From a virus: 64,000 nucleotides of DNA. A model generated the notes under the pieces. It was not told the origin of the DNA and did not search any database. It saw nothing but the letters and a program-made list of their open reading frames with translations. How positions within the stretch are numbered: the stretch's first letter is position 1; the number at the start of each line of letters is the position of its first letter. The stretch lies in IMG/VR virus record IMGVR_UViG_3300045988_100778, positions 32,001 through 96,000 of that record. The stretch is one strand, 5' to 3'. Below are positions 1 through 64,000 of this stretch, in pieces. Position numbers and translations under genes: made by a program.

Positions 1-31
1 TGTGATGTAAGGTATATAACGGAAGAGTAGG

Positions 32-817
32 ATGTTACCTCTATATGTTGACATATCGGAAACAGTTGCGGAATTCGCATTGACACCACAAGAAGCGGAA
101 TTCCTTGGAACACGTCTTGTTGATGATGTGGTAAAGGAATATATGCGAAGATGGAATGCGCTTGTGGATTCTGAACTGCATCAGACACGGGGAATATATC
201 GGTCTGCCATGCAGGTAGACCGGACTTCTGCCACCTCTGTAGAATTCGTGCTGTCTGCAAGGGCAGCAGGGCCGCTTCCTATGATGCTGGAAGAAGGAGC
301 AACACCCTTTGATGAAAAGATAGGGTTCCAGCGTTCGGACAAGGCAAAGATAAAGAAGGACGGTTTAGGATGGTATCTGACAATACCGTTCAGACACGCC
401 ACACCCGGAGCAATAGCGGAATCCGGAATATTTAGCTCTGTTATGCCTAAAGATGTGTACGATATGGCACGTAATGCAGGAGGACAGCCGTTGAAGCTTG
501 CAGACTTGCCGATAAGCCAGCAAGTAAAGGGAAGCCGGAAGGAAATAAATATACCCGGACTGAACGTACCGGAATACATGCACAAGTCGGCAAAATATGA
601 AGGTCTTGTAAGGGTTGAGGCTCGAAGTTCGGACCAGGAAAAGAGAGGTCAGTATATGACATTCAGAAGAGTTAGCGACAAGTCAGACCCTACAAGTTGG
701 TTCAATGGCGGTATAACGGCCAAAAAACTTATGGACAGGGCTTTGGAAGAGGCTCAGATAGAATATGTTGCTGAAATGGCGATAGACGAGGCATTAAAAC
801 GAATTAAAGGACTATGA
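32..817 (+). CDS. hypothetical virion protein (neck/tail-completion region)
   Basis: 261-aa ORF, ATGA-coupled to the next ORF, two genes upstream of the sheath gene; no motif recognised. Confidence 0.45.
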   Translation: MLPLYVDISETVAEFALTPQEAEFLGTRLVDDVVKEYMRRWNALVDSELHQTRGIYRSAMQVDRTSATSVEFVLSARAAGPLPMMLEEGATPFDEKIGFQRSDKAKIKKDGLGWYLTIPFRHATPGAIAESGIFSSVMPKDVYDMARNAGGQPLKLADLPISQQVKGSRKEINIPGLNVPEYMHKSAKYEGLVRVEARSSDQEKRGQYMTFRRVSDKSDPTSWFNGGITAKKLMDRALEEAQIEYVAEMAIDEALKRIKGL

Positions 818-1524
818 TTGAAATTGTGAAAGTAAAGCAGTTTATAGTATCAATATTGAACTATATACCGGAAGATTACAGACTGCACCAGGGAGACGAA
901 CAGAATACCTTCCTATACAGACTTCTTAACGGAATGAAGGAAGGGAATTTTGATTTTTACGACCAGGCGAAGAAATTGTTTTTAAGGGGAATGACAAACC
1001 CCCGTAATTTAAGGGTGTTGTTTGAGTTTCCGAAAGACAATACCGGATTGCCAGCCTATGTAATAAGGGAACCGGGTGCAGACCCAGGAGCAACCAATTC
1101 CATAGGAAAAATGAATGGACAGATATACGATGGCGGTGCATGGCAGATAAGAGACAGCCGTTTCCATAACTTTGAGATAATGTGTCTGTCGGACAACATG
1201 CTGGAAAGTATAATTATGTCGGAAGTTTTGTATGCGTTGATAATGGGTTCCTACAACTGGCTTTCTACCCAATATGATTTGGTAGAGGTGAGGATAACGG
1301 AATTAATGACAAATCAGAACGTACTGCCTATTCCTATATTCATAAAGTCAGTAAGGCTTGACTTGACTTTAGACCAGATTGTAGGTACATTGGTAAATGA
1401 AGAGTTGCTGAATAAGATTGCATTTGAGGATGGAGGGATAGCAGCCGACAAATGGGGTGCGAACAATTACGGACGTGATTATGAGTTACCCGGTGTGGAA
1501 GCAGATATAAATAAAGGGTTGTAA
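814..1524 (+). CDS. hypothetical virion protein (neck/tail-completion region)
   Basis: 236-aa ORF overlapping the previous stop, immediately upstream of the sheath gene; function inferred from position only. Confidence 0.4.
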   Translation: MIEIVKVKQFIVSILNYIPEDYRLHQGDEQNTFLYRLLNGMKEGNFDFYDQAKKLFLRGMTNPRNLRVLFEFPKDNTGLPAYVIREPGADPGATNSIGKMNGQIYDGGAWQIRDSRFHNFEIMCLSDNMLESIIMSEVLYALIMGSYNWLSTQYDLVEVRITELMTNQNVLPIPIFIKSVRLDLTLDQIVGTLVNEELLNKIAFEDGGIAADKWGANNYGRDYELPGVEADINKGL

Positions 1525-1635
1525 CCCTTTGCATTATAGAAAGAAAAACGCTATCTTTATAGCGGCTTATATGAATGTGTGATTTGATAGGGAAATTGCG
1601 CAGAATTCCGTAGACAAATAAAAAAGAAAAATAAT

Positions 1636-3279
1636 ATGGCATCAACGTTTATTTTCAATGGTCGCCAGATTTCCTTACCAGGTGTTTACTCCACTATTGT
1701 AAGTGGGGAAATGAATCCGGCAAGAAATCTCGACTACGGAAAAGTCCTTATTATTGATACCGGAACGTACTCAGCCGGATTTGGCGGCGGTGCAGGTATT
1801 AATGGCGAAAATGCGCAGGGACAAAACGCTATCTATACTTTCGACAATATCGCGGATTTTCGTGCTTTCATGAAGGGAGGTCTTTGGTGGAGGGTTGCCG
1901 AAGCTCTGTTTGCACCAGACCCCTCAAACCCCGACGCAGTAGGAATTTCCGAGCTTGAATTTGTTCGTGCAGCGACAACTACAGGCGCAACAATGACGTT
2001 TGTGACGGCAGCAGGAGGCACGTTTGCGGTAAAAACATTGGACGAAGGTTTGGTAGCCAACGGTTCGTTATTGAACGACGAGTTATTGACAAAAGGTTAC
2101 GGTATGAACTTTATCGCAGGACGCGAAGACGCTACCAAGTGGATTTTGCAGTTCTGGAGAGGTACATATACTGGAAAATACAGCGACGGTTTACCCTACG
2201 GAGACATCACGCAGGAAAACAGCGACCCCGAACTTGTTCTTGAATCACCGGAATTCAGTACCATGCAAGAGCTTGTGGATTGGGCACAGAATGATTCTAA
2301 TTTTGCTTTGGCATTTGTGCTTGATTCAACTACCAATGTAAAAGGAAATGGTGAGATTACCGAAGGGGACATTACAATGGCACTGGACGGTAAGCCTTAT
2401 ATTTTGGCAGCAGGCGGTGCGGAAAGTTTCGACATGGACAACTTCAACGCTGTACTTGACCAGATTGTAGGTTTGGACTACAGTAACGTTATTTTAGACC
2501 AGGTAGGAGGCAACGCCTATTCAGCTACGACAAAAGCATACATTACACACATGAACGGTGCAGCCAAATTCCAGCATTTCCTCTATGTGGCAGGATATGA
2601 CAAGGGAGCGGATTTCTCAAAGGAAATCGATTTGGCGAAAAAGTTTGACAGTTCGTTCGTGCAGCTTGTACACGGTGGAGCTGGCGTAGTGTCCGCATTT
2701 GACGCTCAGAAGATACGGTGGTGGGGAGTTATGTATAACTTGTGCGCCATTGTAGGACGTATTAGCGGCAAGCCGCCTTATGTACCGCCTACATTCAAGT
2801 CTATAGGTGTTGACAGATTGCAACACTCGTTGACTGAATCGGAGCAGAAGAAGGCGTTGAAATATGGTATTCTGACAACTGTATTGAACGATTACACAGG
2901 AAAGTTCAATATCTTGCAGGGTGTGAATACATTGCAGGACAACGCTAACTTGTTCAATGCAAAAGGGCAGTCCTATTCCATTCAGTTTATGCGTATTGTC
3001 GCACAAATCAATAAGGAATTGATTGTAAATGCAACGCTTGACTTGCTGGGACAGGAAAACGGTGTTAACGCCAATACATTGACAGCAGGAGCGGTTAAGG
3101 ACTGGACTGTGGCATACTTGCAGTCAAGAACCGCAACGGACGCACAGGATAATCTGATTTTGTCGTTCAAAGATGTGGCGACAACAAGAAAGGAAGACGC
3201 TTATTTTACCACCTACAAAATTGTGGTAAATAACGAAATCACTAAGTTGTTCTTTACTGGATATTTAATTCGTGGATAA
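1636..3279 (+). CDS. contractile tail sheath protein
   Basis: 547 aa; N-terminus ..ISLPGVYSTIV.. resembles the sheath N-terminal PGVY motif; followed by a tube-sized ORF; assigned by eye. Confidence 0.6.
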   Translation: MASTFIFNGRQISLPGVYSTIVSGEMNPARNLDYGKVLIIDTGTYSAGFGGGAGINGENAQGQNAIYTFDNIADFRAFMKGGLWWRVAEALFAPDPSNPDAVGISELEFVRAATTTGATMTFVTAAGGTFAVKTLDEGLVANGSLLNDELLTKGYGMNFIAGREDATKWILQFWRGTYTGKYSDGLPYGDITQENSDPELVLESPEFSTMQELVDWAQNDSNFALAFVLDSTTNVKGNGEITEGDITMALDGKPYILAAGGAESFDMDNFNAVLDQIVGLDYSNVILDQVGGNAYSATTKAYITHMNGAAKFQHFLYVAGYDKGADFSKEIDLAKKFDSSFVQLVHGGAGVVSAFDAQKIRWWGVMYNLCAIVGRISGKPPYVPPTFKSIGVDRLQHSLTESEQKKALKYGILTTVLNDYTGKFNILQGVNTLQDNANLFNAKGQSYSIQFMRIVAQINKELIVNATLDLLGQENGVNANTLTAGAVKDWTVAYLQSRTATDAQDNLILSFKDVATTRKEDAYFTTYKIVVNNEITKLFFTGYLIRG

Positions 3280-3304
3280 AACAAACCCTAAAAGATAAAA
3301 GATT

Positions 3305-3787
3305 ATGGCAGTTTTTACAGCGCCTAAAGCGTATATTAAAATAGATAATCAAGTAGCCGGGTTTGTTCGTAATCTGCAATTTGCAGAAAACATCACCCGT
3401 GCGAATGTACAAGGGCTTGGCTCACTCCTTAACCAGGAGGTTCCGGCCGTACAGTATCAATGCACATGGACGGTAGACCAATTCTTTATTGACTTCAAAC
3501 AGCCAGTAATGGAAGGCATGATGCACCGTCTTGGTTCCGTCAAGTCTATTGTAGACACCTTGATTTTGGGCGAGCTTGGTTTTGCCATTGCTATTTATAG
3601 CAAGACAATTCAGAGCCAGGATTCGACTACAAAGATGGTGACAGCAGTAGACCCTACCGGACAGACTATGTGTATGTTGAATCCGTGTTTTGTAAATAAT
3701 CAAAATTTTTCATTACAGGAATCCGGGGTTGCTGGTTACAATATCAGCGGGATTTATCTTTACCCTATATCAACTTTGGAACTTTAA
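3305..3787 (+). CDS. tail tube protein
   Basis: 160-aa ORF directly after the sheath gene (canonical sheath-tube order), followed by a terminator. Confidence 0.5.
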   Translation: MAVFTAPKAYIKIDNQVAGFVRNLQFAENITRANVQGLGSLLNQEVPAVQYQCTWTVDQFFIDFKQPVMEGMMHRLGSVKSIVDTLILGELGFAIAIYSKTIQSQDSTTKMVTAVDPTGQTMCMLNPCFVNNQNFSLQESGVAGYNISGIYLYPISTLEL

Positions 3788-3812
3788 TTTTGATTATAAA
3801 CAATTGATAATT

Positions 3813-3847
3813 AGGGAGTTACAATTTAGTAACTCCCTTTTATTTTG
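3813..3847 (+). terminator. rho-independent terminator after the tube gene
   Basis: 10-bp perfect stem AGGGAGTTAC/GTAACTCCCT (3813-3822 / 3829-3838), 6-nt loop, T-rich tail. Confidence 0.7.
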
Positions 3848-3969
3848 GTTATAAATAATTACAAAAGGATTAATTTCAGAATAATAAAATGTTATGTAAT
3901 TTGTAAATTATTTTTATTATAATGAATTATTGGTATTGTGAAATAATGTTAATAAACTAACATTTTATA

Positions 3970-4016
3970 CATAAGCACTTGCGTATCTCATAACATAATA
4001 TTATCTTTGCAATGTG
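3970..4016 (+). promoter_or_regulatory. dispersed promoter/operator element, copy A
   Basis: CATAAGCACTTGCGTATCTCATAACATAATATTATCTTTGCAATGTG; TTG-N20-TAtcTTTG (Bacteroidota -33/-7 type); one of six near-identical copies. Confidence 0.65.
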
Positions 4017-4071
4017 GTTCTGATGAGGGAACCAAAAAATGAAAAGTCAAACAAATAAAAAAGATAAGGTT

Positions 4072-4341
4072 ATGAAATCAAATGTAGAAAGAATGACGGA
4101 AGATTTGAAAAAGGTGTTGTTTTCAAATGTATATAGCTTTGAGATTGAAACGAAAGATATAGTTTTCGGATTTAATAAGGTATTGAAGAAAAGAACTAAA
4201 TCAATGGCAAAGGCTATAGCTTTGGAACAAAAACTGAGAAATGATGTCGGACGTTATTTGTCCAGTACAGTAGTTGTTGCTTCTGTAAGAATGTACAGAA
4301 ACGGAGAGTTAAGAGGTGAATTTAAGGCTAATAATTTTTGA
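4072..4341 (+). CDS. small hypothetical protein (first gene behind promoter copy A)
   Basis: The ORF track starts at ATG 4039. That ATG lies inside the leader conserved in other copies, so ATG 4072 (GATAAGGTTATGAAA context, as in copy F) is the more likely start. Confidence 0.5.
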   Translation: MKSNVERMTEDLKKVLFSNVYSFEIETKDIVFGFNKVLKKRTKSMAKAIALEQKLRNDVGRYLSSTVVVASVRMYRNGELRGEFKANNF

Positions 4342-4368
4342 TTGTCAAACAAATAAAATTTTGAAGTT

Positions 4369-5010
4369 ATGAACGTTTACAGCAAGTTTTGTCCGAATGT
4401 ATTTTTAGCAAAGTGCGAAGAAAAGTATGAAAAGGGAGAAGTTATCGAAGTAACGACCAAGTATGGAAAGGAAAACGAATGTATTGTTTTCAATCTGATA
4501 TACGAAAAGGACGGATTCTATTACTATTCGATAGTACGTGCAGACGGGTTCAATGTCCAGGAATGGGCGAAGCAAAGAGCAGAAAGACGCAGAATGTGGG
4601 CGGCTTCGGCAGAGCAAAAGAGTAATGAGTATTACGAGAAATCCAATAAAGATAGTGATTTCCTCTCATTAGGAGAACCTATCAAGGTCGGACACCACAG
4701 CGAAAGAGGACATAGAAAAATGATTGACGAAGCCTGGAACAATATGGGCAAAAGTGTTGAGTTCAGCGACAAGGCTGTCGAACATGAAAGAGTAGCCAGG
4801 TATTGGGACAAGAAAGCGGAGGTAATTAATCTATCCATGCCGGAAAGTATAGACTATTACGAGCACAAGTTAGAGAAAGCCAAAGAATATCACGAAGGCT
4901 TGAAGTCCGGCAAATATCCACGGGAACACGTCTATTCTTTGACTTATGCGAAGAAGGCGGTTAATGATATGCAAAAGAACTATGATACAGCAAAAAGATT
5001 GTGGGGATAA
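4369..5010 (+). CDS. DUF3560-like protein
   Basis: Central GEPIKVGHHSERGHRK resembles the GQPILVGHHSE.RHR signature of DUF3560; recalled from memory, not searched. Confidence 0.5.
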   Translation: MNVYSKFCPNVFLAKCEEKYEKGEVIEVTTKYGKENECIVFNLIYEKDGFYYYSIVRADGFNVQEWAKQRAERRRMWAASAEQKSNEYYEKSNKDSDFLSLGEPIKVGHHSERGHRKMIDEAWNNMGKSVEFSDKAVEHERVARYWDKKAEVINLSMPESIDYYEHKLEKAKEYHEGLKSGKYPREHVYSLTYAKKAVNDMQKNYDTAKRLWG

Positions 5011-5488
5011 CAGGAGGATTGAAACAGCCATTGAAAGGATTATAGAATATCTTTTCAATTACACCCCCAACCTTAAGAGAACCCGGTCAAAAATAGAACT
5101 TATGGAAAAGTTCTGGGAAAAGACCGGGATTTCCTCTAATAGGGCATTATGGGAATATATGGTGTTTCAAGGGTCAATGATAGAGAACAGCCGATATAAG
5201 GAAATGATGTTTGACCCCTATAATTTGATAGGACCAAAGGCGATAGAGAAATGGAATAAGAGGGGTAAATACCAGGTATTCATAGCCAATAAACGCCAGC
5301 GAGAAAGAGGATGGATAAGCCCGTTTAAGGAGAAGGAAGAGGGTTTATCTGAAAGATACAGGGAGATGTTGAGGAAAAAGTATTGGAACAAGGAGAAGGG
5401 GTTTATACTTTGCAGCCAGTACGGAGGATGGTTATTCGACAAAAACAGATGTAAGGATTGTATATTTTACAAGGCTTGTGAAAAATGA
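4946..5488 (+). CDS. hypothetical protein (start uncertain)
   Basis: 180-aa ORF overlapping the previous gene; candidate starts at 4946, 4964 and 4982; Cys-containing C-terminus CKDCIFYKAC. Confidence 0.4.
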   Translation: MRRRRLMICKRTMIQQKDCGDNRRIETAIERIIEYLFNYTPNLKRTRSKIELMEKFWEKTGISSNRALWEYMVFQGSMIENSRYKEMMFDPYNLIGPKAIEKWNKRGKYQVFIANKRQRERGWISPFKEKEEGLSERYREMLRKKYWNKEKGFILCSQYGGWLFDKNRCKDCIFYKACEK

Positions 5489-5602
5489 CATACTAAAAGT
5501 TTATGTTATCAAATAATATTTGTATATTTGTGCCATGAAAAAGACAGTGGGTAACTATATAGAACTTTGCACTAAAAATTATATAAATAAATAGGAAATT
5601 TA

Positions 5603-5626
5603 AAATATTCTATTTATATTTGTGGT
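5603..5626 (+). promoter_or_regulatory. putative -7 box directly upstream of tnpB
   Basis: TAtaTTTG at 5615-5622, only 4 nt before ATG 5627; a near-duplicate box lies at 5523-5530 before a 19-codon mini-ORF. Confidence 0.35.
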
Positions 5627-6841
5627 ATGTATTTAACGGAACAACATATAATAACAGTTAATGATAAGAGGTACAAGGATTTAGACCGGATTTGTTTCTT
5701 ATCCAAGAACTTGTATAATGCGGCTTTATATATCATAAAGCAAGAATTTCTTGTTTCCGGGAAATGGATAAGGTCTGTAGAACTTAATAAAAAGATGGTT
5801 GCAGAAAACAATGTTGATTTTAGGGCTATGAGCGGTTCCTCTTCCCAGCAAATTTTAATGGCTTTGGATAAGAATTTGAAATCTTATTTTTCAGCCATTA
5901 AAGCATGGAAAAGGGATAACAAGAAATTTACCGGATGCCCTAAATTTCCGAAATACAAACATAAGACAAAAGGAAGAAATGTATTTTCTTATTCTTATGT
6001 GCAATTCAGACATAAAGGAGAATATATTTACTTTCCAAAGAAAGAAGGTCTGAAACCGTTAAAAACGAAATGCAAGGAAGGAACAGTTAAGCAAGTCAGA
6101 TTTGTGCCGAAAGCAGATTGTTATGTAATAGAATTGGTATATGAATCAGAAGTAAAGGAACAGTTACTAAACAACAATAGATATATGTCTATTGATTTGG
6201 GGGTTAACAATCTTGCTTCTATTGTAACGAATACGAGTAACAGGGCTGTTTTGGTAGATGGCAAGAAATTAAAGTCTATCAACCAGTATTATAACAAGAA
6301 AAAATCTAAAGTTCAATCACAATTAAAGAAAACAAATGGAAAGGAAAATTCGAGACGGCTAATGAACCTTACAAGAAAAAGAAACAATAAGGTCAAGGAT
6401 TATTTGCATAAGGCAAGCAAGGAAATTGTAAGCATGTGCTTGAAAGACAACATAACTACATTGATAGTAGGACATAATGACGGATGGAAACAAGAAGTAA
6501 ATATGGGTAAAAGAAACAATCAGAATTTTGTTTCAATTCCGTTTGAAACTTTCATATCAATGTTAAGGTATAAATCTGAAAGACAAGGACTAAGATTTGT
6601 TGAAATAAACGAATCTCACACGTCAAAATGCAGTTCTTTAGATTTAGAAGAGGTAAAACATCATGATAGTTATATTGGAAAGAGAGTAAAAAGAGGTCTT
6701 TTCAGAACAAAGGACGGAATTTTACTCAATGCAGATATAAACGGAGCCTATAATATTATGAGAAAAGTAAAGGGGGATGCAGCAATGCCACCCTATAGAG
6801 GGTTTGGGTATAACCCAGTTAAGAAATTTATTAACAAATAG
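5627..6841 (+). CDS. tnpB: TnpB-like (IS200/IS605 OrfB family) RuvC-fold protein, no tnpA partner
   Basis: SIDLGVNNLAS (RuvC-I Asp), NESHTSKCS and NADINGAYNIMRK (RuvC-III Asp); 404 aa; region looks more AT-rich than its flanks. Confidence 0.8.
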   Translation: MYLTEQHIITVNDKRYKDLDRICFLSKNLYNAALYIIKQEFLVSGKWIRSVELNKKMVAENNVDFRAMSGSSSQQILMALDKNLKSYFSAIKAWKRDNKKFTGCPKFPKYKHKTKGRNVFSYSYVQFRHKGEYIYFPKKEGLKPLKTKCKEGTVKQVRFVPKADCYVIELVYESEVKEQLLNNNRYMSIDLGVNNLASIVTNTSNRAVLVDGKKLKSINQYYNKKKSKVQSQLKKTNGKENSRRLMNLTRKRNNKVKDYLHKASKEIVSMCLKDNITTLIVGHNDGWKQEVNMGKRNNQNFVSIPFETFISMLRYKSERQGLRFVEINESHTSKCSSLDLEEVKHHDSYIGKRVKRGLFRTKDGILLNADINGAYNIMRKVKGDAAMPPYRGFGYNPVKKFINK

Positions 6842-6855
6842 ATACAAGTGTAAAC

Positions 6856-7296
6856 ATGTATATAATTACCAAGACAGTGAAGGAAGAAGTAAGACCGTGT
6901 GTTTCTTGTAAGGAGAACCATTTCATATACGACCGTAACAGATGGTTATGTAAGGAATGCTACGACAATAGAAAGAAATTGAAGTTGAACCGCGCTTCAT
7001 TGAAGGAAGAGGAAAACAGGCTTAACGAAGTGTTTGTTAAGGTATGGGAGGAGAACCCCCACTATTGTTTCCATTGTGGAAAGTGGCTGGGGCTTGAAAT
7101 GAAACCTATTTTCTTCTCCCATATATTGAGTAGGGGCGCGCATCCCGGTTTACGTTGTGACCCGGAAAACATAGTTTTGGCATGTATGGAATGCCATCAG
7201 ATATACGATTTCGGAGACAGAAACAGTCTGAAGAACCAGATACCGGAAGAGAGGATAGAAAAACTTTTGGAGAAAGAGCATGGGAAAAGATATTGA
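6856..7296 (+). CDS. NinG/HNH-like zinc-binding nuclease
   Basis: CVSC..CKEC N-terminal ribbon; HYCFHCG..SHILSRGAHPGLRCDPENIVLACMECH resembles the NinG/HNH pattern. Confidence 0.45.
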   Translation: MYIITKTVKEEVRPCVSCKENHFIYDRNRWLCKECYDNRKKLKLNRASLKEEENRLNEVFVKVWEENPHYCFHCGKWLGLEMKPIFFSHILSRGAHPGLRCDPENIVLACMECHQIYDFGDRNSLKNQIPEERIEKLLEKEHGKRY

Positions 7297-7675
7297 TTTA
7301 CTGATAGGATGCGCAGAAGTGTTTACCGCTATAGGACTGAAAAGGATTTCCAGAATGATAGTGGATTACCTGGAGAACCCTAATAGCGAGAAGGCGGAAA
7401 TATTTCAGAAAGAGGTTGAGGCATGGAAGGAATACGAGGAACGTTCAAAAGGCAGAATGTTTGTGTTCAGTGACGGGGAACACGCCCTTATGAAGTATTT
7501 CATTATATCATATGAAAAAGACTGGTATTCGGACGGGAACCCGGCTATAGTGATAAACAAGCTGGCAGATGAAAGTGCATCATTCAAGGACAACCCTATA
7601 AAGAATTTATGGGTAGTGTATAAGAGTGAGGAAGACCGGGACAGGGATTTTGAAAGATTGTTGATAATAAAATAA
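7280..7675 (+). CDS. hypothetical protein
   Basis: 131-aa same-strand ORF overlapping its neighbour; no motif recognised. Confidence 0.4.
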   Translation: MGKDIDLLIGCAEVFTAIGLKRISRMIVDYLENPNSEKAEIFQKEVEAWKEYEERSKGRMFVFSDGEHALMKYFIISYEKDWYSDGNPAIVINKLADESASFKDNPIKNLWVVYKSEEDRDRDFERLLIIK

Positions 7676-7680
7676 AAGTT

Positions 7681-7947
7681 ATGGGAAAATTTTTAATAGA
7701 AGACGTAAACGCAAAAGGATTGCTTATCTGGATGAATAACAATTTCCGGAAGCAGAACGGGAAACGGTTTACCCGTAATGATGTGCAGGCATATATAATG
7801 AGAGGACATTTGCCCGAATATCTGGGAGGAAACGAGATTGTAGTAACCCCTAAAAAGCATTGCACAATCAAGATGTACAACGTATTGGAAAACGATAACA
7901 ACCCGGTAGTGGAGGAAGAAGAAAATGAATGTATTGGTAGCATGTGA
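7681..7947 (+). CDS. hypothetical protein
   Basis: 88-aa same-strand ORF; no motif recognised. Confidence 0.4.
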   Translation: MGKFLIEDVNAKGLLIWMNNNFRKQNGKRFTRNDVQAYIMRGHLPEYLGGNEIVVTPKKHCTIKMYNVLENDNNPVVEEEENECIGSM

Positions 7948-8632
7948 AGAAAGTCAGAGAGTTTGTGAGGCTTTTAGAAAACGAGGACATAACGCCTTTA
8001 GTTGTGACATTGTAGACTGTAGCGGTGGGCACCCCGAATGGCATTTCAAGCAGGATGTTTTGCAGGTTATTCCCAATTTCGGAGGAAAGCTGCAAAACGG
8101 TGAAGAGTATTATTTGCCGGAAGGCGAAGAATGGGATTTGATGGTTGCACACCCACCTTGTACTTATCTATGTGTGTCCGGTGCTGCATGGTATTATCAC
8201 CCGGAAGATAAGGGGCTGCCGATAGAACAGAGAAGACCACATCCGAAATATCCAAACAGGGCGAAAGACCGAGAAGAAGCCGTTAATTTCTTTATGGAGC
8301 TATATAATTCGGGCGTAAAAAGAATTGCCATAGAGAACCCAGTAGGGATTATGAGTACAAGGTTCAGAAAGGCAGACCAAATCATAGAACCTTGGATGTT
8401 CGGGGATGAAGCAAGCAAGAAGACTTGTTTATGGCTTAAAAATCTGCCTAAACTCACTCCTACAAAGATTGTCGGGAAAGGTGAAGTGGTGGAAGGAAAG
8501 AATGGTTTTAGAATGCAGAAATGGTATTGTGATGCTTACGGACTGCCTAAAGAGGAAAGACAGAAGATAAGAAGCAAGACATTTCCGGGCATTGCGGAAG
8601 CGATAGCGGAACAATGGGGTAGTTTAAAATAA
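7925..8632 (+). CDS. minimal C5-cytosine-methyltransferase-like protein
   Basis: AHPPCTYLCVSG (motif IV-like PC), IAIENPVG (motif VI-like ENV), C-terminal FPGIAEAIAEQW; no clear FxGxG SAM motif and no target-recognition domain. Confidence 0.4.
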   Translation: MNVLVACEESQRVCEAFRKRGHNAFSCDIVDCSGGHPEWHFKQDVLQVIPNFGGKLQNGEEYYLPEGEEWDLMVAHPPCTYLCVSGAAWYYHPEDKGLPIEQRRPHPKYPNRAKDREEAVNFFMELYNSGVKRIAIENPVGIMSTRFRKADQIIEPWMFGDEASKKTCLWLKNLPKLTPTKIVGKGEVVEGKNGFRMQKWYCDAYGLPKEERQKIRSKTFPGIAEAIAEQWGSLK

Positions 8633-8643
8633 ATTTTGGTAAC

Positions 8644-9297
8644 GTGAAAACAAGTAGTAATTTCGTGATTGTCTATGACTTTGAAACCGGGGGATTGCCA
8701 AGCAAGGAGAAGCAGGCTTTTTTGGACATCCCTTTGGTAGAAATGGCTATGTCGTGCATAGACATGAAAAAGTTGGAAATAATAGACCGTGCAGAAATGA
8801 TATTCCCGTATAACTACAAGGAAGGACTTGCAGGATATTCGGAGGAAGCAACGGCAGTACACGGCATAACAAAAGAAGTCCAAGAAGAGAATGCGGTGCC
8901 ATTGAAAGAGATATACAGCACTTGCAAGAAATGGTTCGCCAAATACAAGAATCCACGCCAGATGTGTACGCTTGTAGGGCACAATATCGTAGGATTCGAT
9001 AACCCGTTTCTGAAAAACTTCTTCGCCTACATGAACGACGATATAGACAATTACGTAAAATACTACATAGACACGATGCAGTTTGCACACATGGTAGCTT
9101 TGGAGCAGATGGACTACAAGCTGGGCACGTGTTGCCAGGCTGCCGGGATTGACCTTGTGGAAGCGCACAGGGCGCAGCACGATGTGGATGCGAACGCGAT
9201 GTTGTTCATTTCCTACGTGAAGAAGTTAAGGGGTGAAGGCGTGGAAACGGTGGAGAAGAAAGAAAGGAGATATAGAGAGGACTTCCAGTTATGTTGA
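8644..9297 (+). CDS. DnaQ-like DEDDh 3'-5' exonuclease
   Basis: ExoI VYDFETGG, ExoII GHNIVGFDNPFL, ExoIII HRAQHDVDA; needs GTG start at 8644 because no in-frame ATG precedes ExoI. Confidence 0.8.
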   Translation: MKTSSNFVIVYDFETGGLPSKEKQAFLDIPLVEMAMSCIDMKKLEIIDRAEMIFPYNYKEGLAGYSEEATAVHGITKEVQEENAVPLKEIYSTCKKWFAKYKNPRQMCTLVGHNIVGFDNPFLKNFFAYMNDDIDNYVKYYIDTMQFAHMVALEQMDYKLGTCCQAAGIDLVEAHRAQHDVDANAMLFISYVKKLRGEGVETVEKKERRYREDFQLC

Positions 9298-11405
9298 CGG
9301 GTGACGGAAAAGGAATACTTACAAATAATCAGCTTACATATCTGTACAATGCGGTAGACAATATCATAGAGAGACTGCCGGAAAGGGCGCTTAACCAGTT
9401 GTTGGAAGGATATGGAAACGACGTTGATACCATGCTTAGGGAAATGGTGCATCAGTCGGAAAAGGCGCTGTATCTGGGTCGGACGCTGGATTCAGAAAGT
9501 TTATCCTATGTGGATAACGTGAAAGCCTCTATGGACAATACGCTTAAAATATTGTCCCTCAATTATTTCATAACAACCATGTTGCCTAAATTCCGGTTAG
9601 GGTGGCGTAATATAGAGTGGGGAAATCTCACTCAATTATACCCGTGGAGTTGTTATTTATGCGCCCGGGCGAGTGGCAAGTGCATGAGTGCTGATACATT
9701 GGTTGTAATGTATGATGGGGCTTTGAAGAAGATTCAAGATATAGAAGTTGGTGATAAAGTGATGGGTGTTGATTCAACACCGCGTACAGTGCTGCAATTA
9801 CATAAAGGTGTTGCACCTATGTATAAAGTGAGACAGTCCAAAGGAATGACTTATGAAGTGAATGAAGGACACTTGCTTTGCTGTTATTATAACGGTTATT
9901 TCATTGATGTAGAAGTAGATGCTGTATGTAGACAACAGAAAGATATAAGAAAGTTGTTTCTGGGATATAAAGTCAAGAATATAGGGAAAGGAACACCAGA
10001 ATTTGATTATTCTTCATTGAAGATTGAACCTATTGGAGAGGGGGAATATTATGGTTTTGCGTGCGATGGAGACCATAAGTTTTTATTGGAGGATGGGACG
10101 GTTGTACATAACAGTTATCAATGGTCTTATGCCTTTATTCTGTGGCGTTTATGGTCCTACACAAGACCGACTGCATATAGACAAGACACGGTAGACAATG
10201 CCAACCGGAAAGAAACATGCTATATTACCAATACTTTTACACTGGCAAAGGTGCAGATAGCGAAAGTGACGGAAGAGATAGAGGCGAACGACTTAATAAA
10301 GGAAAAACTGAACCCTTATAATAAGGCTTCAATCGGAGAAACAGCCATAAAGACGGAAACGGGGAGTACGCTGCATGTACGCGGTAAGGATTCAATGATT
10401 CGCGGTCTGCATGTGGGGGCTTGCTTGTGTGACGATATGCCGGATGAAAGCTCCCTATATTCGGACGAACAAAGAGAGAAATTGAAAGAACTTCTGAAAG
10501 GTACTATAGAACCGATTGTAGAGCCATACGGTTACTTTCTTGTAACTGGTACGCCTTATTCTTCTGCACCGAATGAATTGTACCAGATATTGAAGGCAGA
10601 CAAGCGTTTCTATTGTTTTGAATATCCGATATTGTTTCCGGATGGCAGACCGTTGGCACCAGACAGATACACGTTTGAACAGATATTGGCGAAAAAGGAA
10701 GAACTTGGAACGATTGTGTTCAACCGTGAATACTTGGTGGTTCCTATCAGTGACACGTCAACGATATTTCCGTATGAATATCTGATGCGTAGCGTTATAG
10801 GAATGGAAACGATACGTTTTGCGTCAAGTATAGACGATTTTCCTTTCAAGCTTACAAGGGTACATATAGGTGTGGACTTTGCGGTTTCCGGTAATATTGG
10901 AGCGGACTATACAGTGTATTCGGTATGGGGCAAAGATGCGATGGATAACTACTATTTGTTGTACTATTACCGGAAGCGCGGTATGTCGCATAACGAACAG
11001 GTGGATAAGATTGTACAGCTTGACCGACTTTTCCACCCCAATAAGATACGGTGTGAGGCAAACGGTTTCCAGTCCATATTGTCCGGACTGGCAAAGGAAA
11101 GAGGGCTTAAGAATATAGAACCATTTACGACAACGGAAGGAAACAAGAAAGATTTGTATACTGGACTACCTTCTTTGTCCGCAATGTTTGAAAGAGGACA
11201 GATAAAATGCCCCTATGCGATAGGAGAAACGAGGCAGGCGGTTGACTTGATGTTCGGTGAATTTTCTTCTATTACATTTAGAAGTGATAACGGGAAATTG
11301 GAGGCGGCAAGTGGTCACGATGACGTGGTAATGTCGTCGTTCATTTCCTTAAATAGCTTACGCGAAGACGATAAAGAAGTACAAGTAAGTGTAGAATTAA
11401 TATAA
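9291..11405 (+). CDS. terL: terminase large subunit, interrupted by a mini-intein
   Basis: Walker A ARASGK|S split by the intein; Walker B LCDDMPDE; nuclease-domain motifs IGVDFAVSG and GHDDVVMS. Confidence 0.85.
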   Translation: MLTGDGKGILTNNQLTYLYNAVDNIIERLPERALNQLLEGYGNDVDTMLREMVHQSEKALYLGRTLDSESLSYVDNVKASMDNTLKILSLNYFITTMLPKFRLGWRNIEWGNLTQLYPWSCYLCARASGKCMSADTLVVMYDGALKKIQDIEVGDKVMGVDSTPRTVLQLHKGVAPMYKVRQSKGMTYEVNEGHLLCCYYNGYFIDVEVDAVCRQQKDIRKLFLGYKVKNIGKGTPEFDYSSLKIEPIGEGEYYGFACDGDHKFLLEDGTVVHNSYQWSYAFILWRLWSYTRPTAYRQDTVDNANRKETCYITNTFTLAKVQIAKVTEEIEANDLIKEKLNPYNKASIGETAIKTETGSTLHVRGKDSMIRGLHVGACLCDDMPDESSLYSDEQREKLKELLKGTIEPIVEPYGYFLVTGTPYSSAPNELYQILKADKRFYCFEYPILFPDGRPLAPDRYTFEQILAKKEELGTIVFNREYLVVPISDTSTIFPYEYLMRSVIGMETIRFASSIDDFPFKLTRVHIGVDFAVSGNIGADYTVYSVWGKDAMDNYYLLYYYRKRGMSHNEQVDKIVQLDRLFHPNKIRCEANGFQSILSGLAKERGLKNIEPFTTTEGNKKDLYTGLPSLSAMFERGQIKCPYAIGETRQAVDLMFGEFSSITFRSDNGKLEAASGHDDVVMSSFISLNSLREDDKEVQVSVELI
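9681..10112 (+). mobile_element. mini-intein (144 aa, no homing endonuclease domain) in the TerL P-loop
   Basis: Starts with Cys (CMSADTLVV..), block B NEGHLL, ends ..DGTVVHN followed by Ser+1; removal restores GKS. Confidence 0.85.
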
Positions 11406-11427
11406 TGTTAATTATATGTTAAAAGCA

Positions 11428-11474
11428 CATAAGCACTTGCGTATGTCATAACATAATCTTATCTTTGTAATGTG
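11428..11474 (+). promoter_or_regulatory. dispersed promoter/operator element, copy B
   Basis: CATAAGCACTTGCGTATGTCATAACATAATCTTATCTTTGTAATGTG; alignable with copy F over about 115 nt. Confidence 0.65.
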
Positions 11475-11516
11475 AGAAAGAGATAAACGAAGTCAAACAA
11501 ATAAAAAGATAAGAAA

Positions 11517-11840
11517 ATGGAAAACGATATTAAGGTTCTCAAAGAGTTGTACAAGTTCATTTGTGTTAGTGAAGGTATCAAGGCAATTGCATTGAAGTTC
11601 TGTAAAGTTGGAAGGGGCGGTGCTTGTTGTTCTTATGTGGCTAACAAACCGAAATCAATCTCTATTGACTTGAATAGAATCAATGTCGGTTCTGCCTATG
11701 CTTTGTGCCATGAAGTAGCGCATCAGATTTGCATTGCAAATGAAGGTAATGCAACACATAATGCAAAGTTCAAAAAGATGGAAAAGGAATTGGTTAAGAA
11801 GTATGCCAATTGCACTATTGCAAGAAATTTAATTTGGTAA
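11517..11840 (+). CDS. small HExxH protein (SprT-like minimal zinc metallopeptidase?)
   Basis: CHEVAHQ..THNAKF gives HExxH plus a downstream His in a 107-aa protein. Confidence 0.4.
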   Translation: MENDIKVLKELYKFICVSEGIKAIALKFCKVGRGGACCSYVANKPKSISIDLNRINVGSAYALCHEVAHQICIANEGNATHNAKFKKMEKELVKKYANCTIARNLIW

Positions 11841-11858
11841 TGAAGGGAGGATAAGGTT

Positions 11859-12074
11859 ATGATTACTGATAGAAAGAAAGCCCCGGCATGTTTGAGATAC
11901 AATGTCAACAATAATTCCGGTTCAATCAACAAGGAATTTGGTAAAGACCAGCAAGCAGCATATGATTTTGCAAGCCAAATGAATGAAACAGCAATAATTA
12001 GAGGATATATGTTCGTGAAACATAAAGGTGAATGGGTAAGAAATACGATTTTTATAGACCATGTTTTTAAATAA
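11859..12074 (+). CDS. hypothetical protein
   Basis: 71-aa ORF with a GGAGGATAAGGTTATG start context. Confidence 0.4.
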   Translation: MITDRKKAPACLRYNVNNNSGSINKEFGKDQQAAYDFASQMNETAIIRGYMFVKHKGEWVRNTIFIDHVFK

Positions 12075-12091
12075 AGAAGGAGGATAATGTT

Positions 12092-12376
12092 ATGAAAAAG
12101 GATTTGGTAAAGACGGCTTTAGGATATAGATGTTTTCTATCTATTGAGGAAATTGAAGTAACAGACCCTAAAGATAAGAAGGAATGTAAGATACTTGAAG
12201 AATTTAACGATTCTACAACTATTAAGAAAATAGCATTGAAGTATACCGACAACAAGCTGTTCCACGAGATAACAAACCGATTGATTGAACTTGATAAGGT
12301 GGATTTGACAGAAGAAGAACATGCAGAAAGACAGGCGTTAATTACATTGTCTCAATATTTTAGAGTTAAGTTTTGA
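12092..12376 (+). CDS. hypothetical protein
   Basis: 94-aa ORF with an AGGAGGATAATGTTATG start context. Confidence 0.4.
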   Translation: MKKDLVKTALGYRCFLSIEEIEVTDPKDKKECKILEEFNDSTTIKKIALKYTDNKLFHEITNRLIELDKVDLTEEEHAERQALITLSQYFRVKF

Positions 12377-12426
12377 TTTAACCGATTAATAGCGTATATT
12401 TGTAACGTATATAACATTTTGTGATT

Positions 12427-12765
12427 ATGGAGGATAAGATAATTAAGATTAAGGGACATGAATATAAGATGTCCTTCCCTACAGTAGGACAATATTACGA
12501 GATTGAAACGCAAAAGCAGTTTTTAGGTCGTGGATATTATAATACCTTGCTGGGAAACAGAACGCAGGCTGCGGCTGACGCTTTGGATATGATAGATATT
12601 GAAGCGACGCTTACAGTAATGTTGCCCGATTTGCTGGCAGATATGAAGGTAACTTCTTTCAAACAGCTTGGTATCAAGGACTACGTGGAGGTAAGGGATA
12701 TTTACAATAAGGAGGTTTTGCCTTTTATTAAGGAAGTTGAAAAAATGATGAACCCCAACCGATAA
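12427..12765 (+). CDS. hypothetical protein (possible tail assembly chaperone by position)
   Basis: The ORF track starts at GTG 12421; ATG 12427 is more likely; two genes upstream of the tape measure. Confidence 0.35.
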   Translation: MEDKIIKIKGHEYKMSFPTVGQYYEIETQKQFLGRGYYNTLLGNRTQAAADALDMIDIEATLTVMLPDLLADMKVTSFKQLGIKDYVEVRDIYNKEVLPFIKEVEKMMNPNR

Positions 12766-12818
12766 GAGTATTCGAGCGAGAATCACTATAGTTTGAATGT
12801 TTAGTTATTCAGAGGAGT

Positions 12819-12858
12819 GTGGGGGTATAGTCTGTTATGGGTTATACCCCCACTTTTG
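12819..12858 (+). terminator. rho-independent terminator
   Basis: 11-bp perfect stem GTGGGGGTATA/TATACCCCCAC (12819-12829 / 12843-12853) followed by TTTTG. Confidence 0.65.
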
Positions 12859-12869
12859 ATTGATTTTGT

Positions 12870-13238
12870 ATGATGGAGCGAGATAAAAAGGAAGATTTCA
12901 GAACGTTTGTAGTCAGATGGAATAACAAGTTTCCGCTTGACAGATGGTATAGAAAGAAACATAACATTGCTTTCATGTCCGAGGAACACAAGAAATGTTC
13001 TTTTTTTCAACAACTTTTCGAGTTCGAGGAAGACCGGATGTTCAAGCAGGCTTTGGAGGACGAGGAAAAGAAAGTTGAATACGTTCCGAATATCGGTGAA
13101 TGGCTGAAAGATTCCTATGATGAAATGGTGGACCAGGAAACCGATACCAAGGAGATAACGCAAAGTCAGATTGAGGCTTTCCGTGAAGAAATGGCGCGGA
13201 TGGCTGAATACGAGGAAAGCCAAAAAGATAAGGAATAA
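12870..13238 (+). CDS. hypothetical acidic protein upstream of the tape measure
   Basis: 122-aa ORF, stop overlaps the tape measure start (TAATG). Confidence 0.4.
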   Translation: MMERDKKEDFRTFVVRWNNKFPLDRWYRKKHNIAFMSEEHKKCSFFQQLFEFEEDRMFKQALEDEEKKVEYVPNIGEWLKDSYDEMVDQETDTKEITQSQIEAFREEMARMAEYEESQKDKE

Positions 13239-16012
13239 TGGCAGAGGATAAGAGGATTAGGATTGCGGCCGATACCACACCGCTAAGACAGTTGAGAGAA
13301 GAAGCGGTTTCTTTGTACCGCGAGATAAACCAGACTTCCATGCAGAGCGCACAGGAAGCCGAGAAAAGCATTTCACAGCTACGGGAACAACTTGCATTGA
13401 TGGAAGACCGTAACGAGCTTGAAAGACTGTTGCTGGACCTTAAAAGACAGTCTGCCGCCATTGATGCAACCACAATGCAAAAACCGTCTCCGATGCCGGA
13501 AAGACCGATAAGGAGACAGCCGCCTACAGAAGAACTTCCAAGACCGGAACAACCTACCATAGACCCCGAAACCGGGTCTATTACATGGGACGTATCGCCA
13601 AGAAGAAAAGAGGAACCCGTACAGCCGGAACCAAGACTGGAAACGGATGTAGAAGAACCGGAAGAAAAACCAGCACCAAGAAGAAGGAGAAGGAAAGTCC
13701 AGGAACCTATACCGGACGTTGAACCCATCATAGACGAGGAAACGGGTTCTATGACATGGGACTTGACACGGAAACCGCAAAGGGAAAGAGTTACCCCTAT
13801 AGAAAGAGGTGTAGAAAGAGAAGAACCGACAACAAAGGAAACGCAGAAGGAAATATTAAGGGAAATAAACAGACACGTCGAAAATATAGATGAATCCGTT
13901 ACGAACGTTGACAATTCCAAGAACTTCCAGGACAACAGTGAAAACAGAACGGACAACTCACGGCATACGGAGAATATAACCGAGAATGTTGTAAATATTG
14001 AAAAGAATACCCAGACAATAACGGAGAATACAACCGCTATAAGGGAAAAGGGGAATTTGGAGGTCGTTTCAGAACAACCGAACAGACCTCTATTAAGGGA
14101 AGACGATAGAATACAGAGAAGACCGGAAATAACGGATAACGGACAGACGGAAATCAAGTTTTCCGACGAGGGGATAATACGTGCTATTACAAGACTGGGA
14201 GTGGTAACGGATAATATAGGACGTGATGTCATTTCCGCTTTAAGAGGACTTGAAAAAGGAACGGGCGAGGAAAACCAAAGAACCAGTATTACCCGTTACC
14301 TGGAAACTATTGCAAATTCCGTATCTGTTATAGAAGACAGTGCAGAAAACATATTAGAAGAAATACAGAAAGCCGTTTCCGGTTCGGGTTTCGGAGGTGG
14401 AACAGGGACACCTGGCGGCATTGTACCACCTACTGGAAGTACAGGTGGAATAGGAGGAGGACTAAATATATTCGGAGGAGGATTAAAAGGAATATTGGGC
14501 GGCCTGGGAGGTTTAGCGGCATTCAATACCGCTAAAAACGTATTGTCCGAGAGATATTTCAGAAACCAGGAATTCGAGGCAAGGTCGCAATACCAGGGAA
14601 CCGTGGAGACTGCCGCAAATTATACACGATTGCAAGCCGCTAACCAGGCAGACGCTTATAGATGGATTCCTTTAGTTGGAGATGTGATTGCAAAAAGTAT
14701 AGAATTGCCAGCACAGCTTGCAGCAGAAAAGATGATGGCAACTTTCGGGAAATACGCGGAAGGCGAAAGACGTGTTATCCCGTATGCACAGGTTATGGGT
14801 GTATCAGCCGGGGAAGCGTTCAGACAAGCCGGAAGGGAAGGAAGTTATGCAGCCGAATCACTTGGTATGGATTACGCTTCATACCTTGGAAGACGTGCCG
14901 AATTGATACGTGCAGGAGGAGGACGTTTTGTTGGTGGCAATGAATACGACCCGTATGCAGTAAGGGAAACGCAGTCCGTCATGGCTGCCGAAAGACTGTT
15001 CGGATTGTCACCTAATGCAGTCAACCGTTTGCAGGGAGCAATGAGGTTCGGAGACCAGAATTCGGGTACCGGGGCTTCTGCGATTATCAGAGAGTTCGAG
15101 CAGGCAATGAAAAATTTAGGCATTCCGTTCGAGCAGATAGCCTCTACAATGGAAGAAAGTTTAGATACTTTCATTACACAGTCGGACCAGATTCTTTCCA
15201 AACGTGGTGATTTTGATGCAAGACAGCTTGCAGCGATGTTTAGCGGAATACGCCAGGCAACCGGATTGCAGGGAAGACAGCTTGAAAGGGTACAGCAAGC
15301 ATTTACCGGACAAGGAATGTCAAAAGACGAGGTGACGAATGCAATGCTTGTACGGTCTATCCAGGAAGTTATGCCAGACAAAACATCCTATTCGGAAATT
15401 CAAGAAGAATTGGAAAAGATACGTGCAGGGGCAGCAAACCCCGAAGTTATGGAAAACTTTTTGAATAGGGTTGTAGAACGTACTGGGGGAGGTTCTGAAC
15501 AGTTACGTTTGGCAATGTCCGAAATATTCCCTAATTTGTCCTGGAATGACATTAATTCTACGATACAAAAGGATAGTGACCCGTCTAAGCTTGTAAGCAA
15601 TCTGTTTGACTTGTATAAACAGGCAAGTCAAAGGATTAAGGAAACGCCCGCAGAAGCTTATGACAGGGGTGCAGCACGGAGGACTGTAGGTGCTGGGGAA
15701 ACCATTTTGGCAGGTGATATGAATCGCCAGATGTCGGAAGGTGCAAAACAATTGAAAGAGATTGTTAGATTGTTGACTAATATTGACAATAATACGAAAG
15801 AAAAAGAGAAACCCGTAGAATCCGGTCCGGTTACGCGGTCTATGGTATCGGGTGGAGCAGGTCTTGTAAATGCGGAAAATGTTAGTTCGGGGGTTGAAGC
15901 TGGCAGAATGTTGTCACAATGGTTTAAGCGCGTTTTGGATGATTGGGCAAGGGAAAGAGTTGGTAATATGGCGGTTTCAGAAGCAAATAAAGTGATACAG
16001 CAAGAACGATGA
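13238..16012 (+). CDS. tail tape measure protein
   Basis: 924 aa; coiled-coil N-terminus, Pro-rich duplicated motif, Gly-rich hydrophobic segment; sits between chaperone-sized ORFs and the baseplate genes. Confidence 0.7.
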   Translation: MAEDKRIRIAADTTPLRQLREEAVSLYREINQTSMQSAQEAEKSISQLREQLALMEDRNELERLLLDLKRQSAAIDATTMQKPSPMPERPIRRQPPTEELPRPEQPTIDPETGSITWDVSPRRKEEPVQPEPRLETDVEEPEEKPAPRRRRRKVQEPIPDVEPIIDEETGSMTWDLTRKPQRERVTPIERGVEREEPTTKETQKEILREINRHVENIDESVTNVDNSKNFQDNSENRTDNSRHTENITENVVNIEKNTQTITENTTAIREKGNLEVVSEQPNRPLLREDDRIQRRPEITDNGQTEIKFSDEGIIRAITRLGVVTDNIGRDVISALRGLEKGTGEENQRTSITRYLETIANSVSVIEDSAENILEEIQKAVSGSGFGGGTGTPGGIVPPTGSTGGIGGGLNIFGGGLKGILGGLGGLAAFNTAKNVLSERYFRNQEFEARSQYQGTVETAANYTRLQAANQADAYRWIPLVGDVIAKSIELPAQLAAEKMMATFGKYAEGERRVIPYAQVMGVSAGEAFRQAGREGSYAAESLGMDYASYLGRRAELIRAGGGRFVGGNEYDPYAVRETQSVMAAERLFGLSPNAVNRLQGAMRFGDQNSGTGASAIIREFEQAMKNLGIPFEQIASTMEESLDTFITQSDQILSKRGDFDARQLAAMFSGIRQATGLQGRQLERVQQAFTGQGMSKDEVTNAMLVRSIQEVMPDKTSYSEIQEELEKIRAGAANPEVMENFLNRVVERTGGGSEQLRLAMSEIFPNLSWNDINSTIQKDSDPSKLVSNLFDLYKQASQRIKETPAEAYDRGAARRTVGAGETILAGDMNRQMSEGAKQLKEIVRLLTNIDNNTKEKEKPVESGPVTRSMVSGGAGLVNAENVSSGVEAGRMLSQWFKRVLDDWARERVGNMAVSEANKVIQQER

Positions 16013-18171
16013 AAGTAAATATATTTAACATACAGAGTTATAAGTACAACGTAGAACCCCAAACGTTTATAGACGATTGGCAAAAGGGACTGGGTCCAGA
16101 TACACCGGAAGCAAAGAAATTGTCGGTTCCGGAATTTATGGACGTGGTAAACGAGATTTCCAAAATTTCAAATCTGGATGCTATCTGGGCCACATATGAC
16201 GATTGGGAGAAAGAGAAGTACAAGAACGAGTATTCTAATAAGGATTTGCCGTATATCAAGCCGAATACCCCTCTTTCTTTTCCGATAAAGGATTCTCCTT
16301 TGCTTATACAAAAAGCGTCAAAGAGCGACATGTTCATGAAGCAACGCGATTTTTCGGCTTATTGGTCTGAAAATTTGACAAAGCTTCTACAGGATAAGGA
16401 AGGATATGTAGCGGACAATGTGGTTGCACTGGATGAAGAAATGTCAGTAAGGACAAAAGTACAGCCTATAAACATTAAGGTGTGGATATACTGCAAGGCT
16501 ATAAACAAGGTTGTGGATGTAAGCCAGTTCGTTAATACATGTTCTACCGACAAGGGGTTCAAGAACGGTACGTTTTCGATTAACATAACACCCTTTAAGG
16601 ACGCTAATATGTCGAACGTGTACGGTGCAGGATATTATGATATATTCCCGGTTGTAACACCGAAAGGATACGACTATAAATCCTATCTTGAAAAGGTAGT
16701 ACAGATAAACGATATAGTGTTTATCCGGTTTGAGCGGTTGAGACTGGAAGGAAGTTCGGACAGCGAAAATGCCAATGATTTGTTTGTACCGTTGAACAAG
16801 CTTGCCAATAATGGTCCGGACTATAATGTTTGGGACATGATAGGTTTTGTGGACAGTGTAATGGAAACCTATTCTTCGGAAGACAATTCAAAGAGTACCG
16901 TCATAAGCGGACGCGATATTGCAAAAATGTTTGTGGAGGATGGAAGCTACTTCATACCATTGGAAAACGTCAATGATACTGTACAGAACTGGTTATTAAG
17001 AAAAACAGGTGGTGTATGGAATGGACGTAATGTGTTCGGTGGTGAGTATCAATTTGTATGGAATTTGGGGTACAAAACGATAAATGAATGTATTTGGTTT
17101 ATTATTAATATAATGTCTTCTATCGGATTGTGTAGTGATGAAGTTTTTTCTTCATGGGGTGACAAGCGGATAACGGCATACAGTATTCCGGGACAGCAGG
17201 ACTTGAAGGTGAGGGGAATATGGCAGATTGTCAAGCTGCAAGTGTCTGGGGATATAATGGAAAGGATTGTGACAGATACGGGGCTGGGGAACCCGAACGG
17301 AACACTGATGCAGTACATGGAACGTATTTGTCAATATCCTTTGACAGAATTTTTCTTTGATACCTATATAAACACGATTGATGTCATTGTAAGACAGCCA
17401 CCGTTTACGGAGAAGGCAATAAAAGACGCTTTCAAGTCGGAAAACTATATTACGATAACACCGGATAATGTAATATCGTATAATTTGAGCTACGACCCAC
17501 GGGTTTACACCTGGTTCCAGTTACACGCGCAGAATGCGCAGGTGGGCGGACGTGATAAACCGGGGTTGGCTTTTGTCCCTATTGTGTACCTGGAAGAATA
17601 TGTGGAACGATGGGGTAACAGGAAAATGGATTTCGTGGACATGTACTGTATTCGCATGATACAGAACGGAGCGGAAAACCAGAAGATATTTTCTACCTAC
17701 CAAGCAACAATGCTGAATGACTTGATTTATCTTGTCGAAAGCAACATGTATGTACCTTTTACCCGGTGCGGAACGATAGAGATAAACGGGGACAGACGCA
17801 TAAAGGTGGGAACTTTCGTGCTGAACCAAAGTACGAACGAGTTTTTCTATGTGACGAACGTAACCAACACTATATCATTTAACCGTGACGGGGTAGACAG
17901 GCGTACCGTTTTACAGGTGGAAAGAGGATTCTATGTACCTATACTTAAAGGAAATCTGATGGAAGCGGTAAAAAGAAACGACAATTCGGTTTCTGAAAAA
18001 TCAGCGTCCGGATTTACACCCGATTACTTTAAGTTGGTGGATTTAAGCGGTTTGAGACAGAAGGCGAAGGAAGCGGAAAGCGGACAGATAACATCCTATG
18101 ACAACCCGACGGTTGACAAGCAGCAGTTTGATTATTTTTTGAACAGGAAATTTTTTGGAGGACTTGAGTAA
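16009..18171 (+). CDS. tail/baseplate hub-region protein
   Basis: 720-aa ORF coupled to the tape measure stop; function from synteny only (tape measure to baseplate J interval). Confidence 0.35.
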   Translation: MKVNIFNIQSYKYNVEPQTFIDDWQKGLGPDTPEAKKLSVPEFMDVVNEISKISNLDAIWATYDDWEKEKYKNEYSNKDLPYIKPNTPLSFPIKDSPLLIQKASKSDMFMKQRDFSAYWSENLTKLLQDKEGYVADNVVALDEEMSVRTKVQPINIKVWIYCKAINKVVDVSQFVNTCSTDKGFKNGTFSINITPFKDANMSNVYGAGYYDIFPVVTPKGYDYKSYLEKVVQINDIVFIRFERLRLEGSSDSENANDLFVPLNKLANNGPDYNVWDMIGFVDSVMETYSSEDNSKSTVISGRDIAKMFVEDGSYFIPLENVNDTVQNWLLRKTGGVWNGRNVFGGEYQFVWNLGYKTINECIWFIINIMSSIGLCSDEVFSSWGDKRITAYSIPGQQDLKVRGIWQIVKLQVSGDIMERIVTDTGLGNPNGTLMQYMERICQYPLTEFFFDTYINTIDVIVRQPPFTEKAIKDAFKSENYITITPDNVISYNLSYDPRVYTWFQLHAQNAQVGGRDKPGLAFVPIVYLEEYVERWGNRKMDFVDMYCIRMIQNGAENQKIFSTYQATMLNDLIYLVESNMYVPFTRCGTIEINGDRRIKVGTFVLNQSTNEFFYVTNVTNTISFNRDGVDRRTVLQVERGFYVPILKGNLMEAVKRNDNSVSEKSASGFTPDYFKLVDLSGLRQKAKEAESGQITSYDNPTVDKQQFDYFLNRKFFGGLE

Positions 18172-19217
18172 TGGCAGGAGGAGCACCAAGAATAAGCAGT
18201 AACAATTTGCCGCCTATAATGAAGGGGTATATAATGATACCTACGGATGTAGGTAGGGAAGCGTATATAGATACGGTATTCAGAACGAATATAGTTGCCG
18301 TGATGATGGAAGGCGGTATATTCCGTAATGATGCACGTATTACCAACGAGGCTATCAATAACATATGGTTTCCCGAAAAACCGGGTGAGAAGGGATGCCA
18401 GGTAATGATAGCGAGCAGCGATTTTCTTAACCAGCCTACAGTCATAGGCACCTTTATAGGGAATGATGAGGTTCCGGCATGGAGCGAGGATGTTATACGG
18501 ATGAAAAAACAGGTGGAAGGAGTAACTATGTCTATGACGATAGACCCACGCAACCAGGAATGGAACATGAACCTTACCTCTATAGAGAAGCCCGTAAATT
18601 TCAACGTTACATTAGGAGGTAACGAAAAACATAAGATAAGATTGCAGAGTTCGGGAGAAGCCGAGATAGTGGCTTCCAAGAAGGTGAAGGTAACCGGATA
18701 TAACGAAGTCATTGCGGAAGTCGTTAACGTGGTCGAGGACGTGAAAGAAAAGGATAAGGAGATAAGGCGTTTTACTATGAACATGGAGGGAGCCAATTTT
18801 ACGTGGAAGACCCAGGACAAGACAACCGTAATAAAGGCCGACCCTAACACTGTGGATGTTAATTTTCACGACGGGAAAAGCCATATGACTATAGACGATA
18901 ACGGTGTGGTATTGGGTTATGACAACGATACGGAAATGATTCAGTTAACGCAGAATCTAATAAAGCTTATGACCGGACAGAAGGTCAACATAAACAATGC
19001 GAAGGAGCCTTTAACACTGGCGAACACTTTGATACAGCTATTGAATAATGTGGAGAACCAGATAATGACGCTAAAGAACGCATGGCAAACAGCGCTTGCA
19101 GGTTCAGCAGCGATGGACGGGGGTAAAGCCGGATTCGGTGCCGGGGTCGGTGCGGTAGCGGCAGTTAACCCATTGCAGTTTGATGGAATAAAAAGCACGG
19201 TAACTTTTTCGGATTGA
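18171..19217 (+). CDS. baseplate hub/central spike candidate
   Basis: 348 aa, beta-rich repetitive middle, Gly/Ala-rich C-terminus; synteny only. Confidence 0.3.
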   Translation: MAGGAPRISSNNLPPIMKGYIMIPTDVGREAYIDTVFRTNIVAVMMEGGIFRNDARITNEAINNIWFPEKPGEKGCQVMIASSDFLNQPTVIGTFIGNDEVPAWSEDVIRMKKQVEGVTMSMTIDPRNQEWNMNLTSIEKPVNFNVTLGGNEKHKIRLQSSGEAEIVASKKVKVTGYNEVIAEVVNVVEDVKEKDKEIRRFTMNMEGANFTWKTQDKTTVIKADPNTVDVNFHDGKSHMTIDDNGVVLGYDNDTEMIQLTQNLIKLMTGQKVNINNAKEPLTLANTLIQLLNNVENQIMTLKNAWQTALAGSAAMDGGKAGFGAGVGAVAAVNPLQFDGIKSTVTFSD

Positions 19218-19255
19218 TAATTATTTCGTATTTTTGAAAACGATAAGAAAAGATT

Positions 19256-20032
19256 ATGGCAAACGTCGCGCAGGCAGCAATACAAAAAGCAGGGTCTTTG
19301 ATAGAGACGGCTGGAAGAGCTATATTAGCATCTCAATTTCCGAACGATTTTGAGGTATATCTCTGTACACTTGAACTGGCAGATTCAAAGAATAATACGA
19401 TAGATTTTTTCACATTTCCCATCACCCCGAATGCGATAAGCAAGACGGAAGCGAAGAGGGAAAATATAAGGAACACGGCAGGAGGCGTAACGGTATTGTC
19501 TTCTCCTACCTTTGTACCACAGGACATTACAATAAGAGGCGATTTTGGACGAACATTTAAATTGCTATTGTCGCTTGGTGGCGGTGCGTCAAGTCTGGCA
19601 GGAGCGGCCTATAGTCTATCGGCTGGGAAATGGAGTTTGAGCGATATTTCGGGGAAAAATACGAACTCTTTGAAGTCAGCTTCGTTCGACCCGTCCGTCA
19701 AGAACGGGTATGGATGTACGAAAATATTACAAGCTATCATATCAAAAAGTAATGGTGTGGATAAGGACGGTTTGCCATTTCGTCTTTACTTCTATAATAT
19801 GGCTTTGGGTGAGAGTTATTTAGTGACTGTCCCTCCTACTGGATTGGTACTGAACCAAAGTTTACAGCGTAATATGATATGGGAATATTCGCTTACAATG
19901 ACAGCGATAGCCCCTATAGAAGCGGTGGCAGGAGAACAGAAAGCAAAAACAGCACTTACTAAAATTTGTACGGCCGCAGCAATACAGAAAGGTGTGAACG
20001 ATTTGGCGGCTTCTTTAGCAACGTTGTTATAA
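19256..20032 (+). CDS. baseplate protein candidate
   Basis: 258-aa ORF between the tape measure and baseplate J; synteny only. Confidence 0.3.
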   Translation: MANVAQAAIQKAGSLIETAGRAILASQFPNDFEVYLCTLELADSKNNTIDFFTFPITPNAISKTEAKRENIRNTAGGVTVLSSPTFVPQDITIRGDFGRTFKLLLSLGGGASSLAGAAYSLSAGKWSLSDISGKNTNSLKSASFDPSVKNGYGCTKILQAIISKSNGVDKDGLPFRLYFYNMALGESYLVTVPPTGLVLNQSLQRNMIWEYSLTMTAIAPIEAVAGEQKAKTALTKICTAAAIQKGVNDLAASLATLL

Positions 20033-20046
20033 AAGGAGGATAAAGG

Positions 20047-20964
20047 ATGGATGCAGTAATGGAAACGGCATACGCCAAATTCAAGAATATTACAGGGTAC
20101 GACATAAAGAAGTTCTTCCAGGATTATGTTGATTTTTGTAATAATCATTACCCCTATATAGTGGATTATTACCAGGGAGGAGAACTGAATGCAGAATCAT
20201 TCTATCAGTTGGATAAGATGATAGCGCAAATTAATATCGTAGAGCCTATGTTCCAGCTTCACGAAAACAAGTTGGACGATATTTCTATGTGGGAAATATT
20301 AGACAACTTTTCGGAAGTGGAAACAAAGATATTGACAATAAAAAATTCTGACAGGTGGTTAAGAAGCGCAACCATAGGAAGACAGAACACCCTACAACTT
20401 GACAAGCAGTTAAGGACAGGAGAAACATTCGAGAATGTTGCGGAAGAAATTGCAATGACAGACCCGGAAGACGACTGGACTTCTATAACTACACCACAAT
20501 ACATCATAGAAGAAGATTATGAAGCAGGACGGGGAAGTAATACATTTGCCGTGAATCTTCGGAATGTCGGTGTGAATTATGTGGATAATGTGGTAGATAC
20601 GCTTGTAGGGGAGAATGTGTTAGGCAAAGACATAGATACCGAATTCGAGTTTAAGAATGACGATTTGAAGGTGAAGAAATTCGGTACGTCTATGGAACAA
20701 GCGTTGAAAATTATATTGGAAGCCTTGAAAGGCTGTATTCCGGAATTCAAGGATTACGGGTTACCATCCGATTTTATCGGACAGACAACGAACGCAATAC
20801 AATATCCGGTGATATTTAAGGCTCTTATGAACATGTTCCAAAGGGATAACCGATGGGCGAGTGCAGAGCTTTTGGATTTGGTAAAAAAAGAAGACGCGGT
20901 ATTTATGAAGGTAAAGGCTACAACCGTGACGAGAGAAGATTTTGTTATTAATGTTCCTATTTAA
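20047..20964 (+). CDS. baseplate wedge protein candidate
   Basis: 305-aa ORF immediately upstream of the baseplate-J domain gene (the position of gp25/W-like proteins). Confidence 0.3.
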   Translation: MDAVMETAYAKFKNITGYDIKKFFQDYVDFCNNHYPYIVDYYQGGELNAESFYQLDKMIAQINIVEPMFQLHENKLDDISMWEILDNFSEVETKILTIKNSDRWLRSATIGRQNTLQLDKQLRTGETFENVAEEIAMTDPEDDWTSITTPQYIIEEDYEAGRGSNTFAVNLRNVGVNYVDNVVDTLVGENVLGKDIDTEFEFKNDDLKVKKFGTSMEQALKIILEALKGCIPEFKDYGLPSDFIGQTTNAIQYPVIFKALMNMFQRDNRWASAELLDLVKKEDAVFMKVKATTVTREDFVINVPI

Positions 20965-20976
20965 ATATATTCAAAA

Positions 20977-23900
20977 ATGATTACTAAGACAGCGAATACG
21001 ATTGCAAATTTAAAGAATTTGTGGATTGAAATGTTTTTAAACAAGACCGACCGTGTTTCAAACATTGCGGACGGTTCTGTACTTAATGGCGTCGCTTATG
21101 GTACCGCAAAGGTGGCGCAAAAAGCGATAAAGGATATTGCCATAGTGGAGGCGCAGATTTTCCCAAAGTCGGCAACAGGCGATTATCTGGACAAATCGGC
21201 CGCGTTGTTCGGTGTAAGTCCGAGAAAAGAAGCGCTTGGCTCCTCTACTTATGTACGTGTTTTTGCCGAGCCTGGCACGCATTATGAGGTAGGAACAAAG
21301 TTTATTTCAAAGAACGGAGTGCAATTTACTGTAGACCAACCTTTTACGGTTGATAAGTCGGGATATGGATATATCAGTGTAAGAAGCGTTATCACTGGGT
21401 CTGCTACCAATGTGGAGGCAAACAGTATTACGGAAGTATCGCCAAGACCATTGACACATATAGAGTGCACGAATGAATATGCGGCTATCGGTGGACGTGA
21501 TTATGAGGACGACGAGACATTCAGAAACAGAATAATAAATTATAATAACAAGCTTTCCACTGACACTATGGAAGGCTGGACGCAAATATTCCAGGATTTA
21601 GACCCGCGCATTTTAAAGGTAATGAATGTTGGGCTGGGTGAGGACGGAAAGACACACATTTACCTTGTAACCCAAAACGGGTCTTTCTTTACGGATGATG
21701 AATTGGAAGAATTGCTTACAAAAGCTACACCCTATTTCGGACTGACCGAACTTGACTTGCAAGGGAATACGCTTGGAATTGTGATAGAAAATGCAAAATG
21801 GATGTATGTAGGCGGTGAAGAGGGGGTGGATTTCCGTGTGGAATTGTCGCCTAATGCAGTGATTGCGGATGTAAGAAAAAATATCCAGATTGCAATGACG
21901 AAGTATCTGGATTTCCGTTTCTGGGAAGCAGGCAAAAAGGTAGAATGGGATGATTTGCTGGAAGTGGTGAAGACTGCGGAAGGCGTTAAGTATGTACCGG
22001 ACGAATATTTCTTTCCCTATTTTGACGAAGAGGTGCCTTTGAACATGTTGCCGCGTATCAAGGGATTCAGAATGCGAGACTTGGAAGGGAATATTCTGTA
22101 TGATTCGGGCAGCAGTTTGTCCAATATTTTTTATCCGGCAGGAGAAAGCGACATATATAAAGGTTCTCAATCGGTTATAGCGTCACAGAAATATTTGTGT
22201 TCATTTACCGTAACCAATACCAAGAATGTAGCCGTACCGGGCGCATATATAACAATAGGAAACAAGGTAATCATTACGGACAGTAACGGTACGGCAAACA
22301 TTCTTTTGGAAAATGGGGAATACACATACATATTGTCAAAAACGAACTGGACACAGAAGACAGGGGAGTTTGTTGTTCTGAACAATCCTATTTACATAAA
22401 CATAAATGATTTTATTGCAACACCCTATCCGGTTACGTTTACTGTATATGAAGGTGAAGCGCCCTTGCAGGGAGTGACTGTAACTACAAGCGTTTACACG
22501 TCAGAAACGGACGATAAGGGGCAGGCAGTCATTAACCTGGAGCCGGGAACCTACGAATACAAGCTTGAAAAGTCGGGTTTCCAGACCATAGAAAGCGTAT
22601 TTACGGTCGAAAATCAGCCAGTAGACATATTTCAAAGAATGTTTCTTACAAAAATGAATGTAAATTTTGCTGTAATTGACAGAAACAGAAGTATTTACAT
22701 TCCGGAAGCAAACATCACAATAAATGACATAAAGGAAAAGACGGATAACGAAGGGCAGGCAAGTATGGGATTGCAAACCGGGAAATACGAAATGAGGGTT
22801 GCAAAAGAAGACTATCAAGACCTTGTAAAGGAAATTGAGATTGTTGGGGAAGACCCTAATTGTATTCTCGTCGAAATGACGGCAATTCCGTATGCGATAA
22901 AGTTTACGGTGCTGGATTCTGCTACCCACATGGTTCTGGAAGGAGCAACGATAAAGATAAATGGTTCTACCTATCTGACCGACAAGGAAGGTATAGCGAT
23001 TATAAGTTTGCCGAACGGAACCTATGAATATACGGTTTTCAAGTCCGGTTATATGTCCGTTAATGATTTTGTAGTGGTGGAAGGTTCGGAAGTTTCTAAA
23101 ATTGTGGAATTGGAACAAGCTTTCTATACATTCCGCTTGACTGTACGGGACATTGAAAACGGTAACTATATCCAGGGTGCAGAATTGCAGATAAACGGAG
23201 AGACGCGTGTAACGAACGTCAACGGTGTTGCAAGCGTAACACTTGGAAACGGTGACTATGAATATACGGTAACGCACAGAAACTATAAGAGATATACCGG
23301 AACTGTGACTATCAAAGACCAGGACGTGCCGGAAACAATTTACTTGGAATTGAGAGATACGGTAATAACATACACTGCAACGGACGCGATAACGAAGGCT
23401 CCTATTTCCGGCGTATATATCGAATTGATAAACAAGGGAACTGGAATTAAGGTGGATTCCGGTTACACGAATGATATAGGTGTATTGCAGCTTGGAGCGG
23501 AAGCAGGGGAATATACTTGGAATGCGACACACAGATATTATGATGCGGTAGAAAACCAGTCGATAACGCTTGAAAAATTGAAGGATATAGACCTTCCCTT
23601 TACTATGACAAGAAGGGAAATCGAACCGGAAGTTGACGTAATAGAGAATATCCCCGGTGTGTCCGGTGATGCTACTACAGTAAGGTTCAGTGGTGAAAAT
23701 ACGGCTGAGACGTTATCTAATGACAGTTATTATTACATAGTTCATACACCGGAAAACTTCGTTATTCCTAACAAAGGGGTGACGTTTGATTTGATGGAAC
23801 ATGTAAAAACTTTTCGACGTGCAGAAATTGGCGGTGAGGACGAGCCATACGATTTTGCAAGTGGAGGTGCAGAATTGGTATTCAACGTATCGAATGACGA

Positions 23901-26900
23901 AATAGCTTCTTTGGAAGGTACGATGTTGACAGTGCAGCCGAATGTGACACGTGATGCACAGCCGAGAACTTTCTATGTGGATGTGACGATAACGACTCCG
24001 GTAAGCCAGGTGACTGTAAAGATAACTGCTGAACAGAAAGCTGCTCTGAACTTCAATCCGGTTAAGGACGGAATTGTCGTTTCGGTAAAAAATATGTACA
24101 ATGATAATGTACGGGAATATACGACGAACGCGGCAGGAAAGATATTTCCGGAAGTGATGTTGGGTATTGACTATCAGTTGACAATAAAGGAGAAAGGTTT
24201 CTACGAGAACAACGGCTTGCTGATTAAGAACTGGGGCTTCGGTGCGAGTGTACCTACACTGATGGAAATAACGGCTTCAAAAAGGCTTGAATTGAGAGTA
24301 AAACAGCAGAATACCCTAAGACCGCTTGAAAATGCGACTATAAAGGTGTCCGGAATGTCACTGCCTCAAACCGTTACGTCCGGAAGTGATGGTTCGGCAA
24401 GAGTGTACATTTCACCTATTGCAATGAGCTATGAGTGTACAGTAACAGACCATACGAAAAAGACTGGAACATTCACACCCCCGTTGTCGGCTGATTATAT
24501 GGATATAATCATGGGTTATGCTGCAATGACATTCAGTCTGACATTAACAGCAAGTAACCCCTATTCCAAGGCGGCAGAAAGTTGTCCGGTAACGGTTACG
24601 AGTGCATGGAGCGGAACATCTTCACAATCATATAGTTTTTCTGGAACAACGGATGCAAGCGGACAATTGACATCACAAGGAAATGGAAATTTCAATATAC
24701 CGCCTGGAAATTATACGATAACCTATGGAGGTGGAAACAGTAATTTCGACGGTAAGACAGAAAATATCTATCTGCCTACGGACAAGACGCATTCAGCAGT
24801 ATTAACAAGAAGAACGAAATCAGTCACATTCACGGTAAAGGAAATAATACCCTCTATTTCGACTACAGCATCAAATCCGGTAAAGACAGGTCTTGTGCTT
24901 GCATGCTATTACAACGACAATAGTACATCTTCGGGTGCGAATGTAACGACGAATGCAAGCGGACAATTTACAAAAACAGTGTATGCAGGAATTGCAGAAC
25001 GTTTCCAGGTGCAACCAATAGGATTCTATTCTGGAAACGGTGCAATAGCTACAGTCAATTATAAAGATGCAAACACAAAAGACCTTGTATATACATGTTC
25101 AAAGAGAATTCCGGTATATATCACATCCAATCTGTATGGTGAGTTAAGTGGCGCATCAGTGACGTTCAACGGAATGTCTGTGAACCAGACAGGAACGACC
25201 AATACGGACGGGATAGTGCAAATGTACATATCTCCGGTAAATATGTCTTACAGTGTAAGCAAGCAGCATTACAATACCAAGACTGGGAATTTCAAGCCTA
25301 CCGGAACAGAAACAAGAATGGATATTGAATTGGAGGCGAAGGAGTACCCGGTCACTTTCCATGTGTCAACACAAGGAGTTTTGCCACCGGACGGAATTTT
25401 GGTACGTGTGACAAACAACGCATTGCCGGACATTGTATTTGAGGGCGAGACGAATGTGGAAGGAACGATAGTCATGCCGAATGTTCCGGTAGGAGAATAC
25501 ACCTATGATGTTCTTGCAGGTGAGGTTTCATCCGACACATTCTTCCATCCTCAAAGTGAAAGTGGTACAGTGTTGGATGTAGAAGTGCAATATGAATTGA
25601 TTAACGCAGGTATTCAAGTTTCGGAGGTGTATGGTACGGCAGGAAGGGCGTATCTGTCAAATCAGACTATTACAATGACTTCCAAGGCAGGAACGATAAA
25701 GCTTACTTTGGATGAGAACGGTTATACCAATCAGTTATTAATAAAGGGATTGGAATACACGTTTACGACTGATTCATACCCGGCTTTTTATAGCAACCCG
25801 ACACAATCCTATACATGGACCGAAGACGGTGTGATATGGCCGTTCAACTTGAATGTGACCTCAAAGATAACGGTCAATGTAAAGGATGTATATGTGAAAA
25901 ACAATATCCAGGGAGTAACGGTAGCTTACAACGAACAGATAGTGACGACGGATGCAAGCGGTAACGCTTCATTGTTCCGGTCAGCACTGACAAAGGACTA
26001 TTCTTTGGATAAAGAGGATTATAGTACAGTAAATGGAACCATTGCACCTACCACGGCTTCACCACTCAATGTCACGATGTTGAGAAACAAACATGTAGTG
26101 ACGGTACAGCAGTATGAAGTAATACCAGGTGGTGCGAGTGTAATTTTGGACGGTGGTTATAATTTTACTCTTAATTATACATCAGCAGCAGGAAACGGAA
26201 CTATTAGTAGTGGTACAAATACATTTGAGGCATATATCGGCATTCCTATCACATTTGCAATAGTAGCAGAGAACAGAAGGGTATTTTATAGTAATCCAAC
26301 TCAAACCCATACATTTACATCGGCAGGTGAGAAATGGAACATGAATCTTACTTGTGCGAAACAGATAACCGTAAATGTGAAAGACAATGTGCCTGGCGCG
26401 AATGTACAGGGAGCTACGATAAACTATTTTACACAGACAAAAACGACGGATGCGAGCGGAAACGCAGTCTTTTATTGGAGTGGTTCAGACCCACGTAATA
26501 TATCAGTAAGTGCTTCAAATCTGGAATCTTATACCGGACAGATAGCTTACAATTCACCAAATCCGTTCAATGTTGTAATGACACGTGCAGCCAATCCGGT
26601 TACACTTGTAGTAAGAGAAATAACGCCAGCACAAACAACTTATTATCAGAACTTACAGATAAAATACACGGTAGGAAGTGCAACCGGAACACTTACTACA
26701 AATGCGAACGGTGCAGTGACATTCAATGGATATATAGGTACGGAAATGACGTTTACGGTAGTGGGACATCCGGAATTTTACAGCAACCCGACACAGAAAC
26801 ACACCTATACAGCCGCCAATCAGTCATGGACTATGGATTTGACGGTAACAGCAAAGATAACGATTAATGTCAAATCGAATGTACCGAGCGGAACAAATTT

Positions 26901-29900
26901 GAGTAGAGCTACCGTATCATATTTTCATCAGACAGGGACAACGGACAATAGCGGTAATGTATCATTGTATAGGAGTTCTGTAACAAGAAATGTAGATATT
27001 ACAGCGACATATCACGGTAATTATAGAGGCAGTATAACGTCAGACACCGCGTCTCCGTTCAACGCGGTAATGACGCGTTCAACCGCGACAGTAAGTCTTG
27101 GAGTGAGTGAAGTTGTTCGGGTTACTCCTAAATACATGCTCGAAATCACTACGGATGCAAGTTCTGCTGTAACTCCTAGATTAGGTGGCTTCTATTTTGG
27201 TACACCAACAGCAGCAAATAAGGAGTTTGTGGCGTATTTTAGAGCAAAGATTCCGGCTGATAGAAAGCTTATTTTTGCAAGTAATGCAACAGGTGACAAC
27301 CCTATAAGAAAATGGGTTAATTCAAATGACGGAAAAGGAACAGGAGGATGGTACACTTATGCCTACTATGTAAGATGCGGTTCTACTGGAAGGTTTTCAA
27401 CAACCAATTTTTTCTATATAGAGGGTGGAAGTAGACCGATTACATGGTATCTCGAAATGGCAACGGTATTCGACATAACCGGAAGCAATGTTCAGAATAA
27501 ATCGGATGCCGAGATTTTAAGTAAGTGTACTTTTGATAGAATGTTGTCTGGCAATAAAGACTTTTTGTTCAATGAAGGCTCGAACAGAATAAGATGGTAC
27601 AATAATTCTAATACAAATGCTGTAACAGTGACAAGAAAGGCGGCTTCTGGAACAGACACGTTTAATTTCACGATGGCAACTTATGCGTCTATGAAGATGA
27701 ATTTCAGTCCGGCAGCTTCTACAAGTCCTTTGACACTTGATACAAACGGTAATGTGTCTTTTGTATGCTATTTAGGTACGCCAGTAACATTCACACCGAC
27801 AACAAGAGCTAATTATTACAGTAATCCAAATACTGCACTGACTTATACAGCAGCAGGACAGTTCCAGGGAATATATCTGATTTGTAACCAAAAGATAACC
27901 ATTAATACAGTAGCGAATATCTACAATACAAGTAATGCACTTGCAGGAACGATAACCTATTTCGGACAGACACTTCCGTCTGGAGGAAGCTTCTATAGAA
28001 GCGGATTAGACAGACAAATGACCGCCACGGCACAGTATTTCAACAACTACGTAGGAACAGTTACCGCCACACAGACATCACCCTATACAGTGACGATGAA
28101 CAGGACGACAAGAACAGTAACATTGATTGTTAGGGAATCAGTAGGTAGCAATGAATATACATTGAGTAATGCGGTGATAGTAAGAAGTGTTCCGTCTACT
28201 TCAAATGCTCCGGCAGGAGAAATAACACTGGACGCAAACGGAAAGAAAACGAATACTGTATATGCAGGTATAAGCTACACCTATACACCAAAGAATTACG
28301 CAAGCTATTACAGCAATGCAAGCCAGGGTCATACATGGACGAGTGAAAACGAGCAATGGATTATGACATTGAATGTGACGGCACGTCTGACATTCAACAT
28401 AAAGAGTTCTAATTATGGGACAAATATAAGTGGAGTATCATGTTCCTATTTAGGACAGACTGGAACGACTGATTCCAGTGGTAACTGGACTGTATACAGA
28501 AGTGGTATAAGTAGAAGCTACTCATTCTCGAAAACAAATTACAATGCGTTATCCGGTACATTATCGGCAGCACAAGCAAGTCCGTTGAACTTGAAAATGA
28601 GTGAGACAAGTTCTTCTATCACTATAACAATAAAGGACTATTATCAGAGTGCCGTAAAAGGAAATGCGAACGGATGTCCGGTAACGCTGACGAACAAGAG
28701 CCTTTCTTCTATCACGTTCACGGGAACGACAAACAGTAGCGGACAGGTGAGTTTCGGACCCATGATAGCAGGTTCATATACATTGTCATGGGGTGGAGGA
28801 ACAAGTTATTGGGTAAATGGAAGTACCACGATAACAATGCCTACAGCAACAACTACACAGAATGCTGTAAGATTGACGAAGATTGTAGGTAATGTATTTT
28901 ATTTCCAAACACCAGCTACAGGAACGGCATTCAAATATTGGGCCGTAAATACTTTATTGAAGCCAGTATATACCACTGGAGGAGTGGCGACAACAGTAAC
29001 TTTGGTAAAATCGGGTGCGACATATTATGATATAGGAAACTACACGTACATTGCAGGTATAGCAACGACAATAAGTACGGCAGTAGCGACATATTTCAGA
29101 ACCGGAAGTTCTACCAACACTGCTTCCGTATATTCTGTCACTCCTACGTACAACTTTAACAATATACCGGGTGTCACAAGTTCAGCGCCTTTATGTTCGT
29201 ATGCGATAAAGGGTATTGTAGTGACTGTACAGAACAGCTATACAAATGCGGCTGTAAATGGAGCCACAATAAAGATGTATGGTATAAACGGTAGTAATGT
29301 TGTTGGAGGCGCAGGAGATGGTGCAGTACAGACTGTAACGACAAACAGTGCAGGACAGGCGACAGTATATATATCTGGACTGACAAACAGATACATAGTA
29401 AGTGCGACAAGATACGTGACATTAAACACCACCAACACGAACACCTCTAACTTTACAATCAAGCTGGTACCGTCGGAAGTGACAATAACAATAAACGTAA
29501 ACAACGCGAGTACAGGTTCAAGAGTAGGAAGTGGTGTAATAGTGAAGCTGTCAAGTAACAACACCAGCACGACATATAGCGGCACTACAAACTCGTCCGG
29601 ACAGGTGGTACTGAAGATAAAGCCGGGCAATTATTGGTGGGAAGCAGGAGGTAGCACGACCTGGGGAGGAAACGGAACAGGAACATGGAATTATCCGAAC
29701 CGTTCCACTACCTCAATCTCTCTCATCAAAGACCAGTCCATAACAATAGAGGCTCTAAAGGTAGGGGTGTGGGTTGATAGTGGAAGTGTGTATTTTGGAT
29801 TTAAAAATAACGAAAGTTTTTATACTGGTATAAATAGAGAAAATGGAGGGTCTGATTATATAGCTCATATCGGCAGTAGTCAAGCATTTATGATGAATAT

Positions 29901-31257
29901 ACCGTCTGATGTAAATACTTCAAATTATACGGTAAAAAAATTCTTATATTCATTTTCAAGACCTGGAATTGCTGCTCCATTTATAAATGCTTCTGTAATA
30001 ACAACTTCTTCCAATGGTTCTTTTCAATATAATATCGGAACTGACTTTAGTTCAAGTGAAGTCTTAATGGCAGATTTTCTTTATCTGTCTCTTTGGGGTG
30101 AAGCTTCTTATAATTACACTTTTGTAATGTATAGTGTAACAAGATATTCATTAGCGGCTTATTATTGTCAAATAAGAATTTTAAAACAGACTGGTCAAAT
30201 GCAACAATCTACATATTTTTTGCAAGAAGTTAGTTATGATGATTTGCCATACATAAAAGATATTTTAAATAATTTTTGTTACAAGAATTATTACGTTCCT
30301 TTATTGAATTATGGAGAAAACCAGGATGATAATTATATTTATATAGTAACGGGAATGGATTGTTTCGAATCTACTGATTATGTAATAAGTTATTCTATAG
30401 ATTATCAGAATACACCTGGGAGTCTTTGGAGCAGAAACCGTCTTCAAATTAGTGGTAATTCGAGAGTAAGTTCTGGTGCTGTAAAGAGATTCTTGTTTAC
30501 ACAAAGTAGTCACGAACTTTCCGTACTGGTATATGGTAAAAGAAATGATGTAAATAATAAATGCCATGCTGCTGTGTTATCGTTTAAAAGTTCAGAATGG
30601 AGTCATATAAGAAGTGGTTCAATCGCCAATAATGTTTGGTCTGTATATGACAATTTCCCGGCTGCATTTACTGACAAAATGGGTAATAATATGTGGGTTT
30701 CAAGTAATCTGAAATGGATGTTTGCTGTTTTGTATGGAACAACAGACAAACCGTATGGAAAGGGCCTCGTTACTGTAAAGAGTGCAACACCTATTATTGG
30801 GAAAACTGGCTGGTCTTTAACTACTTATTATATAGATGATGATTCAACATTGGAAATACGAAATGCAGTTGCTAATAAATACGTTCTTGATATTATTTTC
30901 AATAGCACTGACTATAAGATGATTGTATTATGTAACAGTCTGATAGGTTCTGGATTAGACCAAGATACTTATTATTCTTTTATCAGTCCAGATTATTTAT
31001 ATTGCTTTGTTTATAACGGAAAGAAATGGATGGAATTTTCAAAAGAGAGTGTAGGAATGAGTACGTTGTGGAATAGATATGATAATTATAAGACAATACC
31101 TGGCGGTGGAACGTTTGTCGATTACAAACCTTATTTTAATGTTATGGGTGTTACTGGTATATATGATAGTAACAGAAATATTTCTTTTGTCTATCCAGCA
31201 AAATATTCAACTTATGAACCAACAGCTTATGAATATAGTCTGACATTTGGTGATTGA
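20977..31257 (+). CDS. giant baseplate-J domain / repeat-array tail fibre fusion (3426 aa)
   Basis: N-terminal ~390 aa match the Baseplate_J pattern (..ATGDYLDKSAALFGVSPR.., ..AAIGGRDYEDDETFRNRI..). More than two dozen prealbumin/carboxypeptidase-regulatory-like repeats follow (..GATIKINGSTYLTDKEGIAIISLPNGTYEYTV..). Distinct C-terminal domain ends LTFGD. Confidence 0.8.
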   Translation: MITKTANTIANLKNLWIEMFLNKTDRVSNIADGSVLNGVAYGTAKVAQKAIKDIAIVEAQIFPKSATGDYLDKSAALFGVSPRKEALGSSTYVRVFAEPGTHYEVGTKFISKNGVQFTVDQPFTVDKSGYGYISVRSVITGSATNVEANSITEVSPRPLTHIECTNEYAAIGGRDYEDDETFRNRIINYNNKLSTDTMEGWTQIFQDLDPRILKVMNVGLGEDGKTHIYLVTQNGSFFTDDELEELLTKATPYFGLTELDLQGNTLGIVIENAKWMYVGGEEGVDFRVELSPNAVIADVRKNIQIAMTKYLDFRFWEAGKKVEWDDLLEVVKTAEGVKYVPDEYFFPYFDEEVPLNMLPRIKGFRMRDLEGNILYDSGSSLSNIFYPAGESDIYKGSQSVIASQKYLCSFTVTNTKNVAVPGAYITIGNKVIITDSNGTANILLENGEYTYILSKTNWTQKTGEFVVLNNPIYININDFIATPYPVTFTVYEGEAPLQGVTVTTSVYTSETDDKGQAVINLEPGTYEYKLEKSGFQTIESVFTVENQPVDIFQRMFLTKMNVNFAVIDRNRSIYIPEANITINDIKEKTDNEGQASMGLQTGKYEMRVAKEDYQDLVKEIEIVGEDPNCILVEMTAIPYAIKFTVLDSATHMVLEGATIKINGSTYLTDKEGIAIISLPNGTYEYTVFKSGYMSVNDFVVVEGSEVSKIVELEQAFYTFRLTVRDIENGNYIQGAELQINGETRVTNVNGVASVTLGNGDYEYTVTHRNYKRYTGTVTIKDQDVPETIYLELRDTVITYTATDAITKAPISGVYIELINKGTGIKVDSGYTNDIGVLQLGAEAGEYTWNATHRYYDAVENQSITLEKLKDIDLPFTMTRREIEPEVDVIENIPGVSGDATTVRFSGENTAETLSNDSYYYIVHTPENFVIPNKGVTFDLMEHVKTFRRAEIGGEDEPYDFASGGAELVFNVSNDEIASLEGTMLTVQPNVTRDAQPRTFYVDVTITTPVSQVTVKITAEQKAALNFNPVKDGIVVSVKNMYNDNVREYTTNAAGKIFPEVMLGIDYQLTIKEKGFYENNGLLIKNWGFGASVPTLMEITASKRLELRVKQQNTLRPLENATIKVSGMSLPQTVTSGSDGSARVYISPIAMSYECTVTDHTKKTGTFTPPLSADYMDIIMGYAAMTFSLTLTASNPYSKAAESCPVTVTSAWSGTSSQSYSFSGTTDASGQLTSQGNGNFNIPPGNYTITYGGGNSNFDGKTENIYLPTDKTHSAVLTRRTKSVTFTVKEIIPSISTTASNPVKTGLVLACYYNDNSTSSGANVTTNASGQFTKTVYAGIAERFQVQPIGFYSGNGAIATVNYKDANTKDLVYTCSKRIPVYITSNLYGELSGASVTFNGMSVNQTGTTNTDGIVQMYISPVNMSYSVSKQHYNTKTGNFKPTGTETRMDIELEAKEYPVTFHVSTQGVLPPDGILVRVTNNALPDIVFEGETNVEGTIVMPNVPVGEYTYDVLAGEVSSDTFFHPQSESGTVLDVEVQYELINAGIQVSEVYGTAGRAYLSNQTITMTSKAGTIKLTLDENGYTNQLLIKGLEYTFTTDSYPAFYSNPTQSYTWTEDGVIWPFNLNVTSKITVNVKDVYVKNNIQGVTVAYNEQIVTTDASGNASLFRSALTKDYSLDKEDYSTVNGTIAPTTASPLNVTMLRNKHVVTVQQYEVIPGGASVILDGGYNFTLNYTSAAGNGTISSGTNTFEAYIGIPITFAIVAENRRVFYSNPTQTHTFTSAGEKWNMNLTCAKQITVNVKDNVPGANVQGATINYFTQTKTTDASGNAVFYWSGSDPRNISVSASNLESYTGQIAYNSPNPFNVVMTRAANPVTLVVREITPAQTTYYQNLQIKYTVGSATGTLTTNANGAVTFNGYIGTEMTFTVVGHPEFYSNPTQKHTYTAANQSWTMDLTVTAKITINVKSNVPSGTNLSRATVSYFHQTGTTDNSGNVSLYRSSVTRNVDITATYHGNYRGSITSDTASPFNAVMTRSTATVSLGVSEVVRVTPKYMLEITTDASSAVTPRLGGFYFGTPTAANKEFVAYFRAKIPADRKLIFASNATGDNPIRKWVNSNDGKGTGGWYTYAYYVRCGSTGRFSTTNFFYIEGGSRPITWYLEMATVFDITGSNVQNKSDAEILSKCTFDRMLSGNKDFLFNEGSNRIRWYNNSNTNAVTVTRKAASGTDTFNFTMATYASMKMNFSPAASTSPLTLDTNGNVSFVCYLGTPVTFTPTTRANYYSNPNTALTYTAAGQFQGIYLICNQKITINTVANIYNTSNALAGTITYFGQTLPSGGSFYRSGLDRQMTATAQYFNNYVGTVTATQTSPYTVTMNRTTRTVTLIVRESVGSNEYTLSNAVIVRSVPSTSNAPAGEITLDANGKKTNTVYAGISYTYTPKNYASYYSNASQGHTWTSENEQWIMTLNVTARLTFNIKSSNYGTNISGVSCSYLGQTGTTDSSGNWTVYRSGISRSYSFSKTNYNALSGTLSAAQASPLNLKMSETSSSITITIKDYYQSAVKGNANGCPVTLTNKSLSSITFTGTTNSSGQVSFGPMIAGSYTLSWGGGTSYWVNGSTTITMPTATTTQNAVRLTKIVGNVFYFQTPATGTAFKYWAVNTLLKPVYTTGGVATTVTLVKSGATYYDIGNYTYIAGIATTISTAVATYFRTGSSTNTASVYSVTPTYNFNNIPGVTSSAPLCSYAIKGIVVTVQNSYTNAAVNGATIKMYGINGSNVVGGAGDGAVQTVTTNSAGQATVYISGLTNRYIVSATRYVTLNTTNTNTSNFTIKLVPSEVTITINVNNASTGSRVGSGVIVKLSSNNTSTTYSGTTNSSGQVVLKIKPGNYWWEAGGSTTWGGNGTGTWNYPNRSTTSISLIKDQSITIEALKVGVWVDSGSVYFGFKNNESFYTGINRENGGSDYIAHIGSSQAFMMNIPSDVNTSNYTVKKFLYSFSRPGIAAPFINASVITTSSNGSFQYNIGTDFSSSEVLMADFLYLSLWGEASYNYTFVMYSVTRYSLAAYYCQIRILKQTGQMQQSTYFLQEVSYDDLPYIKDILNNFCYKNYYVPLLNYGENQDDNYIYIVTGMDCFESTDYVISYSIDYQNTPGSLWSRNRLQISGNSRVSSGAVKRFLFTQSSHELSVLVYGKRNDVNNKCHAAVLSFKSSEWSHIRSGSIANNVWSVYDNFPAAFTDKMGNNMWVSSNLKWMFAVLYGTTDKPYGKGLVTVKSATPIIGKTGWSLTTYYIDDDSTLEIRNAVANKYVLDIIFNSTDYKMIVLCNSLIGSGLDQDTYYSFISPDYLYCFVYNGKKWMEFSKESVGMSTLWNRYDNYKTIPGGGTFVDYKPYFNVMGVTGIYDSNRNISFVYPAKYSTYEPTAYEYSLTFGD
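22190..29696 (+). repeat. array of ~60-90-aa beta-sandwich (CarboxypepD_reg-like) coding repeats
   Basis: Recurring pattern V.V.....G..TD..G.A...L..G.Y.Y.....Y, read directly from the translation. Confidence 0.7.
29697..29774 (+). repeat. inverted repeat, left arm (IR-L), inside the giant fibre ORF
   Basis: Checked base by base: identical to the reverse complement of 32831-32908; encodes NRSTTSISLIKDQSITIEALKVGVWV. Confidence 0.95.
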
Positions 31258-31262
31258 TTTAA

Positions 31263-31320
31263 TAAAGAGTAACTATATACCTAAACATTCTTGATGTAAA
31301 TGGTATATAGTTACTCTTTA
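31263..31320. terminator. bidirectional terminator between the two convergent fibre cassettes
   Basis: 19-bp perfect stem TAAAGAGTAACTATATACC/GGTATATAGTTACTCTTTA (31263-31281 / 31302-31320), 20-nt loop. Confidence 0.7.
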
Positions 31321-31341
31321 ATTAATATGAACACTTATTTA

Positions 31342-32907
31342 TTAGTCTCCGAAAGTCAGTTTAGCGTAATAAGCTGTCGTATTTTCGTTATATGAAGGGA
31401 AGGAATAACTCATATCCCAAGAACCAAGATAATTAGGATTGACATTAAAGAATGGTTTGTATTTTGCACCAGAACTTCCAGAGGATATATATTTATTCCA
31501 GAAATTAGTAAATCCTACTGTACTATAAGGTATATTTACCCATTTTTTACCATTATACATAAATGTAAATAAATGAGTTGGATGAATACCTTCTATATAT
31601 TGGTCTAATGTCTTTCCTCCTTGTGCTCCTACTGTATCGTTACAGAGAACAATCATTTTATTTTCATTCTTATTAAACTGAATTTCAAGTACATAATAAT
31701 TTGCAAGTGTATTTCTTAAATCTGCTGTAGAGCTATCGTTAATGGAATAAGTAGCTATCTCATTCCAACCAATATTTACGCTAAAAAGTGAATTTGAACT
31801 TGTAACTGTATTAATACCTTTCCCTATTCCGTAATTCCCCCTTTTGCAATACATCAGTGTCTTCATATCTGTTGTTACCCAAGCATTCAAACCAAAATCA
31901 TCTGTAATTGCAGAAGGAATATTATTGTAAAAAAACCAAAAATTATTTCCTTGATTATCATCTATATAATTCCATGTAGGAGCACCTCTAAATATAAATA
32001 TCCCAACCATATTAATTCCTCCAGGGTTTGATGTAGCAGATGAATCTGGGCCGAAACCTAATATTATTAATATTCTATTTTTATAATCAATATGTAGTTT
32101 TTTATAAAAAAGGATTTTGAATACTTTTGAAACTGTCACCGAAGAATTTATGTCGAATTGATGACCTGTTGTACCGCTACCTATGCTCCATGAGTTAATT
32201 TTAAATCTTACCAGATTGATTGCTGAATTATATATCGGTGTAATATAACAGTTATTATATGAATATTCATTATATATAATATCTGATTCGTCTCTTGTAA
32301 AAAGTTGTGTGATAGAATTGCGTATAGAATAATTATTGCTAAAATTAAATATCCAATTATCTTCTTGGCCAAAAATCTCAAATTTGAGATAATTTAGACT
32401 TCCACGTCTTACATTAAATTCCATCCATGTTATTCTATATGCAGAAGAATTACTGAGAAAGGTTCCTACAATATTTTGAAAATCACCGTCAGAACTTTTA
32501 CTGAGATACAAGCTTCCTTGCATATAATAATATCCCGACAATATGTTATCACTAAAGACATTAGGAAGTCCTGGAACCAAAACACTCGTACGTGTATATA
32601 AAAAATTATATGGGTCTATTCCCAAAGAAATAATTGTTTTACCTTGCGGAACATCTTGGTTTACAGAGCTGTCATTTGTATTGTAAGTTAAGACCATAGA
32701 ACAAGAAGAACTTGGATATCTTTTATTTTCTGTTACTTCTGAACTTGTTATATTGTTGTAATACACTAACCCAGTATATGAATTTTTTCTTGTAACGGCG
32801 ACAGCATCTCCACCACTCCATTCATCACTCACCCACACCCCTACCTTTAGAGCCTCTATTGTTATGGACTGGTCTTTGATGAGAGAGATTGAGGTAGTGG
32901 AACGGTT
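31342..32907 (-). CDS. start-less alternative fibre C-terminal cassette (silent in this orientation)
   Basis: Reverse-strand frame is open from the IR edge. A TAG at 32910-32908 closes it upstream and there is no ATG in the IR-encoded part. The C-terminal ~200 aa are paralogous to the giant ORF C-terminus (..NKMIVLCN.., ..YNGKKW.., ..LTFGD). Confidence 0.8.
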   Translation of the reverse strand, partial: NRSTTSISLIKDQSITIEALKVGVWVSDEWSGGDAVAVTRKNSYTGLVYYNNITSSEVTENKRYPSSSCSMVLTYNTNDSSVNQDVPQGKTIISLGIDPYNFLYTRTSVLVPGLPNVFSDNILSGYYYMQGSLYLSKSSDGDFQNIVGTFLSNSSAYRITWMEFNVRRGSLNYLKFEIFGQEDNWIFNFSNNYSIRNSITQLFTRDESDIIYNEYSYNNCYITPIYNSAINLVRFKINSWSIGSGTTGHQFDINSSVTVSKVFKILFYKKLHIDYKNRILIILGFGPDSSATSNPGGINMVGIFIFRGAPTWNYIDDNQGNNFWFFYNNIPSAITDDFGLNAWVTTDMKTLMYCKRGNYGIGKGINTVTSSNSLFSVNIGWNEIATYSINDSSTADLRNTLANYYVLEIQFNKNENKMIVLCNDTVGAQGGKTLDQYIEGIHPTHLFTFMYNGKKWVNIPYSTVGFTNFWNKYISSGSSGAKYKPFFNVNPNYLGSWDMSYSFPSYNENTTAYYAKLTFGD

Positions 32908-32908
32908 C
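32831..32908 (-). repeat. inverted repeat, right arm (IR-R)
   Basis: Reverse complement identical to 29697-29774 over 78 nt; mismatches immediately outside both ends. Confidence 0.95.
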
Positions 32909-32988
32909 TACAGTATTTTTCGTCGTGTTTGTTTTCGTAATATCCAAAATTAATCGTATTTTTACCGTGCAATTAATTGTAGTTCAAC

Positions 32989-35900
32989 ATGGAAGTAAAA
33001 CAGAAGAAAGAAAACCCGTGTGGGGGATTATTTTTACCCCAGTCCACACCTATATATGATAATTTGCCTTTCAGTCGTTTTTTCGAGGAAAACGACAAGG
33101 AAGTAATACGGTGGGCAGAAAATGTACTTGAAAAACTGGAAGGAAGGGGAATTTTGCCTACATTCCTAAAGAAGAAAGAGAACGAGGATTTCCGTGCATT
33201 CTGGGGAACCATAACCCATATATTCGCTTTGATAGTTCTGTATGCAAGACAATACAAAAAGATAGACACGAATCAGATTTTGTTCGAGATGTTTATTCAG
33301 AACAGAGGTCTTGTTACTAACATGGTGGACAGCCAGGAACAGATGAAATACCTATTTTATAATTACCTGGAAGAATATTCAAAGCGTGGAAGACTTGACA
33401 TCATAAGCAAGGAAGGCGAGATATTGGGAGAATTGTTGCGACTGATAAGATACAATTCGTTGGACGAGTTTATATTTGCCTTGTTGAGACCGGAAGCTAC
33501 GGGGTGGGCGATGGGACATAGTTCGCCTACATGTGACCGGACGAATACGGTAATGAATGTATCAAAAGCGTATGAATATACAAAAGGAGTAGAGGATTTG
33601 AATAATTATCCTCTATTGATACCGGAAAGTATAAGTATAACGCAGGACGAAAACGGGAATGATGGAGAGATATTCAACGCTATGACATTTTTTGGCAACC
33701 AAGCCGTGGGTATAGACGGAAGGGTGGATTTGGACAAGCTTATAATTATAGACCCGAACCTATCCTATGAAATATCATTGCAAGTAAAGGTGTCGGCTAC
33801 AGACAATGAAAACCTAAAGTTTGGAGTAGCAGGCTATGAAACGGTAGATGGCGAGCCATTGCCTATGGGGATATTGGAAAACGGACAGATAACCGGAAGC
33901 TCTCTATGGTTCCACGAAAACGAATATTTAGACATAAAGAACGAGGGCATGTATTACTACATAAAAGGAATACTGCTGTCAACGAACGAGAAGTTTTTGA
34001 ACGCACCTACGCTTAATTTCCCGTCTGGACGTGCTTTGTCGATAATGCCGGGAATGAAGTATATCGCACCTATATTTATCCAGGAAAGAACGGTCGGGAA
34101 TCACCCGTATGTATATATATACGATTTTCATGTGAAACCCTTATATCTGCCGTTTTCACAAGGATATTTGGGTGAACGCGATATTATAGCCGCCTACTAC
34201 AAGAACAACGCATATCAGAGACAGTTCACCGTAGAGACCTTCCTAAAAAATTACCTTGTTGGATATAAGAACATATTCGGCAGTGAATTGATACGTCCTT
34301 ATGTAGGAGAGGAAGAATATCAGATATTGTTCAAGGTATTTTCAAACCGGAATAAGTATATACCCAATGCGAAGATAACGGTAAACGGGGAAGAACTGAT
34401 AACGGACGTTAACGGTGAGGCGAAGATAACGCTGCCGCGCGGACAATGGTATTACGAGGTGGAAGCAGAAAACTTTGAAAGCGTGGAAAACACCTTATTG
34501 GTGGACAAGGATGCTGTAGAATATGTACAGTTAATGGGAGCCGCCTATGAACGGGTGGTTACGTTCTTTGTGCGCAACAAGGAGACAAAAGACTGGATGC
34601 AGAACGTGAAAGTGTCCTTTGCAGGAAAGGTGCAATATACCGGAAGCAACGGTATAGCGACATTCGAGGTATTTCCTGGTATATATGAATATGTGGCAGA
34701 ATACGAGGACTATTATACAGTAAGAAGAAATGCTGAAATAGTGGATTCTACCAATATCGAAATCGAGATGGAAAAGATACCTTACTATAACGTGACTTTC
34801 CGTATAAGGGATGGTGTGGAACCAGTATCGGGCGCATCCGTATTGGTGACGGGTGAGGGAATTCCTAATCAGACCGGAAGTTCTAATGCGCAGGGTCTTG
34901 CAACCGGGTTCGTATATCCGGCAGGAACGTATCATTATAAGGTTGTTAAGGAAGAATATGTGACGGTAGAAAATGACTTCACAATATACGGCAATGCCGT
35001 TATTGACGTGCAGTTCCACCCTATACCGAAATATAAGATAAATTTTATTGTGAGAAGCAACGGCTTGCCAGTGTCAAAGGCAGACGTGACGTTCAATGGA
35101 ACGACGCTGCAAACGGCAAGTAACGGAGTTGTGACGTTCATAGACATAGCAGGGGAATATAACTGGAAGGTGACAAAGACCGAATTCTATGCAAAGGACG
35201 GTACCGTAGAAGTTATCGACCAGGACGTGACGATAGAAGTTGACTTGGTGCAGATGGGTTACTTGATTGACTTCTATGTGACGGACGAGGACAACACTCC
35301 ATTAGACGATGCTTTGGTAACGATAGGAACGGAAGCGATAAGCACGAGTGGAGGACAAGCGCAGTTTGTCCGGATATCGGGCGGCTATAACTGGACTGTA
35401 CAGAAAGAAGGATATTATACCAAGCAGGGTGTAGTGACGGTGAACGGGGAGAACAAGCGCGTGGACGTGCAATTGAAGCTTGTCACCTATGATATCATCT
35501 TTACTGTGAGGATGAATAATCAGCCAGTAAGGAACCAGCCCGTTGTGCTTGGAGTGGGAGAAGGAGAACAGACAGTCAATACGGATGGGAGCGGAAACGC
35601 GGTATTTAACCGTGTACCAGGCAGTTACCCGTGGAGTGTAAATAAAGAGGGGTACGAACCGAGAACTGGAACGGCAGTTTTGATAAACCAGCCTTTAGCC
35701 ATAACGGTAGACCTTGTTAAGCAGACCGGAAAACTGACGGTAAAAGTTCTTGACGTAGAGACAGAACAGCCTATACAGAATGCAGTGGTGACGATAAACG
35801 GGGAGACGAGATATTCCAACAACAACGGTATTGCTGCAAGTTGGACGTTAGAACTTGGTGTATGGGAATGGAGTGCCTCACAGCAAGACTATAACCCAGC

Positions 35901-38457
35901 AAAGGGTAATGTCAACATAAAGCCAGGAGAAAACGAGTACACCATAAAAATGAGCGAGAAGTCCGCGGTTCCGTTCAACGTGACATTCAACGCTTCGATA
36001 GGGGCTGTCCAGGCTTCGGGAGCCAAAATAAACATTGTGGGACAGACAGAAGAACTCGTAACAAATGAGCTTGGTTTGGTATCTACACAATTGTTTTCGG
36101 GCACATACGACTATGTGGCAACTTATCCCTATTGCTATGACGTGGTGAACTCGTTTACCGTGTACAATTCAGACACCCGTGTTCCTATCAACTTTACCGT
36201 AAAGAGGGTGAATGTGAGAATACAGGTTGTTAATGGTAGCAATATAGGTATAAGCGGTGCACAGGTGACGTTTAACGGAATGACACAGTATTCCGATGGG
36301 CAGGGATATACGACCTTCAATGTGGAGGCAGGAAGTTCTGGTACGGCTACGGCAAGCAAGTTGCCTCAATACAACGAGAACAGTACCTATGTGACTGTAG
36401 GAGAATACGATACAAGTGCGACGATAGTTCTTGGCGTAAATACCTATAAAGTTATTTTTGACGTGGTGGACGAGAAAGGGATATCCATAAGAGGGGTACG
36501 TATTGTATGCGGAGGTACGGCAAAGAACACGGATGGAGCCGGGCGTGCGGTATTCGGAACATACGTACCGCCTCAGACATTAAGCTGGCAGGCGTCAAAA
36601 GCCGGATATCAGAGCCAGAACGGTTCTGTGAGCATAAGTAATAGCGACGAATATGTTAATGTCGTAATGACGCGCAACAAATGCCAGGTTACATATAACG
36701 TGCGTACAAAAAGCGGTTCTCCTATTTCTGGCGTAACTGTGGAAGACAACATAAGTTCGGGCGTGACAAGTTCGAGCGGCACCGTATCATGGATGGTACC
36801 ATGTAACGATACCTATGCGTGGATAGCGACAAGTCAGAATTACTTTACAGAGAGCGGAAGTTACACGGTAGGGCCGGAAGAGTTCAGCAAGACGATTGAC
36901 ATAATAATGGAAGACGGTGCGGTACTGGAAGTAAGTGTGTCAAATGGCACGAACATAGTGTTGCCCGTACTTAATACCTCCTCTACCGGGCTGAATAATC
37001 TTCGTGTTAAATGGGGAGATGGTGAGCAGACAGTAGGAACAAGTTCGCATACCTACAGTTCCGGAGGAACAAAGATAATATTGTTCGACTTTAACGGGAT
37101 GTCGGCCAATTTATCATGGAGTGCAAACGGATTTTCAAGTTTCCAGAATTGTTTGACAAGAGTAATCAAGTGGTTTACCGAAAATGTGAGAACGTCGTGG
37201 GGAAAGGGAGCCTTCCAGGATTGCAGCAGTCTTGAATCGGTTGTAAGCTGGACTACAAGTCTTATGAGCGGTTCGGCAGATTCGTTCTTTGATGGGTGCA
37301 GTAGTTTAAGAAGTGTTCCGTCTGGATTATTTGAATTTGTGACAAGTGGTACATTCGTAAAAACATTTAAGGATAGCGGATTGAATGGTTCTGTGAACTT
37401 GTCAAGTGTGCTTGCAGGGAATTCGATAAGTGATTACTCTTACTGTTTTTGGAGATGTAAGAATATTTCTTCTGTATCTGGACAGTTAAGAACATCGGGT
37501 AATGGAACATCTTTGGATTATATGTTTGCGGAATGCAGCGGAATGTCAAGTATAAGCAATGATATAGGCGCGATAAATATAAGTCATTGTGATTACATGT
37601 TTTCCAATTGCTCCAATTTACAATCACCTTGCAGAATAACGTTCAAGTTTTTTTCTGGACGTACACAATCGGCAAGTAGTTTTTGTTGGTCTTCGGGTAT
37701 ATCATCGTTGCCGAGCAATCTGTTTTCCGGGACTATATATTCATTGTCCCTTAATAAAGCGTTTTCCGGTTGTACCAATTTGTCAAGTATAAGTTCGGGT
37801 GCATTTAATTATACAGTAAGTTCCGGTACACAATGTGTTGATATGTTCTATGGTTGTACAAGCTTGCTGAATGTAAGCGGTGTAGTAATTCCGGATATCA
37901 GAAGCGCGGCCAACATGTTTTTGAATAGTGGCTTGACTACCATAACATCTTCTCTTTTTTCCGATTCTCCTAATTGTGCTTCTTATGCGTATTGCTTTAG
38001 TGGATGTAGGAATTTGAGAACAGCAGGTTCACAAGGAAATCCGATTACTCCATCGAATCATTCAGTGACGGTAGATATTGACGGAATGTTTGAGAATTGT
38101 TCCAATTTGCTGACGGCTGAATATGCTTTCGGTGATGTGACTGTAAATAAACTTGGACCTACCAGAACTGATAATAGTTATATAGAATCGGGGGTACTGA
38201 AATATATAACCAGTTGCACAAATACATTTAGCGGTTGCTCAAATATGACATCTCAACCGAGATGGGATTGTATAGTAGCCGGAGTAAAATTGCCGTCAGC
38301 TTATATGCCTCTGTTTTATTATTTTAAGAGAATATTCCAACCATATCAATTCGGTTTCCCGGATGTCGACAGTATATCCAAAAGCGGATGTTTCAGAGGA
38401 TGTACAAAGATGAATGGTTACGACCAATATATTAGTGCTTATCCAGAATGGTTCTAA
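32989..38457 (+). CDS. second large tail fibre: beta-sandwich repeats, PKD-like domain, BspA/DUF285-type leucine-rich repeats
   Basis: 1822 aa; about 11 CarboxypepD_reg-like repeats (34318-36915); VKWGDGEQTVGTSSHTYSSGG is PKD-like; C-terminal repeats FQDCSSLESV, FDGCSSLRSV, FAECSGMSSI, FSNCSNLQS, FSGCTNLSSI, FENCSNLLTA. Confidence 0.7.
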   Translation: MEVKQKKENPCGGLFLPQSTPIYDNLPFSRFFEENDKEVIRWAENVLEKLEGRGILPTFLKKKENEDFRAFWGTITHIFALIVLYARQYKKIDTNQILFEMFIQNRGLVTNMVDSQEQMKYLFYNYLEEYSKRGRLDIISKEGEILGELLRLIRYNSLDEFIFALLRPEATGWAMGHSSPTCDRTNTVMNVSKAYEYTKGVEDLNNYPLLIPESISITQDENGNDGEIFNAMTFFGNQAVGIDGRVDLDKLIIIDPNLSYEISLQVKVSATDNENLKFGVAGYETVDGEPLPMGILENGQITGSSLWFHENEYLDIKNEGMYYYIKGILLSTNEKFLNAPTLNFPSGRALSIMPGMKYIAPIFIQERTVGNHPYVYIYDFHVKPLYLPFSQGYLGERDIIAAYYKNNAYQRQFTVETFLKNYLVGYKNIFGSELIRPYVGEEEYQILFKVFSNRNKYIPNAKITVNGEELITDVNGEAKITLPRGQWYYEVEAENFESVENTLLVDKDAVEYVQLMGAAYERVVTFFVRNKETKDWMQNVKVSFAGKVQYTGSNGIATFEVFPGIYEYVAEYEDYYTVRRNAEIVDSTNIEIEMEKIPYYNVTFRIRDGVEPVSGASVLVTGEGIPNQTGSSNAQGLATGFVYPAGTYHYKVVKEEYVTVENDFTIYGNAVIDVQFHPIPKYKINFIVRSNGLPVSKADVTFNGTTLQTASNGVVTFIDIAGEYNWKVTKTEFYAKDGTVEVIDQDVTIEVDLVQMGYLIDFYVTDEDNTPLDDALVTIGTEAISTSGGQAQFVRISGGYNWTVQKEGYYTKQGVVTVNGENKRVDVQLKLVTYDIIFTVRMNNQPVRNQPVVLGVGEGEQTVNTDGSGNAVFNRVPGSYPWSVNKEGYEPRTGTAVLINQPLAITVDLVKQTGKLTVKVLDVETEQPIQNAVVTINGETRYSNNNGIAASWTLELGVWEWSASQQDYNPAKGNVNIKPGENEYTIKMSEKSAVPFNVTFNASIGAVQASGAKINIVGQTEELVTNELGLVSTQLFSGTYDYVATYPYCYDVVNSFTVYNSDTRVPINFTVKRVNVRIQVVNGSNIGISGAQVTFNGMTQYSDGQGYTTFNVEAGSSGTATASKLPQYNENSTYVTVGEYDTSATIVLGVNTYKVIFDVVDEKGISIRGVRIVCGGTAKNTDGAGRAVFGTYVPPQTLSWQASKAGYQSQNGSVSISNSDEYVNVVMTRNKCQVTYNVRTKSGSPISGVTVEDNISSGVTSSSGTVSWMVPCNDTYAWIATSQNYFTESGSYTVGPEEFSKTIDIIMEDGAVLEVSVSNGTNIVLPVLNTSSTGLNNLRVKWGDGEQTVGTSSHTYSSGGTKIILFDFNGMSANLSWSANGFSSFQNCLTRVIKWFTENVRTSWGKGAFQDCSSLESVVSWTTSLMSGSADSFFDGCSSLRSVPSGLFEFVTSGTFVKTFKDSGLNGSVNLSSVLAGNSISDYSYCFWRCKNISSVSGQLRTSGNGTSLDYMFAECSGMSSISNDIGAINISHCDYMFSNCSNLQSPCRITFKFFSGRTQSASSFCWSSGISSLPSNLFSGTIYSLSLNKAFSGCTNLSSISSGAFNYTVSSGTQCVDMFYGCTSLLNVSGVVIPDIRSAANMFLNSGLTTITSSLFSDSPNCASYAYCFSGCRNLRTAGSQGNPITPSNHSVTVDIDGMFENCSNLLTAEYAFGDVTVNKLGPTRTDNSYIESGVLKYITSCTNTFSGCSNMTSQPRWDCIVAGVKLPSAYMPLFYYFKRIFQPYQFGFPDVDSISKSGCFRGCTKMNGYDQYISAYPEWF

Positions 38458-38483
38458 TTTTGTAAATAAAAATTTATAAATAT

Positions 38484-39320
38484 ATGGCGCAGATAAATGT
38501 TAACAGAAACACTTTTTTAGAAAAGGAAGAAGTGATGAACATGCAGTCTTTCCTACAGAATTCCCTGCTTGGAAAGATTCTAATTGCCGGAAGTTACACA
38601 TTCGGTATAGTGACAAATAACCCTACAAAATTCAAGTCCGATTTTGAAACCGTGGACACCTTTATAGATAACAAGGCGTTTGAAGTACAGCAGGGAACAC
38701 AAGGAGGAACGGTAAGGATATTGCCGGGTATGGCGGTAAACTCATTGGGGCAGGTAATAAACATTGTCAACATATACGATAACTTTGCAATCCCGGCAGA
38801 CAGCGTGTATTACTGGCTAAAAATCGGGTATTCGACAAAGAATTACGAAAACGGATATGTGAGCATTAACCAGAAGGGTGTAGTGACCGGAACCGTGGAT
38901 TTTTCCGGTAAGGTTAGAGGACAGGCAGGGAAAACCCCGGTAGCGATAAAGTTTCTGAAGGACGACGGTTCACAGCCCCTAAATAATGGCGTATATGAGA
39001 TAGTCAATATAATAGATAACAAGAATATTGTATTAACGTCTGAATCCGATTTTGTTGCGGAAACAAATTTGCAGGTTGTGATACTGGGAACAGTGCCGCT
39101 TGGAAAGGTGTTTACGGATGCACAAATGGAAGGACTTTATACCTATGATTGGTTTACGTTGGGATTGGTGCAGGAAGTGACTTTGGAACAACCCCCTACC
39201 AAGTCGGTAAACGAGTTTTATATAGCAAGAGTGAGAAACAACGGTGGTACAGTCACGATTGACAATACGGCAAAAACGGAATATTGGTCTTTGGCAGGAA
39301 TGCCGAAACCGAAAGAATAA
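38484..39320 (+). CDS. hypothetical virion (baseplate/fibre-associated) protein
   Basis: 278-aa ORF after the fibre genes; no motif recognised. Confidence 0.35.
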   Translation: MAQINVNRNTFLEKEEVMNMQSFLQNSLLGKILIAGSYTFGIVTNNPTKFKSDFETVDTFIDNKAFEVQQGTQGGTVRILPGMAVNSLGQVINIVNIYDNFAIPADSVYYWLKIGYSTKNYENGYVSINQKGVVTGTVDFSGKVRGQAGKTPVAIKFLKDDGSQPLNNGVYEIVNIIDNKNIVLTSESDFVAETNLQVVILGTVPLGKVFTDAQMEGLYTYDWFTLGLVQEVTLEQPPTKSVNEFYIARVRNNGGTVTIDNTAKTEYWSLAGMPKPKE

Positions 39321-39334
39321 GAAAGGAGGAGAAA

Positions 39335-39895
39335 ATGAGACTACTATATACAGTAAGTTCCGGATATATGGCAGAACAGCAGAATGTTTCTTATTCGTTG
39401 GGTGGTTTTGCATCTTCTACGACAATACCTAACGACATGTTCGGTAATTTGTTTGATGAATTGAGTATAAACACAATAAGAAACGCGAGAAACGAATACA
39501 GGGCTATAGTGCTGCACAATGACAGCCAGGAGGTGGCAAAGGGTGTAAAGATATGGTTCGAGAACCCGGAAACAAATGTGTGTTCGTTCAAGGTGGGTGC
39601 CGTGGGAATGACGGAAGGTGAAGACGGAAGCCGATATATGGGGAGTACACCTAATATATACAGTAGACCCTATACAGTCCAGTTTTACGAGGCTACAGAA
39701 GAAAACCCGGTGTCTATCGGGGATATGCAGCCGGACCAGATGATAGGTATTTGGGTGGAAAGGAGTATAGACAAGGAAAAGGCTTTGGAAGAGTATAACA
39801 AAGTGGCAGAGAGGGATTTAGATACGGAAACGAGATATAAGCCTATTCAGAAGGAAACACAAGAAATGTTAAATATGCAATTTTATTGGGAATAA
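39335..39895 (+). CDS. hypothetical virion protein
   Basis: ATG 39335 (MRLLYTVSSG..) follows AGGAGGAGAAA and the previous stop; the ORF-track start at 39284 overlaps the upstream gene. Confidence 0.35.
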   Translation: MRLLYTVSSGYMAEQQNVSYSLGGFASSTTIPNDMFGNLFDELSINTIRNARNEYRAIVLHNDSQEVAKGVKIWFENPETNVCSFKVGAVGMTEGEDGSRYMGSTPNIYSRPYTVQFYEATEENPVSIGDMQPDQMIGIWVERSIDKEKALEEYNKVAERDLDTETRYKPIQKETQEMLNMQFYWE

Positions 39896-39899
39896 GTTA

Positions 39900-39937
39900 T
39901 TGCGTATGTCATAAACAAATATTATCTTTGTGGTGTG
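39900..39937 (+). promoter_or_regulatory. dispersed promoter/operator element, copy C (5'-truncated, diverged)
   Basis: TTGCGTATGTCATAAACAAATATTATCTTTGTGGTGTG; lacks the CATAAGCAC part. Confidence 0.5.
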
Positions 39938-40003
39938 ATTGATAAGGGAGCGTTAAAACTCCCTTTCTTAAGCTGGTTACACATAATAAAATATTATTTC
40001 AAA

Positions 40004-40273
40004 ATGAACAACATCGTAGAACTTAACGGATTGCAGGGTGTAAAGAGTGAAAAGGTTTACGCCTATTTTTCAACCGAACCGAAAGAGGTGCAGAATGCCC
40101 TGGAGCTTGGAATAGCATGTACTGGGGCTGATGATAACGGGGCGTACAACATTTATTTTGACGATGAAGAAAACATATGCTGTGAATACATGCAGCGTTG
40201 TGTCACGAAGGAGTTCAAGAAGGTGGAAACAATAGAAGAAGCTGTGTTGTGGATGGAGGGTTATTTTAGATGA
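40004..40273 (+). CDS. small hypothetical protein
   Basis: ATG 40004 (MNNIVELNG..); the ORF-track GTG 39935 lies inside promoter copy C. Confidence 0.4.
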   Translation: MNNIVELNGLQGVKSEKVYAYFSTEPKEVQNALELGIACTGADDNGAYNIYFDDEENICCEYMQRCVTKEFKKVETIEEAVLWMEGYFR

Positions 40274-40431
40274 AGACGCTAATTTTTGATGTGATGCTGA
40301 ACGAGCAATACATTCACACGTTCAAGTACAAGTACAATCCTTTGTTTCCTATCGAGGAGGAAGAGTTAAGGAAGTTTGTAGAAGAGAGATTGCCGACATT
40401 GAAAGGAAAGAGTTTTAAGATTTTGTTTTAG
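40270..40431 (+). CDS. small hypothetical protein (53 aa, not in the ORF track)
   Basis: ATGA overlap with the previous stop; translated by hand as MKTLIFDVMLNEQYIH..KILF. Confidence 0.3.
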   Translation: MKTLIFDVMLNEQYIHTFKYKYNPLFPIEEEELRKFVEERLPTLKGKSFKILF

Positions 40432-40434
40432 GAT

Positions 40435-40599
40435 ATGAATCTGAATGCTATCATAAAGAAATGGCTCTGCCGCCATGAATGGGAACTGATGTATGAGAGA
40501 AAGGTTACGGCATGGGATGAGTTAGGATGTAATAAATATATCGCCAGATATTACGTCTGCAAGAAATGCGGTAGATATAAGAAAACAAAAAGTTATTGA
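40435..40599 (+). CDS. small Cys-containing protein (54 aa, not in the ORF track)
   Basis: Hand-translated MNLNAIIKKWLCRHEW..YVCKKCGRYKKTKSY; fills an otherwise non-coding gap. Confidence 0.3.
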   Translation: MNLNAIIKKWLCRHEWELMYERKVTAWDELGCNKYIARYYVCKKCGRYKKTKSY

Positions 40600-40910
40600 T
40601 TATAAAACCAATAAGGAACAAAGAAGACATTGAAAATCTAAAGACAGATGAAAAATTGATTGAGTTCTGTTTGAATGGTAATGTAAATTATTACAGGTTC
40701 TTATGTTTCCATCCACGAAACAAGAATTATGTAATTCTACTGAATCATTGTGAAGAGCCAGAAAGGTTTTACGTTAAGAGTATTATAGACCGATTTTATA
40801 CGGACTGTACAACACGCGATATAATCACCCATAGGAGGGATTATGCTTTGAAAAAACTCGAAGAGTACGAGCAGGCATTATCCGAATTTAATAAGGAGGA
40901 GGAAGAATGA
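40596..40910 (+). CDS. hypothetical protein (requires a TTG start)
   Basis: 104-aa ORF with no internal Met; TTG 40596 overlaps the previous stop. Confidence 0.35.
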   Translation: MIIKPIRNKEDIENLKTDEKLIEFCLNGNVNYYRFLCFHPRNKNYVILLNHCEEPERFYVKSIIDRFYTDCTTRDIITHRRDYALKKLEEYEQALSEFNKEEEE

Positions 40911-41236
40911 AACAGACAGTAGAAGAAGCTGCACAACAAGAGCTTATGTCAAGCTATGCAATAGTAGTTGAAGGTGAATTAGCCTATCAGAGACAAGCAA
41001 TGCTAAACATGTTCAGAAAAGGTGCTGAATGGCAGTCAAGGCAATCACCTTGGATAAGCGTAAAGGAGCGACCTCCAAAACATAATATTAAGGTTATTAT
41101 ATGCCATGAATGCGAATTTTATATAGGTAAAATGTATCGTTCGATGCAATCAAATTGGTGGAGAGTAAGTGATGATGAAAGAACCGATATAATAGTTAGC
41201 GAAGATGATTCTTGGATGCCTATACCTATCTTTTGA
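40907..41236 (+). CDS. hypothetical protein with a DUF551-like C-terminus
   Basis: ATGA overlap; WISVKERPPKHN..WW resembles the DUF551 pattern (weak). Confidence 0.35.
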   Translation: MKQTVEEAAQQELMSSYAIVVEGELAYQRQAMLNMFRKGAEWQSRQSPWISVKERPPKHNIKVIICHECEFYIGKMYRSMQSNWWRVSDDERTDIIVSEDDSWMPIPIF

Positions 41237-41295
41237 CGAGATACTTGAAGCAAACAAAGATGTACTGGAACGGATTAAGGAGAAAGGAGACTAAT

Positions 41296-41469
41296 ATGGA
41301 AAGATATAGAATTGTGAAAGAAATAAGGTATAGCGGCTGTATTCCGATAGTCGTGTATTGCGTACAAGTCAGAAAAGACAAACGTATTTCATCCGAATGG
41401 GTGAATGTAAAGGGGTTTGATACCTATAGGAAAGCAAGAGAGTTGTTGTATATTTTAAACGGTGATTGA
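41296..41469 (+). CDS. small hypothetical protein
   Basis: ATG 41296 preceded by AAGGAGAAAGGAG; the ORF-track start at 41212 overlaps the upstream gene. Confidence 0.35.
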   Translation: MERYRIVKEIRYSGCIPIVVYCVQVRKDKRISSEWVNVKGFDTYRKARELLYILNGD

Positions 41470-41470
41470 T

Positions 41471-41776
41471 ATGGAAATAGTTCCGGATTTGACAAAAAGT
41501 AATTTATCTAAAAACCAGGTAGAATATATTCAAAAGAAACAGCATGAATATAAATTGACGGACAAGAAGAGGAGGGTTCCGGGACATATTTTATTTTCAT
41601 TCAATCTGAAAACGAAAGAGATAAAGAGAGCTTCTATTACTAACGAAGTTTCAATTGGATTAAACGGGAAACCTATAATGAAAACCAAAACAGTTATTGA
41701 GCCGGATTGCTATTACGAACAAGCTTTAAATGAAAAGAATTTTAGAAAAAGATTAAAGAGGATTGGGTTAATATGA
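41471..41776 (+). CDS. hypothetical protein
   Basis: ATG 41471 lies 2 nt after the previous stop (the ORF track used GTG 41462). Confidence 0.4.
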   Translation: MEIVPDLTKSNLSKNQVEYIQKKQHEYKLTDKKRRVPGHILFSFNLKTKEIKRASITNEVSIGLNGKPIMKTKTVIEPDCYYEQALNEKNFRKRLKRIGLI

Positions 41777-41967
41777 AAACAATTAAGATTTCAAATTTAC
41801 AAGAAGGGGATTTGTTCATATATAAAGACGTAATGTATGAAATTGTACATAAGGACAAATGGGAAACCTATTGTAAATATGTCAATGATAAAAGCCATTT
41901 AGGAGGATGGTTTTCAAGTGAATATCTTTATTGTAAATTTAGTAATTATACAAAAGTAGAGATTTAG
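41773..41967 (+). CDS. small hypothetical protein
   Basis: ATGA-coupled 64-aa ORF. Confidence 0.4.
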   Translation: MKTIKISNLQEGDLFIYKDVMYEIVHKDKWETYCKYVNDKSHLGGWFSSEYLYCKFSNYTKVEI

Positions 41968-41972
41968 ATGCT

Positions 41973-42269
41973 ATGAGTAAATATAGATACAAGGAAGTGA
42001 AGAACTATATCCACAACGAACTAAAGTTGACTAAAGAGGATATAAAGGAAATTATGATTCCAATTGTGAAAGAGGAGGTTAAACGTATCTTTCAAAACAC
42101 CTATGGGAATGATGTCGATATAGAGAGGTGGGTTCGTTGTATGGTTTCCAACGAGATACAAAGACATGGTGATTACTCTATGATAAGGAATTTATGCAGG
42201 GAGATAATTAAGGAAGAAATTGCCGATAGGTTGTCAATTGATATAAGCCTTAAAAAGAAAGAGGGGTAA
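41973..42269 (+). CDS. hypothetical protein
   Basis: 98-aa same-strand ORF. Confidence 0.4.
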   Translation: MSKYRYKEVKNYIHNELKLTKEDIKEIMIPIVKEEVKRIFQNTYGNDVDIERWVRCMVSNEIQRHGDYSMIRNLCREIIKEEIADRLSIDISLKKKEG

Positions 42270-42272
42270 AAT

Positions 42273-42461
42273 ATGCAGAACGAAATTTCTTGGAATGATA
42301 ACACCTATTATGAGATTTGTAATCCATATATGAATATTCCTTTAGAACCGTGTGGTATACCTAAAAGGAGAAAATATCATTCAAAAAATGATAGATGTAC
42401 AAACAAGCAGATTGCGAAACGCAGAAAAAGGAACAAGAACCGTAAAACACATAGGAAATGA
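42273..42461 (+). CDS. small protein with a highly basic C-terminus
   Basis: 62 aa ending KRRKRNKNRKTHRK. Confidence 0.35.
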   Translation: MQNEISWNDNTYYEICNPYMNIPLEPCGIPKRRKYHSKNDRCTNKQIAKRRKRNKNRKTHRK

Positions 42462-42655
42462 GCAGGTTTGAGAAAGAGATACTTCCTTTCATGGAAGAGG
42501 AAATTATGCGAAAACTCCGTACATACAACGTGTACAGTATAAAGGAGTATGAAGACATACGGAAGGCAGTAAGGTATTCAATCAGATTTTGCAAGAAACA
42601 TAAAATAGTTCGATGTGAAGATAAAAATTTAAACAAAGAAAGGGACAAGAAATGA
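42458..42655 (+). CDS. small hypothetical protein
   Basis: ATGA-coupled 65-aa ORF. Confidence 0.4.
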   Translation: MSRFEKEILPFMEEEIMRKLRTYNVYSIKEYEDIRKAVRYSIRFCKKHKIVRCEDKNLNKERDKK

Positions 42656-43167
42656 AAAAGTACAGGGTTTTATTTTGTGATATGGACGGCACGTTAATAG
42701 AAACTGCAAGTGGTGAGACGTTTTCAAAGGGGATATGGGACATGAAATTTAAGTTTGATGTCCTGGATGCAATAAAGAATTTGAATCCCGAAGAAATTTT
42801 TATCGTGACAAACCAGGGAGGGATAGAAAAAGGTTTGTTTCCAGAATCATTTATTTACATCAAATGTAAGTACGTGAATGATAGTATAATAGATTATTGT
42901 AATATCGAAACACGTTTTAAGTATTGCGGAAGCAATGACAGAAGCAACCCTATGAGAAAGCCGAATACCGGAATGCTTGAAGAATTTTTTGATAATTACA
43001 AGACATGGAAAGATTGCAGTTTGGAGGTAGAAGATTGTTTAATGATTGGTGATGCAAGCGGACTTGAAGGGCAGTTTTCGGACAGTGACAAGAAAACAGC
43101 CGAGAATTTTGGCATAGACTATATGGATGTCAGCGAGTTCGTAAATGTTTACGGGAAAGGGGTATAA
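42652..43167 (+). CDS. HAD-IIIA family phosphatase (GmhB / PNK 3'-phosphatase-like)
   Basis: FCDMDGTL (DxDGT), VTNQGG, KPNTGML, IGDASG..SDSD. Confidence 0.7.
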   Translation: MKKYRVLFCDMDGTLIETASGETFSKGIWDMKFKFDVLDAIKNLNPEEIFIVTNQGGIEKGLFPESFIYIKCKYVNDSIIDYCNIETRFKYCGSNDRSNPMRKPNTGMLEEFFDNYKTWKDCSLEVEDCLMIGDASGLEGQFSDSDKKTAENFGIDYMDVSEFVNVYGKGV

Positions 43168-43169
43168 TT

Positions 43170-43385
43170 ATGGAAGTAAAGAACGGAATAATAATTGATG
43201 GGGTGCTGCATGAGCTTGTAAGACAAGAAAGTAATGACTGCAAAGGATGCTCTTTATACTATACTTGTCATACATATCGGTTTACTTATGATAAATTATG
43301 CGATATAAATTATGCGAAAGGGATTATTTATAAATTCATCAATCGTGGCAAAGTAACGGATATTAAGATAGATAAGGAGGAATAA
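43170..43385 (+). CDS. small hypothetical protein
   Basis: 71-aa same-strand ORF. Confidence 0.4.
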   Translation: MEVKNGIIIDGVLHELVRQESNDCKGCSLYYTCHTYRFTYDKLCDINYAKGIIYKFINRGKVTDIKIDKEE

Positions 43386-43388
43386 ATC

Positions 43389-43691
43389 ATGTGTAATTCA
43401 ATAGAATGGGGTAAATGTGAAATATGTGGAAAGGAAGACCAGTTGGAACGTACTTATTTCTACTATTCAATACATTGTGAATGTTGTGGAAGCAAAGACG
43501 AGAATGGGCAAAATAGGCATTTTGAAATGGTAAGACATTGTAGGAAATGCCCGGCTCCTATACCTAAAGAAATACATCCATTATATAAAGCGATGGATGG
43601 TAAAACTTATCGTGCGAGTTTTTCTAATATACTTCCCATTGATGTTAGAGGGGAGTTTATCATAAATGAACCGATAATTAAGGAGGAATAA
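43389..43691 (+). CDS. Cys-rich zinc-ribbon-like protein
   Basis: CEIC..CECC..CRKC spacing; AGGAGGAATAAATC upstream of the ATG. Confidence 0.4.
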   Translation: MCNSIEWGKCEICGKEDQLERTYFYYSIHCECCGSKDENGQNRHFEMVRHCRKCPAPIPKEIHPLYKAMDGKTYRASFSNILPIDVRGEFIINEPIIKEE

Positions 43692-43693
43692 CG

Positions 43694-44188
43694 ATGGAAA
43701 GCGATAAACTTATATTAGATGCTTGTTGTGGCAGTAGAATGTTTTGGTTTGACAAACATAACCCTTTGGTTTTATTTGTAGACAAGCGTTCAGAAACACT
43801 TACAGCTAAGGACAAAGATAGAATCAGAACTATAGATGTAAAACCGGATGTAATAGCCGATTTTACTAATTTGCCGTTTGAGGATAATTCTTTTTATATG
43901 GTGGTGTTTGACCCACCGCATCTAAAAACACTTGGTGAAACCTCATGGATGGCTAAGAAATACGGTAAACTGCCAAAAGATTGGAAATCACTTATACACG
44001 ACGGATTTGCCGAGTGTATGCGCGTCTTGAAACCTAATGGAACGCTCATTTTCAAATGGAACGAAAGTGAGATAAAAGCTTCAGAAGTTTTGTCCGTTAT
44101 CCCTTTTAAACCTCTATTTGGACATACCACTGGAAGGCAGAGCAAAACAATATGGATGTGTTTTATGAAGAGAGAAGACGATGAATAA
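43694..44188 (+). CDS. SAM-dependent (probably DNA) methyltransferase, DPPH motif
   Basis: Motif I-like LDACCGSRMFW; motif IV VVFDPPHL; LKPNGTLIFKW. Confidence 0.55.
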   Translation: MESDKLILDACCGSRMFWFDKHNPLVLFVDKRSETLTAKDKDRIRTIDVKPDVIADFTNLPFEDNSFYMVVFDPPHLKTLGETSWMAKKYGKLPKDWKSLIHDGFAECMRVLKPNGTLIFKWNESEIKASEVLSVIPFKPLFGHTTGRQSKTIWMCFMKREDDE

Positions 44189-44336
44189 TACAGAAGAAAA
44201 GCATTGCAGTATATGCGTGCATTATGAGATATGTGCCAATTTTCAGATGTATTGTCACGCATTGAAAAGACGCATAACGGCAAGAAAGCAGGCGAAGAAC
44301 TGTAAGTATTTTGAATATAGATGGAGGAATAAATAA
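44181..44336 (+). CDS. small Cys-rich protein (51 aa, not in the ORF track)
   Basis: Hand-translated MNNTEEKHCSICVHYEICANFQMYCH..; overlaps the methyltransferase stop. Confidence 0.3.
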   Translation: MNNTEEKHCSICVHYEICANFQMYCHALKRRITARKQAKNCKYFEYRWRNK

Positions 44337-44455
44337 TGCACCAGTGTGACTATTGTTGTTGGTATAACGAAAGATACGGGAATTGCGATTGTCCGTATGC
44401 AATGAAAAAGTCGGCTTGTGATAAAGCTAAAAAGGAGAAAGAAAGGAGTGAGAAA
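44336..44455 (+). CDS. small Cys-rich protein (39 aa, not in the ORF track)
   Basis: Hand-translated MHQCDYCCWYNERYGNCDCPYAMKKSACD..; TAATG and ATGA coupling on both sides. Confidence 0.3.
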
Positions 44456-44646
44456 TGAACCTATTGGAACATTATGTAACAGAAATAATAGGGAAACCTT
44501 ATTATCACGATTACGGAAGCGGAAAATATAGGTGGTGGCTGAAAGTTAAAGCCATTTGTTACGGCACAGAATCGGAAACGACGTTAATGTTTGACAGTGA
44601 ATCTGATGCGCTGAATGTATGTAAAGGGTATATGTTTTTAGCTTAA
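44455..44646 (+). CDS. small hypothetical protein
   Basis: 63-aa ORF preceded by AAAGGAG. Confidence 0.4.
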   Translation: MNLLEHYVTEIIGKPYYHDYGSGKYRWWLKVKAICYGTESETTLMFDSESDALNVCKGYMFLA

Positions 44647-44659
44647 AAGAAATTAGGAA

Positions 44660-45100
44660 ATGGAAACAAAACAAGTATTATCAGTTGAACAGATGAAGCA
44701 CTTGCAGGAGCTTGGATTAGATACGAGCGATGCAAGTATATATTGGGCAAGAGTGTCGCATGGAAGCCGTATTGACGACAAATCAAAAGGTGTATGGTTT
44801 TTGAGTTTACATAAGGAATTTCAGACTTGTGGATTTATGTCATATGAAATTCTTCCTACTTATACTTTGCAGGATATTCTGGATAAGTTGCCAGAATCAG
44901 TACAGGTATATGATTTGTACATATTTAAGAAAGTGGGGTTGTGGTGGCTCAAATATGTAGACGTAACGAATAATGGAACCGTTCGTTTAGAAAAAATGCC
45001 GAAGTTGATAGATGCAGCCTATTATATGCTGTGTTGGTGCATTCAAAAGGGGTTTGTTAAAATTAATAAGGAGGTTAAAGATGGAAGAAAAGAAAATTGA
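44660..45100 (+). CDS. hypothetical protein
   Basis: 146-aa same-strand ORF. Confidence 0.4.
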   Translation: METKQVLSVEQMKHLQELGLDTSDASIYWARVSHGSRIDDKSKGVWFLSLHKEFQTCGFMSYEILPTYTLQDILDKLPESVQVYDLYIFKKVGLWWLKYVDVTNNGTVRLEKMPKLIDAAYYMLCWCIQKGFVKINKEVKDGRKEN

Positions 45101-45290
45101 TTGGGAACAGAGGCGTTATGAACTGGCAAAGGCTGCAATGCAAGCTTTGATTTCAAACAGTTTCTTTATGAAAAATTTGGGTATGTATTTGGATGAACAT
45201 CCAGATAAAAAGATGGATGCAATAGAAGTAGTAGCTATTGAATCAATTAATTATACTGATGTATTGATAAAGAAACTGAAAGGAGAATAA
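45081..45290 (+). CDS. small hypothetical protein
   Basis: ATG 45081 follows AAGGAGG; the ORF-track start at 45012 is deeply nested in the previous gene. Confidence 0.35.
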   Translation: MEEKKIDWEQRRYELAKAAMQALISNSFFMKNLGMYLDEHPDKKMDAIEVVAIESINYTDVLIKKLKGE

Positions 45291-45292
45291 TT

Positions 45293-45757
45293 ATGGAAGC
45301 ACATGTAATGAAACTCGAAAACAACTGTGTAATTGTTGACGAGGAATATTTTAATGAGATAAAGAAGCAGTCAGAATTTAACCAAGAAAGGATAAACGAG
45401 ATTGCCGAGGAAAAGTTTTTGAAATACATCAAAGAAAGCGGTATCAAGCTCTCCTATGAAGTAAACGGAATACCCTATATATTCCATTATGATTTGTTGA
45501 ATGAATTGAATTATGAAGAGAGGGGTTATCCGGAATCCGTGTCAGAAAGGGTGAAGCATACTATCGCAGACGATATAACCGAGGCTTTGAATGATAAGCT
45601 TAAGGGATTGAAAGACGAGGCTTTGAATTATGCCTTAAGTGAGTTTGACAAACGGAAGTACGGTTTAGAGGCTACTGTAAAAATATGGAAATATTTTGCA
45701 TTAATCTTTATCATTACGACTATTGTTCTAACAATTAGATTATTTATACAGCTATGA
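45293..45757 (+). CDS. hypothetical protein with a C-terminal transmembrane helix
   Basis: C-terminus WKYFALIFIITTIVLTIRLFI. Confidence 0.4.
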   Translation: MEAHVMKLENNCVIVDEEYFNEIKKQSEFNQERINEIAEEKFLKYIKESGIKLSYEVNGIPYIFHYDLLNELNYEERGYPESVSERVKHTIADDITEALNDKLKGLKDEALNYALSEFDKRKYGLEATVKIWKYFALIFIITTIVLTIRLFIQL

Positions 45758-46149
45758 CCGAAGAACTTGTAACATTAGAGACAGCGAAGCTACTAAAGGC
45801 GGCAGGATTTAAAGAAGATGTTAGTAGCTTTTATGAATTGGTGTATAAAGGAGGTAGTGGTCCTGAGTATGAGATAGATGAAAGCTACGATGCCCAGAAT
45901 TATAATACAGACGTTTACTCTATCTCTGCTCCAACTCAATCCATTGCCCAAAAGTGGCTGCGTGAAACCAAGAACCTACATATTGAAATATACCGAAGTG
46001 CCGTAGGGTATGGCTATGCTATAGTGAAAGCCGATAACGGAACGTGGCAGGAAGATGATGATTCCAGGGGGACTAATGATGGCGGTCTGTGGGACACCTA
46101 CGAGGAAGCATTAGAAGCTGGAATTATAAAAGCATTGTCTTTATTGTGA
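45754..46149 (+). CDS. hypothetical protein
   Basis: ATGA-coupled 131-aa ORF. Confidence 0.4.
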   Translation: MTEELVTLETAKLLKAAGFKEDVSSFYELVYKGGSGPEYEIDESYDAQNYNTDVYSISAPTQSIAQKWLRETKNLHIEIYRSAVGYGYAIVKADNGTWQEDDDSRGTNDGGLWDTYEEALEAGIIKALSLL

Positions 46150-46177
46150 AATGATGTTAAACAACCCATATTTTACA

Positions 46178-46224
46178 CATAAGCACTTGCGTATCTCATA
46201 ACATAACCTTATCTTTGTACTGTG
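46178..46224 (+). promoter_or_regulatory. dispersed promoter/operator element, copy D
   Basis: CATAAGCACTTGCGTATCTCATAACATAACCTTATCTTTGTACTGTG. Confidence 0.65.
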
Positions 46225-46262
46225 ATAAGAAATCAAGGTCAAACAAGTAAAAGATAAAAGTC

Positions 46263-46490
46263 ATGAACTCAGTATTTAAAGCCAAGAAACAAATGTTAGA
46301 AAACATTCTTTCAAAAGTTGCAAGTGTTAATGTAGAAATAACTTTTGCACGTACTAACATGATAACGATTGCTTGGGACGAAGAAAACAAAAGCGCGTTT
46401 GAAAGATTACAAAATTACTTCAAAGGAAAACTGTTTGATTATGAGTACGATGAAGAATGTGATATGTCTGTTTGTTGTTTGAATCTTTAA
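46263..46490 (+). CDS. small hypothetical protein
   Basis: 75-aa ORF behind copy D and the conserved leader. Confidence 0.45.
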   Translation: MNSVFKAKKQMLENILSKVASVNVEITFARTNMITIAWDEENKSAFERLQNYFKGKLFDYEYDEECDMSVCCLNL

Positions 46491-46502
46491 TAAGATAAGG
46501 TT

Positions 46503-46667
46503 ATGAAAGAAAGATTTTTAGAAAAATTCATTATGATGGAATTTGTGAAAGGAAATTTGGATTCACAAGAACAAGTCAATAACATGGTTTCTTTGATACA
46601 GAGAAAGTTGGGTGTATCAGTAGAGAACGCAGGAAATTTTTTAAGAAAATCGATTGGTTTGATTTAA
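46503..46667 (+). CDS. small hypothetical protein (54 aa, not in the ORF track)
   Basis: GATAAGGTTATGAAA start context; followed by a terminator. Confidence 0.35.
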   Translation: MKERFLEKFIMMEFVKGNLDSQEQVNNMVSLIQRKLGVSVENAGNFLRKSIGLI

Positions 46668-46695
46668 CAATAACAATTTGTTTTTCTCATATTAA

Positions 46696-46722
46696 GGGGT
46701 TACGTTTGTAGCCCCAATTTTT
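46696..46722 (+). terminator. rho-independent terminator
   Basis: Stem GGGGTTAC/GTAGCCCC (one G-U pair) followed by AATTTTT. Confidence 0.55.
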
Positions 46723-46734
46723 AAATTAAAAAAG

Positions 46735-48189
46735 ATGGCGCAAAAATTGTCTACCGGATTTATGGCAGAATTATTCAAGCTTGTATACATGGATTTGAAT
46801 ATCACTCGAATGGTGGTAAATAATCTGACCTATCAGTTGATACCCAAAGAGTGGCCCGGTTTCAAATTTTTATTAAAAGAGGCAACAGAAGTATTAAAGG
46901 AAAAAGATAAGGTTCCTTCTTTGGGTGTGGTGTCTCAAAAATACGCTGACAGTGATTTTGTGATTGAGGCGATAGATGCCGTGCAGTCAGCCGCTAAAGT
47001 AGACAAGGAAATTATTATAGACCAGTTGGAAGCGTACATTAAAGACGTTGAATTCCAGCTACTTTCCAAAAAAGTACATGATTTGTACGAAGAGGGGAAG
47101 AAAGAAGACGCTATACGGGTAAACGCGGAAGAGAGCCAAAGAATTCTATCCCTATCATTAAGGCATGAGGCAGGCGGTTTCCAAAAAGTGTTCTCCGATT
47201 TTGACAAGCGAATGAAGAGGAGACGGGAAGAAGAAGAGGGGGAAATCCCGTCACGTGTAATGTTCGGACTTGATAAGATAGACCAGATTTCGGAAGGTGG
47301 TGCTACAATGGAAGATACCGTGTTATGGATAATGCGTTCGGGTGTCGGCAAGTCTACTGTATTGAGGTATCACGGTATGCAGGCAGCTTTTGACGGGCAC
47401 CCAGTCTTACATATACAGTTGGAAGGTGGTGCGCGTGCGTGTCTGGAAAGATACGACCAGTTTTGGACTGGACAAAAATACGGGAATATCAGAAAAGGTG
47501 TCATAGATGATAAACTGGCTGAAAAAATAGAAAAGGCCTTTGAAAATATGAAATCTTATTCCAAGGACATAGATGTTTATTCATTTGAAAAATTCGGGCA
47601 GGCTACTATGGTGGATATTCGTAACGTGATAGTTTCCTATTACAAGAAAAACGGTTATTATCCGCATGTATTGATATTGGATTCGTTAGACCTTGTGGCA
47701 ACAGGAACAAATAGAGTTGTAGACAATAACCCTACATTCAAAAAAGAAAAATTACAGACATGTGCACAACTTTTGAAAAATTTATGTGTAGAGTTTAAAA
47801 TGGTGGGATTTACGGCAGCACAAGCCGGAAATGTGCCGTTGGAAATATGGGACAATTCGGACAAAGTGATAGACAGAAGCTATACGGAAGGGGACAGGAC
47901 ACTTGTAAAGCCGTTTTCCTTTGTGTTTACCGGGAACCGGACAAGAGAGGAAAAGAAACAGAACATAATGCGTATCTATATGGATAAGGTACGCGATTAT
48001 GATACGGTAAAAGATACCTTCCCTATTGTGACGGATTACGGCAGGGGACGTTTTTGTGACAAGGCGCTGACAGCCGAATATTACGGAGGTGACAAGGGTT
48101 TCACGTCCTCTACTTCTGAAAAGAAGACAAGAAAGAAAAAGGACGAAGGCGGTGAAAAGCAAAATGATGTTAAAACAGAGGTGATTTAG
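46735..48189 (+). CDS. DnaB/gp41-like replicative helicase
   Basis: Walker A MRSGVGKST, Walker B HVLILDSLD, RecA-fold C-terminal half. Confidence 0.65.
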   Translation: MAQKLSTGFMAELFKLVYMDLNITRMVVNNLTYQLIPKEWPGFKFLLKEATEVLKEKDKVPSLGVVSQKYADSDFVIEAIDAVQSAAKVDKEIIIDQLEAYIKDVEFQLLSKKVHDLYEEGKKEDAIRVNAEESQRILSLSLRHEAGGFQKVFSDFDKRMKRRREEEEGEIPSRVMFGLDKIDQISEGGATMEDTVLWIMRSGVGKSTVLRYHGMQAAFDGHPVLHIQLEGGARACLERYDQFWTGQKYGNIRKGVIDDKLAEKIEKAFENMKSYSKDIDVYSFEKFGQATMVDIRNVIVSYYKKNGYYPHVLILDSLDLVATGTNRVVDNNPTFKKEKLQTCAQLLKNLCVEFKMVGFTAAQAGNVPLEIWDNSDKVIDRSYTEGDRTLVKPFSFVFTGNRTREEKKQNIMRIYMDKVRDYDTVKDTFPIVTDYGRGRFCDKALTAEYYGGDKGFTSSTSEKKTRKKKDEGGEKQNDVKTEVI

Positions 48190-48190
48190 A

Positions 48191-48236
48191 CATAAGCACT
48201 TGCGTATGTCATAACATAATCTTATCTTTGTAGTGT
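48191..48236 (+). promoter_or_regulatory. dispersed promoter/operator element, copy E
   Basis: CATAAGCACTTGCGTATGTCATAACATAATCTTATCTTTGTAGTGT, starting 1 nt after the helicase stop. Confidence 0.65.
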
Positions 48237-48323
48237 CTTCTTAAGGGAGGCAAGAAAAGAAGGTGAAAGACTGTAAAGAACATCTTTTTTGGGATATATT
48301 GTTTATGAATTAGTTTAGAGGAT

Positions 48324-48656
48324 ATGAAAAGATATAAAGTTGGAGAAGTATTTGAATACGAAGGCATGATATTGAAAGCGATAGAAGATGATTTGAAACA
48401 AGAAGAAAGTGGATGTAAATATTGTGCTTTAAACAAATTTGTGTGCAGCCATATAGATTGTGGTACAAGAATGAATCCAAGTATTCGTTTTATTGAAGTT
48501 TCAAAAGAAAAACTTTTTGCGGATGCACTGCCAATAATCCAAGGTGCGCCTATGCCACCGCTTGAAGATAATACGAATTTTCTTGATGATTTGGATTTGA
48601 AGCCGAAAAAGAAAAGCTTTTGGAAACGGTTAATGTTTTGGAGGAAAGATGTTTAG
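48324..48656 (+). CDS. hypothetical protein
   Basis: 110-aa ORF behind copy E, overlapping the primase start. Confidence 0.4.
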   Translation: MKRYKVGEVFEYEGMILKAIEDDLKQEESGCKYCALNKFVCSHIDCGTRMNPSIRFIEVSKEKLFADALPIIQGAPMPPLEDNTNFLDDLDLKPKKKSFWKRLMFWRKDV

Positions 48657-49650
48657 GGTTGACAAAAACGAGGTAATATCCGAATTGAATTTGTCCTTGT
48701 TCGGAGCAAAAGGTTTCATGCAGGATAGGAACAAGGAATGCCCTTTTTGTAATAAAAAAGGGAAATGGGGGATAAAATTCAACGATGCCGGGAATAATGG
48801 TGCATTCCATTGTTTCAAATGTGGCATGAAAACCACCTTAAAAAAGTTCTTGGAAAAGATAGGAAGGAAGGACCTTATAAAGCAGGATTACGAAAACACC
48901 GTAAAAATGCAGAAATTAATACCTCTAATAGATGATGAAGAAGAGAAAACAACAGAGGAAATTAAGGAATGCACCCTTCCTAAAAAACTGGAATATATAG
49001 AAAAGGACGAATATTTGGATAAGAGGGGCTTTGTAAAAAGATATTATGAAGAATTCCGTCCGGCAGAAACAAAATTCTTTCTCGAAAGAAAGCTGCATGA
49101 TAAGTTCATATTCCAGTTTACCATGAACGGCAAATTAGTCGCATGGCTGGCACGTTCAAAGAAAAGTAAGGATTGGCACGAAGAAAACCTTCAAAGGTTT
49201 AAGGAGGGTAAAGAAAAGCTTGTATTGAGGTATGAAAATTCACGTGACGGATTTTCCCATGTGATAGGAGGGTATGACAATATAACGGACGAGACGGACA
49301 CGGTTATAATCGTGGAAGGGATGTTTGACTATATATCGGTTGACACGAAATTGCATCTTTATGAATCACCGGATATAAAGTGCGTGTTTACGTTCGGAAA
49401 CAACATGGGGTTAAGCCAGATAAGGCTATTGAGGGACAAACCAGGCATAAGGAACGTGATTTTGATGTACGACCCCGACAAGCCGGAAATGATTAAGACA
49501 GTATCAATGACCTTACAAAGATATTTCAATGTACAGATTGCCGAACTGGAAGACAAGAAGAAAGACCCTGGGGATGCGACACAAGAAGAACTCCTATGGG
49601 CGCTTGACAATATGACAGAACCGATTAATTATTATACAAGACATTTATAG
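48649..49650 (+). CDS. dnaG: DnaG-like primase (zinc ribbon + Toprim)
   Basis: CPFCNKKGKWG..FHCFKCG zinc ribbon; Toprim IIVEGMFDYIS and LMYDPDKPE. Confidence 0.7.
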   Translation: MFRVDKNEVISELNLSLFGAKGFMQDRNKECPFCNKKGKWGIKFNDAGNNGAFHCFKCGMKTTLKKFLEKIGRKDLIKQDYENTVKMQKLIPLIDDEEEKTTEEIKECTLPKKLEYIEKDEYLDKRGFVKRYYEEFRPAETKFFLERKLHDKFIFQFTMNGKLVAWLARSKKSKDWHEENLQRFKEGKEKLVLRYENSRDGFSHVIGGYDNITDETDTVIIVEGMFDYISVDTKLHLYESPDIKCVFTFGNNMGLSQIRLLRDKPGIRNVILMYDPDKPEMIKTVSMTLQRYFNVQIAELEDKKKDPGDATQEELLWALDNMTEPINYYTRHL

Positions 49651-49659
49651 TGTTGATTT

Positions 49660-49691
49660 TTTGCCATTTATCCTAATTTTTGTTAGATTTG
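49660..49691 (+). promoter_or_regulatory. Bacteroidota-type promoter candidate
   Basis: TTTG (49660-49663), N20, TAgaTTTG (49684-49691), then a GAAGTCAAAAATAAGG leader. Confidence 0.5.
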
Positions 49692-49708
49692 AAGTCAAAA
49701 ATAAGGAC

Positions 49709-50200
49709 ATGGAAAAATCACGGAAAATCAGTCTGGAGCAGTTTGTAATTAACTTGCAATTGGAGTATTTGAGTTGTAGATTACGCTCGATAGTTTACAA
49801 CCGTATAGAAAGTGTCGAGCTTGTGAAGATATATAAGGACATAGCGGAGAAGAAGAAAGCAAAGATTCTGAACTTGAAACAAAGGTTCCGTCTTGGTACG
49901 ATGTTTGACAGTGACAAGGCGTTTTCAGATTTTTATTTGAAAGAGTTTTTGCAGGAATACGGATTGCCGAACTTGCAATATTCGGAGAAAACGAAAAAGT
50001 CGGTTATGTTCTGGGACAGGTTCCACCTATTGAAACCGGGTACCATAGTGATATACAAGGGGAAGGAATATAAGGTGAAGATAAACCATCCGAATGACGA
50101 TAATGTGGTGATATGGATTAATGACGTGCCGGAACAGATACCTTATACCTATTTCAAAATGAGATGGTTAGAAAAAATTGATATGAAAGATTTGAAATAA
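49709..50200 (+). CDS. hypothetical protein
   Basis: ATG 49709 (MEKSRKIS..); the ORF-track TTG 49661 lies within the promoter candidate. Confidence 0.4.
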   Translation: MEKSRKISLEQFVINLQLEYLSCRLRSIVYNRIESVELVKIYKDIAEKKKAKILNLKQRFRLGTMFDSDKAFSDFYLKEFLQEYGLPNLQYSEKTKKSVMFWDRFHLLKPGTIVIYKGKEYKVKINHPNDDNVVIWINDVPEQIPYTYFKMRWLEKIDMKDLK

Positions 50201-50211
50201 TAGAGATAATA

Positions 50212-50244
50212 TTTGTTTATCTCAAAATTAAATTGTTATATTTG
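50212..50244 (+). promoter_or_regulatory. Bacteroidota-type promoter candidate
   Basis: TTTG (50212-50215), N21, TAtaTTTG (50237-50244), upstream of mazG. Confidence 0.5.
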
Positions 50245-50268
50245 CAGTACAATTAAAAAACAAAAGAT

Positions 50269-50796
50269 ATGACGTATTTTGAGTATGAAGAAAAGGCGGC
50301 TACCACAGCTTGCTATAACGAAAAAGTGGCTTTGTCCTATGTAACACTTGGTTTGTGTTCAGAGATGGGAGAAACCTATGAGAAAATCAATAACGAGGCA
50401 GAAACGGAAGAAATCTCTAAAGAAATTGGAGATATGTTTTGGTATCTCGCTATGATTCGCAAAGAGTGTAATCTTGATATTGAAGGTTGGGATTGGAAAG
50501 AAGCTTTGGCAAATGCAGAAGGTGCAGGCGTGTTTGATTTGCCCGTGGAAGTCGGAAAGATTGCGGACCAGGTTAAAAAGTGGTTGCGTGATGATTGGAA
50601 AGACGCGGAAAACAATGTATTCCCGGAAGCACGGAAGAAAGCCGTTTTGGAAGCCTGGAAGAATGCTTGGAAGGTAATAAACAGCATGATTAACCGCGTA
50701 GGGCTTGATACGGAAAAGATTGCCGAGCAGAATATAGAAAAACTGTTTTCGCGTAAACAACGCGACAAAATTCACGGAGCAGGAGACAACAGATGA
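50269..50796 (+). CDS. mazG: MazG-like nucleotide pyrophosphohydrolase
   Basis: LCSEMGETYEKI and EIGDMFWYLAMI motifs. Confidence 0.65.
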   Translation: MTYFEYEEKAATTACYNEKVALSYVTLGLCSEMGETYEKINNEAETEEISKEIGDMFWYLAMIRKECNLDIEGWDWKEALANAEGAGVFDLPVEVGKIADQVKKWLRDDWKDAENNVFPEARKKAVLEAWKNAWKVINSMINRVGLDTEKIAEQNIEKLFSRKQRDKIHGAGDNR

Positions 50797-51377
50797 GGAA
50801 CTATGACAAAATATTAATGACCGGGGCGCAGGGCACGGGGAAGACAACCCTATTGAAAGCCTTGCAGAACGAACCGGAATTTGACAACTGGAAGTTTTAC
50901 ACGAATGTTGTCAGAACGATGGTTGAAGAAGAAGGGATAACCATTAATGAAGAAGGCACGTCCGAATCACAAAAGAAAATATTCGATAAATACACTCAAA
51001 TAATGGAAGATGCCATGAAACAGCCTTCCATTAGCGACAGATGTATTATTGATGTGAATGCCTACACTTCATGGCTTTTTGATAATTGCAGCCCAAAAGA
51101 CCCGGAATATAATAACCTGGCAGAAGAAGACTTTAAGGAGAAACGACAGATTGTAAAGCGAAAATATGAATTCCCTTTACTTGTCTATCTTCCTATCACA
51201 TTCAGATTGCAAGGTGATGAGGTCCGTTCGGAAGATGAAGAATACCAGAAAGAAATAGACCGGAAAATAAAGCAGATTGTCGATAATTACGGAATACCCT
51301 ACATTTCTGTTTCCGGTTCAACGGAAGAACGAGTACAGCAGATTAAAGATGCCGTATTCGGGAAAAAGGAGGACTGA
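50793..51377 (+). CDS. P-loop kinase/ATPase (AAA_28, NadR-like)
   Basis: Walker A MTGAQGTGKTTL; DRCIIDVNAY; size and pattern resemble small nucleotide/nucleoside kinases. Confidence 0.45.
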   Translation: MRNYDKILMTGAQGTGKTTLLKALQNEPEFDNWKFYTNVVRTMVEEEGITINEEGTSESQKKIFDKYTQIMEDAMKQPSISDRCIIDVNAYTSWLFDNCSPKDPEYNNLAEEDFKEKRQIVKRKYEFPLLVYLPITFRLQGDEVRSEDEEYQKEIDRKIKQIVDNYGIPYISVSGSTEERVQQIKDAVFGKKED

Positions 51378-51380
51378 TGT

Positions 51381-51740
51381 ATGGAAGTTTCTTTGTTGAC
51401 TTTGAGAAATGTAGGTCGGAAACTTGGAATGCAGAATGTTTCCGGATTCAGAAAGGAAGACCTTTTGCAACAAGTTGTTGAAAGACTGGAAGCAAAAGGA
51501 AAGACGCTTGAAGAATATGCAAAGGAGGTATCTGTAAACACCCAAAAAGGGTATGTAAAGAAAAAGTTCAATCTTTCACCTAAAGGAGAAAACCCGTACA
51601 AGAAAGGAAGCATATCTTATAAGGTATGGGAAGAACTCGCAAAGAATGACGGACGTTCATTCAGCCGGATTGCAAAAGAGCTGGGAACGCATTACAACGT
51701 TGTTTCCGTTTGCTGTAGGAACCATTTTGACAAATCATAA
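51381..51740 (+). CDS. hypothetical DNA/RNA-binding protein (Rho_N/SAP-like N-terminus)
   Basis: LRNVGRKLGMQNVSGFRKEDLLQQVVERL resembles the Rho_N/SAP helix pattern; weak. Confidence 0.3.
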   Translation: MEVSLLTLRNVGRKLGMQNVSGFRKEDLLQQVVERLEAKGKTLEEYAKEVSVNTQKGYVKKKFNLSPKGENPYKKGSISYKVWEELAKNDGRSFSRIAKELGTHYNVVSVCCRNHFDKS

Positions 51741-51773
51741 ACTTGCCGTTTTTATTTAGATTTGATTTTTCAC

Positions 51774-51810
51774 GGGGAGTGTAAGTAAATACGCTTCACT
51801 CCCCTTTACA
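51774..51810 (+). terminator. rho-independent terminator candidate
   Basis: Stem GGGGAGTG/CACTCCCC (51774-51781 / 51797-51804), then TTT. Confidence 0.5.
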
Positions 51811-51820
51811 CCCTAAAAAT

Positions 51821-53416
51821 ATGAATGAACTGTATAAAGATTTAATCAAATATTTGGAGGATAACTTTCTGTCTTTCAATGCTTTGGATAATTATATTAT
51901 AGAGATTGACGGGCAAACATTCGAGTTGTTTGAACCTTTCCAATGGGACAAAGAGGATAACGGAATTTTCTTTGACGATTCGTTCCAGTGGGTAGGAGAC
52001 AGAACGGAATGCGACAACTATGTCTTCCGGTTCGGTGATGTATGGTATTATCTTAAAAAGGGAGACGAGAATAAAGTAAAACTTAACCGATTGCAGTATA
52101 TCGGAAAGGCAAATTTGTTTGACGAAAGCTTGAGATTTGACACCTATATAGGTGTGCACGGCAATTTTGAATTGATGAACGGAATGCACTCTTATTCCGA
52201 TTGGGTAGAAAAAGCGAAATTTTTAGGAATAAAAGCGCTTGGTATATGCGAAAAGAATACGCTTGCATCAGCGTTCAAGTTTCAGAATGAGTGTCTAAAA
52301 AGTGATATAAGACCTATATTCGGTATGGAAGTTACTGTATATAACGAGCAGAAGGACGTGCGATATACAGTAAAGCTGATAGTCAAGGACAAGGAGGGAT
52401 GGAATAACCTACTGAAAATAAATAAGATTCTGAATGTCGATGAAAAAGGCTTTATCACGGAAAAGGAATTGCAAGAAATGAAAGACGGGTGTTTCTTGTT
52501 GTTTGACCCGAAAACATGTATGTTTGAAAATCTCCCCATATTGTCAAGAAAATGGAACGATACCTATTACCAGCTTGATACTGTGGAATACAAGAAGAAT
52601 GACCGGGATAAAAAATATCTTGACAATCTGAAAAAATTCGTGGGTGTATATAAACCCGTGGCGGTATGTGACGCCTGGTATCTTGAAAGGCGGTATGCTC
52701 CTATAAGGGAAAAGCTTAACAGGCTGGCAAAGGTTGCGAATTATGAGAGTGACAACCAGTATATGAAGAATTACCAGGAATATTACGAAGAATTGTCAAA
52801 ACTGATATTGAATGAAGACAAGTTTTTCGGACTGTTTGAAGAAGCTTTGGTAAATCTTAATTACATATCGGTAAACTGTAATTATTTGCTGGAAACACAG
52901 GTAAGACACGCACCTAAATATGTAATGACGGAAGAGGAGAAAAAGAAATATGCTTCCAATACAGAAATGTTTGAATCGCTTGTCTTTGACGGACTGGCAG
53001 AACATCCAGAAATACTGGACAGATACAGCGAAGAGGAACTGACAGAAAGACTTAACACGGAAATATCCATCATAGAGGAAGGCGACGTAGTGGACTATTT
53101 TTTGATGTTGAGGGATATTATTAGATGGGGAAGAGACAATAACATTTTGGTCGGATTGGGCCGCGGAAGCAGCGCTGGAAGCCTCGTTTCTTATCTCCTT
53201 GGTATTGTCAATGTAAACCCGTTGGAATATGAACTCCTATTCAGTCGATTTTTGACAAAGGGTCGTTTAATTCGGCATGAAGAGGAAGAGATAATAACGA
53301 TAAATGGAGAAAAGGAAATATCCGGGAATACCTTTATAAAGATTGTCCGGAATGACGAGGAAATGATAATTAGAGCCAAAGAGTTAAAAGAAGGTGACGA
53401 ACTGATAAACGAGTAA
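51821..53416 (+). CDS. dnaE: DNA polymerase III alpha, N-terminal (PHP-domain) part
   Basis: PHP-like IGVHGNFELMNGMHSY, IRPIFGMEV; conserved GLGRGSSAGSLVSYLLGI..PLEYELLFSRFL; ORF ends at TAA 53414 inside an inserted segment. Confidence 0.75.
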   Translation: MNELYKDLIKYLEDNFLSFNALDNYIIEIDGQTFELFEPFQWDKEDNGIFFDDSFQWVGDRTECDNYVFRFGDVWYYLKKGDENKVKLNRLQYIGKANLFDESLRFDTYIGVHGNFELMNGMHSYSDWVEKAKFLGIKALGICEKNTLASAFKFQNECLKSDIRPIFGMEVTVYNEQKDVRYTVKLIVKDKEGWNNLLKINKILNVDEKGFITEKELQEMKDGCFLLFDPKTCMFENLPILSRKWNDTYYQLDTVEYKKNDRDKKYLDNLKKFVGVYKPVAVCDAWYLERRYAPIREKLNRLAKVANYESDNQYMKNYQEYYEELSKLILNEDKFFGLFEEALVNLNYISVNCNYLLETQVRHAPKYVMTEEEKKKYASNTEMFESLVFDGLAEHPEILDRYSEEELTERLNTEISIIEEGDVVDYFLMLRDIIRWGRDNNILVGLGRGSSAGSLVSYLLGIVNVNPLEYELLFSRFLTKGRLIRHEEEEIITINGEKEISGNTFIKIVRNDEEMIIRAKELKEGDELINE

Positions 53417-53420
53417 TGGT

Positions 53421-55904
53421 ATGATAGTAAAAAATATTGAAATAAAGCGTCGGGCAAAGACCGTATTAGGGTCAATGCCCGATATAGATACCGACTTTCC
53501 CGGCAGAAGACGGGACGAAATAAAAGCTTACATGGAAGAACGGTTCGGCAAGGAGCAGGTTTGTTCGCTTGGCACCTATACTACCTTCCAATTAAAAGAG
53601 GCAATATCCGATATGGCGCGTGCAGACGGTATACCAGTACAGTTATACAGATGGTTTACCGCTTGTATTGGAGATGATAAAGAAAAGACGATAGAAGAGT
53701 TTTTCAAGACTGTATGTGGGAAAGAGGACCTAAAGAAGTTTGTCAAGGAACATACAGAAACGTTTAATGATATGATGGTAATTCTTGGTTCGCCTAAAAG
53801 CCAGTCAGTGCATGCGTGCGGAACCGTAGTATTGCCGGACGGGAAAACATCCTATGAGTGGATGCCCGTACATACACAAAAAGGACTTGTGGTTACGGAC
53901 TGGGAAGGTTCGGAAGTGGAAGAGGCAGGCTTCTTAAAAGAAGACGTTTTGGGGATTATCCAGTTGGACAAGTTCGAGGAAATGTTACGCTTGATAAAGG
54001 AAAATCACGGAATAGACGTTGACATATACAGATTGCCTTTGGACGATAAACAAGTATTCGAGTATGCAGGCAAAGGATGGCTGGGCGATGTTTTCCAGCT
54101 TGGTTCAGCCGGATTATCGGGATATTGTGTAAAGATGAAACCGGAAAACATAAACGAACTGTCTGCATGTGTAGCCCTCTATAGACCCGGACCTATGGAA
54201 AACAATTTTCACAATGAATATATTTTGCGGAAGAACGGGGAAAAGGACTGGACGGAAGAAATGCCTATAGGTGGGGAAGAAGTGGTGGAGAACACTTATG
54301 GGCTGATGTTGTTCCAGGAACAAATTATGTTATTTTGTCAAAAATTAGCAGATTTTAACTTAGAGAAGTGTGATTCAGTTCGGAAAGTTTTAGGTAAAAA
54401 ACTATTACAGAAAGCAAAGGAGTACGGGGATGATTTCGTGAACGGGTATGTAAAGAAGTACGGTTCTAAAGGAGTTACAAAAGAATATGCGGAAAATCTT
54501 TGGAAACAGATGGAGGAGTTTGCGAAATATTCGTTTAATAAGTGCTTGCATGGAGACGAGAAGATTTACCCTAATGAATTAACAATCAAAGAACTGTATG
54601 AAAAAGGAGTTGAGGACATTCCAGCAGTAACGATGGGAAAGTACGGTGAATTTATTCCTACCAAAGTAAGGGGAATAAGATATGCAGGGAAACGCTTCAT
54701 CTATAAGATACAAACGAGCGATGGGGCAACAGTGAGATGTTCCGGAAACCATAAATTCCCTACACCGGAAGGATATAAATACGCTTTCCTTTTAAGAAAG
54801 GGAGATGTGCTGTATACCTATAAACACGGAATGAGGGTAAATGTGGAAGTCGTTTTTGCTTATGTGATGGATGCGGAACCGACCTATGATGTTGAGATAG
54901 ACCACCCGGAACATAACTTTGTCACTGGGGAAGGTGTCGTAACATGTAACAGTCACTCCGTATGTTATGGTATGACCGCTTATATATGCCTATGGCTTAA
55001 AGTACATTATCCTATTGAGTATTGGAGTGCTACATTCTCGTTTGCGAAGGACGAAAAGATACCCTATTATGTAAACGAAATACAGCAGTCCGGTGAGATA
55101 AAGATACATCCGGTAGACATCAACAAGTCAGATGTAAATATCGTGTCCGATTACCGGACAAGCAGCATGTACTGGGCATTCAATGCAGTAAAGCAATGCG
55201 GAGAAAGGGCGCAGGAATATATATCGGAAGAGAAAAAGAAGAATGGTCCGTTTTTCTCCTTGGAGGAATTTATAGACCGATGTGTGATTAAAGGCAGTCC
55301 GGTAAATAAATCTGTCATTGAGAACTTGACATTTGCAGGCGCATTTGACGAATTAGAGAATATCCAGGAACCGAAAGACCGTTTGGCCCTTATTGAGATG
55401 TATCGAGAAAATAAACGGGTCAAAGTATTGGAGGATAAGGATTTACTTACCAATATTATGAAAGTTCGTAAAGAACGCAATAACTGGTGGTGGTTGTTAC
55501 AACAAAAAAGAACGTCCGGTTTTGCATTTTTTGATTATTATGATTTGGTGAATGAATATCATATGCCTAAATTAGACGACGAAACGGAGTTCCAGGACGT
55601 GTCTCAGATAAAATTTTGGGACATAAATTCCAAGAAAACCCGTCGTGCCGTGATAGGCGGTTATGTAATTGAGATAATAGAGAGAAAAAGCAAGAAGGGT
55701 ATATTTGCCACTATAGTATTGGAAAGTAATTATGAGTTTATAAATGTAACTATTTTTCCAGAGTTGTTTGAAGAATACGGAGAGTTTTTAAGGGGTAGTA
55801 AAAAGAACATTTTGTTGGTTAATGGCGTGATTGTGTGGGATAAGTTCAGAGGAGAATATATTTTGCAGGCGAATGTTAATTCATTGTTTACAGTATTGAC
55901 GTAA
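53421..55904 (+). CDS. dnaE: DNA polymerase III alpha, polymerase-core part, with a mini-intein
   Basis: Resumes at SMPDIDTDF; ALYRPGPME; FNK|SH motif split by the intein; +1 frame relative to the N-terminal part. Confidence 0.8.
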   Translation: MIVKNIEIKRRAKTVLGSMPDIDTDFPGRRRDEIKAYMEERFGKEQVCSLGTYTTFQLKEAISDMARADGIPVQLYRWFTACIGDDKEKTIEEFFKTVCGKEDLKKFVKEHTETFNDMMVILGSPKSQSVHACGTVVLPDGKTSYEWMPVHTQKGLVVTDWEGSEVEEAGFLKEDVLGIIQLDKFEEMLRLIKENHGIDVDIYRLPLDDKQVFEYAGKGWLGDVFQLGSAGLSGYCVKMKPENINELSACVALYRPGPMENNFHNEYILRKNGEKDWTEEMPIGGEEVVENTYGLMLFQEQIMLFCQKLADFNLEKCDSVRKVLGKKLLQKAKEYGDDFVNGYVKKYGSKGVTKEYAENLWKQMEEFAKYSFNKCLHGDEKIYPNELTIKELYEKGVEDIPAVTMGKYGEFIPTKVRGIRYAGKRFIYKIQTSDGATVRCSGNHKFPTPEGYKYAFLLRKGDVLYTYKHGMRVNVEVVFAYVMDAEPTYDVEIDHPEHNFVTGEGVVTCNSHSVCYGMTAYICLWLKVHYPIEYWSATFSFAKDEKIPYYVNEIQQSGEIKIHPVDINKSDVNIVSDYRTSSMYWAFNAVKQCGERAQEYISEEKKKNGPFFSLEEFIDRCVIKGSPVNKSVIENLTFAGAFDELENIQEPKDRLALIEMYRENKRVKVLEDKDLLTNIMKVRKERNNWWWLLQQKRTSGFAFFDYYDLVNEYHMPKLDDETEFQDVSQIKFWDINSKKTRRAVIGGYVIEIIERKSKKGIFATIVLESNYEFINVTIFPELFEEYGEFLRGSKKNILLVNGVIVWDKFRGEYILQANVNSLFTVLT
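54543..54950 (+). mobile_element. mini-intein (136 aa) in the DnaE FNKSH motif
   Basis: CLHGDEKIY.. start, SGNHKF block B, YDVEIDHPEHNFVTGEGVVTCN end followed by Ser; removal restores YSFNKSHSVCYG. Confidence 0.8.
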
Positions 55905-55916
55905 AATATTTTTGAT

Positions 55917-56447
55917 ATGAAAATTATGGTAGAAATCGGTACCAAGACCGTTGTTTTGGTATCACCGGACAAGGACGAGGAGATAGAACTCGATGATGTT
56001 ACGACAATCAATTACTCGAATCTTTATGGAGAGGCGGTAACGGTATCTGGATTGCTTAACAAGGTCGGTTTGATGAAAGTTGAATACGAAAAGAAAGCGA
56101 AGGAAGAGAAACTGTTTTGCGATGTATTTGCAGCTAATTTAAGGAAGAAATTAAGACGAGAAGCGGCTACGAATGGAGGAAGAATAACGATTGATGGAGA
56201 ATCTTTTAAGCTGACTGAAAAAGGGTTGGAGGATGCTATATTACTCAATGAACAGTATCAGAAAAATTTGATGAATCTTATTGAGATAGAATCGAAGAGA
56301 GACAAGTTAGACACCCTATTTTGGGCAGTACAAAGCAAGGACAAGAAACTTAACAATTTGTTACCAAAGATTGTACCGCAAGACTTTGAAAAAGAGCTTA
56401 TTGAAGGAAAGATAAATACTTTTAAGATAGTAAAAACTGATTATTAA
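55917..56447 (+). CDS. hypothetical protein (replication/recombination module)
   Basis: 176-aa ORF between dnaE and the SSB-like gene. Confidence 0.4.
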   Translation: MKIMVEIGTKTVVLVSPDKDEEIELDDVTTINYSNLYGEAVTVSGLLNKVGLMKVEYEKKAKEEKLFCDVFAANLRKKLRREAATNGGRITIDGESFKLTEKGLEDAILLNEQYQKNLMNLIEIESKRDKLDTLFWAVQSKDKKLNNLLPKIVPQDFEKELIEGKINTFKIVKTDY

Positions 56448-56466
56448 TTTTTAAAAAATTTGTGTT

Positions 56467-57804
56467 ATGGCTTTTGATAGAAGTAAGTACAAAAAAGCGA
56501 GTGTAGAATCAATTGATGAAACAGTAGGAAAAGCAGCCGCAACAATGAGCGGTGGTTTTGGACAAGGCGGCAGAGCCTCATTTTTTAATCTGAGCGAAGA
56601 CGGAAGATATGTATTGCGCGTATTGCCGTCGTTGACAGGGAAACCCTATATGCCGAGAAAGACGGTTAAACTTCCTATCGAATGTGCGGTATATGACAAG
56701 GACGGGAAAGACACCGGAAAGAAGGAAATCAGACAAAGAGACGTCTTTACTTCTGATATCCACAGCAACCGGATGAACGGTGAGGATGCAGTATTGACCT
56801 ATATCAGTCATGTGTATAACCTGGCAAACGATATCCAGGACAAGGACGAGCGCGCAAAATTCCTCTATCCTATCAGCGGTTATCGCAACAAGCAGAAACA
56901 GTGGGTATGGGGCATGAAAGCCATGCTTAACTATGTGGCTTATGTATGGGCAGAAAACGACGTGTACCGTCTTGATTTGCGCCCGGATTGGTGGAAGAAA
57001 ATGAAGAACATTTCTATGGAGCGCGCAGGCGGTTCTGACGATGGTATTATTAATCTTGACATCTTTTCTGACCCGGACGAAGGTTATCCGTTGATTGTCA
57101 ATGTCACCACGGACGAAAACAAAAAGAAAAATTTTGACATTACTTGTGGTATGCCGGATGCTAATAAGCGCCAGACTTGGGACGATTTCTTTGCTAAAAA
57201 CCGTGTATCAGACGAAGTGTTCGGTATCATGGAAGAATTGCCTACCCTGGATGATATGTATGTAGATGTCTTTTCACGTAAAGACTGGGATATGCAGTTG
57301 GAAGGATTGGAAAGAATCGACGAGGAACAATCATACGGTATTTTCCAAGACGACGTATTCTTGAACAAGCTCGAAGAACTTGACAAGTTGGTTCCGGAAG
57401 AGGACGAAATCAAGGAAAAGAAAGCTCCTAAGAAAGCCCCCGAGACAAAGAAGGTGAAAACGGAGGAACCGAAAGAAGAGCCAACAAAGACGGAAAAGAA
57501 GACAGGCGGTTATCCTACATTAACGAACCTCAAAAAAGAACTCCGTGCCTACATTGCCGATAACTACGAAGACAAGGAATTACCGGAAGAGTTGACCGTA
57601 GCCGAACTCCGTAAATGGTACGACATTGCACAGGAAGGTGGCGAACTGCCTTTTGAGGATTACGAAGAGCCGGAAAATGAAGAACAAGGAGCGGCAGACC
57701 CAGAACCGGAAGATACGGCAGTTGAAGAAAGGGAAGCATCAGCAAGCGTTCCTAATTCCATTGCGTCGCGCTTAAGAAACTTGAAAGCAAGAACTTCAAA
57801 ATAA
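56467..57804 (+). CDS. gp32-like single-stranded DNA-binding protein (tentative)
   Basis: GRYVLRVLPS resembles T4 gp32 ..AVIRFLPS; long acidic C-terminal tail; position in the replication module. Confidence 0.45.
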   Translation: MAFDRSKYKKASVESIDETVGKAAATMSGGFGQGGRASFFNLSEDGRYVLRVLPSLTGKPYMPRKTVKLPIECAVYDKDGKDTGKKEIRQRDVFTSDIHSNRMNGEDAVLTYISHVYNLANDIQDKDERAKFLYPISGYRNKQKQWVWGMKAMLNYVAYVWAENDVYRLDLRPDWWKKMKNISMERAGGSDDGIINLDIFSDPDEGYPLIVNVTTDENKKKNFDITCGMPDANKRQTWDDFFAKNRVSDEVFGIMEELPTLDDMYVDVFSRKDWDMQLEGLERIDEEQSYGIFQDDVFLNKLEELDKLVPEEDEIKEKKAPKKAPETKKVKTEEPKEEPTKTEKKTGGYPTLTNLKKELRAYIADNYEDKELPEELTVAELRKWYDIAQEGGELPFEDYEEPENEEQGAADPEPEDTAVEEREASASVPNSIASRLRNLKARTSK

Positions 57805-57829
57805 AGTAATATATAATTACCTCACACAA

Positions 57830-57852
57830 GGAAGGGTAATTTCTACCCTTCC
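57830..57852 (+). terminator. terminator candidate
   Basis: Stem GGAAGGGTA/TACCCTTCC with a 5-nt loop; weak T tract. Confidence 0.45.
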
Positions 57853-57867
57853 ATTATTCCTATTATT

Positions 57868-58488
57868 ATGAAAAATCTTTACAGAATAATTCTCATTTCG
57901 GGGATGATAATAATACTCATATTGTTATTCTTATCTATCAAGAAAGCAAGGGAGAATGAAAGGTTGTTATATGAAGTGGAATTTTATACCGATTCCTTAA
58001 ACAGATACACAAAGGTTTACAATTCCGAAAGTTTTTCTAAATTGAAAAAAGAAAACAAAGAATTATACAACCGATTGAAGGAAAAGGAAGCACTTGTAGA
58101 GGCAGTGGAATTTGAATGGAAATACAAGTACGAAGGACTGGAAAGGGAGGTTTCCGAATTGAGGAAAACGGACAGCCTCTATACATTCAAGGAAGAAACC
58201 GATACGGTAGGATATGATTTGCAAGTATGGGCTACACACCTGGCAAAGTATAAGATTAACTTCAATATAACCAACAAATTTTTATTGACAAACCAGCGTA
58301 TAGGGGACAGTAACCGTATGGAGATAACTTCCCAGTTGCCCGGAAAGATAGGTGATGTTACAATGTGGACGAAACCGGATAAAAAGAAAAGATTCGGGTT
58401 CGGGGTGTCGGTAGGTGCCGGATATGGAGTATTCAACAAGGATTTTGACGTGTTTGTGGGATTAAGTGGAACATATATAATTTGGTAA
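57868..58488 (+). CDS. membrane-anchored hypothetical protein
   Basis: N-terminal hydrophobic helix IILISGMIIILILLFLSI. Confidence 0.4.
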   Translation: MKNLYRIILISGMIIILILLFLSIKKARENERLLYEVEFYTDSLNRYTKVYNSESFSKLKKENKELYNRLKEKEALVEAVEFEWKYKYEGLEREVSELRKTDSLYTFKEETDTVGYDLQVWATHLAKYKINFNITNKFLLTNQRIGDSNRMEITSQLPGKIGDVTMWTKPDKKKRFGFGVSVGAGYGVFNKDFDVFVGLSGTYIIW

Positions 58489-58492
58489 GATT

Positions 58493-58696
58493 ATGTTTGT
58501 ACAGATAAACAATAAGAGGATAAAGATTACCTCTATCAGCAGATACAATGACGAGGGATATTCACAGTCAACCAAGAAGTTCAGAATAGCTTTGAAAATA
58601 TCCAATGTCTGGGAAAGCTTCTATTTTGACAAGGAAGTAGAGAAAGATAATGTTTTGAAAAATCTTGACAATACATTAAAGGTAACTGCATTATGA
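58493..58696 (+). CDS. small hypothetical protein
   Basis: 67-aa ORF, ATGA-coupled to sbcD. Confidence 0.4.
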   Translation: MFVQINNKRIKITSISRYNDEGYSQSTKKFRIALKISNVWESFYFDKEVEKDNVLKNLDNTLKVTAL

Positions 58697-59721
58697 CCGG
58701 GAAAATGATAATAAGTACAGACTGGCATTTGAAGCCGTCCAATATCGAAGAAATAACGGAATTGCAAAGGCAGGAATTGAACGTAGCGGAAGACAACGGT
58801 ATAACCAATCATGTGTGGCTTGGCGATATATTCGATTCCCGTATATCACAGAGACAAGATGTTTTAAATGCTTTTTCTTCTATTCTCGATATGTATGCAA
58901 TGAGGGGTCATAAAATATATTGCATTCCAGGAAATCACGATAAGAGCGATTATAGTTCGGACAGGTCGTTTTTGGACGCTTTTAAATACCATAAAGGGTT
59001 CAGATTAATTACCGGACTGGACGCTTTCGGGATAGGCGGTATATTCTGCTATTTTATGCCGTTTTTCGATAATGTGATTTGGTTAAAAGAAATGAAAGAT
59101 GTACTAAAGGAAAAAGACCATAAGACGCATGTACTATTTACTCATATCGCATTTCAAGGAAGTAGGAATAATGACGGTAGTGAGGTGGAAAGCGATATAA
59201 AACCCTCTCTGTTTAAAAACTTTGGTATGGTGTTTTCCGGGCATTATCACGATACCCAGGAGATAGGAAAGAATATCGTGCACTTGGGAAGCATCACCCA
59301 GAACAATTTCGGAGAAGACGATAAAAAGGGGTTCTGGTTATTGGATGATGATTTGACCTATGCGTTTATTCCGTCAAAAGGGAAACGATACAGAAAGGTT
59401 ACTGTAAACCTGGAAAATACGACATTCAAGCAAGCCGACAAGATTGTAAAGGATTTTCAGAAGAAAAACAAGGAAGATTTTGTGCGCGTGGAATTCGTAG
59501 GTACGAAAGATGCAATTTCCTCCATTGACAAGGAAGAGTATAGAAAGCTTGGTGTGGATGTCAAAGTTAAGTCCGTAGAACTGGAAACGGAAGAGGTGGA
59601 GACAGCAGAAGAAATCAAAGCTTTGTCCGGTTCCGATATTGCAGAAAAATTCAAGGAATTTTGTAAACAAAATGATTACTCCTATAATGAAGGAATGGAA
59701 ATTTTAAAGGAGGTGTTATAA
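58693..59721 (+). CDS. sbcD: SbcD/Mre11-like nuclease
   Basis: Metallophosphoesterase motifs STDWH, LGDIFD, PGNHD, FTHIAFQG, SGHYH. Confidence 0.8.
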   Translation: MTGKMIISTDWHLKPSNIEEITELQRQELNVAEDNGITNHVWLGDIFDSRISQRQDVLNAFSSILDMYAMRGHKIYCIPGNHDKSDYSSDRSFLDAFKYHKGFRLITGLDAFGIGGIFCYFMPFFDNVIWLKEMKDVLKEKDHKTHVLFTHIAFQGSRNNDGSEVESDIKPSLFKNFGMVFSGHYHDTQEIGKNIVHLGSITQNNFGEDDKKGFWLLDDDLTYAFIPSKGKRYRKVTVNLENTTFKQADKIVKDFQKKNKEDFVRVEFVGTKDAISSIDKEEYRKLGVDVKVKSVELETEEVETAEEIKALSGSDIAEKFKEFCKQNDYSYNEGMEILKEVL

Positions 59722-60692
59722 TGGGATTGGAAGAATTATTTGGAAGAATAGAAAAGCGCTTCGGAAAGGAAGCGGTAGTAGGCAACGATATAAAGGTAGA
59801 CACTGTGTCTTCCGGCAGCATGGCATTAGATGAAATATTGGGAGGCGGTTTTGCGCTTGGAAGAATACACGAAATATACGGAGGATTTTCGAGCGGCAAA
59901 AGCTCTGCGGCATTACATCTAAGTGCGTCTATACAAAAAACACTTGGAAAAGCGGTGGGTTATGTGGATACGGAACAAGCGCTTGACCTGGAATACGCAA
60001 AAGCGCTTGGAGTTGATTTAAGCCGCGACAAGTGGATAATGTCACAGCCGGATAGTGCGGAACAGGCGCTTGAAATCGTGCGTGAGATGCTGGAGGTGCC
60101 GGATATCGGATTGGTGGTGCTTGATTCGGTTGCCGGATTGGTGCCGGAAGCTGTTTTACAGGGTGAGGCAGGAGATGCAAAGATAGCGCTTGTTGCGCGT
60201 CTTATGTCACAGCAGCTAAGTATCTTAAAGAATGTATGTAAGAAAAACGGAAACATCCTCCTATGTATCAATCAGACGAGACAGAAAATCGGGGGTATGG
60301 GATTCGGCCCTACAACAACCACACCAGGAGGCGAAGCACTTAAATTCTATGCCACCCAAAGAGCGGAATTTGCCCGTATAGGCACGGAAAAGACCGATGG
60401 AGTGGCAACCGCCAACAAGACACAAATAAAGGTTGTAAAGAATAAGATTGCACCCCCTTTCCGTGTATGCCAAGTAATGTTAGAGTACGGTGTAGGATTC
60501 GATACGGTACAAGAGCTTATAGATATGTCCATAAGAGAGGGTATTTGCTCTAAAAAGGGTGCTTGGTTTTACTATGGCGAGACCCGGTTAGGACAGGGAA
60601 TGGATAACGCTAAAAAAGCGTTATTGAATAAGGATTTGTTTAATGAAATTAAAAATAAATTGATAGATACGTTATGTACCCCGAAAGATTGA
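59721..60692 (+). CDS. recA: RecA/UvsX-type recombinase
   Basis: Walker A GGFSSGKS, VVLDSVAGL, INQTRQKIGGMGFGPTTTTPGGEALKFY. Confidence 0.85.
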   Translation: MGLEELFGRIEKRFGKEAVVGNDIKVDTVSSGSMALDEILGGGFALGRIHEIYGGFSSGKSSAALHLSASIQKTLGKAVGYVDTEQALDLEYAKALGVDLSRDKWIMSQPDSAEQALEIVREMLEVPDIGLVVLDSVAGLVPEAVLQGEAGDAKIALVARLMSQQLSILKNVCKKNGNILLCINQTRQKIGGMGFGPTTTTPGGEALKFYATQRAEFARIGTEKTDGVATANKTQIKVVKNKIAPPFRVCQVMLEYGVGFDTVQELIDMSIREGICSKKGAWFYYGETRLGQGMDNAKKALLNKDLFNEIKNKLIDTLCTPKD

Positions 60693-62674
60693 TATTAAGA
60701 AATTTTTTGTCATTTGAAGAACTTGATTACACCTTTACAAAAGAAACTTTGGGTGTGACTGGGGAGAACCGGACAGAGGAAGACCAGCTAACGAACGGAG
60801 TGGGGAAGAGCACTATCGCACAAGGATTGTTCTACGCGATATATGGCGTTAATCTAAGAGGAAAGGAAGACAAGAAACTGATACGTAAAGGTACGAAAGA
60901 AGCCTATACTAAAGTTGAAATATTTTGTCAAAAACGGAAAGAAACACTGATAATTGAGCGTACAATTCCGTTGAAAAGTTCTTCCAAAGTATCACTGACC
61001 CTAAAGAAAGATGATGTGGAGACACCCGTAACGGTAGCTACTGTGTTGGACGCGAATAAATACGTGATTAACTGGATTGAGATTACACCGGAAGATGCCA
61101 AGTCCTATTATATCGTAACCAAGGGTAATTATTCGTCTTTTTTTCGTTCGTCCAATACGGAGAAACTTGCCTTGATAAGTCGCTTTGTCAATTTCTCCAA
61201 TATTGACAAGACAAAAGGCGTGATTTCCGAAAAAGTCGGAATATTGGAACAAGAATTGCACAAAGAAGAATGCTTGAAAAATGTTGCGGAAGGCAAGAAA
61301 CAAGCCTATGAGGAACAGATACAGCAAGTGTTAAGCGAAGACCCGGAAGAAAAGAAAAAGGGTATTATAGGTGAGATTCAGTCAGAAATATATTCTTTAC
61401 AAATTCTTAACGAAGACCTTGTAAGGATGCGCATTCCTAAAGCAGAAAAGAACATTGAAAATGTAGACAAGGATATTGAAGACCTTGTAAAGTTAAAAGA
61501 AGATGTAAGCAAAGAACTTGAAAGTTTTGATATGGACGTTTACAAGGACACCTATAAAGAAATAGACACGGGAATAGCCGGGTTAAGGAAAGACAAGTCA
61601 AACAAGGAAGAAAGGCGTAAAGATTACGCATTGAAATTAGCTGATTATGAGAAGAAATTACAGAAGGTTGAAGTATTGCTTTCTGGCGTCATTGTGTGCC
61701 CTAACTGCAATCATAAGTTTTTTATGGATGCTGACAAGGATTTTGAAGAACTGGAGGCTGACAAAGAGGCTTATAAAACAGCCATTGACAAGAATACGGT
61801 AAAGAAAAATGAATATGAAACCTCTATTAATGAACTGGAAGACCTTATCTCCCAATACCAGGATGTAAGGAAGGAAACGGAGGAGGAAGAACGCAAATTG
61901 CGTGTCCGTCGTGGAAAGGTGGTTGACAAGCTGATGGAGGTGGAAGACCGTATAAGGGAGTTTGAACGTGAGAAGAAAGGATATGAAAATTCTATTGTAA
62001 AAATGCGTTCAGAAGTCGAAACAAACCGTTCTCTCATTGATTCCAAGACCAGGTATATAGAGGAGTTGAAAAAGCAAAAAGCAGAAAGACCATCTATCAA
62101 AGACCAGGAAAAGGCGATAGAAAAACTTTCCAAGGACATAGAGGAAGGCAATAAAAAAATTCTTGACAAGAAAAACGAGATTTTCAAAGTACAGCAATGG
62201 GATAGCCGTTTTAAAGACTTTAAGATGTATCTGGCAATGGAGCAGATAAAGAATATCCAAAGCGCGGCCAATGATGTACTAAAGAAAATGAAAAGCGATT
62301 TGCGTCTGATGATTGAAGGTTTCAAACGGAACGCGAACGGAACATTGAAAGAGGAGATAACACCCTATGTTTTCCGTGATGAAATGGAAAGCTTTTTCTT
62401 CTATTCGGGCGGTGAACAGGCACGTGTGGAAGTGGCTCTTATCATTGCTATACAAAGTATGATTAACGCGACAAAACAGTACGGAGGTATGGATTTCTTA
62501 CTGTTGGATGAAGTGCTGGAAAGCAGCGATTCCCTGGGTATAGAGAATATAATAGCTTCTACAGAGTTTCTGAAACAATCGATATTGATTGTTACGCATG
62601 TACCAAAACTCAATGACGAGATAAAACAATTGAAAGTAATCAAAGAAAACGGAATATCAAGACTGGAGGTGTAA
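60674..62674 (+). CDS. sbcC: SbcC/Rad50-like ATPase
   Basis: Walker A NGVGKST, long coiled coil with a CPNC zinc hook, signature YSGGEQ, Walker B LLLDEV. Confidence 0.8.
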   Translation: MYPERLILRNFLSFEELDYTFTKETLGVTGENRTEEDQLTNGVGKSTIAQGLFYAIYGVNLRGKEDKKLIRKGTKEAYTKVEIFCQKRKETLIIERTIPLKSSSKVSLTLKKDDVETPVTVATVLDANKYVINWIEITPEDAKSYYIVTKGNYSSFFRSSNTEKLALISRFVNFSNIDKTKGVISEKVGILEQELHKEECLKNVAEGKKQAYEEQIQQVLSEDPEEKKKGIIGEIQSEIYSLQILNEDLVRMRIPKAEKNIENVDKDIEDLVKLKEDVSKELESFDMDVYKDTYKEIDTGIAGLRKDKSNKEERRKDYALKLADYEKKLQKVEVLLSGVIVCPNCNHKFFMDADKDFEELEADKEAYKTAIDKNTVKKNEYETSINELEDLISQYQDVRKETEEEERKLRVRRGKVVDKLMEVEDRIREFEREKKGYENSIVKMRSEVETNRSLIDSKTRYIEELKKQKAERPSIKDQEKAIEKLSKDIEEGNKKILDKKNEIFKVQQWDSRFKDFKMYLAMEQIKNIQSAANDVLKKMKSDLRLMIEGFKRNANGTLKEEITPYVFRDEMESFFFYSGGEQARVEVALIIAIQSMINATKQYGGMDFLLLDEVLESSDSLGIENIIASTEFLKQSILIVTHVPKLNDEIKQLKVIKENGISRLEV

Positions 62675-62675
62675 A

Positions 62676-63191
62676 ATGAAAGTATTTTTAGGATTTGACC
62701 CCGGAACAAAGGGGTTTGTATCAATGATTGCGGAAGACGGGTCTTTTATCAAGGCAGAACCTATCTTTAAGGACATTAAGGTAGTAGACATGATAGAGAC
62801 GGCAAACAGATTGCTTGCTTTTGTCGAAGGGTATGAAGTCCGGCACGTTGTAATAGAGGATGTACACGCATTATACGGTTCTTCGGCAAAAGGAACATTT
62901 ACGTTCGGTTATAATTCGTGCGTACCGGAATTTTTCTGTGCCATTGCTGGATTACCCTACACAAAGATACCGCCTAAAAAATGGCAGTCGGACATGCATA
63001 AGGGTATAAAGATGGTAACAAAAAATGACGGAACCAAAACGGTAAAGGATGTAAAGAAAATGAGTATCGTGGCTGCACACCGTATTTTCCCGGACGTGAG
63101 TTTAAAACGCTCCAGCAGGAGCCTAAAGGACGATGATAACTTTGCCGATTCCTTATTGATGGCTGAATATGGACGTAGACATTTTAAATAA
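62676..63191 (+). CDS. ruvC: RuvC-like Holliday junction resolvase
   Basis: LGFDPGTKG, VVIEDVH, DDDNFADSLLMAEY acidic catalytic motifs. Confidence 0.7.
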   Translation: MKVFLGFDPGTKGFVSMIAEDGSFIKAEPIFKDIKVVDMIETANRLLAFVEGYEVRHVVIEDVHALYGSSAKGTFTFGYNSCVPEFFCAIAGLPYTKIPPKKWQSDMHKGIKMVTKNDGTKTVKDVKKMSIVAAHRIFPDVSLKRSSRSLKDDDNFADSLLMAEYGRRHFK

Positions 63192-63198
63192 CAATGGT

Positions 63199-63519
63199 AT
63201 GGAAGAATATATAAGAAAAAGTTTTATAACGCCTAATGCAGCAATAAAGGTTGCTTGTTTTAAGGCAGGAATGACAGAAGAAGATTATTATAATACATTG
63301 GGAGAATGCCGAATGTATGGTGATGATAAGGAAAAGAACGAAGAGTATCAAAGGGAATTGTGTCGGAAGATATTCAGACCGACACCGGAAGAAGAGGAGG
63401 AAGATATCAACAGATGGAAAGAAGACGGTGCAAAAGTTATGAGTTTCGAGGATTGTGTAACCTTGGTATTGGAAGGATTACCAGTTAAAACAAAGAAAGA
63501 TGATATATTGGAAATGTGA
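63199..63519 (+). CDS. hypothetical protein
   Basis: ATG 63199 lies just after the ruvC stop (the ORF-track start at 63169 overlaps ruvC). Confidence 0.4.
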   Translation: MEEYIRKSFITPNAAIKVACFKAGMTEEDYYNTLGECRMYGDDKEKNEEYQRELCRKIFRPTPEEEEEDINRWKEDGAKVMSFEDCVTLVLEGLPVKTKKDDILEM

Positions 63520-63832
63520 AAACAAGGAATGCACGGAGTTCGGGAAGGAAATCATAGAGACAAACCCTATGTTTAAATACACCGACAAAGGAACCGTGCC
63601 TATTAATATACCTTACTGCAAGGTGTGCGGAAAACAGATGGGGTACCGCGAGGAATTGCCGGAAAGTGAAGGTGATATAAACGTGGCGTTCGCTTCTTTC
63701 GGTTCCCAGTCCAACGAAAACAAAGCCTCTATCCTCAAAGACAGATACAAGAAAGGTCTTGAAAAAGACGGTATTAGCGAGATTATAAAGGCTAAAAGGG
63801 ATAAAATGACTAAGGACTTTTTCGGTGGGTGA
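63500..63832 (+). CDS. zinc-ribbon-containing hypothetical protein
   Basis: WKCENKEC..YCKVCG. Confidence 0.4.
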   Translation: MIYWKCENKECTEFGKEIIETNPMFKYTDKGTVPINIPYCKVCGKQMGYREELPESEGDINVAFASFGSQSNENKASILKDRYKKGLEKDGISEIIKAKRDKMTKDFFGG

Positions 63833-63856
63833 TATGTTAATCTTATGTTAAAACGA

Positions 63857-63903
63857 CATAAGCACTTGCGTATGTCATAACATAATCTTATCTTTGCAAT
63901 GTG
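63857..63903 (+). promoter_or_regulatory. dispersed promoter/operator element, copy F
   Basis: CATAAGCACTTGCGTATGTCATAACATAATCTTATCTTTGCAATGTG. Confidence 0.65.
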
Positions 63904-63944
63904 AGATTAAGAGATAAGAAGTCAAACAACAAAAAGATAAAGTT

Positions 63945-64000
63945 ATGAAATCACTTAAAGAGCTTAAGAATAACATTTACGAGAAGATAAACGAAATTAG
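63945..64000 (+). CDS. 5' end of a small gene (truncated by the window edge)
   Basis: ATG in the same GATAAAGTTATGAAATCA context as gene 4072; MKSLKELKNNIYEKINEI.. Confidence 0.4.
   Translation, partial: MKSLKELKNNIYEKINEI

Follow-up and report, generated by a model that had tools for sequence, protein, structure and literature searches.

With respect to its active site, the TnpB studied here has its closest described counterparts in the RIIr branches (Altae-Tran et al. 2023, PMC10691335) and in the Ealt TnpBs and pro-Fanzors (Yoon et al. 2023, PMC10711439), in which a Gly stands at the RuvC-II position, an alternative Glu follows the next strand and nuclease activity is predicted to be retained; the RIIr survey also reports that some large branches have lost the zinc finger (PMC10691335). 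In the ISDra2 OMEGA system of the IS200/IS605 type, the 3′ terminus of tnpB falls within the RNA scaffold, which extends as far as the right end of the element; flanking DNA serves as the guide and the empty site is cut, and the element has a Y1 transposase (TnpA) and subterminal hairpin ends. In characterized systems, the guide directly follows the end of the element (PMC10711439). TnpB is rarely associated with prokaryotic DDE transposons: the review sections considered here list only ISL2, IS630 and IS1031 (Altae-Tran 2023, according to PMC13565253). TnpBs of these families reside inside transposons with symmetrical inverted ends, and the ends of their solo copies resemble those of transposase-bearing copies, which implies mobilization in trans. 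The Fanzors of eukaryotic DDE transposons likewise combine a relocated Glu with inverted repeats and target duplications, and the transposase sets the end sequences that their RNA has to accommodate; their short, fixed 5′ duplication lies within the TAM and the 3′ duplication within the scaffold (PMC13565253). TldRs, finally, are TnpB relatives encoded by phages or prophages, with no transposase; their catalytic residues have been lost, and they keep a fixed place beside the genes they regulate.

Here, we compare these systems with a tnpB gene found in a 64,000-nucleotide stretch of viral DNA (the window; positions 32,001 to 96,000 of IMG/VR record IMGVR_UViG_3300045988_100778). The type of enzyme is known; its carrier, an IS1595-type element, is new. 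As to the phage itself, a crAss-like identity, at first assumed from giant ORFs, was rejected because the nearest relatives of a 547-aa protein (positions 1636–3279) point elsewhere, namely to Chryseobacterium phage MA9V-3 and the Bacteroides phages DAC and SJC.

Fold and catalytic site of the TnpB protein

The gene (5627..6841, plus strand) encodes 404 aa, and a preliminary description of this DNA had noted TnpB hallmarks in it. The quoted motifs are indeed present, and the ORF matches NCBIfam guided_TnpB with 191 bits (cut-off 100) as well as Pfam OrfB_IS605 (86 bits) and Cas12f1-like_TNB (45 bits); it is a genuine TnpB. Its AF2 model (pLDDT 83.8) displays the WED/REC/RuvC fold, and Foldseek aligns it with the ISDra2 TnpB ternary complex 8h1j (TM 0.64/0.70, E = 3e-14) and with Fanzor2 9b0l (TMq 0.67), although, in contrast to Fanzors, the protein is prokaryotic-sized and free of insertions. 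Hundreds of intact relatives exist, and the TnpB features are therefore not a chance pattern.

When the protein is aligned, by profile or pairwise, with solved Cas12f and TnpB-like chains, G282 (in TLIVGHN) falls at the canonical position of the RuvC-II Glu, just as had been proposed by eye, while D190 (RuvC-I) and D370 (RuvC-III) occupy their canonical positions. The relocated Glu that had been sought a few residues downstream lies elsewhere: E290 (in KQE) is replaced by S, N, K or G in homologues, whereas E329 (in NESHTS), 47 residues past G282, is invariant among the aligned homologues. G282 is invariant as well, so that a Gly at RuvC-II goes together with a Glu that follows the next strand and shortly precedes the TS motif (the modeled strands span residues 278–283 and 323–328). 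In 20 close and 17 cellular relatives, with identities as low as about 40%, D190, E329 and D370 never vary. Equally, the preliminary description rightly called the zinc ribbon degenerate with a single Cys: the CxxC...CxxC finger is missing, C335 being the sole Cys left. However, it is missing in all 20 + 14 aligned relatives and in the 17 cellular relatives too. Gly at RuvC-II and the lost zinc ribbon are thus traits of the whole clade that had been described before, which the first reading had overlooked.

The resemblance to the RIIr and Ealt proteins extends to details. The TS of an xTSxxC motif comes three residues after the alternative Glu, which itself follows closely on the next β-strand, and the RuvC-III motif reads NADxN. 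Conversely, the Ealt search pattern demands CxxC...CxxC (PMC10711439), which the clade of the window's TnpB does not have; we made the RIIr/Ealt assignment by residue arrangement. The preliminary description had left three options, namely, an active nuclease with a rearranged site, a TldR-like regulator or a decaying insertion sequence. Of these, the first is favored because D190, E329 and D370 are invariant and their arrangement is that of the published configuration, and we infer that the protein is an active nuclease whose Glu follows strand 5 instead of ending strand 4. Loss of the zinc ribbon could affect its stability or activity.

Could the protein instead be a nuclease-dead or silent RNA-guided binder that regulates a phage gene, for example the neighboring HNH-like gene? 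This option, which shares with TldRs the phage location and the absence of a transposase, would be in line with the missing canonical RuvC-II Glu and zinc ribbon, and also with a predicted guide that overlaps the 5′ end of the next gene. We nevertheless consider it very unlikely. Other than in TldRs, the triad is kept clade-wide and the C-terminus is full length, and the same arrangement is regarded as active in the literature (PMC10691335). Moreover, the gene sits in a mobile element with at least 17 genomic contexts, and since the flank differs at each copy, so does the guide, whereas repurposed repressors are fixed beside their target; at the right junction, finally, the would-be target is preceded by the element's repeat rather than by TAA, the candidate TAM (see below).

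Element boundaries, insertion site and IS1595 link

The mobile unit, which the preliminary description had placed at 5489–6855, spans 5550–6870 (1,321 bp), and its cargo consists of tnpB and the predicted guide RNA (omega RNA) only. Its left terminal inverted repeat, GGTAACTATATAGAACTTTGCACT (5550..5573, plus strand), matches the reverse complement of 6847–6870 at 19/24 positions; the right repeat (6847..6870, minus strand; reverse complement GGTAATTATATACATGTTTACACT) overlaps the loop and 3′ arm of an RNA hairpin, P4. The earlier view that the next gene leaves too little space for a right end is wrong: beyond the tnpB stop codon the element continues for another 29 nt, up to position 6870, and its right end contains the ATG of the next gene (6856). 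A repeat search that needs an exact 8-nt seed did not report these 24-bp imperfect repeats because the two ends share no such seed; the call relies on a pattern search, in which the 12-nt core gave 8 matches against 1.1 expected, and on comparison across loci. Homology to the copy in MT835500 and to 80 viral loci is limited to about 5546–6870. The element is flanked by a 9-bp target duplication, AAGACAGTG (direct repeats at 5541–5549 and 6871–6879), and the uninterrupted site, ATGAAAAAGACAGTGAAGGAAGAAGT, occurs exactly in 39 viral contigs, 37 of which align without a gap over the junction (1,071 bp, 90–99% identity). Occupied and empty forms of the site thus both exist, and the insertion is polymorphic.

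The insertion split the first codons of the downstream gene (6856..7296, plus strand; 146 aa, weak HNH match). Its original start is stranded on the left side at 5535..5549 (plus strand), where ATG AAA AAG ACA GTG, encoding MKKTV, includes the left copy of the duplication (5541–5549), and the N-terminus has been rebuilt as MYIIT-KTVKEEV... in place of the native MK-KTVKEEV. We infer that translation now starts from the ATG supplied by the right end, in the 3′ arm of P4: the allele ACATGTAT creates this ATG at the cost of one hairpin mismatch, and other copies have ACTTGTAT. The insertion also separates most of the gene from a TATATTTG box (TAnnTTTG) at 5523..5530 (plus strand), inside a 27-nt block (5511–5537) that is 78% identical to the block preceding tnpB. 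A second TATATTTG box (5615..5622, plus strand) precedes the tnpB ATG by 4 nt and gives the element a promoter-like site of its own, and positions 5590–5620 are 96% conserved among 53 distinct copies. We take these boxes to be of the Bacteroidota −7 type, presumably with promoter function.

Which transposase moves the element? Pfam scans of 26 window ORFs detected no Y1 transposase, serine recombinase or DDE transposase, in keeping with the preliminary remark that tnpA is missing. A 24-bp inverted repeat and a 9-bp duplication without a Y1 enzyme in the window do not correspond to an IS200/IS605 element, and ISDra2 differs in its TnpA and hairpin ends as well as in its catalytic Glu and zinc finger; nor do the absence of a resolvase from the window and 8–9-bp duplications at many sites correspond to IS607. 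That the element belongs to neither type but is a non-autonomous IS1595-type element had escaped the first reading.

IS1595 elements are prokaryotic relatives of the eukaryotic Merlin elements. The ends of the window's element resemble what we take, from ISfinder tables, to be the consensus of the ISNwi1 group (ggnnatTAT), and they share with this group the repeats starting GG...TAT. The link to a transposase comes from a 3,071-bp element (L298) in a phage whose flanks are 87–92% identical to those of TnpB-element phages: it has the same 23-bp repeats and an 8-bp duplication, and it encodes a DDE_Tnp_IS1595 protein (E = 1e-48). Both ends of this element and of a further one (L401) read GGTAACTATATACCAGTTTGCA(G/C), the same sequence as at either end of the 403-aa subfamily; the 12-nt core of the L298 ends is identical to the window's left end, and the right end of the transposase element also contains the P4 hairpin. 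When viral contigs were scanned with the 14-mer GGTAACTATATACC, matches were mostly due to chance, and an inverted pair was found in L298 only. A protein identical to the L298 transposase is annotated in Parabacteroides as an IS1595 family transposase, on contigs as long as 4.1 Mb. Exact 8-bp duplications were found at 28 autonomous insertions, and the A/T-rich 8–9-bp duplications of the TnpB element match the 8-bp (7–9 bp) A/T-rich target duplications of the IS1595 family (PMC12561309). A related phage and Parabacteroides chromosomes thus contain an IS1595 transposase element with these same repeats at its ends. The TnpB element is therefore probably mobilized in trans by an IS1595-family DDE transposase, and we assign 5550–6870 to a non-autonomous IS1595-type element carrying tnpB with high confidence.

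The two kinds of element differ in where they reside. The transposase element is found mainly in Parabacteroides chromosomes and is rare in viral contigs (9 loci vs. more than 257 TnpB-element loci), whereas the TnpB element is confined to phage genomes. No element carrying both genes was found when TnpB was compared by tblastn with all IS loci, and longer or left-end-less TnpB copies (L071, L034) contain only phage genes, and no transposase, upstream of tnpB. In this the element departs from the ISL2, IS630 and IS1031 cases, although it resembles them in its symmetrical ends and in the likeness between solo and transposase-bearing copies; it also departs from IS1595 elements with other passengers, since it has no transposase and its passenger is an RNA-guided nuclease. 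The preliminary description had suggested looking for further copies, and these turned up in phages rather than in cellular genomes, a distribution it had not foreseen. Copies were found at 17 or more other sites, most with 8-bp duplications (exact at no fewer than 14 of them) and most in intergenic spacers; full-length copies are present at more than 250 viral loci. The element has spread widely among Bacteroidales gut phages. Cellular relatives of the protein are at most 51% identical (one genome per species searched), and those in cyanobacteria, unlike the phage copies, have asymmetric ends without target duplication. Given this distance and these different ends, the phage element is not simply a host insertion sequence.

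In principle, a solo tnpB without a transposase in either element or window could be the relic of a decaying insertion sequence, and the left end has been lost in some relatives. This explanation is hardly credible here, and we reject it: the ORF and both ends are intact, tnpB evolves under strong purifying selection (dN/dS 0.05–0.09, about 0.06), full-length copies abound, and the site is found both occupied and empty.

Predicted RNA scaffold and guide, and candidate TAM

The preliminary description had also reasoned that a guide RNA would have to overlap the 3′ end of the ORF and the start of the next gene, and RNA covariation and the position of the right end now support this. Third-codon-position conservation climbs from about 0.75 to 0.93–0.99 at 6760–6850, with a further region of 0.90–0.96 at 6550–6640, and the 5′ limit of the omega RNA may lie near 6550. 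From conservation and covariation, we predict the 3′ part of the scaffold at 6772..6870 (plus strand, as are all its parts). P1 (6772–6775 with 6791–6794) encloses an inner hairpin, GCA-GCAA-UGC, at 6779–6788 and is followed by a conserved AUAGAGG (6795–6801) and by P2 (6800–6803 with 6813–6816). P3 (6818–6822 with 6831–6835) is drawn from single-sequence folding and a compensating hairpin in a sister family, while P4 (6842–6849 with 6854–6861, GUAA loop) covaries among subfamilies; the tail AUAAUUACC (6862–6870) completes the predicted scaffold. In P1 and P2, 92.3% of cells pair, compared with 70.7% in shuffles (0/500 reach the observed value), the figure drops to 32–50% when the partner is slid, and 10/12 pairs show compensatory changes among 18 phage and cellular relatives. 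Because P1 and P2 overlap conserved codons (RGFG.NP), this conservation stems in part from coding, and P4 is no proof of an omega RNA since it is also present in the transposase element, which has no tnpB, and is thus a feature of the IS end. A scan of 5300–7300 against Rfam with permissive E-values gave chance-level matches only and no omega-RNA family. Single-sequence folding of the 3′ region was uninformative (z = −0.95 for 131 nt, −2.7 for 331 nt), and we therefore relied on the comparative analysis. Together, the comparisons support a structured RNA over the 3′ end of tnpB that ends at the right end of the element, as in ISDra2.

Since the RNA structure ends at the right repeat, the predicted guide (6871..6890, plus strand; 16–20 nt assumed) would consist of the right target duplication (6871–6879, AAGACAGTG) and the start of the next gene. 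Its sequence matches the empty sites of the 39 contigs. The element differs from Fanzors in that its duplication is of the 8-bp type and variable. The duplication must therefore form the beginning of the guide, and the TAM must lie outside it. At positions −3 to −1 of the duplication, TAA is present at 16/17 TnpB-element sites but at only 6/29 transposase-element sites (Fisher p = 1.2e-6). The sole exception is the window's own site, whose 9-bp duplication is preceded by AAA. The excess of TAA fits a TAM, which, in contrast to ISDra2, would not be the transposase's own target motif; alternatively, it could reflect the target preference of an unsampled transposase variant.

The latter thought leads to a broader objection, according to which TAA and the abundance of the element show nothing but where and how actively the transposase inserts, while TnpB and its RNA are passive cargo that has some other role or, at present, none. 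IS1595-family elements do favor A/T-rich 8-bp targets (PMC12561309), TAA precedes some autonomous insertions as well (the 6/29 above), and autonomous relatives (2.1–3.8 kb) carry varied passenger genes. Even so, we judge this explanation quite unlikely. The two TAA frequencies are strongly different, a sister TnpB family (right end ATCACC) has another junction motif (TTA or TAA, then T), in line with a motif that depends on the nuclease, and a dN/dS of 0.06 combined with synonymous-site constraint over the RNA indicates that the cargo is under selection.

A proposed model: seeding by a transposase and homing by TnpB

We propose a model in which a non-autonomous IS1595 element is seeded by a transposase and spread by TnpB. 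An IS1595-family DDE transposase acting in trans, encoded either on the chromosome of a Bacteroidales host or in a copy on a co-resident phage, would generate new insertions. TnpB, cutting as an active nuclease with its rearranged triad, would be programmed by an RNA whose scaffold ends at ...AUAAUUACC (6870) and whose guide is the duplicated target plus adjacent phage sequence. It would recognize the uninterrupted allele only, as 5′-TAA plus target, because, in the occupied allele, the left copy matches the guide for 8–9 nt only and the right copy has the repeat, not TAA, in front of it. Cutting of the empty allele in a co-infecting or sister phage would then be followed by homologous recombination that copies the element in (homing, or restoration after excision), a step that the RecA homologue encoded in the window (59721–60692) could carry out. 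Homing would explain why TnpB copies are common in phages and lie almost exclusively beside TAA; by the same logic, the window's copy, with AAA at its site, may be unable to home. We consider this functional model, taken as a whole, reasonably probable.

It is also conceivable that TnpB is a weapon between phages, which cuts co-infecting relatives devoid of the insertion in the first codons of a conserved gene, so that markers of element-minus relatives are excluded and copying of the element is not required. The guide matches the empty allele in 39 related contigs, the same collection of samples contains genomes with and without the element, and exclusion is a known function of phage homing nucleases (review PMC13565253). 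We hold this to be unlikely as an explanation of its own, given that the same cut also promotes copying and exclusion would be an added benefit more than an alternative, that most other copies lie in intergenic spacers and that TAA is absent from the window's site.

If the homing model is followed, one may go further and suggest, tentatively and somewhat short of calling it probable, that an IS1595 DDE transposon captured an RNA-guided nuclease and that, in virulent gut phages, the two together form a bipartite gene drive: the transposase of a Parabacteroides or other Bacteroidales host would seed rare insertions, and TnpB would spread and retain those beside TAA. What is of interest in this locus is not the unusual active site, which is no news, but the partnership between TnpB and IS1595. 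The element would add IS1595, which is absent from the families listed in the review sections considered here (PMC13565253), to the DDE families known with TnpB. Moreover, since elements that encode the nuclease and elements that do not have these repeats in common and the two kinds of insertion have different site signatures, the contribution of TnpB to a duplication-making transposon is directly testable. As a possible tool, the protein is predicted to be a compact nuclease (about 400 aa) that lacks a zinc finger and would recognize a short A/T-rich TAM. If homing holds true, abundant Bacteroidales gut phages carry an RNA-programmed homing element, and the flow of markers between co-infecting phages would be affected.

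Identity and catalytic residues of the TnpB

Judged from its sequence, the product of the 404-aa ORF at 5627-6841 (+) is a TnpB, scoring 191 bits against NCBIfam guided_TnpB (cut-off 100) and also matching Pfam OrfB_IS605 and Cas12f1-like_TNB. Its AlphaFold2 model, for which 20 homologues served as input (mean pLDDT 83.8), superposes on AsCas12f and reaches TM 0.64/0.70 with ISDra2 TnpB (8h1j) and TMq 0.67 with the mimivirus Fanzor2 (9b0l). The preliminary description of this gene had noted a non-canonical RuvC-II motif and a degenerate zinc ribbon, and both were borne out: when the protein is aligned to solved chains, either pairwise or by profile, the canonical RuvC-II Glu falls on G282 (TLIVGHN), and C335 alone is left of the CxxC...CxxC ribbon. 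The relocated Glu that it proposed, E290 (KQE), is not conserved, and homologues have S, N, K or G there; the residues that stay invariant among aligned sequences with identities as low as 52% are D190, G282, E329 and D370. In the model, G282 ends strand 278-283 and E329 immediately follows strand 323-328. All 17 cellular relatives (40-51% identity; cyanobacteria, Bacilli, Clostridia and Bacteroidota) have Gly at RuvC-II together with (E/N)ESYTSK, and CxxC was found in none of the 17. Large TnpB clades are known in which Gly replaces the RuvC-II Glu and an alternative Glu compensates, as in RuvX; these clades are predicted to be active, and some large branches have lost the zinc finger (Altae-Tran et al. 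2023, PMC10691335). The same alternative position has been named Ealt, and activity was shown for an IS607 TnpB (Yoon et al. 2023, PMC10711439). That the catalytic site is non-canonical and the ribbon degenerate is thus a known clade trait. The dN/dS between tnpB copies, 0.05-0.09, speaks against the earlier option of a decaying IS and indicates a protein that is neither decaying nor obviously dead.

Element ends and the IS1595 connection

A copy in the human-gut phage record MT835500, 87.6% identical in amino acids to the window TnpB, lies between different genes, and its DNA similarity to the window is confined to ~5546-6870. Comparison of 80 viral loci gave GGTAACTATATA... as the left end of the element and ...TATATAATTACC as its right end. 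In the window, the terminal inverted repeats at 5550-5573 and 6847-6870 match at 19 of 24 positions and lie between two copies of the direct repeat AAGACAGTG (5541-5549 and 6871-6879); the initial view that there was no room for a right end was therefore wrong. The empty site predicted by removing the element and one direct-repeat copy occurs exactly in 39 viral contigs; for 37 of them the alignment, 1,071 bp long with 90-99% identity, is gap-free, and many of these contigs hold the element elsewhere. Across loci we found 17 independent insertion sites with target duplication, exact and 8 bp long at 14 of them and 9 bp long in the window. Inverted repeats and target duplication together exclude IS605 and IS607 mechanics, and an element of either type was accordingly ruled out; cyanobacterial TnpB relatives have asymmetric ends without duplication.

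Some loci depart from this layout. L011, L013, L015, L020 and L028 join one left flank to several right flanks without matching duplication, and L012 shares its left flank with L021/L023, again with differing right flanks and no matching duplication, which suggests that deletion or recombination took place beside the right end, or else between copies of the element. L034/L035, L071-L078, L010 and L036 lack the left inverted repeat and keep the right end, with tnpB directly after a phage structural or other gene; these copies are apparently immobilised.

A 14-mer scan of viral contigs returned a single locus, L298, with the repeat as an inverted pair, 3,071 bp apart. This element, terminated on each side by GGTAACTATATACCAGTTTGCA(C/G) and flanked by an 8-bp duplication, encodes a 305-aa protein matching Pfam DDE_Tnp_IS1595 (E = 1e-48) and contains no tnpB. 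The 403-aa TnpB subfamily has exactly these ends, and the phage DNA on either side of the L298 element shares 87-92% identity with flanks of TnpB-element phages. A sequence identical to the 305-aa protein is annotated as "IS1595 family transposase [Parabacteroides]" and occurs on >1,000 contigs of up to 4.1 Mb; the exact window TnpB occurs on 19 contigs, all ≤108 kb. Gut metagenomes contained 348 transposase relatives and 28 autonomous insertions of 2.1 to 3.8 kb with exact 8-bp duplications, and tnpB was absent from all 28. On these grounds the best interpretation of the TnpB unit is an IS1595-family element that is non-autonomous and moved in trans. In a 2026 review the DDE partners given for prokaryotic TnpB are only ISL2, IS630 and IS1031 (PMC13565253), and a full-text literature search returned nothing relevant on TnpB together with IS1595. 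Autonomous IS1595 elements with these ends (L410-L489; 2.1 to 3.8 kb) carry varied small passenger ORFs, and those of L298 include a 289-aa zinc-ribbon membrane-like protein; the family seems prone to cargo pick-up.

Predicted omega RNA, junction motif and interrupted gene

Among 53 distinct tnpB copies, third-codon-position conservation is ~0.75 over most of the gene and rises to 0.90-0.96 at 6550-6640 and 0.93-0.99 at 6760-6850. RNAalifold, applied to the phage lineages and then to 18 phage and cellular relatives, predicts stems P1 (6772-6775 with 6791-6794, enclosing an inner GNRA hairpin) and P2 (6800-6803 with 6813-6816), separated by an invariant AUAGAGG. The P1 arms exchange sequence between lineages (GGG/CCC to CCC/GGG), and 10 of the 12 base pairs of this structure show changes on both sides. 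On it 92.3% of cells are paired, as against 70.7% in shuffles (0/500 reaching the observed value) and 32-50% in a partner-slid control; the region matches no Rfam family. A third hairpin (6818-6835) lies 3' of P2, followed by a terminal hairpin (6842-6861, GUAA loop), AUAAUUACC and the element end. The terminal hairpin covaries among subfamilies; as the transposase element has it at its right end too, it belongs to the IS end and has been reused. The guide would begin at 6871 and comprise the duplicated target and the opening codons of the gene that follows, in keeping with the earlier expectation that it would overlap that gene's start.

At 16/17 TnpB-element sites TAA immediately precedes the duplication, and at 16/17 the duplication opens with A; the window site is the exception, with AAA before its 9-bp duplication. 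TAA precedes only 6/29 transposase-element sites (Fisher p = 1.2e-6), and in the sister TnpB family of 407 aa, whose elements end on the right in ATCACC, the junction instead reads TTA or TAA, then T. These differences indicate that the motif follows the nuclease, not the transposase, and TAA is likely the TAM. An empty allele would present TAA followed by a full guide match (duplication plus downstream sequence), and neither junction of an occupied allele would qualify as target; if TnpB maintained or spread only TAM-adjacent insertions, this would account for the junction motif. The sister family (L161-L200) has a longer covarying terminal hairpin and 8-bp duplications, mostly T-initial, and one phage genome can hold one element per family (3300045988_095930 with L145 and L187; _088318 with L080 and L174).

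The insertion follows codon 5 of the downstream 146-aa gene, whose product has a weak HNH match, and strands the native start MKKTV and a TATATTTG box (5523-5530) upstream of the element. This gene would now start at ATG 6856 within the terminal hairpin (MYIITKTV...), an ATG that exists owing to a T-to-A change that breaks one hairpin base pair; other copies carry ACTTGTAT at this position. The element has its own TATATTTG box immediately 5' of the tnpB ATG. The 27-nt blocks 5511-5537 and 5603-5629 are 78% identical (AAATA..TATATTTGTG.(C/T)ATG), each with a TAnnTTTG box 4 nt 5' of ATG, so that the tnpB start copies the phage's apparently leaderless promoter-start layout; we take these boxes to be of the Bacteroidota type.

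Phage context and significance

Chryseobacterium phage MA9V-3 and Bacteroides phages DAC/SJC encode the nearest relatives of the 547-aa protein at 1636-3279, and related contigs are ~100-108 kb. The window also encodes RecA (59721-60692; 252 bits, full), a DnaB-like helicase, a PHP/Pol III alpha-like protein apparently split over two ORFs (51821-55904), two giant ORFs of 3,426 aa (20977-31257, +) and 1,822 aa (32989-38457), and a 704-aa terminase-like ORF (9291-11405) with an apparent intein-like insert seen by eye in the translation (CMSADTLVVMYDG ... VVHNS). A near-perfect palindrome with 23-bp arms (31262-31322) separates the first giant ORF from the convergent 31342-32697 (-), the only long minus-strand ORF. 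Each arm contains GTAACTATATACC, 13/14 of the first bases of the IS1595/TnpB-element inverted repeat; direct-repeat flanks are absent, and the palindrome thus looks like a bidirectional terminator. The exact right-end 12-mer TATATAATTACC recurs at 57810-57821, directly 3' of the stop of a 445-aa ORF and 5' of the G+C-rich hairpin GGAAGGGTAATTTCTACCCTTCC; its flank was found in none of the loci compared, and it may represent a right end left on its own or a chance match.

Taken together, the original observation was largely right, and we infer nuclease activity, RNA expression, mobilisation in trans and homing. The apparent novelty lies in the carrier, a non-autonomous IS1595-type element that is abundant in Bacteroidales phages, has a TnpB-omega RNA module as its only cargo and occupies insertion sites bearing a TAM-like signature specific to the nuclease.

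Follow-up and report, generated by a model that had tools for sequence, protein, structure and literature searches.

An invertible segment with two alternative C-terminal cassettes in the giant baseplate-wedge/fibre gene of a common human gut phage

Bacteroidales evade phages by means of phase-variable capsules and surface proteins, and of the answers that gut phages have to this, only diversity-generating retroelements are, to our knowledge, well known. How phages keep pace with this variation is a question that a reversible two-head fibre would address. The locus described here lies in a window of 64,000 nt, the whole stretch of viral DNA that was analysed (positions 32,001 to 96,000 of the IMG/VR record IMGVR_UViG_3300045988_100778), and offers an entry to phage-side phase variation in the gut that can be tested by PCR and by reads. 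It raises two questions: whether a segment bounded by long inverted repeats turns over at the 3' end of a fibre gene and, if it does, what carries out the inversion.

The phage is a very common, uncultured inhabitant of the human gut, one of its proteins being indexed in 1655 blocks of an assembly collection; carriers include the source sample of contig k99_95822 (ENA ERZ27261566), a contig identical to the window, and the samples behind IMGVR_UViG_3300045988_130285 and _116130. No near-identical phages are found in GenBank, where the protein-level matches are distant only. The phage looks virulent and its host probably belongs to the Bacteroidota. Neither the repeat (arm) pattern nor relatives of the coding cassettes described below were found in bacterial genomes, so that there is no prophage copy and no clue to the host by that route.

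Architecture of the segment

The two arms of the inverted repeat are 78 nt long, 100% complementary by exact string comparison and separated by 3056 nt, and mismatches occur directly beyond both arm ends; in these respects the base-for-base match bears out the original prediction. The pair is the sole inverted repeat of 40 nt or more within the 64 kb, no piece of an arm of 14 nt or more has a further copy elsewhere in the window, and the likelihood that 78 paired bases arose by chance is negligible. The features of the locus are as follows (window coordinates, strand in brackets).

20977-29696 (+): fibre gene, constant portion (2906 codons and 2 further bases)
29697-29774 (+): left arm, in frame, coding for the 26-aa joint NRSTTSISLIKDQSITIEALKVGVWV
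29775-31257 (+): variable part of cassette A, at present fused to the fibre; stop codon at 31255-31257
31257-31326 (no strand): hairpin with a 25-bp stem, lying where the two cassettes converge and having an A/U-rich tail on each strand
31342-32830 (-): variable part of cassette B, at present silent; stop codon at 31344-31342
32831-32908 (-): right arm, whose base 32908 doubles as the G of an in-frame TAG (32910-32908)
32989-38457 (+): downstream gene of 1822 aa with CarboxypepD_reg repeats, the fixed right flank

The fibre ORF (20977-31257) encodes 3426 aa and contains the left arm in frame. Its constant part opens with a baseplate-wedge (gp6/J-like) N-terminus, residues 27-338 matching the PHROG baseplate wedge subunit (E 8.8e-32), and continues as a long array of Ig/CarboxypepD_reg-like repeats. 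Counted from 29698, the cassette A module comprises 519 aa. On the opposite strand the right arm leads in frame into cassette B, whose module, counted from 32907, comprises 521 aa in a frame that is open down to 31345 and is closed upstream of the silent cassette by the TAG. Upstream of the arm cassette B lacks a start codon, the earliest candidate being a GTG at 32838, inside the arm, and its database entry is only a 498-aa 'hypothetical protein' with the start called at that GTG, the label that gene callers give to the silent head. The ORF and its translation thus confirm what had been proposed for the coding left arm, and the 521-aa open frame behind the TAG what had been proposed for the reverse-strand cassette; the isoform lengths of 3426 and 3428 aa are likewise upheld (2907 constant residues plus 519 or 521).

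Cassettes A and B are paralogous (29% identity, E 4e-46), with the closest similarity over the last ~220 aa, and searches of Pfam and PHROGs returned no match for either. The best Foldseek matches of an AF2 model of the cassette A head (pLDDT 67.9, pTM 0.75) are beta-propellers, with TM scores of 0.3-0.45, and on the strength of this moderate-confidence model the ~495-aa C-terminal head is predicted to be beta-propeller-like. The fibre tip is probably a host-recognition head; an effect of inversion on host range is inferred rather than shown, and rests on the same predicted fold.

Between the cassettes, the hairpin RNA folds at -33 kcal/mol (z -7.2) on the plus strand and at -30 kcal/mol (z -9.5) on the minus strand, and the corresponding spacer in relatives, 46-108 nt in length, folds at -17 to -36 kcal/mol; its function as an orientation-independent (bidirectional) terminator is inferred. 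Simple promoter and terminator scans gave little in this AT-rich, non-sigma-70 system. The downstream 1822-aa gene begins 80 nt past the right arm, and the gene order is kept in three relatives (L002-L004).

Taken together, these features describe 29697-32908 as an invertible module with two cassettes and two states that forms the 3' end of the giant baseplate-wedge/fibre gene. The 2907 constant residues would terminate in the 26-aa joint coded by the left arm, and whichever cassette adjoins that arm would be translated as the ~495-aa C-terminal head, the other lying antisense, start-less and behind the TAG, while the central hairpin would stop transcription whichever way the segment faces. 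Recombination between the arms would invert the segment and swap head A (the 3426-aa protein) for head B (3428 aa), presumably altering the surface glycan or receptor that is recognised on the Bacteroidota host.

Orientation and cassettes in related genomes

An exact 49-mer of the arm was found in one IMG/VR locus only, because of SNPs in the arms, and a degenerate 44-nt pattern was used instead; since this pattern favours conserved inner arms, an unbiased sample anchored on the downstream 1822-aa gene was added. The number of arms per genome is two throughout the loci, and in the case of L001 both are carried on the contig.

Relatives assembled in the flipped orientation, which the original prediction would lead one to expect, were sought and found. 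The segment 29697-32908 corresponds in reverse to positions 5796-2585 of locus L255 in contig IMGVR_UViG_3300045988_116130 (L255/L285), without gaps and at 98.94% identity over 3212 nt, with inversion breakpoints that coincide precisely with the outer arm ends (29697 and 32908), cassette B fused to the fibre, and flanks that are collinear with the window (99.3% identity on the right, 80.7% on the left). The fibre frame of this contig, as seen in L285, runs open for 903 codons and takes in a module of 521 aa that is 97.1% identical to cassette B, and a silent cassette of 519 aa, 98.3% identical to cassette A, lies behind the TAG, which is thus present there as well. The cassette A type occupies the silent position in L255, L272 and L032, and L255/L285, L272, L009 and L021 have the cassette B type joined to the fibre.

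The 50 distinct segments include 8 reciprocal (F,R)/(R,F) sets, where shuffles gave 3.9 +/- 1.5 (P 0.01), and this segment, like seven other cassette pairs, is found in nature in both orientations. L284 and L255 face in opposite directions at 99.84% identity (5 of 3212 nt differing), as do L267 and L272 at 99.1%; the same-orientation pair L267/L284 shares only 96.6%. Both orientation states occur within each sub-lineage and orientation is independent of phylogeny, which, with the flipped pair that differs by so few nucleotides, implies at least 9 independent flips among the 50 genomes. Flips are recurrent and recent, and the breakpoints are always at the arms. The retention of two cassettes without arms, which would have refuted the proposal, was not encountered, arms being present in 50 of 50 two-cassette genomes; three relatives without arms (L319-L321) lack the second cassette too, the arms coming and going with it as one unit. 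Contigs from the same sample with both junctions are absent from the collected set, and flipping within a population at a useful frequency is an inference for which there are no read-level data. The proposal that an invertible segment exchanges the C-terminal module of the fibre is supported by the reversed segment of L255/L285 and by the reciprocal pairs, and the existence of an invertible head switch is held here with high confidence.

The cassettes of the 50 distinct relatives fall into 22 types (clusters), of which 11 are found in either position. They are reshuffled into 36 different pairs among these genomes, which means that phages exchange them rampantly. Silent cassettes are kept intact: both cassettes have intact ORFs in 46 of the 50, and dN/dS is similar for expressed-expressed, silent-silent and mixed pairs. 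The same type is never found twice in one genome (0 cases, with ~3.9 expected from the counts; P about 0.02). The left flank is mosaic, with 79-94% identity beside segments that are 99% identical.

Mechanism of inversion and alternative readings

The arms of one genome evolve in concert. BLAST-called arms are 100% identical in 29 of the 50 genomes, arm positions 17-78 show no within-genome difference in 32 of 50, and the arms differ at 0.74 sites within a genome compared with 3.63 between genomes (permutation P < 1e-4). Private SNPs are common to both arms, some of them only 5-8 nt from the inner edge. The length and outer boundary of the arms are variable (60-100 nt), and the L003 lineage has retained a repeat of ~100 nt that is about 65% different in sequence and in which the blocks GACCAG.C.ATAACAAT and AAGGT.GG...GTGGGT persist; between genomes the inner ~45 nt are highly conserved, several synonymous sites included. 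Heterozygous arms are seen in the L032, L296, L288 and L010 types. Assembled arms could be identical partly through repeat collapse, an explanation that is inapplicable to SNPs a few nt from unique cassette sequence.

Domain searches around the segment agree with the earlier statement that no invertase gene is adjacent. No intact Resolvase or Phage_integrase (Pfam) was found in the window ORFs (at least 100 aa) or in the remainder of a relative's 101.9-kb genome, which was walked via L036, L091, L167 and L238 to the full circle, with the limit that only families known to Pfam or PHROGs are recognisable and many ORFs have no family assignment. Two entries of the window bear on recombination.

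1-30 (+): last 10 codons of the gene for a 151-aa Resolvase-like protein, cut by the window start
58693-62671 (+): recombination genes, SbcD-like at 58693-59721, RecA at 59721-60692 and SbcC-like at 60674-62674

The first agrees without a difference, over its 30 nt in the window, with the end of L035 9544-9999. No other recombinase-like gene was found in the genome, and this one lies 29.7 kb from the segment. Its product consists of an N-terminal HTH and an IS607-TnpA-like serine-recombinase domain (Pfam Resolvase E 1.4e-7; top PDB match ISC1926 TnpA) without the catalytic serine: YARVMN stands in place of YARVSS and RKSLSG in place of DRLTR, and the match ends at profile position 101 of 145. 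Among 82 related loci searched there are 57 near-identical matches, with YARVMN in 57 of 57, and no match was found in the ~20-kb loci examined of a lineage with a short right arm, which still flips. Having no nucleophile, being truncated and lacking a match in the examined loci of that lineage, the protein was rejected as the invertase, which it probably is not. TnpB genes are present and were set aside as RNA-guided nucleases, not invertases. The second entry is identified by Pfam (RecA E 1.1e-74, Metallophos E 8.1e-11) and PHROG (SbcD-like E 4.5e-54, SbcC-like E 1.6e-49) matches; RecA and SbcCD of the phage are candidates for catalysing arm-to-arm recombination, a role that is inferred.

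In the reading preferred here, inversion would proceed by general homologous recombination between the arms, as flip-flop with gene conversion, and its driver would be the phage's own RecA/SbcCD or host recombination functions rather than a dedicated site-specific invertase. What favours homologous recombination is the absence of an intact recombinase and of a dyad site, the concerted evolution of the arms, and the presence of RecA and SbcCD genes in the phage. Against it, RecA-type recombination has minimal processing segments, by which standard arms of 62-87 nt are short. The enzymology is inferred, and we lean towards this mechanism without firm conviction; the explanation as a whole (an invertible head switch, homologous-recombination flip-flop and a change in host recognition) is judged to be on balance probable. 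A bolder version, in which a programmed switch without an invertase would depend on phage RecA/SbcCD and the arms would serve as a portable joint for the exchange of at least 22 heads between co-infecting phages, is tentative, its chances being put slightly below even.

The alternative that survives best retains the same switch and ascribes it to conservative site-specific recombination, by an unrecognised phage recombinase or, on a site within the arms, by one of the trans-acting invertases in which Bacteroidales hosts abound. The classical tail-fibre switches (Mu, P1, e14, p15B) all use such recombination, flips are frequent relative to divergence, and numerous phage ORFs are without a Pfam or PHROG match. 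The near-invariant inner arm could be a protein recognition site, as could the blocks that survive in the divergent L003 arms, but conserved arm blocks may also reflect a coding constraint on the joint peptide together with the pattern-based sampling. Sites of known kinds were not detected: in the search of the arm +/- 15 nt for a dyad-symmetric 26-bp core, the best candidate has 6 of 12 symmetric positions, shuffles averaging 6.9, and the Mpi consensus ARACGTWCGT, allowing up to 2 mismatches, has no match on either strand of the arm, which is a partial test of host-invertase sites. The Mpi family is named in PMC9881135. The palindrome GAACCGTTC at the outer edge of the arm, for which a role as a recombinase half-site had been suggested, was rejected, being dispensable: it is missing from the right arm throughout one sub-lineage, which still flips, and dyad symmetry is not above chance. 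Also weighing against a site-specific enzyme are the absence of an intact Resolvase or Phage_integrase from the window and from the relative's whole genome, and the lack of the nucleophile in all 57 recovered copies of the lone Resolvase-like protein. Furthermore, exchange at a fixed point leaves unexplained the private SNPs that are found on both arms over their full length, as well as the retained identity of 60-100 nt, where sites of ~30 nt would suffice. Site-specific recombination is considered unlikely, if still worth keeping in view.

A second alternative dispenses with a programmed switch and regards the reverse cassette as a separate gene or spare part, the inversions being rare accidents sorted by selection between strains. 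Gene callers do give the reverse cassette as a free-standing protein from the in-arm GTG, the many pairings and the mosaic flanks are in keeping with such a history, and within-sample heterogeneity has not been shown. Rare accidents are nevertheless difficult to reconcile with the number of independent flips, one pair being only 0.16% diverged, with the presence of both states in each sub-lineage, or with breakpoints that always fall at arms gained and lost together with the second cassette. If the gene were free-standing, 70 nt of perfect identity would be untranslated, which indicates a function at the level of DNA; the TAG just before the arm and the missing upstream start are both conserved, and the central hairpin is symmetric. 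An origin by accident is improbable on this evidence. The notion that opposite orientations are assembly artefacts, the 78-nt repeat having been resolved arbitrarily, can be set aside: an inverted repeat longer than the k-mer does fit a de Bruijn graph in either orientation, and contigs that end at or within ~60 nt of an arm (L282, L307, L311, L323, L012 and L031) indicate that the repeat does trouble assemblers, but the junctions are read directly, because 78 nt is shorter than reads of 100-150 nt and much shorter than insert sizes, both orientations recur across many independent projects and assemblers (SPAdes NODE, MEGAHIT k-series, JGI), and an artefact leaves unexplained the open promoterless cassettes, the absence of any one type from both sides of a genome, and the occurrence of types on either side in differing pairings.

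Significance and comparison with known systems

With assemblies in a single orientation, host prediction and strain typing miss half of the receptor repertoire. If the recombinase-free mechanism is true, a duplicated coding joint and general recombination are enough for gene-splicing inversions to evolve, and an invertase-free switch would mirror, on the phage side, the phase-variable capsules of the hosts. The 78-nt joint with its modular heads is also a design template for the engineering of host range in Bacteroides phages.

The gene content of the phage fits the 'Gratiaviridae', a candidate family of Bacteroides/Parabacteroides phages (PMC8008677), in its DnaG primase, DnaE polymerase, SF1/SF2 helicases, SbcCD and RecA, in its contractile-tail baseplate genes and in a kinase-like gene beside the portal; the agreement is one of gene content only, without a TerL, DnaE or DnaG tree. 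The 'Gratiaviridae' are uncommon in viromes (PMC8008677), in contrast to the prevalence of the present phage's protein. The stem 'inver' has 0 occurrences in PMC8008677, which mentions no inversion, and the literature search yielded no description of the present locus.

The match to the phage Mu G, P1 C and p15B Min regions that had been drawn from the sequence holds for the architecture, whereas the invertase and crossover sites that define those systems are missing. Here, in common with Mu G, P1 and P7 C, e14 P and p15B Min, inverted repeats enclose a segment of ~3 kb that forms the 3' end of a tail-fibre gene; as in the Mu G and P1 C type, the constant N-terminal part is outside and two opposed C-terminal parts are inside, a flip joins a different receptor-binding end to the same fibre, and both orientations occur in nature. 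The classical switches of Mu, P1, e14 and p15B use site-specific invertases (PMC9881135; bioRxiv 10.64898/2026.02.14.705889). In the Gin/Cin/Pin/Min systems the invertase gene is beside the segment, whereas here none is adjacent and none is intact in the genome; small serine invertases such as Gin, Cin and Hin have a catalytic serine and a C-terminal HTH, as opposed to the serine-less IS607-TnpA type with its N-terminal HTH, and their sites of 26-34 bp have an imperfect dyad around a 2-bp core, with no gix/cix-like site to be found here. A recombinational enhancer in cis, bound by Fis, also belongs to such systems; no model of one is known for the Bacteroidota. In contrast to Mu G and P1 C, the present arms are coding, 60-100 nt long and in concerted evolution, and the switch concerns predicted beta-propeller heads on a 2907-aa baseplate-wedge/repeat-array protein of a virulent-looking phage, with a host that is probably of the Bacteroidota and no presence in bacterial genomes. 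Unlike those of Mu, the cassettes are without a U/U'-type fibre-assembly chaperone gene, each being a single ORF fragment.

Tail-fibre genes are an enriched target class of gene-altering programmed inversions (PMC9881135). The inversions of that survey and the shufflons (R64 pilV, Rci) resemble the present module in swapping a C-terminal specificity and in keeping start-less silent alternatives antisense. A shufflon combines several sfx repeats of 19 bp with a tyrosine recombinase encoded next to them; the present module has two arms and no tyrosine recombinase, and the types, at least 22, are stored across the phage population, not in one genome.

Anabaena cyanophages A-1(L), N-1 and Elbi have an invertible region of ~30 kb for which no recombinase was identified (bioRxiv 10.64898/2026.02.14.705889). 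The present locus shares with them identical inverted repeats, the lack of a dedicated recombinase and an orientation that is independent of phylogeny. Herpesvirus L/S isomers and the plastid inverted-repeat flip-flop are further cases of recombinase-free isomerisation, and the likeness to such systems extends to a recombination-proficient replication system. Two features of homologous-recombination flip-flop are seen here: the arms of a genome are kept identical whatever their sequence, and there is no dedicated recombinase of a known family, RecA/SbcCD being encoded. In recombinase-free isomerisers, however, repeats of 400-700 nt or more invert tens of kb of whole genes without splicing, whereas the present repeat, of 62-100 nt, lies within a reading frame and its flip rewrites the C-terminus of a protein.

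The repeat-bounded segment and its inversion in related phages

The segment is bounded by a perfect inverted repeat whose 78-nt arms are 100% complementary and separated by 3056 nt, as established by a repeat search and by direct string comparison, the latter also confirming that the bases immediately beyond both arm ends do not match. This pair is the only inverted repeat of at least 40 nt in the 64 kb, and no further copies of arm pieces of at least 14 nt occur elsewhere in the window. The original prediction placed the left arm in frame within the fibre ORF and derived isoforms of 3426 and 3428 aa for the two orientations; the frame was confirmed and the arithmetic is correct.

20977-31257, + strand: fibre ORF, 3426 aa, containing the left arm in frame
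29697-29774: left arm
29775-31257, + strand: cassette A, fused to the fibre ORF
31257-31326: hairpin with a 25-bp stem, separating the stop codons of the two convergent cassettes
31342-32830, - strand: cassette B, silent, without a start of its own
32831-32908: right arm
32989-38457, + strand: downstream gene for an 1822-aa repeat protein

On the reverse strand, an in-frame TAG (32910-32908) precedes the right arm and is followed by an open frame to 31345 (521 aa), for which the earliest possible start codon is a GTG at 32838, within the arm; some 70 nt of it are thus untranslatable in the present position. Cassettes A and B are paralogues that have diverged to 29% identity (E 4e-46), with the greatest likeness in the last ~220 residues, and the hairpin between them has folding energies of -33 and -30 kcal/mol for the + and - strands (z-scores -7.2 and -9.5). 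Their G+C content (29775-32830) is 31%, versus 42% in the constant fibre part (20977-29696) and 43% in the next gene, a sharp compositional island that would be consistent with a horizontally exchanged module.

The opposite orientation is found in IMGVR_UViG_3300045988_116130 (locus L255), which carries the window's own segment reversed: window 29697-32908 corresponds to L255 5796-2585 on the opposite strand, with 98.94% identity over 3212 nt and no gaps. Since the flanks remain collinear with the window (right 99.3%, left 80.7%), the breakpoints are the outer edges of the arms. In this relative the fibre frame stays open for 903 codons, crossing the arm and continuing into a 521-aa module with 97.1% identity to the silent cassette B of the window; this is exactly the predicted second isoform (fibre plus cassette B). 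The silent side of this relative holds an antisense cassette of 519 aa behind a TAG, with 98.3% identity to A.

Two sources supplied relatives: contigs from metagenomes and IMG/VR that matched a degenerate arm pattern, and an unbiased sample for which the neighbouring 1822-aa gene served as anchor. Together they yielded 50 distinct segments. Part of the sample was chosen by a pattern lying inside the arm, and the IMG/VR and ENA contigs may partly share studies, only exact segment duplicates having been removed. With cassette clusters defined at 88% nucleotide identity or above, the 50 genomes contain 22 clusters, 11 of them found in both positions, and 36 different cassette pairs, 8 of which occur in both orientations (3.9 +/- 1.5 reciprocal pairs with partners shuffled, P 0.01). 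Furthermore, orientation is independent of relatedness: the loci L284 and L255 are flipped with 5 of 3212 nt different and L267 and L272 at 99.1% identity, while L267 and L284, at 96.6%, share the same orientation. The inferred count of independent inversions among the 50 genomes is at least nine; inversion is documented between genomes or contigs, not by sequencing reads within one population.

Maintenance and variation of the two-cassette module

Comparison of these sequences provides evidence that the segment is maintained as a device. In 46 of the 50 genomes both cassettes remain intact frames of ~495-513 codons, despite the start-less state of one, and dN/dS within cassette types is equal for expressed-expressed, silent-silent and mixed comparisons. 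The same cassette type never occurs twice in one genome, where cluster frequencies predict ~3.9 cases (P ~0.02), and a strong inter-cassette hairpin is present in the 46 genomes with both cassettes intact and a delimitable spacer. Arms accompany every two-cassette genome (60-95 nt overall; 76-87 nt with 91-100% identity in the unbiased set), and one case that would have refuted the original prediction, both cassettes without arms, did not occur. Three more distant relatives have neither second cassette nor arms, the fibre gene passing directly to the next gene, so that the invertible module is a lineage-specific gain.

Loci L319 (4-5934) and L321 (165-5903), from these more distant relatives, encode just one, fixed C-terminal end of the fibre, which shares only ~27% identity with the cassettes in the final ~200 aa. 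Early interruption of one cassette, leaving frames of 13-102 codons, affects 4 of the 50 genomes, on the silent side in L011 and L306 and on the expressed side in L023 and L026; these could be sequencing or assembly errors or genuinely defective heads. The fibre just 5' of the arm (window ~27000-29696; left flanks of L255, L284 and L267) is 79-94% identical between strains, and in the same strains the invertible segment is 96-99.8% and the right flank 100% identical; by this comparison the fibre's repeat array is highly mosaic in its own right.

For cassette A, AlphaFold (18-sequence alignment, pLDDT 67.9, pTM 0.75) predicts an all-beta fold that Foldseek pairs best with beta-propellers (paramyxovirus attachment heads, a fucose lectin, sialidases, GH43 enzymes and PL25 lyases), at TM scores of merely 0.3-0.45. 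It is plausible but not established that the predicted head binds or cuts glycans, and the host-range effect of head exchange is inferred.

Mechanism of the inversion

Within a genome the two arms differ on average at 0.74 sites, versus 3.63 between genomes (permutation P < 1e-4), and rare SNPs are found on both arms of one genome: G61/A64 in L286, A65 in L295, A73 in L292, and AT70-71 in L247, L275, L305 and L308. Some of these lie near enough to unique cassette sequence that assembly repeat collapse cannot account for them. The aligned arms thereby show concerted evolution. In the divergent lineage of L003, a repeat of ~100 nt is retained with a sequence about 65% different, and arm identity seems more important than arm sequence. 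This, together with the phage RecA and SbcCD genes, makes a flip-flop by homologous recombination, with gene conversion between the arms, the preferred mechanism, held with modest confidence. An unrecognised site-specific enzyme, or a host invertase supplied in trans, is a serious rival, though held to be less likely: it would suit the strong conservation of the inner arm between genomes, and arms of 62-87 nt are short for RecA-type exchange.

The search for a recombinase took in every window ORF of at least 100 aa together with the other ~38 kb of a 101.9-kb relative, traversed via loci L036, L091, L167 and L238, and gave a single match.

window 1-30 (last 30 bases only), whole in the related locus L035 at 9544-9999: IS607-TnpA-like gene, 151 aa, N-terminal HTH and Resolvase domain

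In this protein the nucleophile motif YARVSS has become YARVMN and DRLTR has become RKSLSG, leaving no catalytic serine, and the Resolvase profile match stops at position 101 of 145. Near-identical copies, all with YARVMN, account for the 57 matches among 82 related loci searched, and the ~20-kb loci inspected in one lineage that still flips contain no match. Lacking a nucleophile, truncated and unmatched in those loci, it is rejected as the invertase; its probable identity is a domesticated DNA-binding protein without a known role. The arm itself lacks an Mpi-type motif, and its dyad symmetry does not exceed chance. The palindrome GAACCGTTC, proposed as a recombinase half-site, could not be upheld, being missing from the right arm in a lineage with 62-nt arms and documented flips (e.g. 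L007 versus L008).

The phage, its probable host and comparison with known systems

The window is 100% identical to ENA contig ERZ27261566:k99_95822 (105,344 bp) over its last 10.5 kb, the only part compared. All genes lie on the + strand, and because this bias is uniform, a 396-aa ATG ORF at 13042-14232 (-), mostly within the 924-aa + strand ORF 13238-16012, is probably spurious; the ORF batch containing it gave no match to recombinase families. The fibre N-terminus is a baseplate-wedge subunit (PHROG E 8.8e-32), and the genome encodes a split DnaE, a DnaB-like helicase, a Toprim primase, RecA, SbcC-like and SbcD-like proteins, ligase and SF1/SF2 helicases. Several observations suggest that the phage is a virulent myophage of Bacteroidota, among them a BACON-domain protein encoded in a relative and a portal resembling those of Chryseobacterium and B. 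thetaiotaomicron myophages. A further hint is provided by an intergenic repeat.

3971-4019, 11429-11477, 39892-39940, 46179-46227, 48192-48240, 63858-63906: six-copy intergenic direct repeat, 50-100 nt, ATAAGCACTTGCGTATGTCATAACATAATCTTATCTTTG...

It contains TTG, ~19 nt, then TATCTTTG, a Bacteroides-type TTG...TAnnTTTG look that resembles the Bacteroides -33/-7 promoter consensus; the copies probably serve as promoters of the phage itself and hint at the phylum of its host. The phage is absent from the 185,579 species-representative bacterial genomes searched, which is a further clue of this kind. No close relative was found among GenBank phages, and one of its proteins appears in 1655 indexed blocks of the assembly collection, indicating that it is very common in human-gut data.

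Intein content is polymorphic from strain to strain. The large terminase (9291-11402; 704 aa) has a Hint/Hom_end intein and is intein-free in L035 (560 aa); DnaE (Pol III alpha, 51821-55901) comprises ORFs of 531 and 827 aa, the second with an intein and in relatives intein-free at 654 aa; and a UvrD-like helicase in L039 (16190-18703) also has an intein, with a LAGLIDADG domain. A 1.3-kb insertion (5550-6870) carries a TnpB ORF (5627-6838; OrfB_IS605 and Cas12f-like TNB) at a site empty in L035 and L036, and TnpB copies lie elsewhere in other relatives (L035 1960-3153; ends of L038 and L039); these look like TnpB-only elements mobile within a virulent-type phage lineage.

By gene content alone, the phage agrees with the published description of the 'Gratiaviridae', the most similar phage group (PMC8008677), in which a kinase lies between the portal and capsid genes, recalling the Zeta-toxin-like kinase gene immediately following the portal gene in a relative (L091 6612-7538). 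That description does not mention inversions, and no description of this locus was found in the literature search; the locus would be an undescribed variant, within the literature searched, of the known gene-splicing type of inversion. The Mu G, P1 C and p15B Min segments share this function, but their defining invertase gene and crossover sites are missing here, and their cassettes have chaperone genes that the present ones lack. Recombinase-free isomerisation independent of phylogeny, recently described for a 30-kb region in Anabaena cyanophages, is common to both systems, whereas the present one uses a short in-frame repeat and rewrites one protein.

Follow-up and report, generated by a model that had tools for sequence, protein, structure and literature searches.

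A probable inversion switch between two alternative ends of a giant baseplate-fibre protein in an uncultured gut phage

A 64,000-nt stretch of a viral genome (IMG/VR record IMGVR_UViG_3300045988_100778, positions 32,001–96,000; hereafter the window) was analysed, and the segment at positions 29697–32908, where a giant fibre gene has its 3' end, was found to have the layout of an invertible module with two cassettes. We favour, with moderate confidence, the interpretation that this module is a host-range switch resembling the G segment of phage Mu, and that its inversion is probably driven by homology between its repeats.

The giant ORF (20977–31257, plus strand) encodes 3426 aa. Its constant part (20977–29696) begins with a Baseplate_J domain (Pfam, aa 68–194, E 2e-16), followed by a long chain of CarboxypepD_reg, PEGA and Ig-like domains, with CarboxypepD_reg matched in five stretches (E 1.8e-34). 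The left arm of an inverted repeat (29697–29774) is read in frame after the constant part and codes for a 26-aa adapter, NRSTTSISLIKDQSITIEALKVGVWV. Behind it lies cassette A (DSGSVYF..., 29775–31257, stop codon included), the head that is expressed in the orientation of the window. Cassette B (SDEWSGG..., 31342–32830, stop codon at 31342–31344 included) is a silent head on the minus strand, and the right arm of the repeat (32831–32908, minus strand) gives it the same 26-aa adapter. The two arms are 78 nt long, 100% complementary and 3056 nt apart, and a 19-nt core of the repeat is present in exactly two copies in the window, as compared with 0.03 expected by chance. The C-terminal domains that the two cassettes encode are paralogous (BLASTP E 4e-46, 29% identity overall), with higher identity over roughly the last 200 aa. 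Apart from the cassettes, the ~3.2 kb segment contains no further ORFs and only an AT-rich hairpin of ~24 bp (31257–31326), placed between the two convergent stops, where it remains whichever way the segment points. The hairpin corresponds to inverted repeat I4 (25 nt at 92%), its predicted RNA fold has an energy of -33.2 kcal/mol (z = -6.5; none of 200 shuffled sequences was as good), and it is likely to be a bidirectional terminator. A fixed right flank (32909–32988) separates the repeat from a second fibre-like gene of 1822 aa (32989–38457, plus strand; Pfam CarboxypepD_reg E 2.3e-33, weak DUF285), which lies outside the switch.

The initial annotation had described cassette B as a silent frame without a start codon, and inspection of the frame bore this out. 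It is closed by a minus-strand TAG at 32910–32908, in which TA belongs to the fixed flank and only the G (32908) to the repeat; the equivalent position in the expressed copy is a CCG proline codon, the plus strand reading tat CCG aac. From the TAG the frame is open for 521 codons, through the adapter and SDEWSGG..., to the stop at 31342–31344. There is no ATG among the 26 repeat-encoded codons, and the start at 32838 in the ORF track is an in-repeat GTG that specifies Val in the expressed copy. Two of the supporting arguments were weaker than had been stated. The frame opens exactly at the repeat boundary in genomes with the flank type of the window, but in a sister lineage, where the right flank is of another type and the repeat 62 nt long, the closing stop is a TAA seven codons upstream. 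The reported absence of a promoter-like box held for sigma-70 promoters, but a perfect Bacteroidota-type -7 box (TAATTTTG, consensus TAnnTTTG) was found on the minus strand at 32952–32945, inside the fixed flank and 35 nt upstream of the TAG. Such boxes occur at chance level overall (74 found, 67 expected); this one is missing from the other flank type, and the chance expectation for the interval is ~5%.

Inverting 29697–32908 in silico produced an ORF of 3428 aa in which ..ALKVGVWV is joined to SDEWSGG.., and cassette A came to lie behind the same TAG. The fusion, expected after inversion by the initial annotation, was seen in natural relatives. Among 19 related IMG/VR loci, classified from short-read assemblies whose graphs are made ambiguous by a 78-nt inverted repeat when k < 78, cassette B formed an in-frame fusion with the giant gene in nine (L004, L005, L007, L011, L012, L018, L019, L022 and L024) and silent in ten. 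The cassette of the fused loci is 94–97% identical and extends a reading frame that already spans 2,700 to more than 2,900 codons upstream of it, while in all ten silent-state loci it lies behind the same TAG. In blastn layouts, L004 is the window with 29697–32908 exactly inverted (98.9% identity, flanks collinear), and L345 and L346 show the same relationship (98.3%). Orientation was not tied to relatedness: L004 is fused and L017 silent, yet the two have a common repeat haplotype and a common pair of cassettes. We conclude that the segment is, in all probability, a real and recurrently inverting switch.

The two cassettes of the window belong to a larger pool. In ~45 gut metagenome assemblies, at least 10 cassette families were found downstream of the repeat, and each major type occurred in both places, at the constant region and at the silent flank, in similar counts (~1:1). 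Cassettes were intact in 40 of 44 cases in the silent position (506–524 codons) and in 40 of 42 in the expressed position, and all 18 copies of cassette B were open over the full 521 codons. No start is conserved beyond the repeat from one family to another. When 1.84 billion representative proteins were searched with a profile, only 27 relatives were retrieved, mostly ORFs of ~480–500 aa, together with one fusion of 3417 aa. An AlphaFold2 model of cassette B (pLDDT 73.7, pTM 0.81) gave beta-propeller-like matches with low TM-scores (0.3–0.5), and both cassettes are predicted to form beta-propeller-like heads of ~495 aa. Their position in the protein and this fold, modelled with moderate confidence, suggest that the heads are presumably receptor-binding, and a flip would very likely alter which bacteria the phage can attach to. 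We infer that the module serves to switch host range or receptor.

Across genomes the repeat is 62–87 nt long, and its arms evolve in concert. Arms differ at 0.85 positions per 62 nt within a genome as compared with 2.59 between genomes (permutation p < 1e-4), they are identical in 14 of 26 genomes, and strain-specific synonymous SNPs are common to both. Two SNPs lying 9 nt apart in the arms occur in all four combinations. Inversion persists where the right arm is only 62 nt, making the outer 16 nt dispensable; an outer-edge palindrome, GAACCGTTC, was rejected as the crossover site on these grounds. The palindromes in the repeat are, by inspection, only trivial (9–11 bp) and strain-variable, and synonymous variation runs through most of its length, the short palindrome TAGAGGCTCTA included. 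A 19-nt block, TCAAAGACCAGTCCATAAC, is unchanged in 19 of 20 IMG/VR genomes though it spans six codons, and could be a protein recognition site; inspection of the core revealed no extended dyad symmetry. The mismatched-arm genomes compared for mapping the crossover (L008, L016/L020, L019, L348, L361, L382, L387, L390 and L396) included no near-identical pair that had heterozygous arms and differed in orientation. Exchange of the module between diverged lineages is evident from whole segments that are 92–100% identical where the flanks are ~73% identical. In the comparison with L007, identity rises from ~72% to 92–100% at the left arm and drops to 48–76% past the right arm, indicating that the arms are the handles for recombination.

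A search for an enzyme that might flip the segment covered ~106 kb, made up of the window together with L050, L147, L276, L213 and L094, and revealed no intact recombinase of the Resolvase, Phage_integrase or IS110 type. No ORF of the window matched Resolvase or HTH_7, and no recombinase adjoined the module in four other genomic contexts. The sole Resolvase-like ORF, of 148 aa and with an N-terminal HTH, lies ~30 kb from the segment. Its best match is to the IS607-type transposase family (TnpA-like), it is truncated at profile position 153 of 201, and it reads YARVM, with Met in place of the Ser of the expected catalytic YARVS, as do 55 of 57 homologues; it is absent from two more distant relatives (L137 and L144). 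A further candidate obtained with a motif regular expression (L147:18415–18747) was a spurious antisense ORF, and a Hin sequence used as query in phmmer and tblastn gave no match. There was also no indication of a diversity-generating retroelement: no reverse transcriptase domain was detected, only a weak RVT_3 match within an RNase H protein, and the repeats are identical rather than adenine-mutated, which is unlike such elements. The phage does carry recombination genes of its own on the plus strand (58693–62674), encoding an SbcD-like protein (58693–59721; Pfam Metallophos E 8e-11), RecA (59721–60692; E 1e-74) and an SbcC-like protein (60674–62674; PHROG E 1.6e-49). Many phage ORFs have no Pfam or PHROG match, and a novel recombinase could be concealed among those without family assignment.

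The constant part of the giant gene ends in a 26-codon adapter, and an identical, inverted adapter heads a second C-terminal domain that has no start and apparently no promoter. In the mechanism that we propose, recombination between the 78-nt arms would flip the segment, so that the fibre would end in either cassette A or cassette B, while the unused cassette would be parked behind the stop codon of the flank and the shared hairpin terminator would separate the two. Candidates for the flipping activity would be the RecA and SbcCD of the phage, host machinery, or RecA-independent recombination such as occurs at the 85-bp repeat of spnIII. Granted that the switch exists, we put a homology-driven mechanism at even or marginally better. 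That the arms evolve in concert shows homologous exchange at work on them, and is compatible with a site-specific recombinase that performs the flip in trans; long repeats also surround the crossover sites of phage P1. A broader proposal, which we advance tentatively and would rate a little below an even chance, is that the switch is invertase-free and that the in-frame 78-nt repeat is a ‘universal adapter’, kept identical by homologous exchange and used both as flip point and as handle for swaps between phages. Within a genome the adapter would be the flip point between two heads; between co-infecting phages the pair of arms would provide the homology for swapping whole two-head modules. Such swaps would draw on a population library of at least 10–15 beta-propeller heads, and would extend to lineages whose neighbouring genes are only ~73% identical.

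The alternative to which we give the most weight, though we consider it rather unlikely, is that the same switch is flipped in trans by a site-specific recombinase, either a host Bacteroidales invertase or an unrecognized phage protein acting on a short core, with the long repeat merely a shared coding adapter subject to gene conversion. In its favour, TCAAAGACCAGTCCATAAC is nearly invariant although it spans six codons, Bacteroidales carry many invertases, and the ORFs without a family match leave room for a phage-encoded enzyme. Against it are the failure to find an intact recombinase in the ~106 kb or one adjoining the module in any lineage, the lack of visible extended dyad symmetry in the core, the synonymous variation that includes TAGAGGCTCTA, and the dispensability of the outer 16 nt; moreover, a phage dependent on a host-specific enzyme would lose the switch upon a change of host.

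Other explanations dispense with an active switch altogether. The orientation differences might be old fixed rearrangements or module swaps between lineages, with the second cassette a rarely used spare. Whole-segment exchange between lineages is clear, imports could explain some of the orientation diversity, and the orientation evidence presented here is between assemblies rather than within a sample. Yet orientation bears no relation to relatedness, every common cassette type occupies both positions at ~1:1, silent copies are as intact as expressed ones and the arms are homogenized within genomes, all of which makes this explanation improbable. It is still less probable that the minus-strand ORF is a free-standing gene initiated at GTG 32838, possibly from the -7-like box, and that the repeat is a remnant of duplication. 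Gene callers annotate a protein of ~498 aa in all databases and a TAnnTTTG box does precede the frame, but the GTG is an adapter Val codon identical in the expressed copy, nine loci have this very cassette fused to the giant gene, the box is absent from the alternative flank and has a chance expectation of ~5% in the interval, and no start is conserved after the repeat across cassette families. We regard as very remote the prospect that a repeat collapsed in the de Bruijn graph gave random orientations to a segment with a single orientation in nature. The 78-nt repeat is longer than common k-mer sizes, and contigs do break in or near it (L009/L025, L386/L402, L351, L391 and L399). Reads of 100–150 nt span the repeat, however, and assemblies by SPAdes, MEGAHIT and IMG would be unlikely to follow an unsupported path in half of the cases; the design is intact in either state, with one cassette fused in frame and a stop-closed spare, and silent cassettes show no decay. 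The same breaks were considered as a sign of within-sample mixtures and set aside, since k-mers shorter than the repeat explain them equally well.

The segment shares its plan with the Mu G segment (Gin), the C segment of P1 and P7 (Cin) and e14 (Pin), in which a constant 5' part lies outside, and alternative, opposed 3' parts lie inside, inverted repeats that are in frame within a fibre gene. In these systems the fibre acquires another C-terminus by inversion, and host range changes with it. They have an adjacent serine invertase with a C-terminal HTH, crossover sites of 26–34 bp (for Gin-type sites ~26 bp, dyad-symmetric, with a 2-bp core), a Fis-dependent enhancer, and an assembly gene for each alternative (U/U'). 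Here, in contrast, there is no intact invertase in ~106 kb and the repeat is 62–87 nt; the segment consists of two head domains and a shared hairpin with no U/U'-like assembly gene; and the heads are carried by a Baseplate_J fusion of 3426 aa, in a gut myovirus that is uncultured and apparently non-temperate. Compared with the Mu switch, the unusual part is that no working invertase was found to be encoded in the genome. The IncI shufflon (Rci) and p15B Min likewise select C-terminal segments of an adhesin or fibre by DNA inversion, but they use several segments, many short repeats (19 bp in the shufflon) and a dedicated recombinase, which for Rci is an adjacent tyrosine recombinase. The module described here has two arms per genome (two repeat copies in 64 kb) and no Phage_integrase match, its diversity residing at the level of the population.

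Another comparable system is the spnIII (ivr/cod) hsdS locus of Streptococcus pneumoniae, which also has in-frame inverted repeats of ~80 bp in a specificity gene and start-less, silent partial genes. Inversion at its 85-bp inverted repeat requires neither CreX nor RecA, nor any other of the known site-specific recombinases (PMC6620402), which shows that repeats of this size can invert at per-cent frequencies with no enzyme dedicated to the task. The spnIII locus (85-bp and 333-bp repeats) differs in specifying a bacterial restriction–modification specificity subunit rather than a phage fibre, in coding for a tyrosine recombinase that acts on its own 15-bp repeat, and in showing no evidence of a population-wide pool of exchangeable cassettes. 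Gene-altering programmed inversions, or intragenic invertons, in which, as here, inverted repeats separate a long expressed gene from a shorter partial paralogue that faces it and lacks a start, have tail-fibre proteins as an enriched target class (Milman et al., 2023; PMC9881135). That survey covered bacterial chromosomes and prophages, typically with a neighbouring recombinase, whereas the present case is a free phage genome without one. Genome isomers formed by inversion between inverted repeats are also found in Anabaena cyanophages, where the orientation of a ~30-kb region is unrelated to phylogeny, no dedicated recombinase was identified, a recombination-prone replication mode was discussed as the cause and tnpB occurs in one phage (bioRxiv 10.64898/2026.02.14.705889). 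The cyanophage repeats, of 400–700 bp, surround a 30-kb block of whole genes and yield no alternative protein, as opposed to the in-frame fibre splice found here.

By gene content alone, the phage resembles the ‘Gratiaviridae’: Toprim, DnaE, RecA, SbcD, SbcC, sheath, UvrD and SNF2 genes were found. That group is characterized by DnaG primase, DnaE, SF1 and SF2 helicases, SbcCD, RecA and a contractile sheath, infects Bacteroides and Parabacteroides and has a monophyletic TerL (Benler et al., 2021; PMC8008677). Membership of the Flandersviridae was rejected, that family being defined with polA and the phage here having DnaE. The phage is common in the human gut, and samples from it have yielded dozens of near-complete genomes (~105 kb) of the lineage. 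Megablast of 28500–34000 against GenBank phages gave no match, a protein search with one structural gene gave only one distant, unannotated match, and exact-protein look-ups of the 498-aa ORF and of P0001 found nothing. A scan of GTDB bacterial genomes yielded only a chance match in a Sedimenticola MAG, and full-text literature searches found no description of the switch or its contigs.

The chief gap in what is known of uncultured gut phages is their host range. If the module functions as proposed, each virion genotype would carry two receptor specificities and the library shared by the population would number at least 10, which could help to explain how the phage persists alongside the phase-variable surfaces of Bacteroidales. 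The switch complicates host prediction, strain tracking and assembly, as contigs break at the repeat. Should no dedicated enzyme be needed, switches of this kind will escape phase-variation searches that are guided by neighbouring recombinase genes. The 78-nt adapter would also be a simple handle for engineering fibre swaps. If the ‘universal adapter’ interpretation is true, a prevalent Bacteroidota myovirus of the gut would possess, in this module, a plug-and-socket host-range system that works without a recombinase.

A repeat search of the window returned a single outstanding inverted repeat, whose two 78-nt arms (29697-29774 and 32831-32908) are 100% complementary and 3056 nt apart. Its 19-nt core is found in exactly two copies in the 64-kb window, as compared with 0.03 expected by chance. 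The left arm is traversed by a plus-strand ORF of 3426 aa (20977-31257), the giant baseplate-fibre gene, which ends in the expressed head, cassette A. Entering the right arm on the minus strand, the sequence is ...ctg TAG aac cgt tcc..., its TAG occupying 32910-32908, where the plus-strand copy has ...tat CCG aac cgt tcc... at the equivalent site. Past this TAG the frame of the silent head, cassette B, meets no stop for 521 codons and terminates at 31342-31344. The 26 residues encoded by the repeat, which act as an adapter (NRSTTSISLIKDQSITIEALKVGVWV), contain no Met, and the start at 32838 in the ORF track is the adapter's GTG Val codon. The C-terminal domains A and B are paralogous (E 4e-46, 29% identity overall), with conservation highest over roughly the last 200 residues.

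The repeat search and the ORF and sequence checks bore out the coordinates and all sequence statements of the initial annotation, including a silent frame closed by TAG (CCG in the expressed copy) and devoid of ATG in its repeat-encoded part. Its placing of the stop at the exact repeat boundary holds for R1, the kind of silent flank present in the window, but not for the other kind, R2, where a TAA seven codons upstream closes the frame. The absence of a promoter-like box upstream was also claimed, but the minus strand of the window has a flawless match to the Bacteroidota -7 box (TAATTTTG) at 32952-32945, directed into the silent cassette; the R2 flank lacks this box. This motif occurs in the window at chance level (74 found versus 67 expected), and the box, even if active, has no start codon to serve. 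Many gene starts are preceded, at distances from a few bases to a few dozen, by plus-strand TAnnTTTG boxes (for example at 5615, 11460, 12395, 19229, 38455, 39923, 46701, 50237 and 55907), in keeping with Bacteroidota-type promoters, although their total count does not exceed chance.

The proposal that the silent cassette is expressed only as a fusion after inversion is supported by related phages. A cassette B query of IMG/VR returned 22 loci at 94-97% identity, and their orientation was classed by how far the cassette frame extends upstream. In nine loci (L004, L005, L007, L011, L012, L018, L019, L022 and L024) the frame runs on for 2,700 to >2,900 codons, which makes the cassette a fusion with the giant gene; in ten others it is closed by TAG as in the window (L006, L008, L009, L010, L013, L015, L016, L017, L020 and L021). 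The blastn layouts of relatives against the window are clean inversions. In L004, positions 1-10077 correspond to window 19163-29774 (plus), 10000-13211 to 32908-29697 (minus, 98.9% identity) and 13134-20910 to 32831-40608 (plus). Inverting 29697-32908 in silico likewise creates an ORF of 3428 aa that crosses the junction ..ALKVGVWV|SDEWSGG.., and places cassette A behind the same TAG. We infer that both orientations coexist in single samples. Contigs broken at the repeat (L009/L025, L386/L402, L351, L391 and L399) are expected with k-mers shorter than 78, and were not counted as evidence.

Scanning metagenome contigs for the exact 19-nt core yielded 63 stretches from ∼45 human-gut assemblies, mostly on contigs of 100-108 kb. 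Arms were classified by outer flank (R1, R2 or L, the constant region of the giant gene) and by the first bases past the repeat, which distinguished at least 10 cassette families. Every common family adjoins L and R1/R2 in similar numbers: for the first 12 nt GAGTGATGAATG the counts at L, R1 and R2 were 7, 5 and 0, for GACGAACAGAAG 7, 5 and 1, for TGAAAAAGATTA 4, 3 and 1, and for GAGTGATGTAGA 6, 2 and 3. Cassettes were intact in 40 of 44 silent positions (506-524 codons) and in 40 of 42 expressed positions. Two expressed positions are defective, L382 by a G-to-A change turning the adapter's TGG (Trp) into TGA and L373 by unrelated sequence after the adapter with a stop three codons on; either could reflect an error or a genome that is defective. 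The frame is open in all 18 cassette B copies, and their pairwise dN/dS of ∼0.85 might be expected of a receptor-binding domain under diversifying pressure. A cassette profile found only 27 relatives among 1.84 billion representative proteins (∼15 distinct clusters of 480-500 aa and one 3417-aa fusion), so the family is confined to this phage group.

Baseplate_J (aa 68-194, E 2e-16) is the first domain of the giant protein, and behind it CarboxypepD_reg, PEGA and Ig-like domains form a long chain; the gene that follows (32989-38457) encodes another fibre-like protein of the same build. Between the convergent cassettes lies an AT-rich hairpin of ∼24 bp (31257-31326; -33.2 kcal/mol, z = -6.5), at which transcription from both sides would end, whichever the orientation. 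Cassette B was modelled with AlphaFold2 from an alignment of 18 sequences (pLDDT 73.7, pTM 0.81); the model matched beta-propellers best (CyRPA, sialidases, neuraminidases and WD40-type propellers), the phage phi11 receptor-binding protein weakly and, in a viral library, phage proteins annotated as T7-tail-fibre-N-terminal, sialidase or WD40/YVTN-containing. TM-scores were low (0.3-0.5), so that the support from the model does not go beyond a propeller-like head.

Strain-specific SNPs in the repeat, mostly synonymous, are common to both arms of a genome. Over the shared 62 nt the arms differed by a mean of 0.85 within genomes versus 2.59 between genomes (permutation p < 1e-4), and they were identical in 14 of 26 genomes. 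The arms thus evolve in concert, for which non-reciprocal homologous exchange is required: site-specific recombination of the conservative kind does not homogenise sequence beyond its short overlap. Where both cassettes happen to start alike the repeat is longer, at 80-87 nt, and it measures only 62 nt in a sister lineage with a different right flank. Two genomes from this lineage, L345 and L346, are still related by an exact inversion (98.3% identity), so inversion does not depend on the outer 16 nt and the GAACCGTTC palindrome that they contain. When the window is aligned with L007, of the sister lineage, nucleotide identity is ∼71-73% in the stretch of constant region before the left arm, climbs to 92-100% from that arm across the whole segment and drops to 48-76% directly past the right arm; the two-cassette module has thus been exchanged horizontally, with the arms as boundaries. 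In the distal constant region (27200-29600; Ig-like repeats), blocks of 56-72% identity to L007 alternate with blocks of 86-95%, a mosaic suggesting that these repeated domains also recombine frequently.

The 85-bp repeat of pneumococcal spnIII inverts without CreX, any of the other known site-specific recombinases or RecA (PMC6620402), a precedent for invertase-free flipping at such a repeat length. The phage itself encodes RecA (59721-60692), SbcD-like and SbcC-like proteins and SF1 and SF2 helicases. Flipping by a recombinase acting in trans seems less likely to us than homology-driven exchange, though it may occur; near invariance of the 19-nt block speaks for it, as do the many phage ORFs lacking a family assignment. 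A Pfam scan of window ORFs of at least 100 aa, and likewise of the remaining ∼42 kb of the genome (IMG/VR contig 3300029501_000001; L050, L147, L276, L213 and L094), found no Phage_integrase, IS110-type or intact Resolvase domain, and no recombinase adjoins the module in four other genomic contexts. The sole Resolvase match was a conserved 148-aa ORF just outside the window start (L094:9553-9999 = L213:19441-19899), which lies between two structural genes and stops 1 nt short of the homologue of window ORF 32-817. It combines an N-terminal HTH_17 with a partial catalytic domain (profile positions 2-101 of 145), and it best matches a PHROG transposase family (IS607-type), relative to which it is truncated at position 153 of 201. 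In place of the YARVS of serine recombinases it has NVIYARVMNKHN, with Met for the catalytic Ser (55 of 57 homologues), and the gene is absent from both more distant relatives checked, L137 and L144. We read it as a dead remnant of an IS607-type TnpA and not as the invertase; the protein may be a domesticated DNA-binding remnant linked to a TnpB element. The window holds a 1.3-kb TnpB-only element (5550-6871; ORF 5627-6841, with OrfB_IS605 and Cas12f-like TNB domains). In L011, L012, L015 and L024 this element adjoins the equivalent of window 40540, and it is therefore mobile within the phage lineage.

The phage may belong to the 'Gratiaviridae', whose published description (PMC8008677) its gene content matches. 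A BACON-domain protein and the -7 boxes ahead of genes point to Bacteroidota hosts. The BACON-domain gene (L213:3228-4421) and that of a zeta-toxin-like kinase (L213:7445-8371, E 3e-34) are outside the window, as is a portal protein with a LAGLIDADG intein (L213:4436-7435). Inteins or Hint modules are present in the large terminase (9291-11405) and in the DnaE polymerase, which is split into two ORFs 4 nt apart (51821-53416 and 53421-55904). We compared gene order in the sister lineage (∼105.7 kb, R2 flank; L001-L003, L404 and L405) with window 6856-11405 and 38484-39895. There the 145-aa, 131-aa and 80-aa genes, RNase T and terminase directly follow the fibre module; in the window the same block precedes the giant fibre gene by ∼10 kb, and module order therefore differs.

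Functionally the switch resembles the Mu G and P1 C segments, in which the 3' end of a fibre gene is likewise spliced by inversion. Two defining features of that family are missing, an adjacent serine invertase and paired assembly genes, and we therefore leave the switch outside it. The label that fits best is gene-altering programmed inversion, here carried by an uncultured gut myovirus of ∼105 kb, and we found no published description of the switch in the literature. The inversion principle is old; what makes this system worth experiment is the prevalence of the phage, the cassette library held by the population, the exchange of the module across lineages and the missing invertase.
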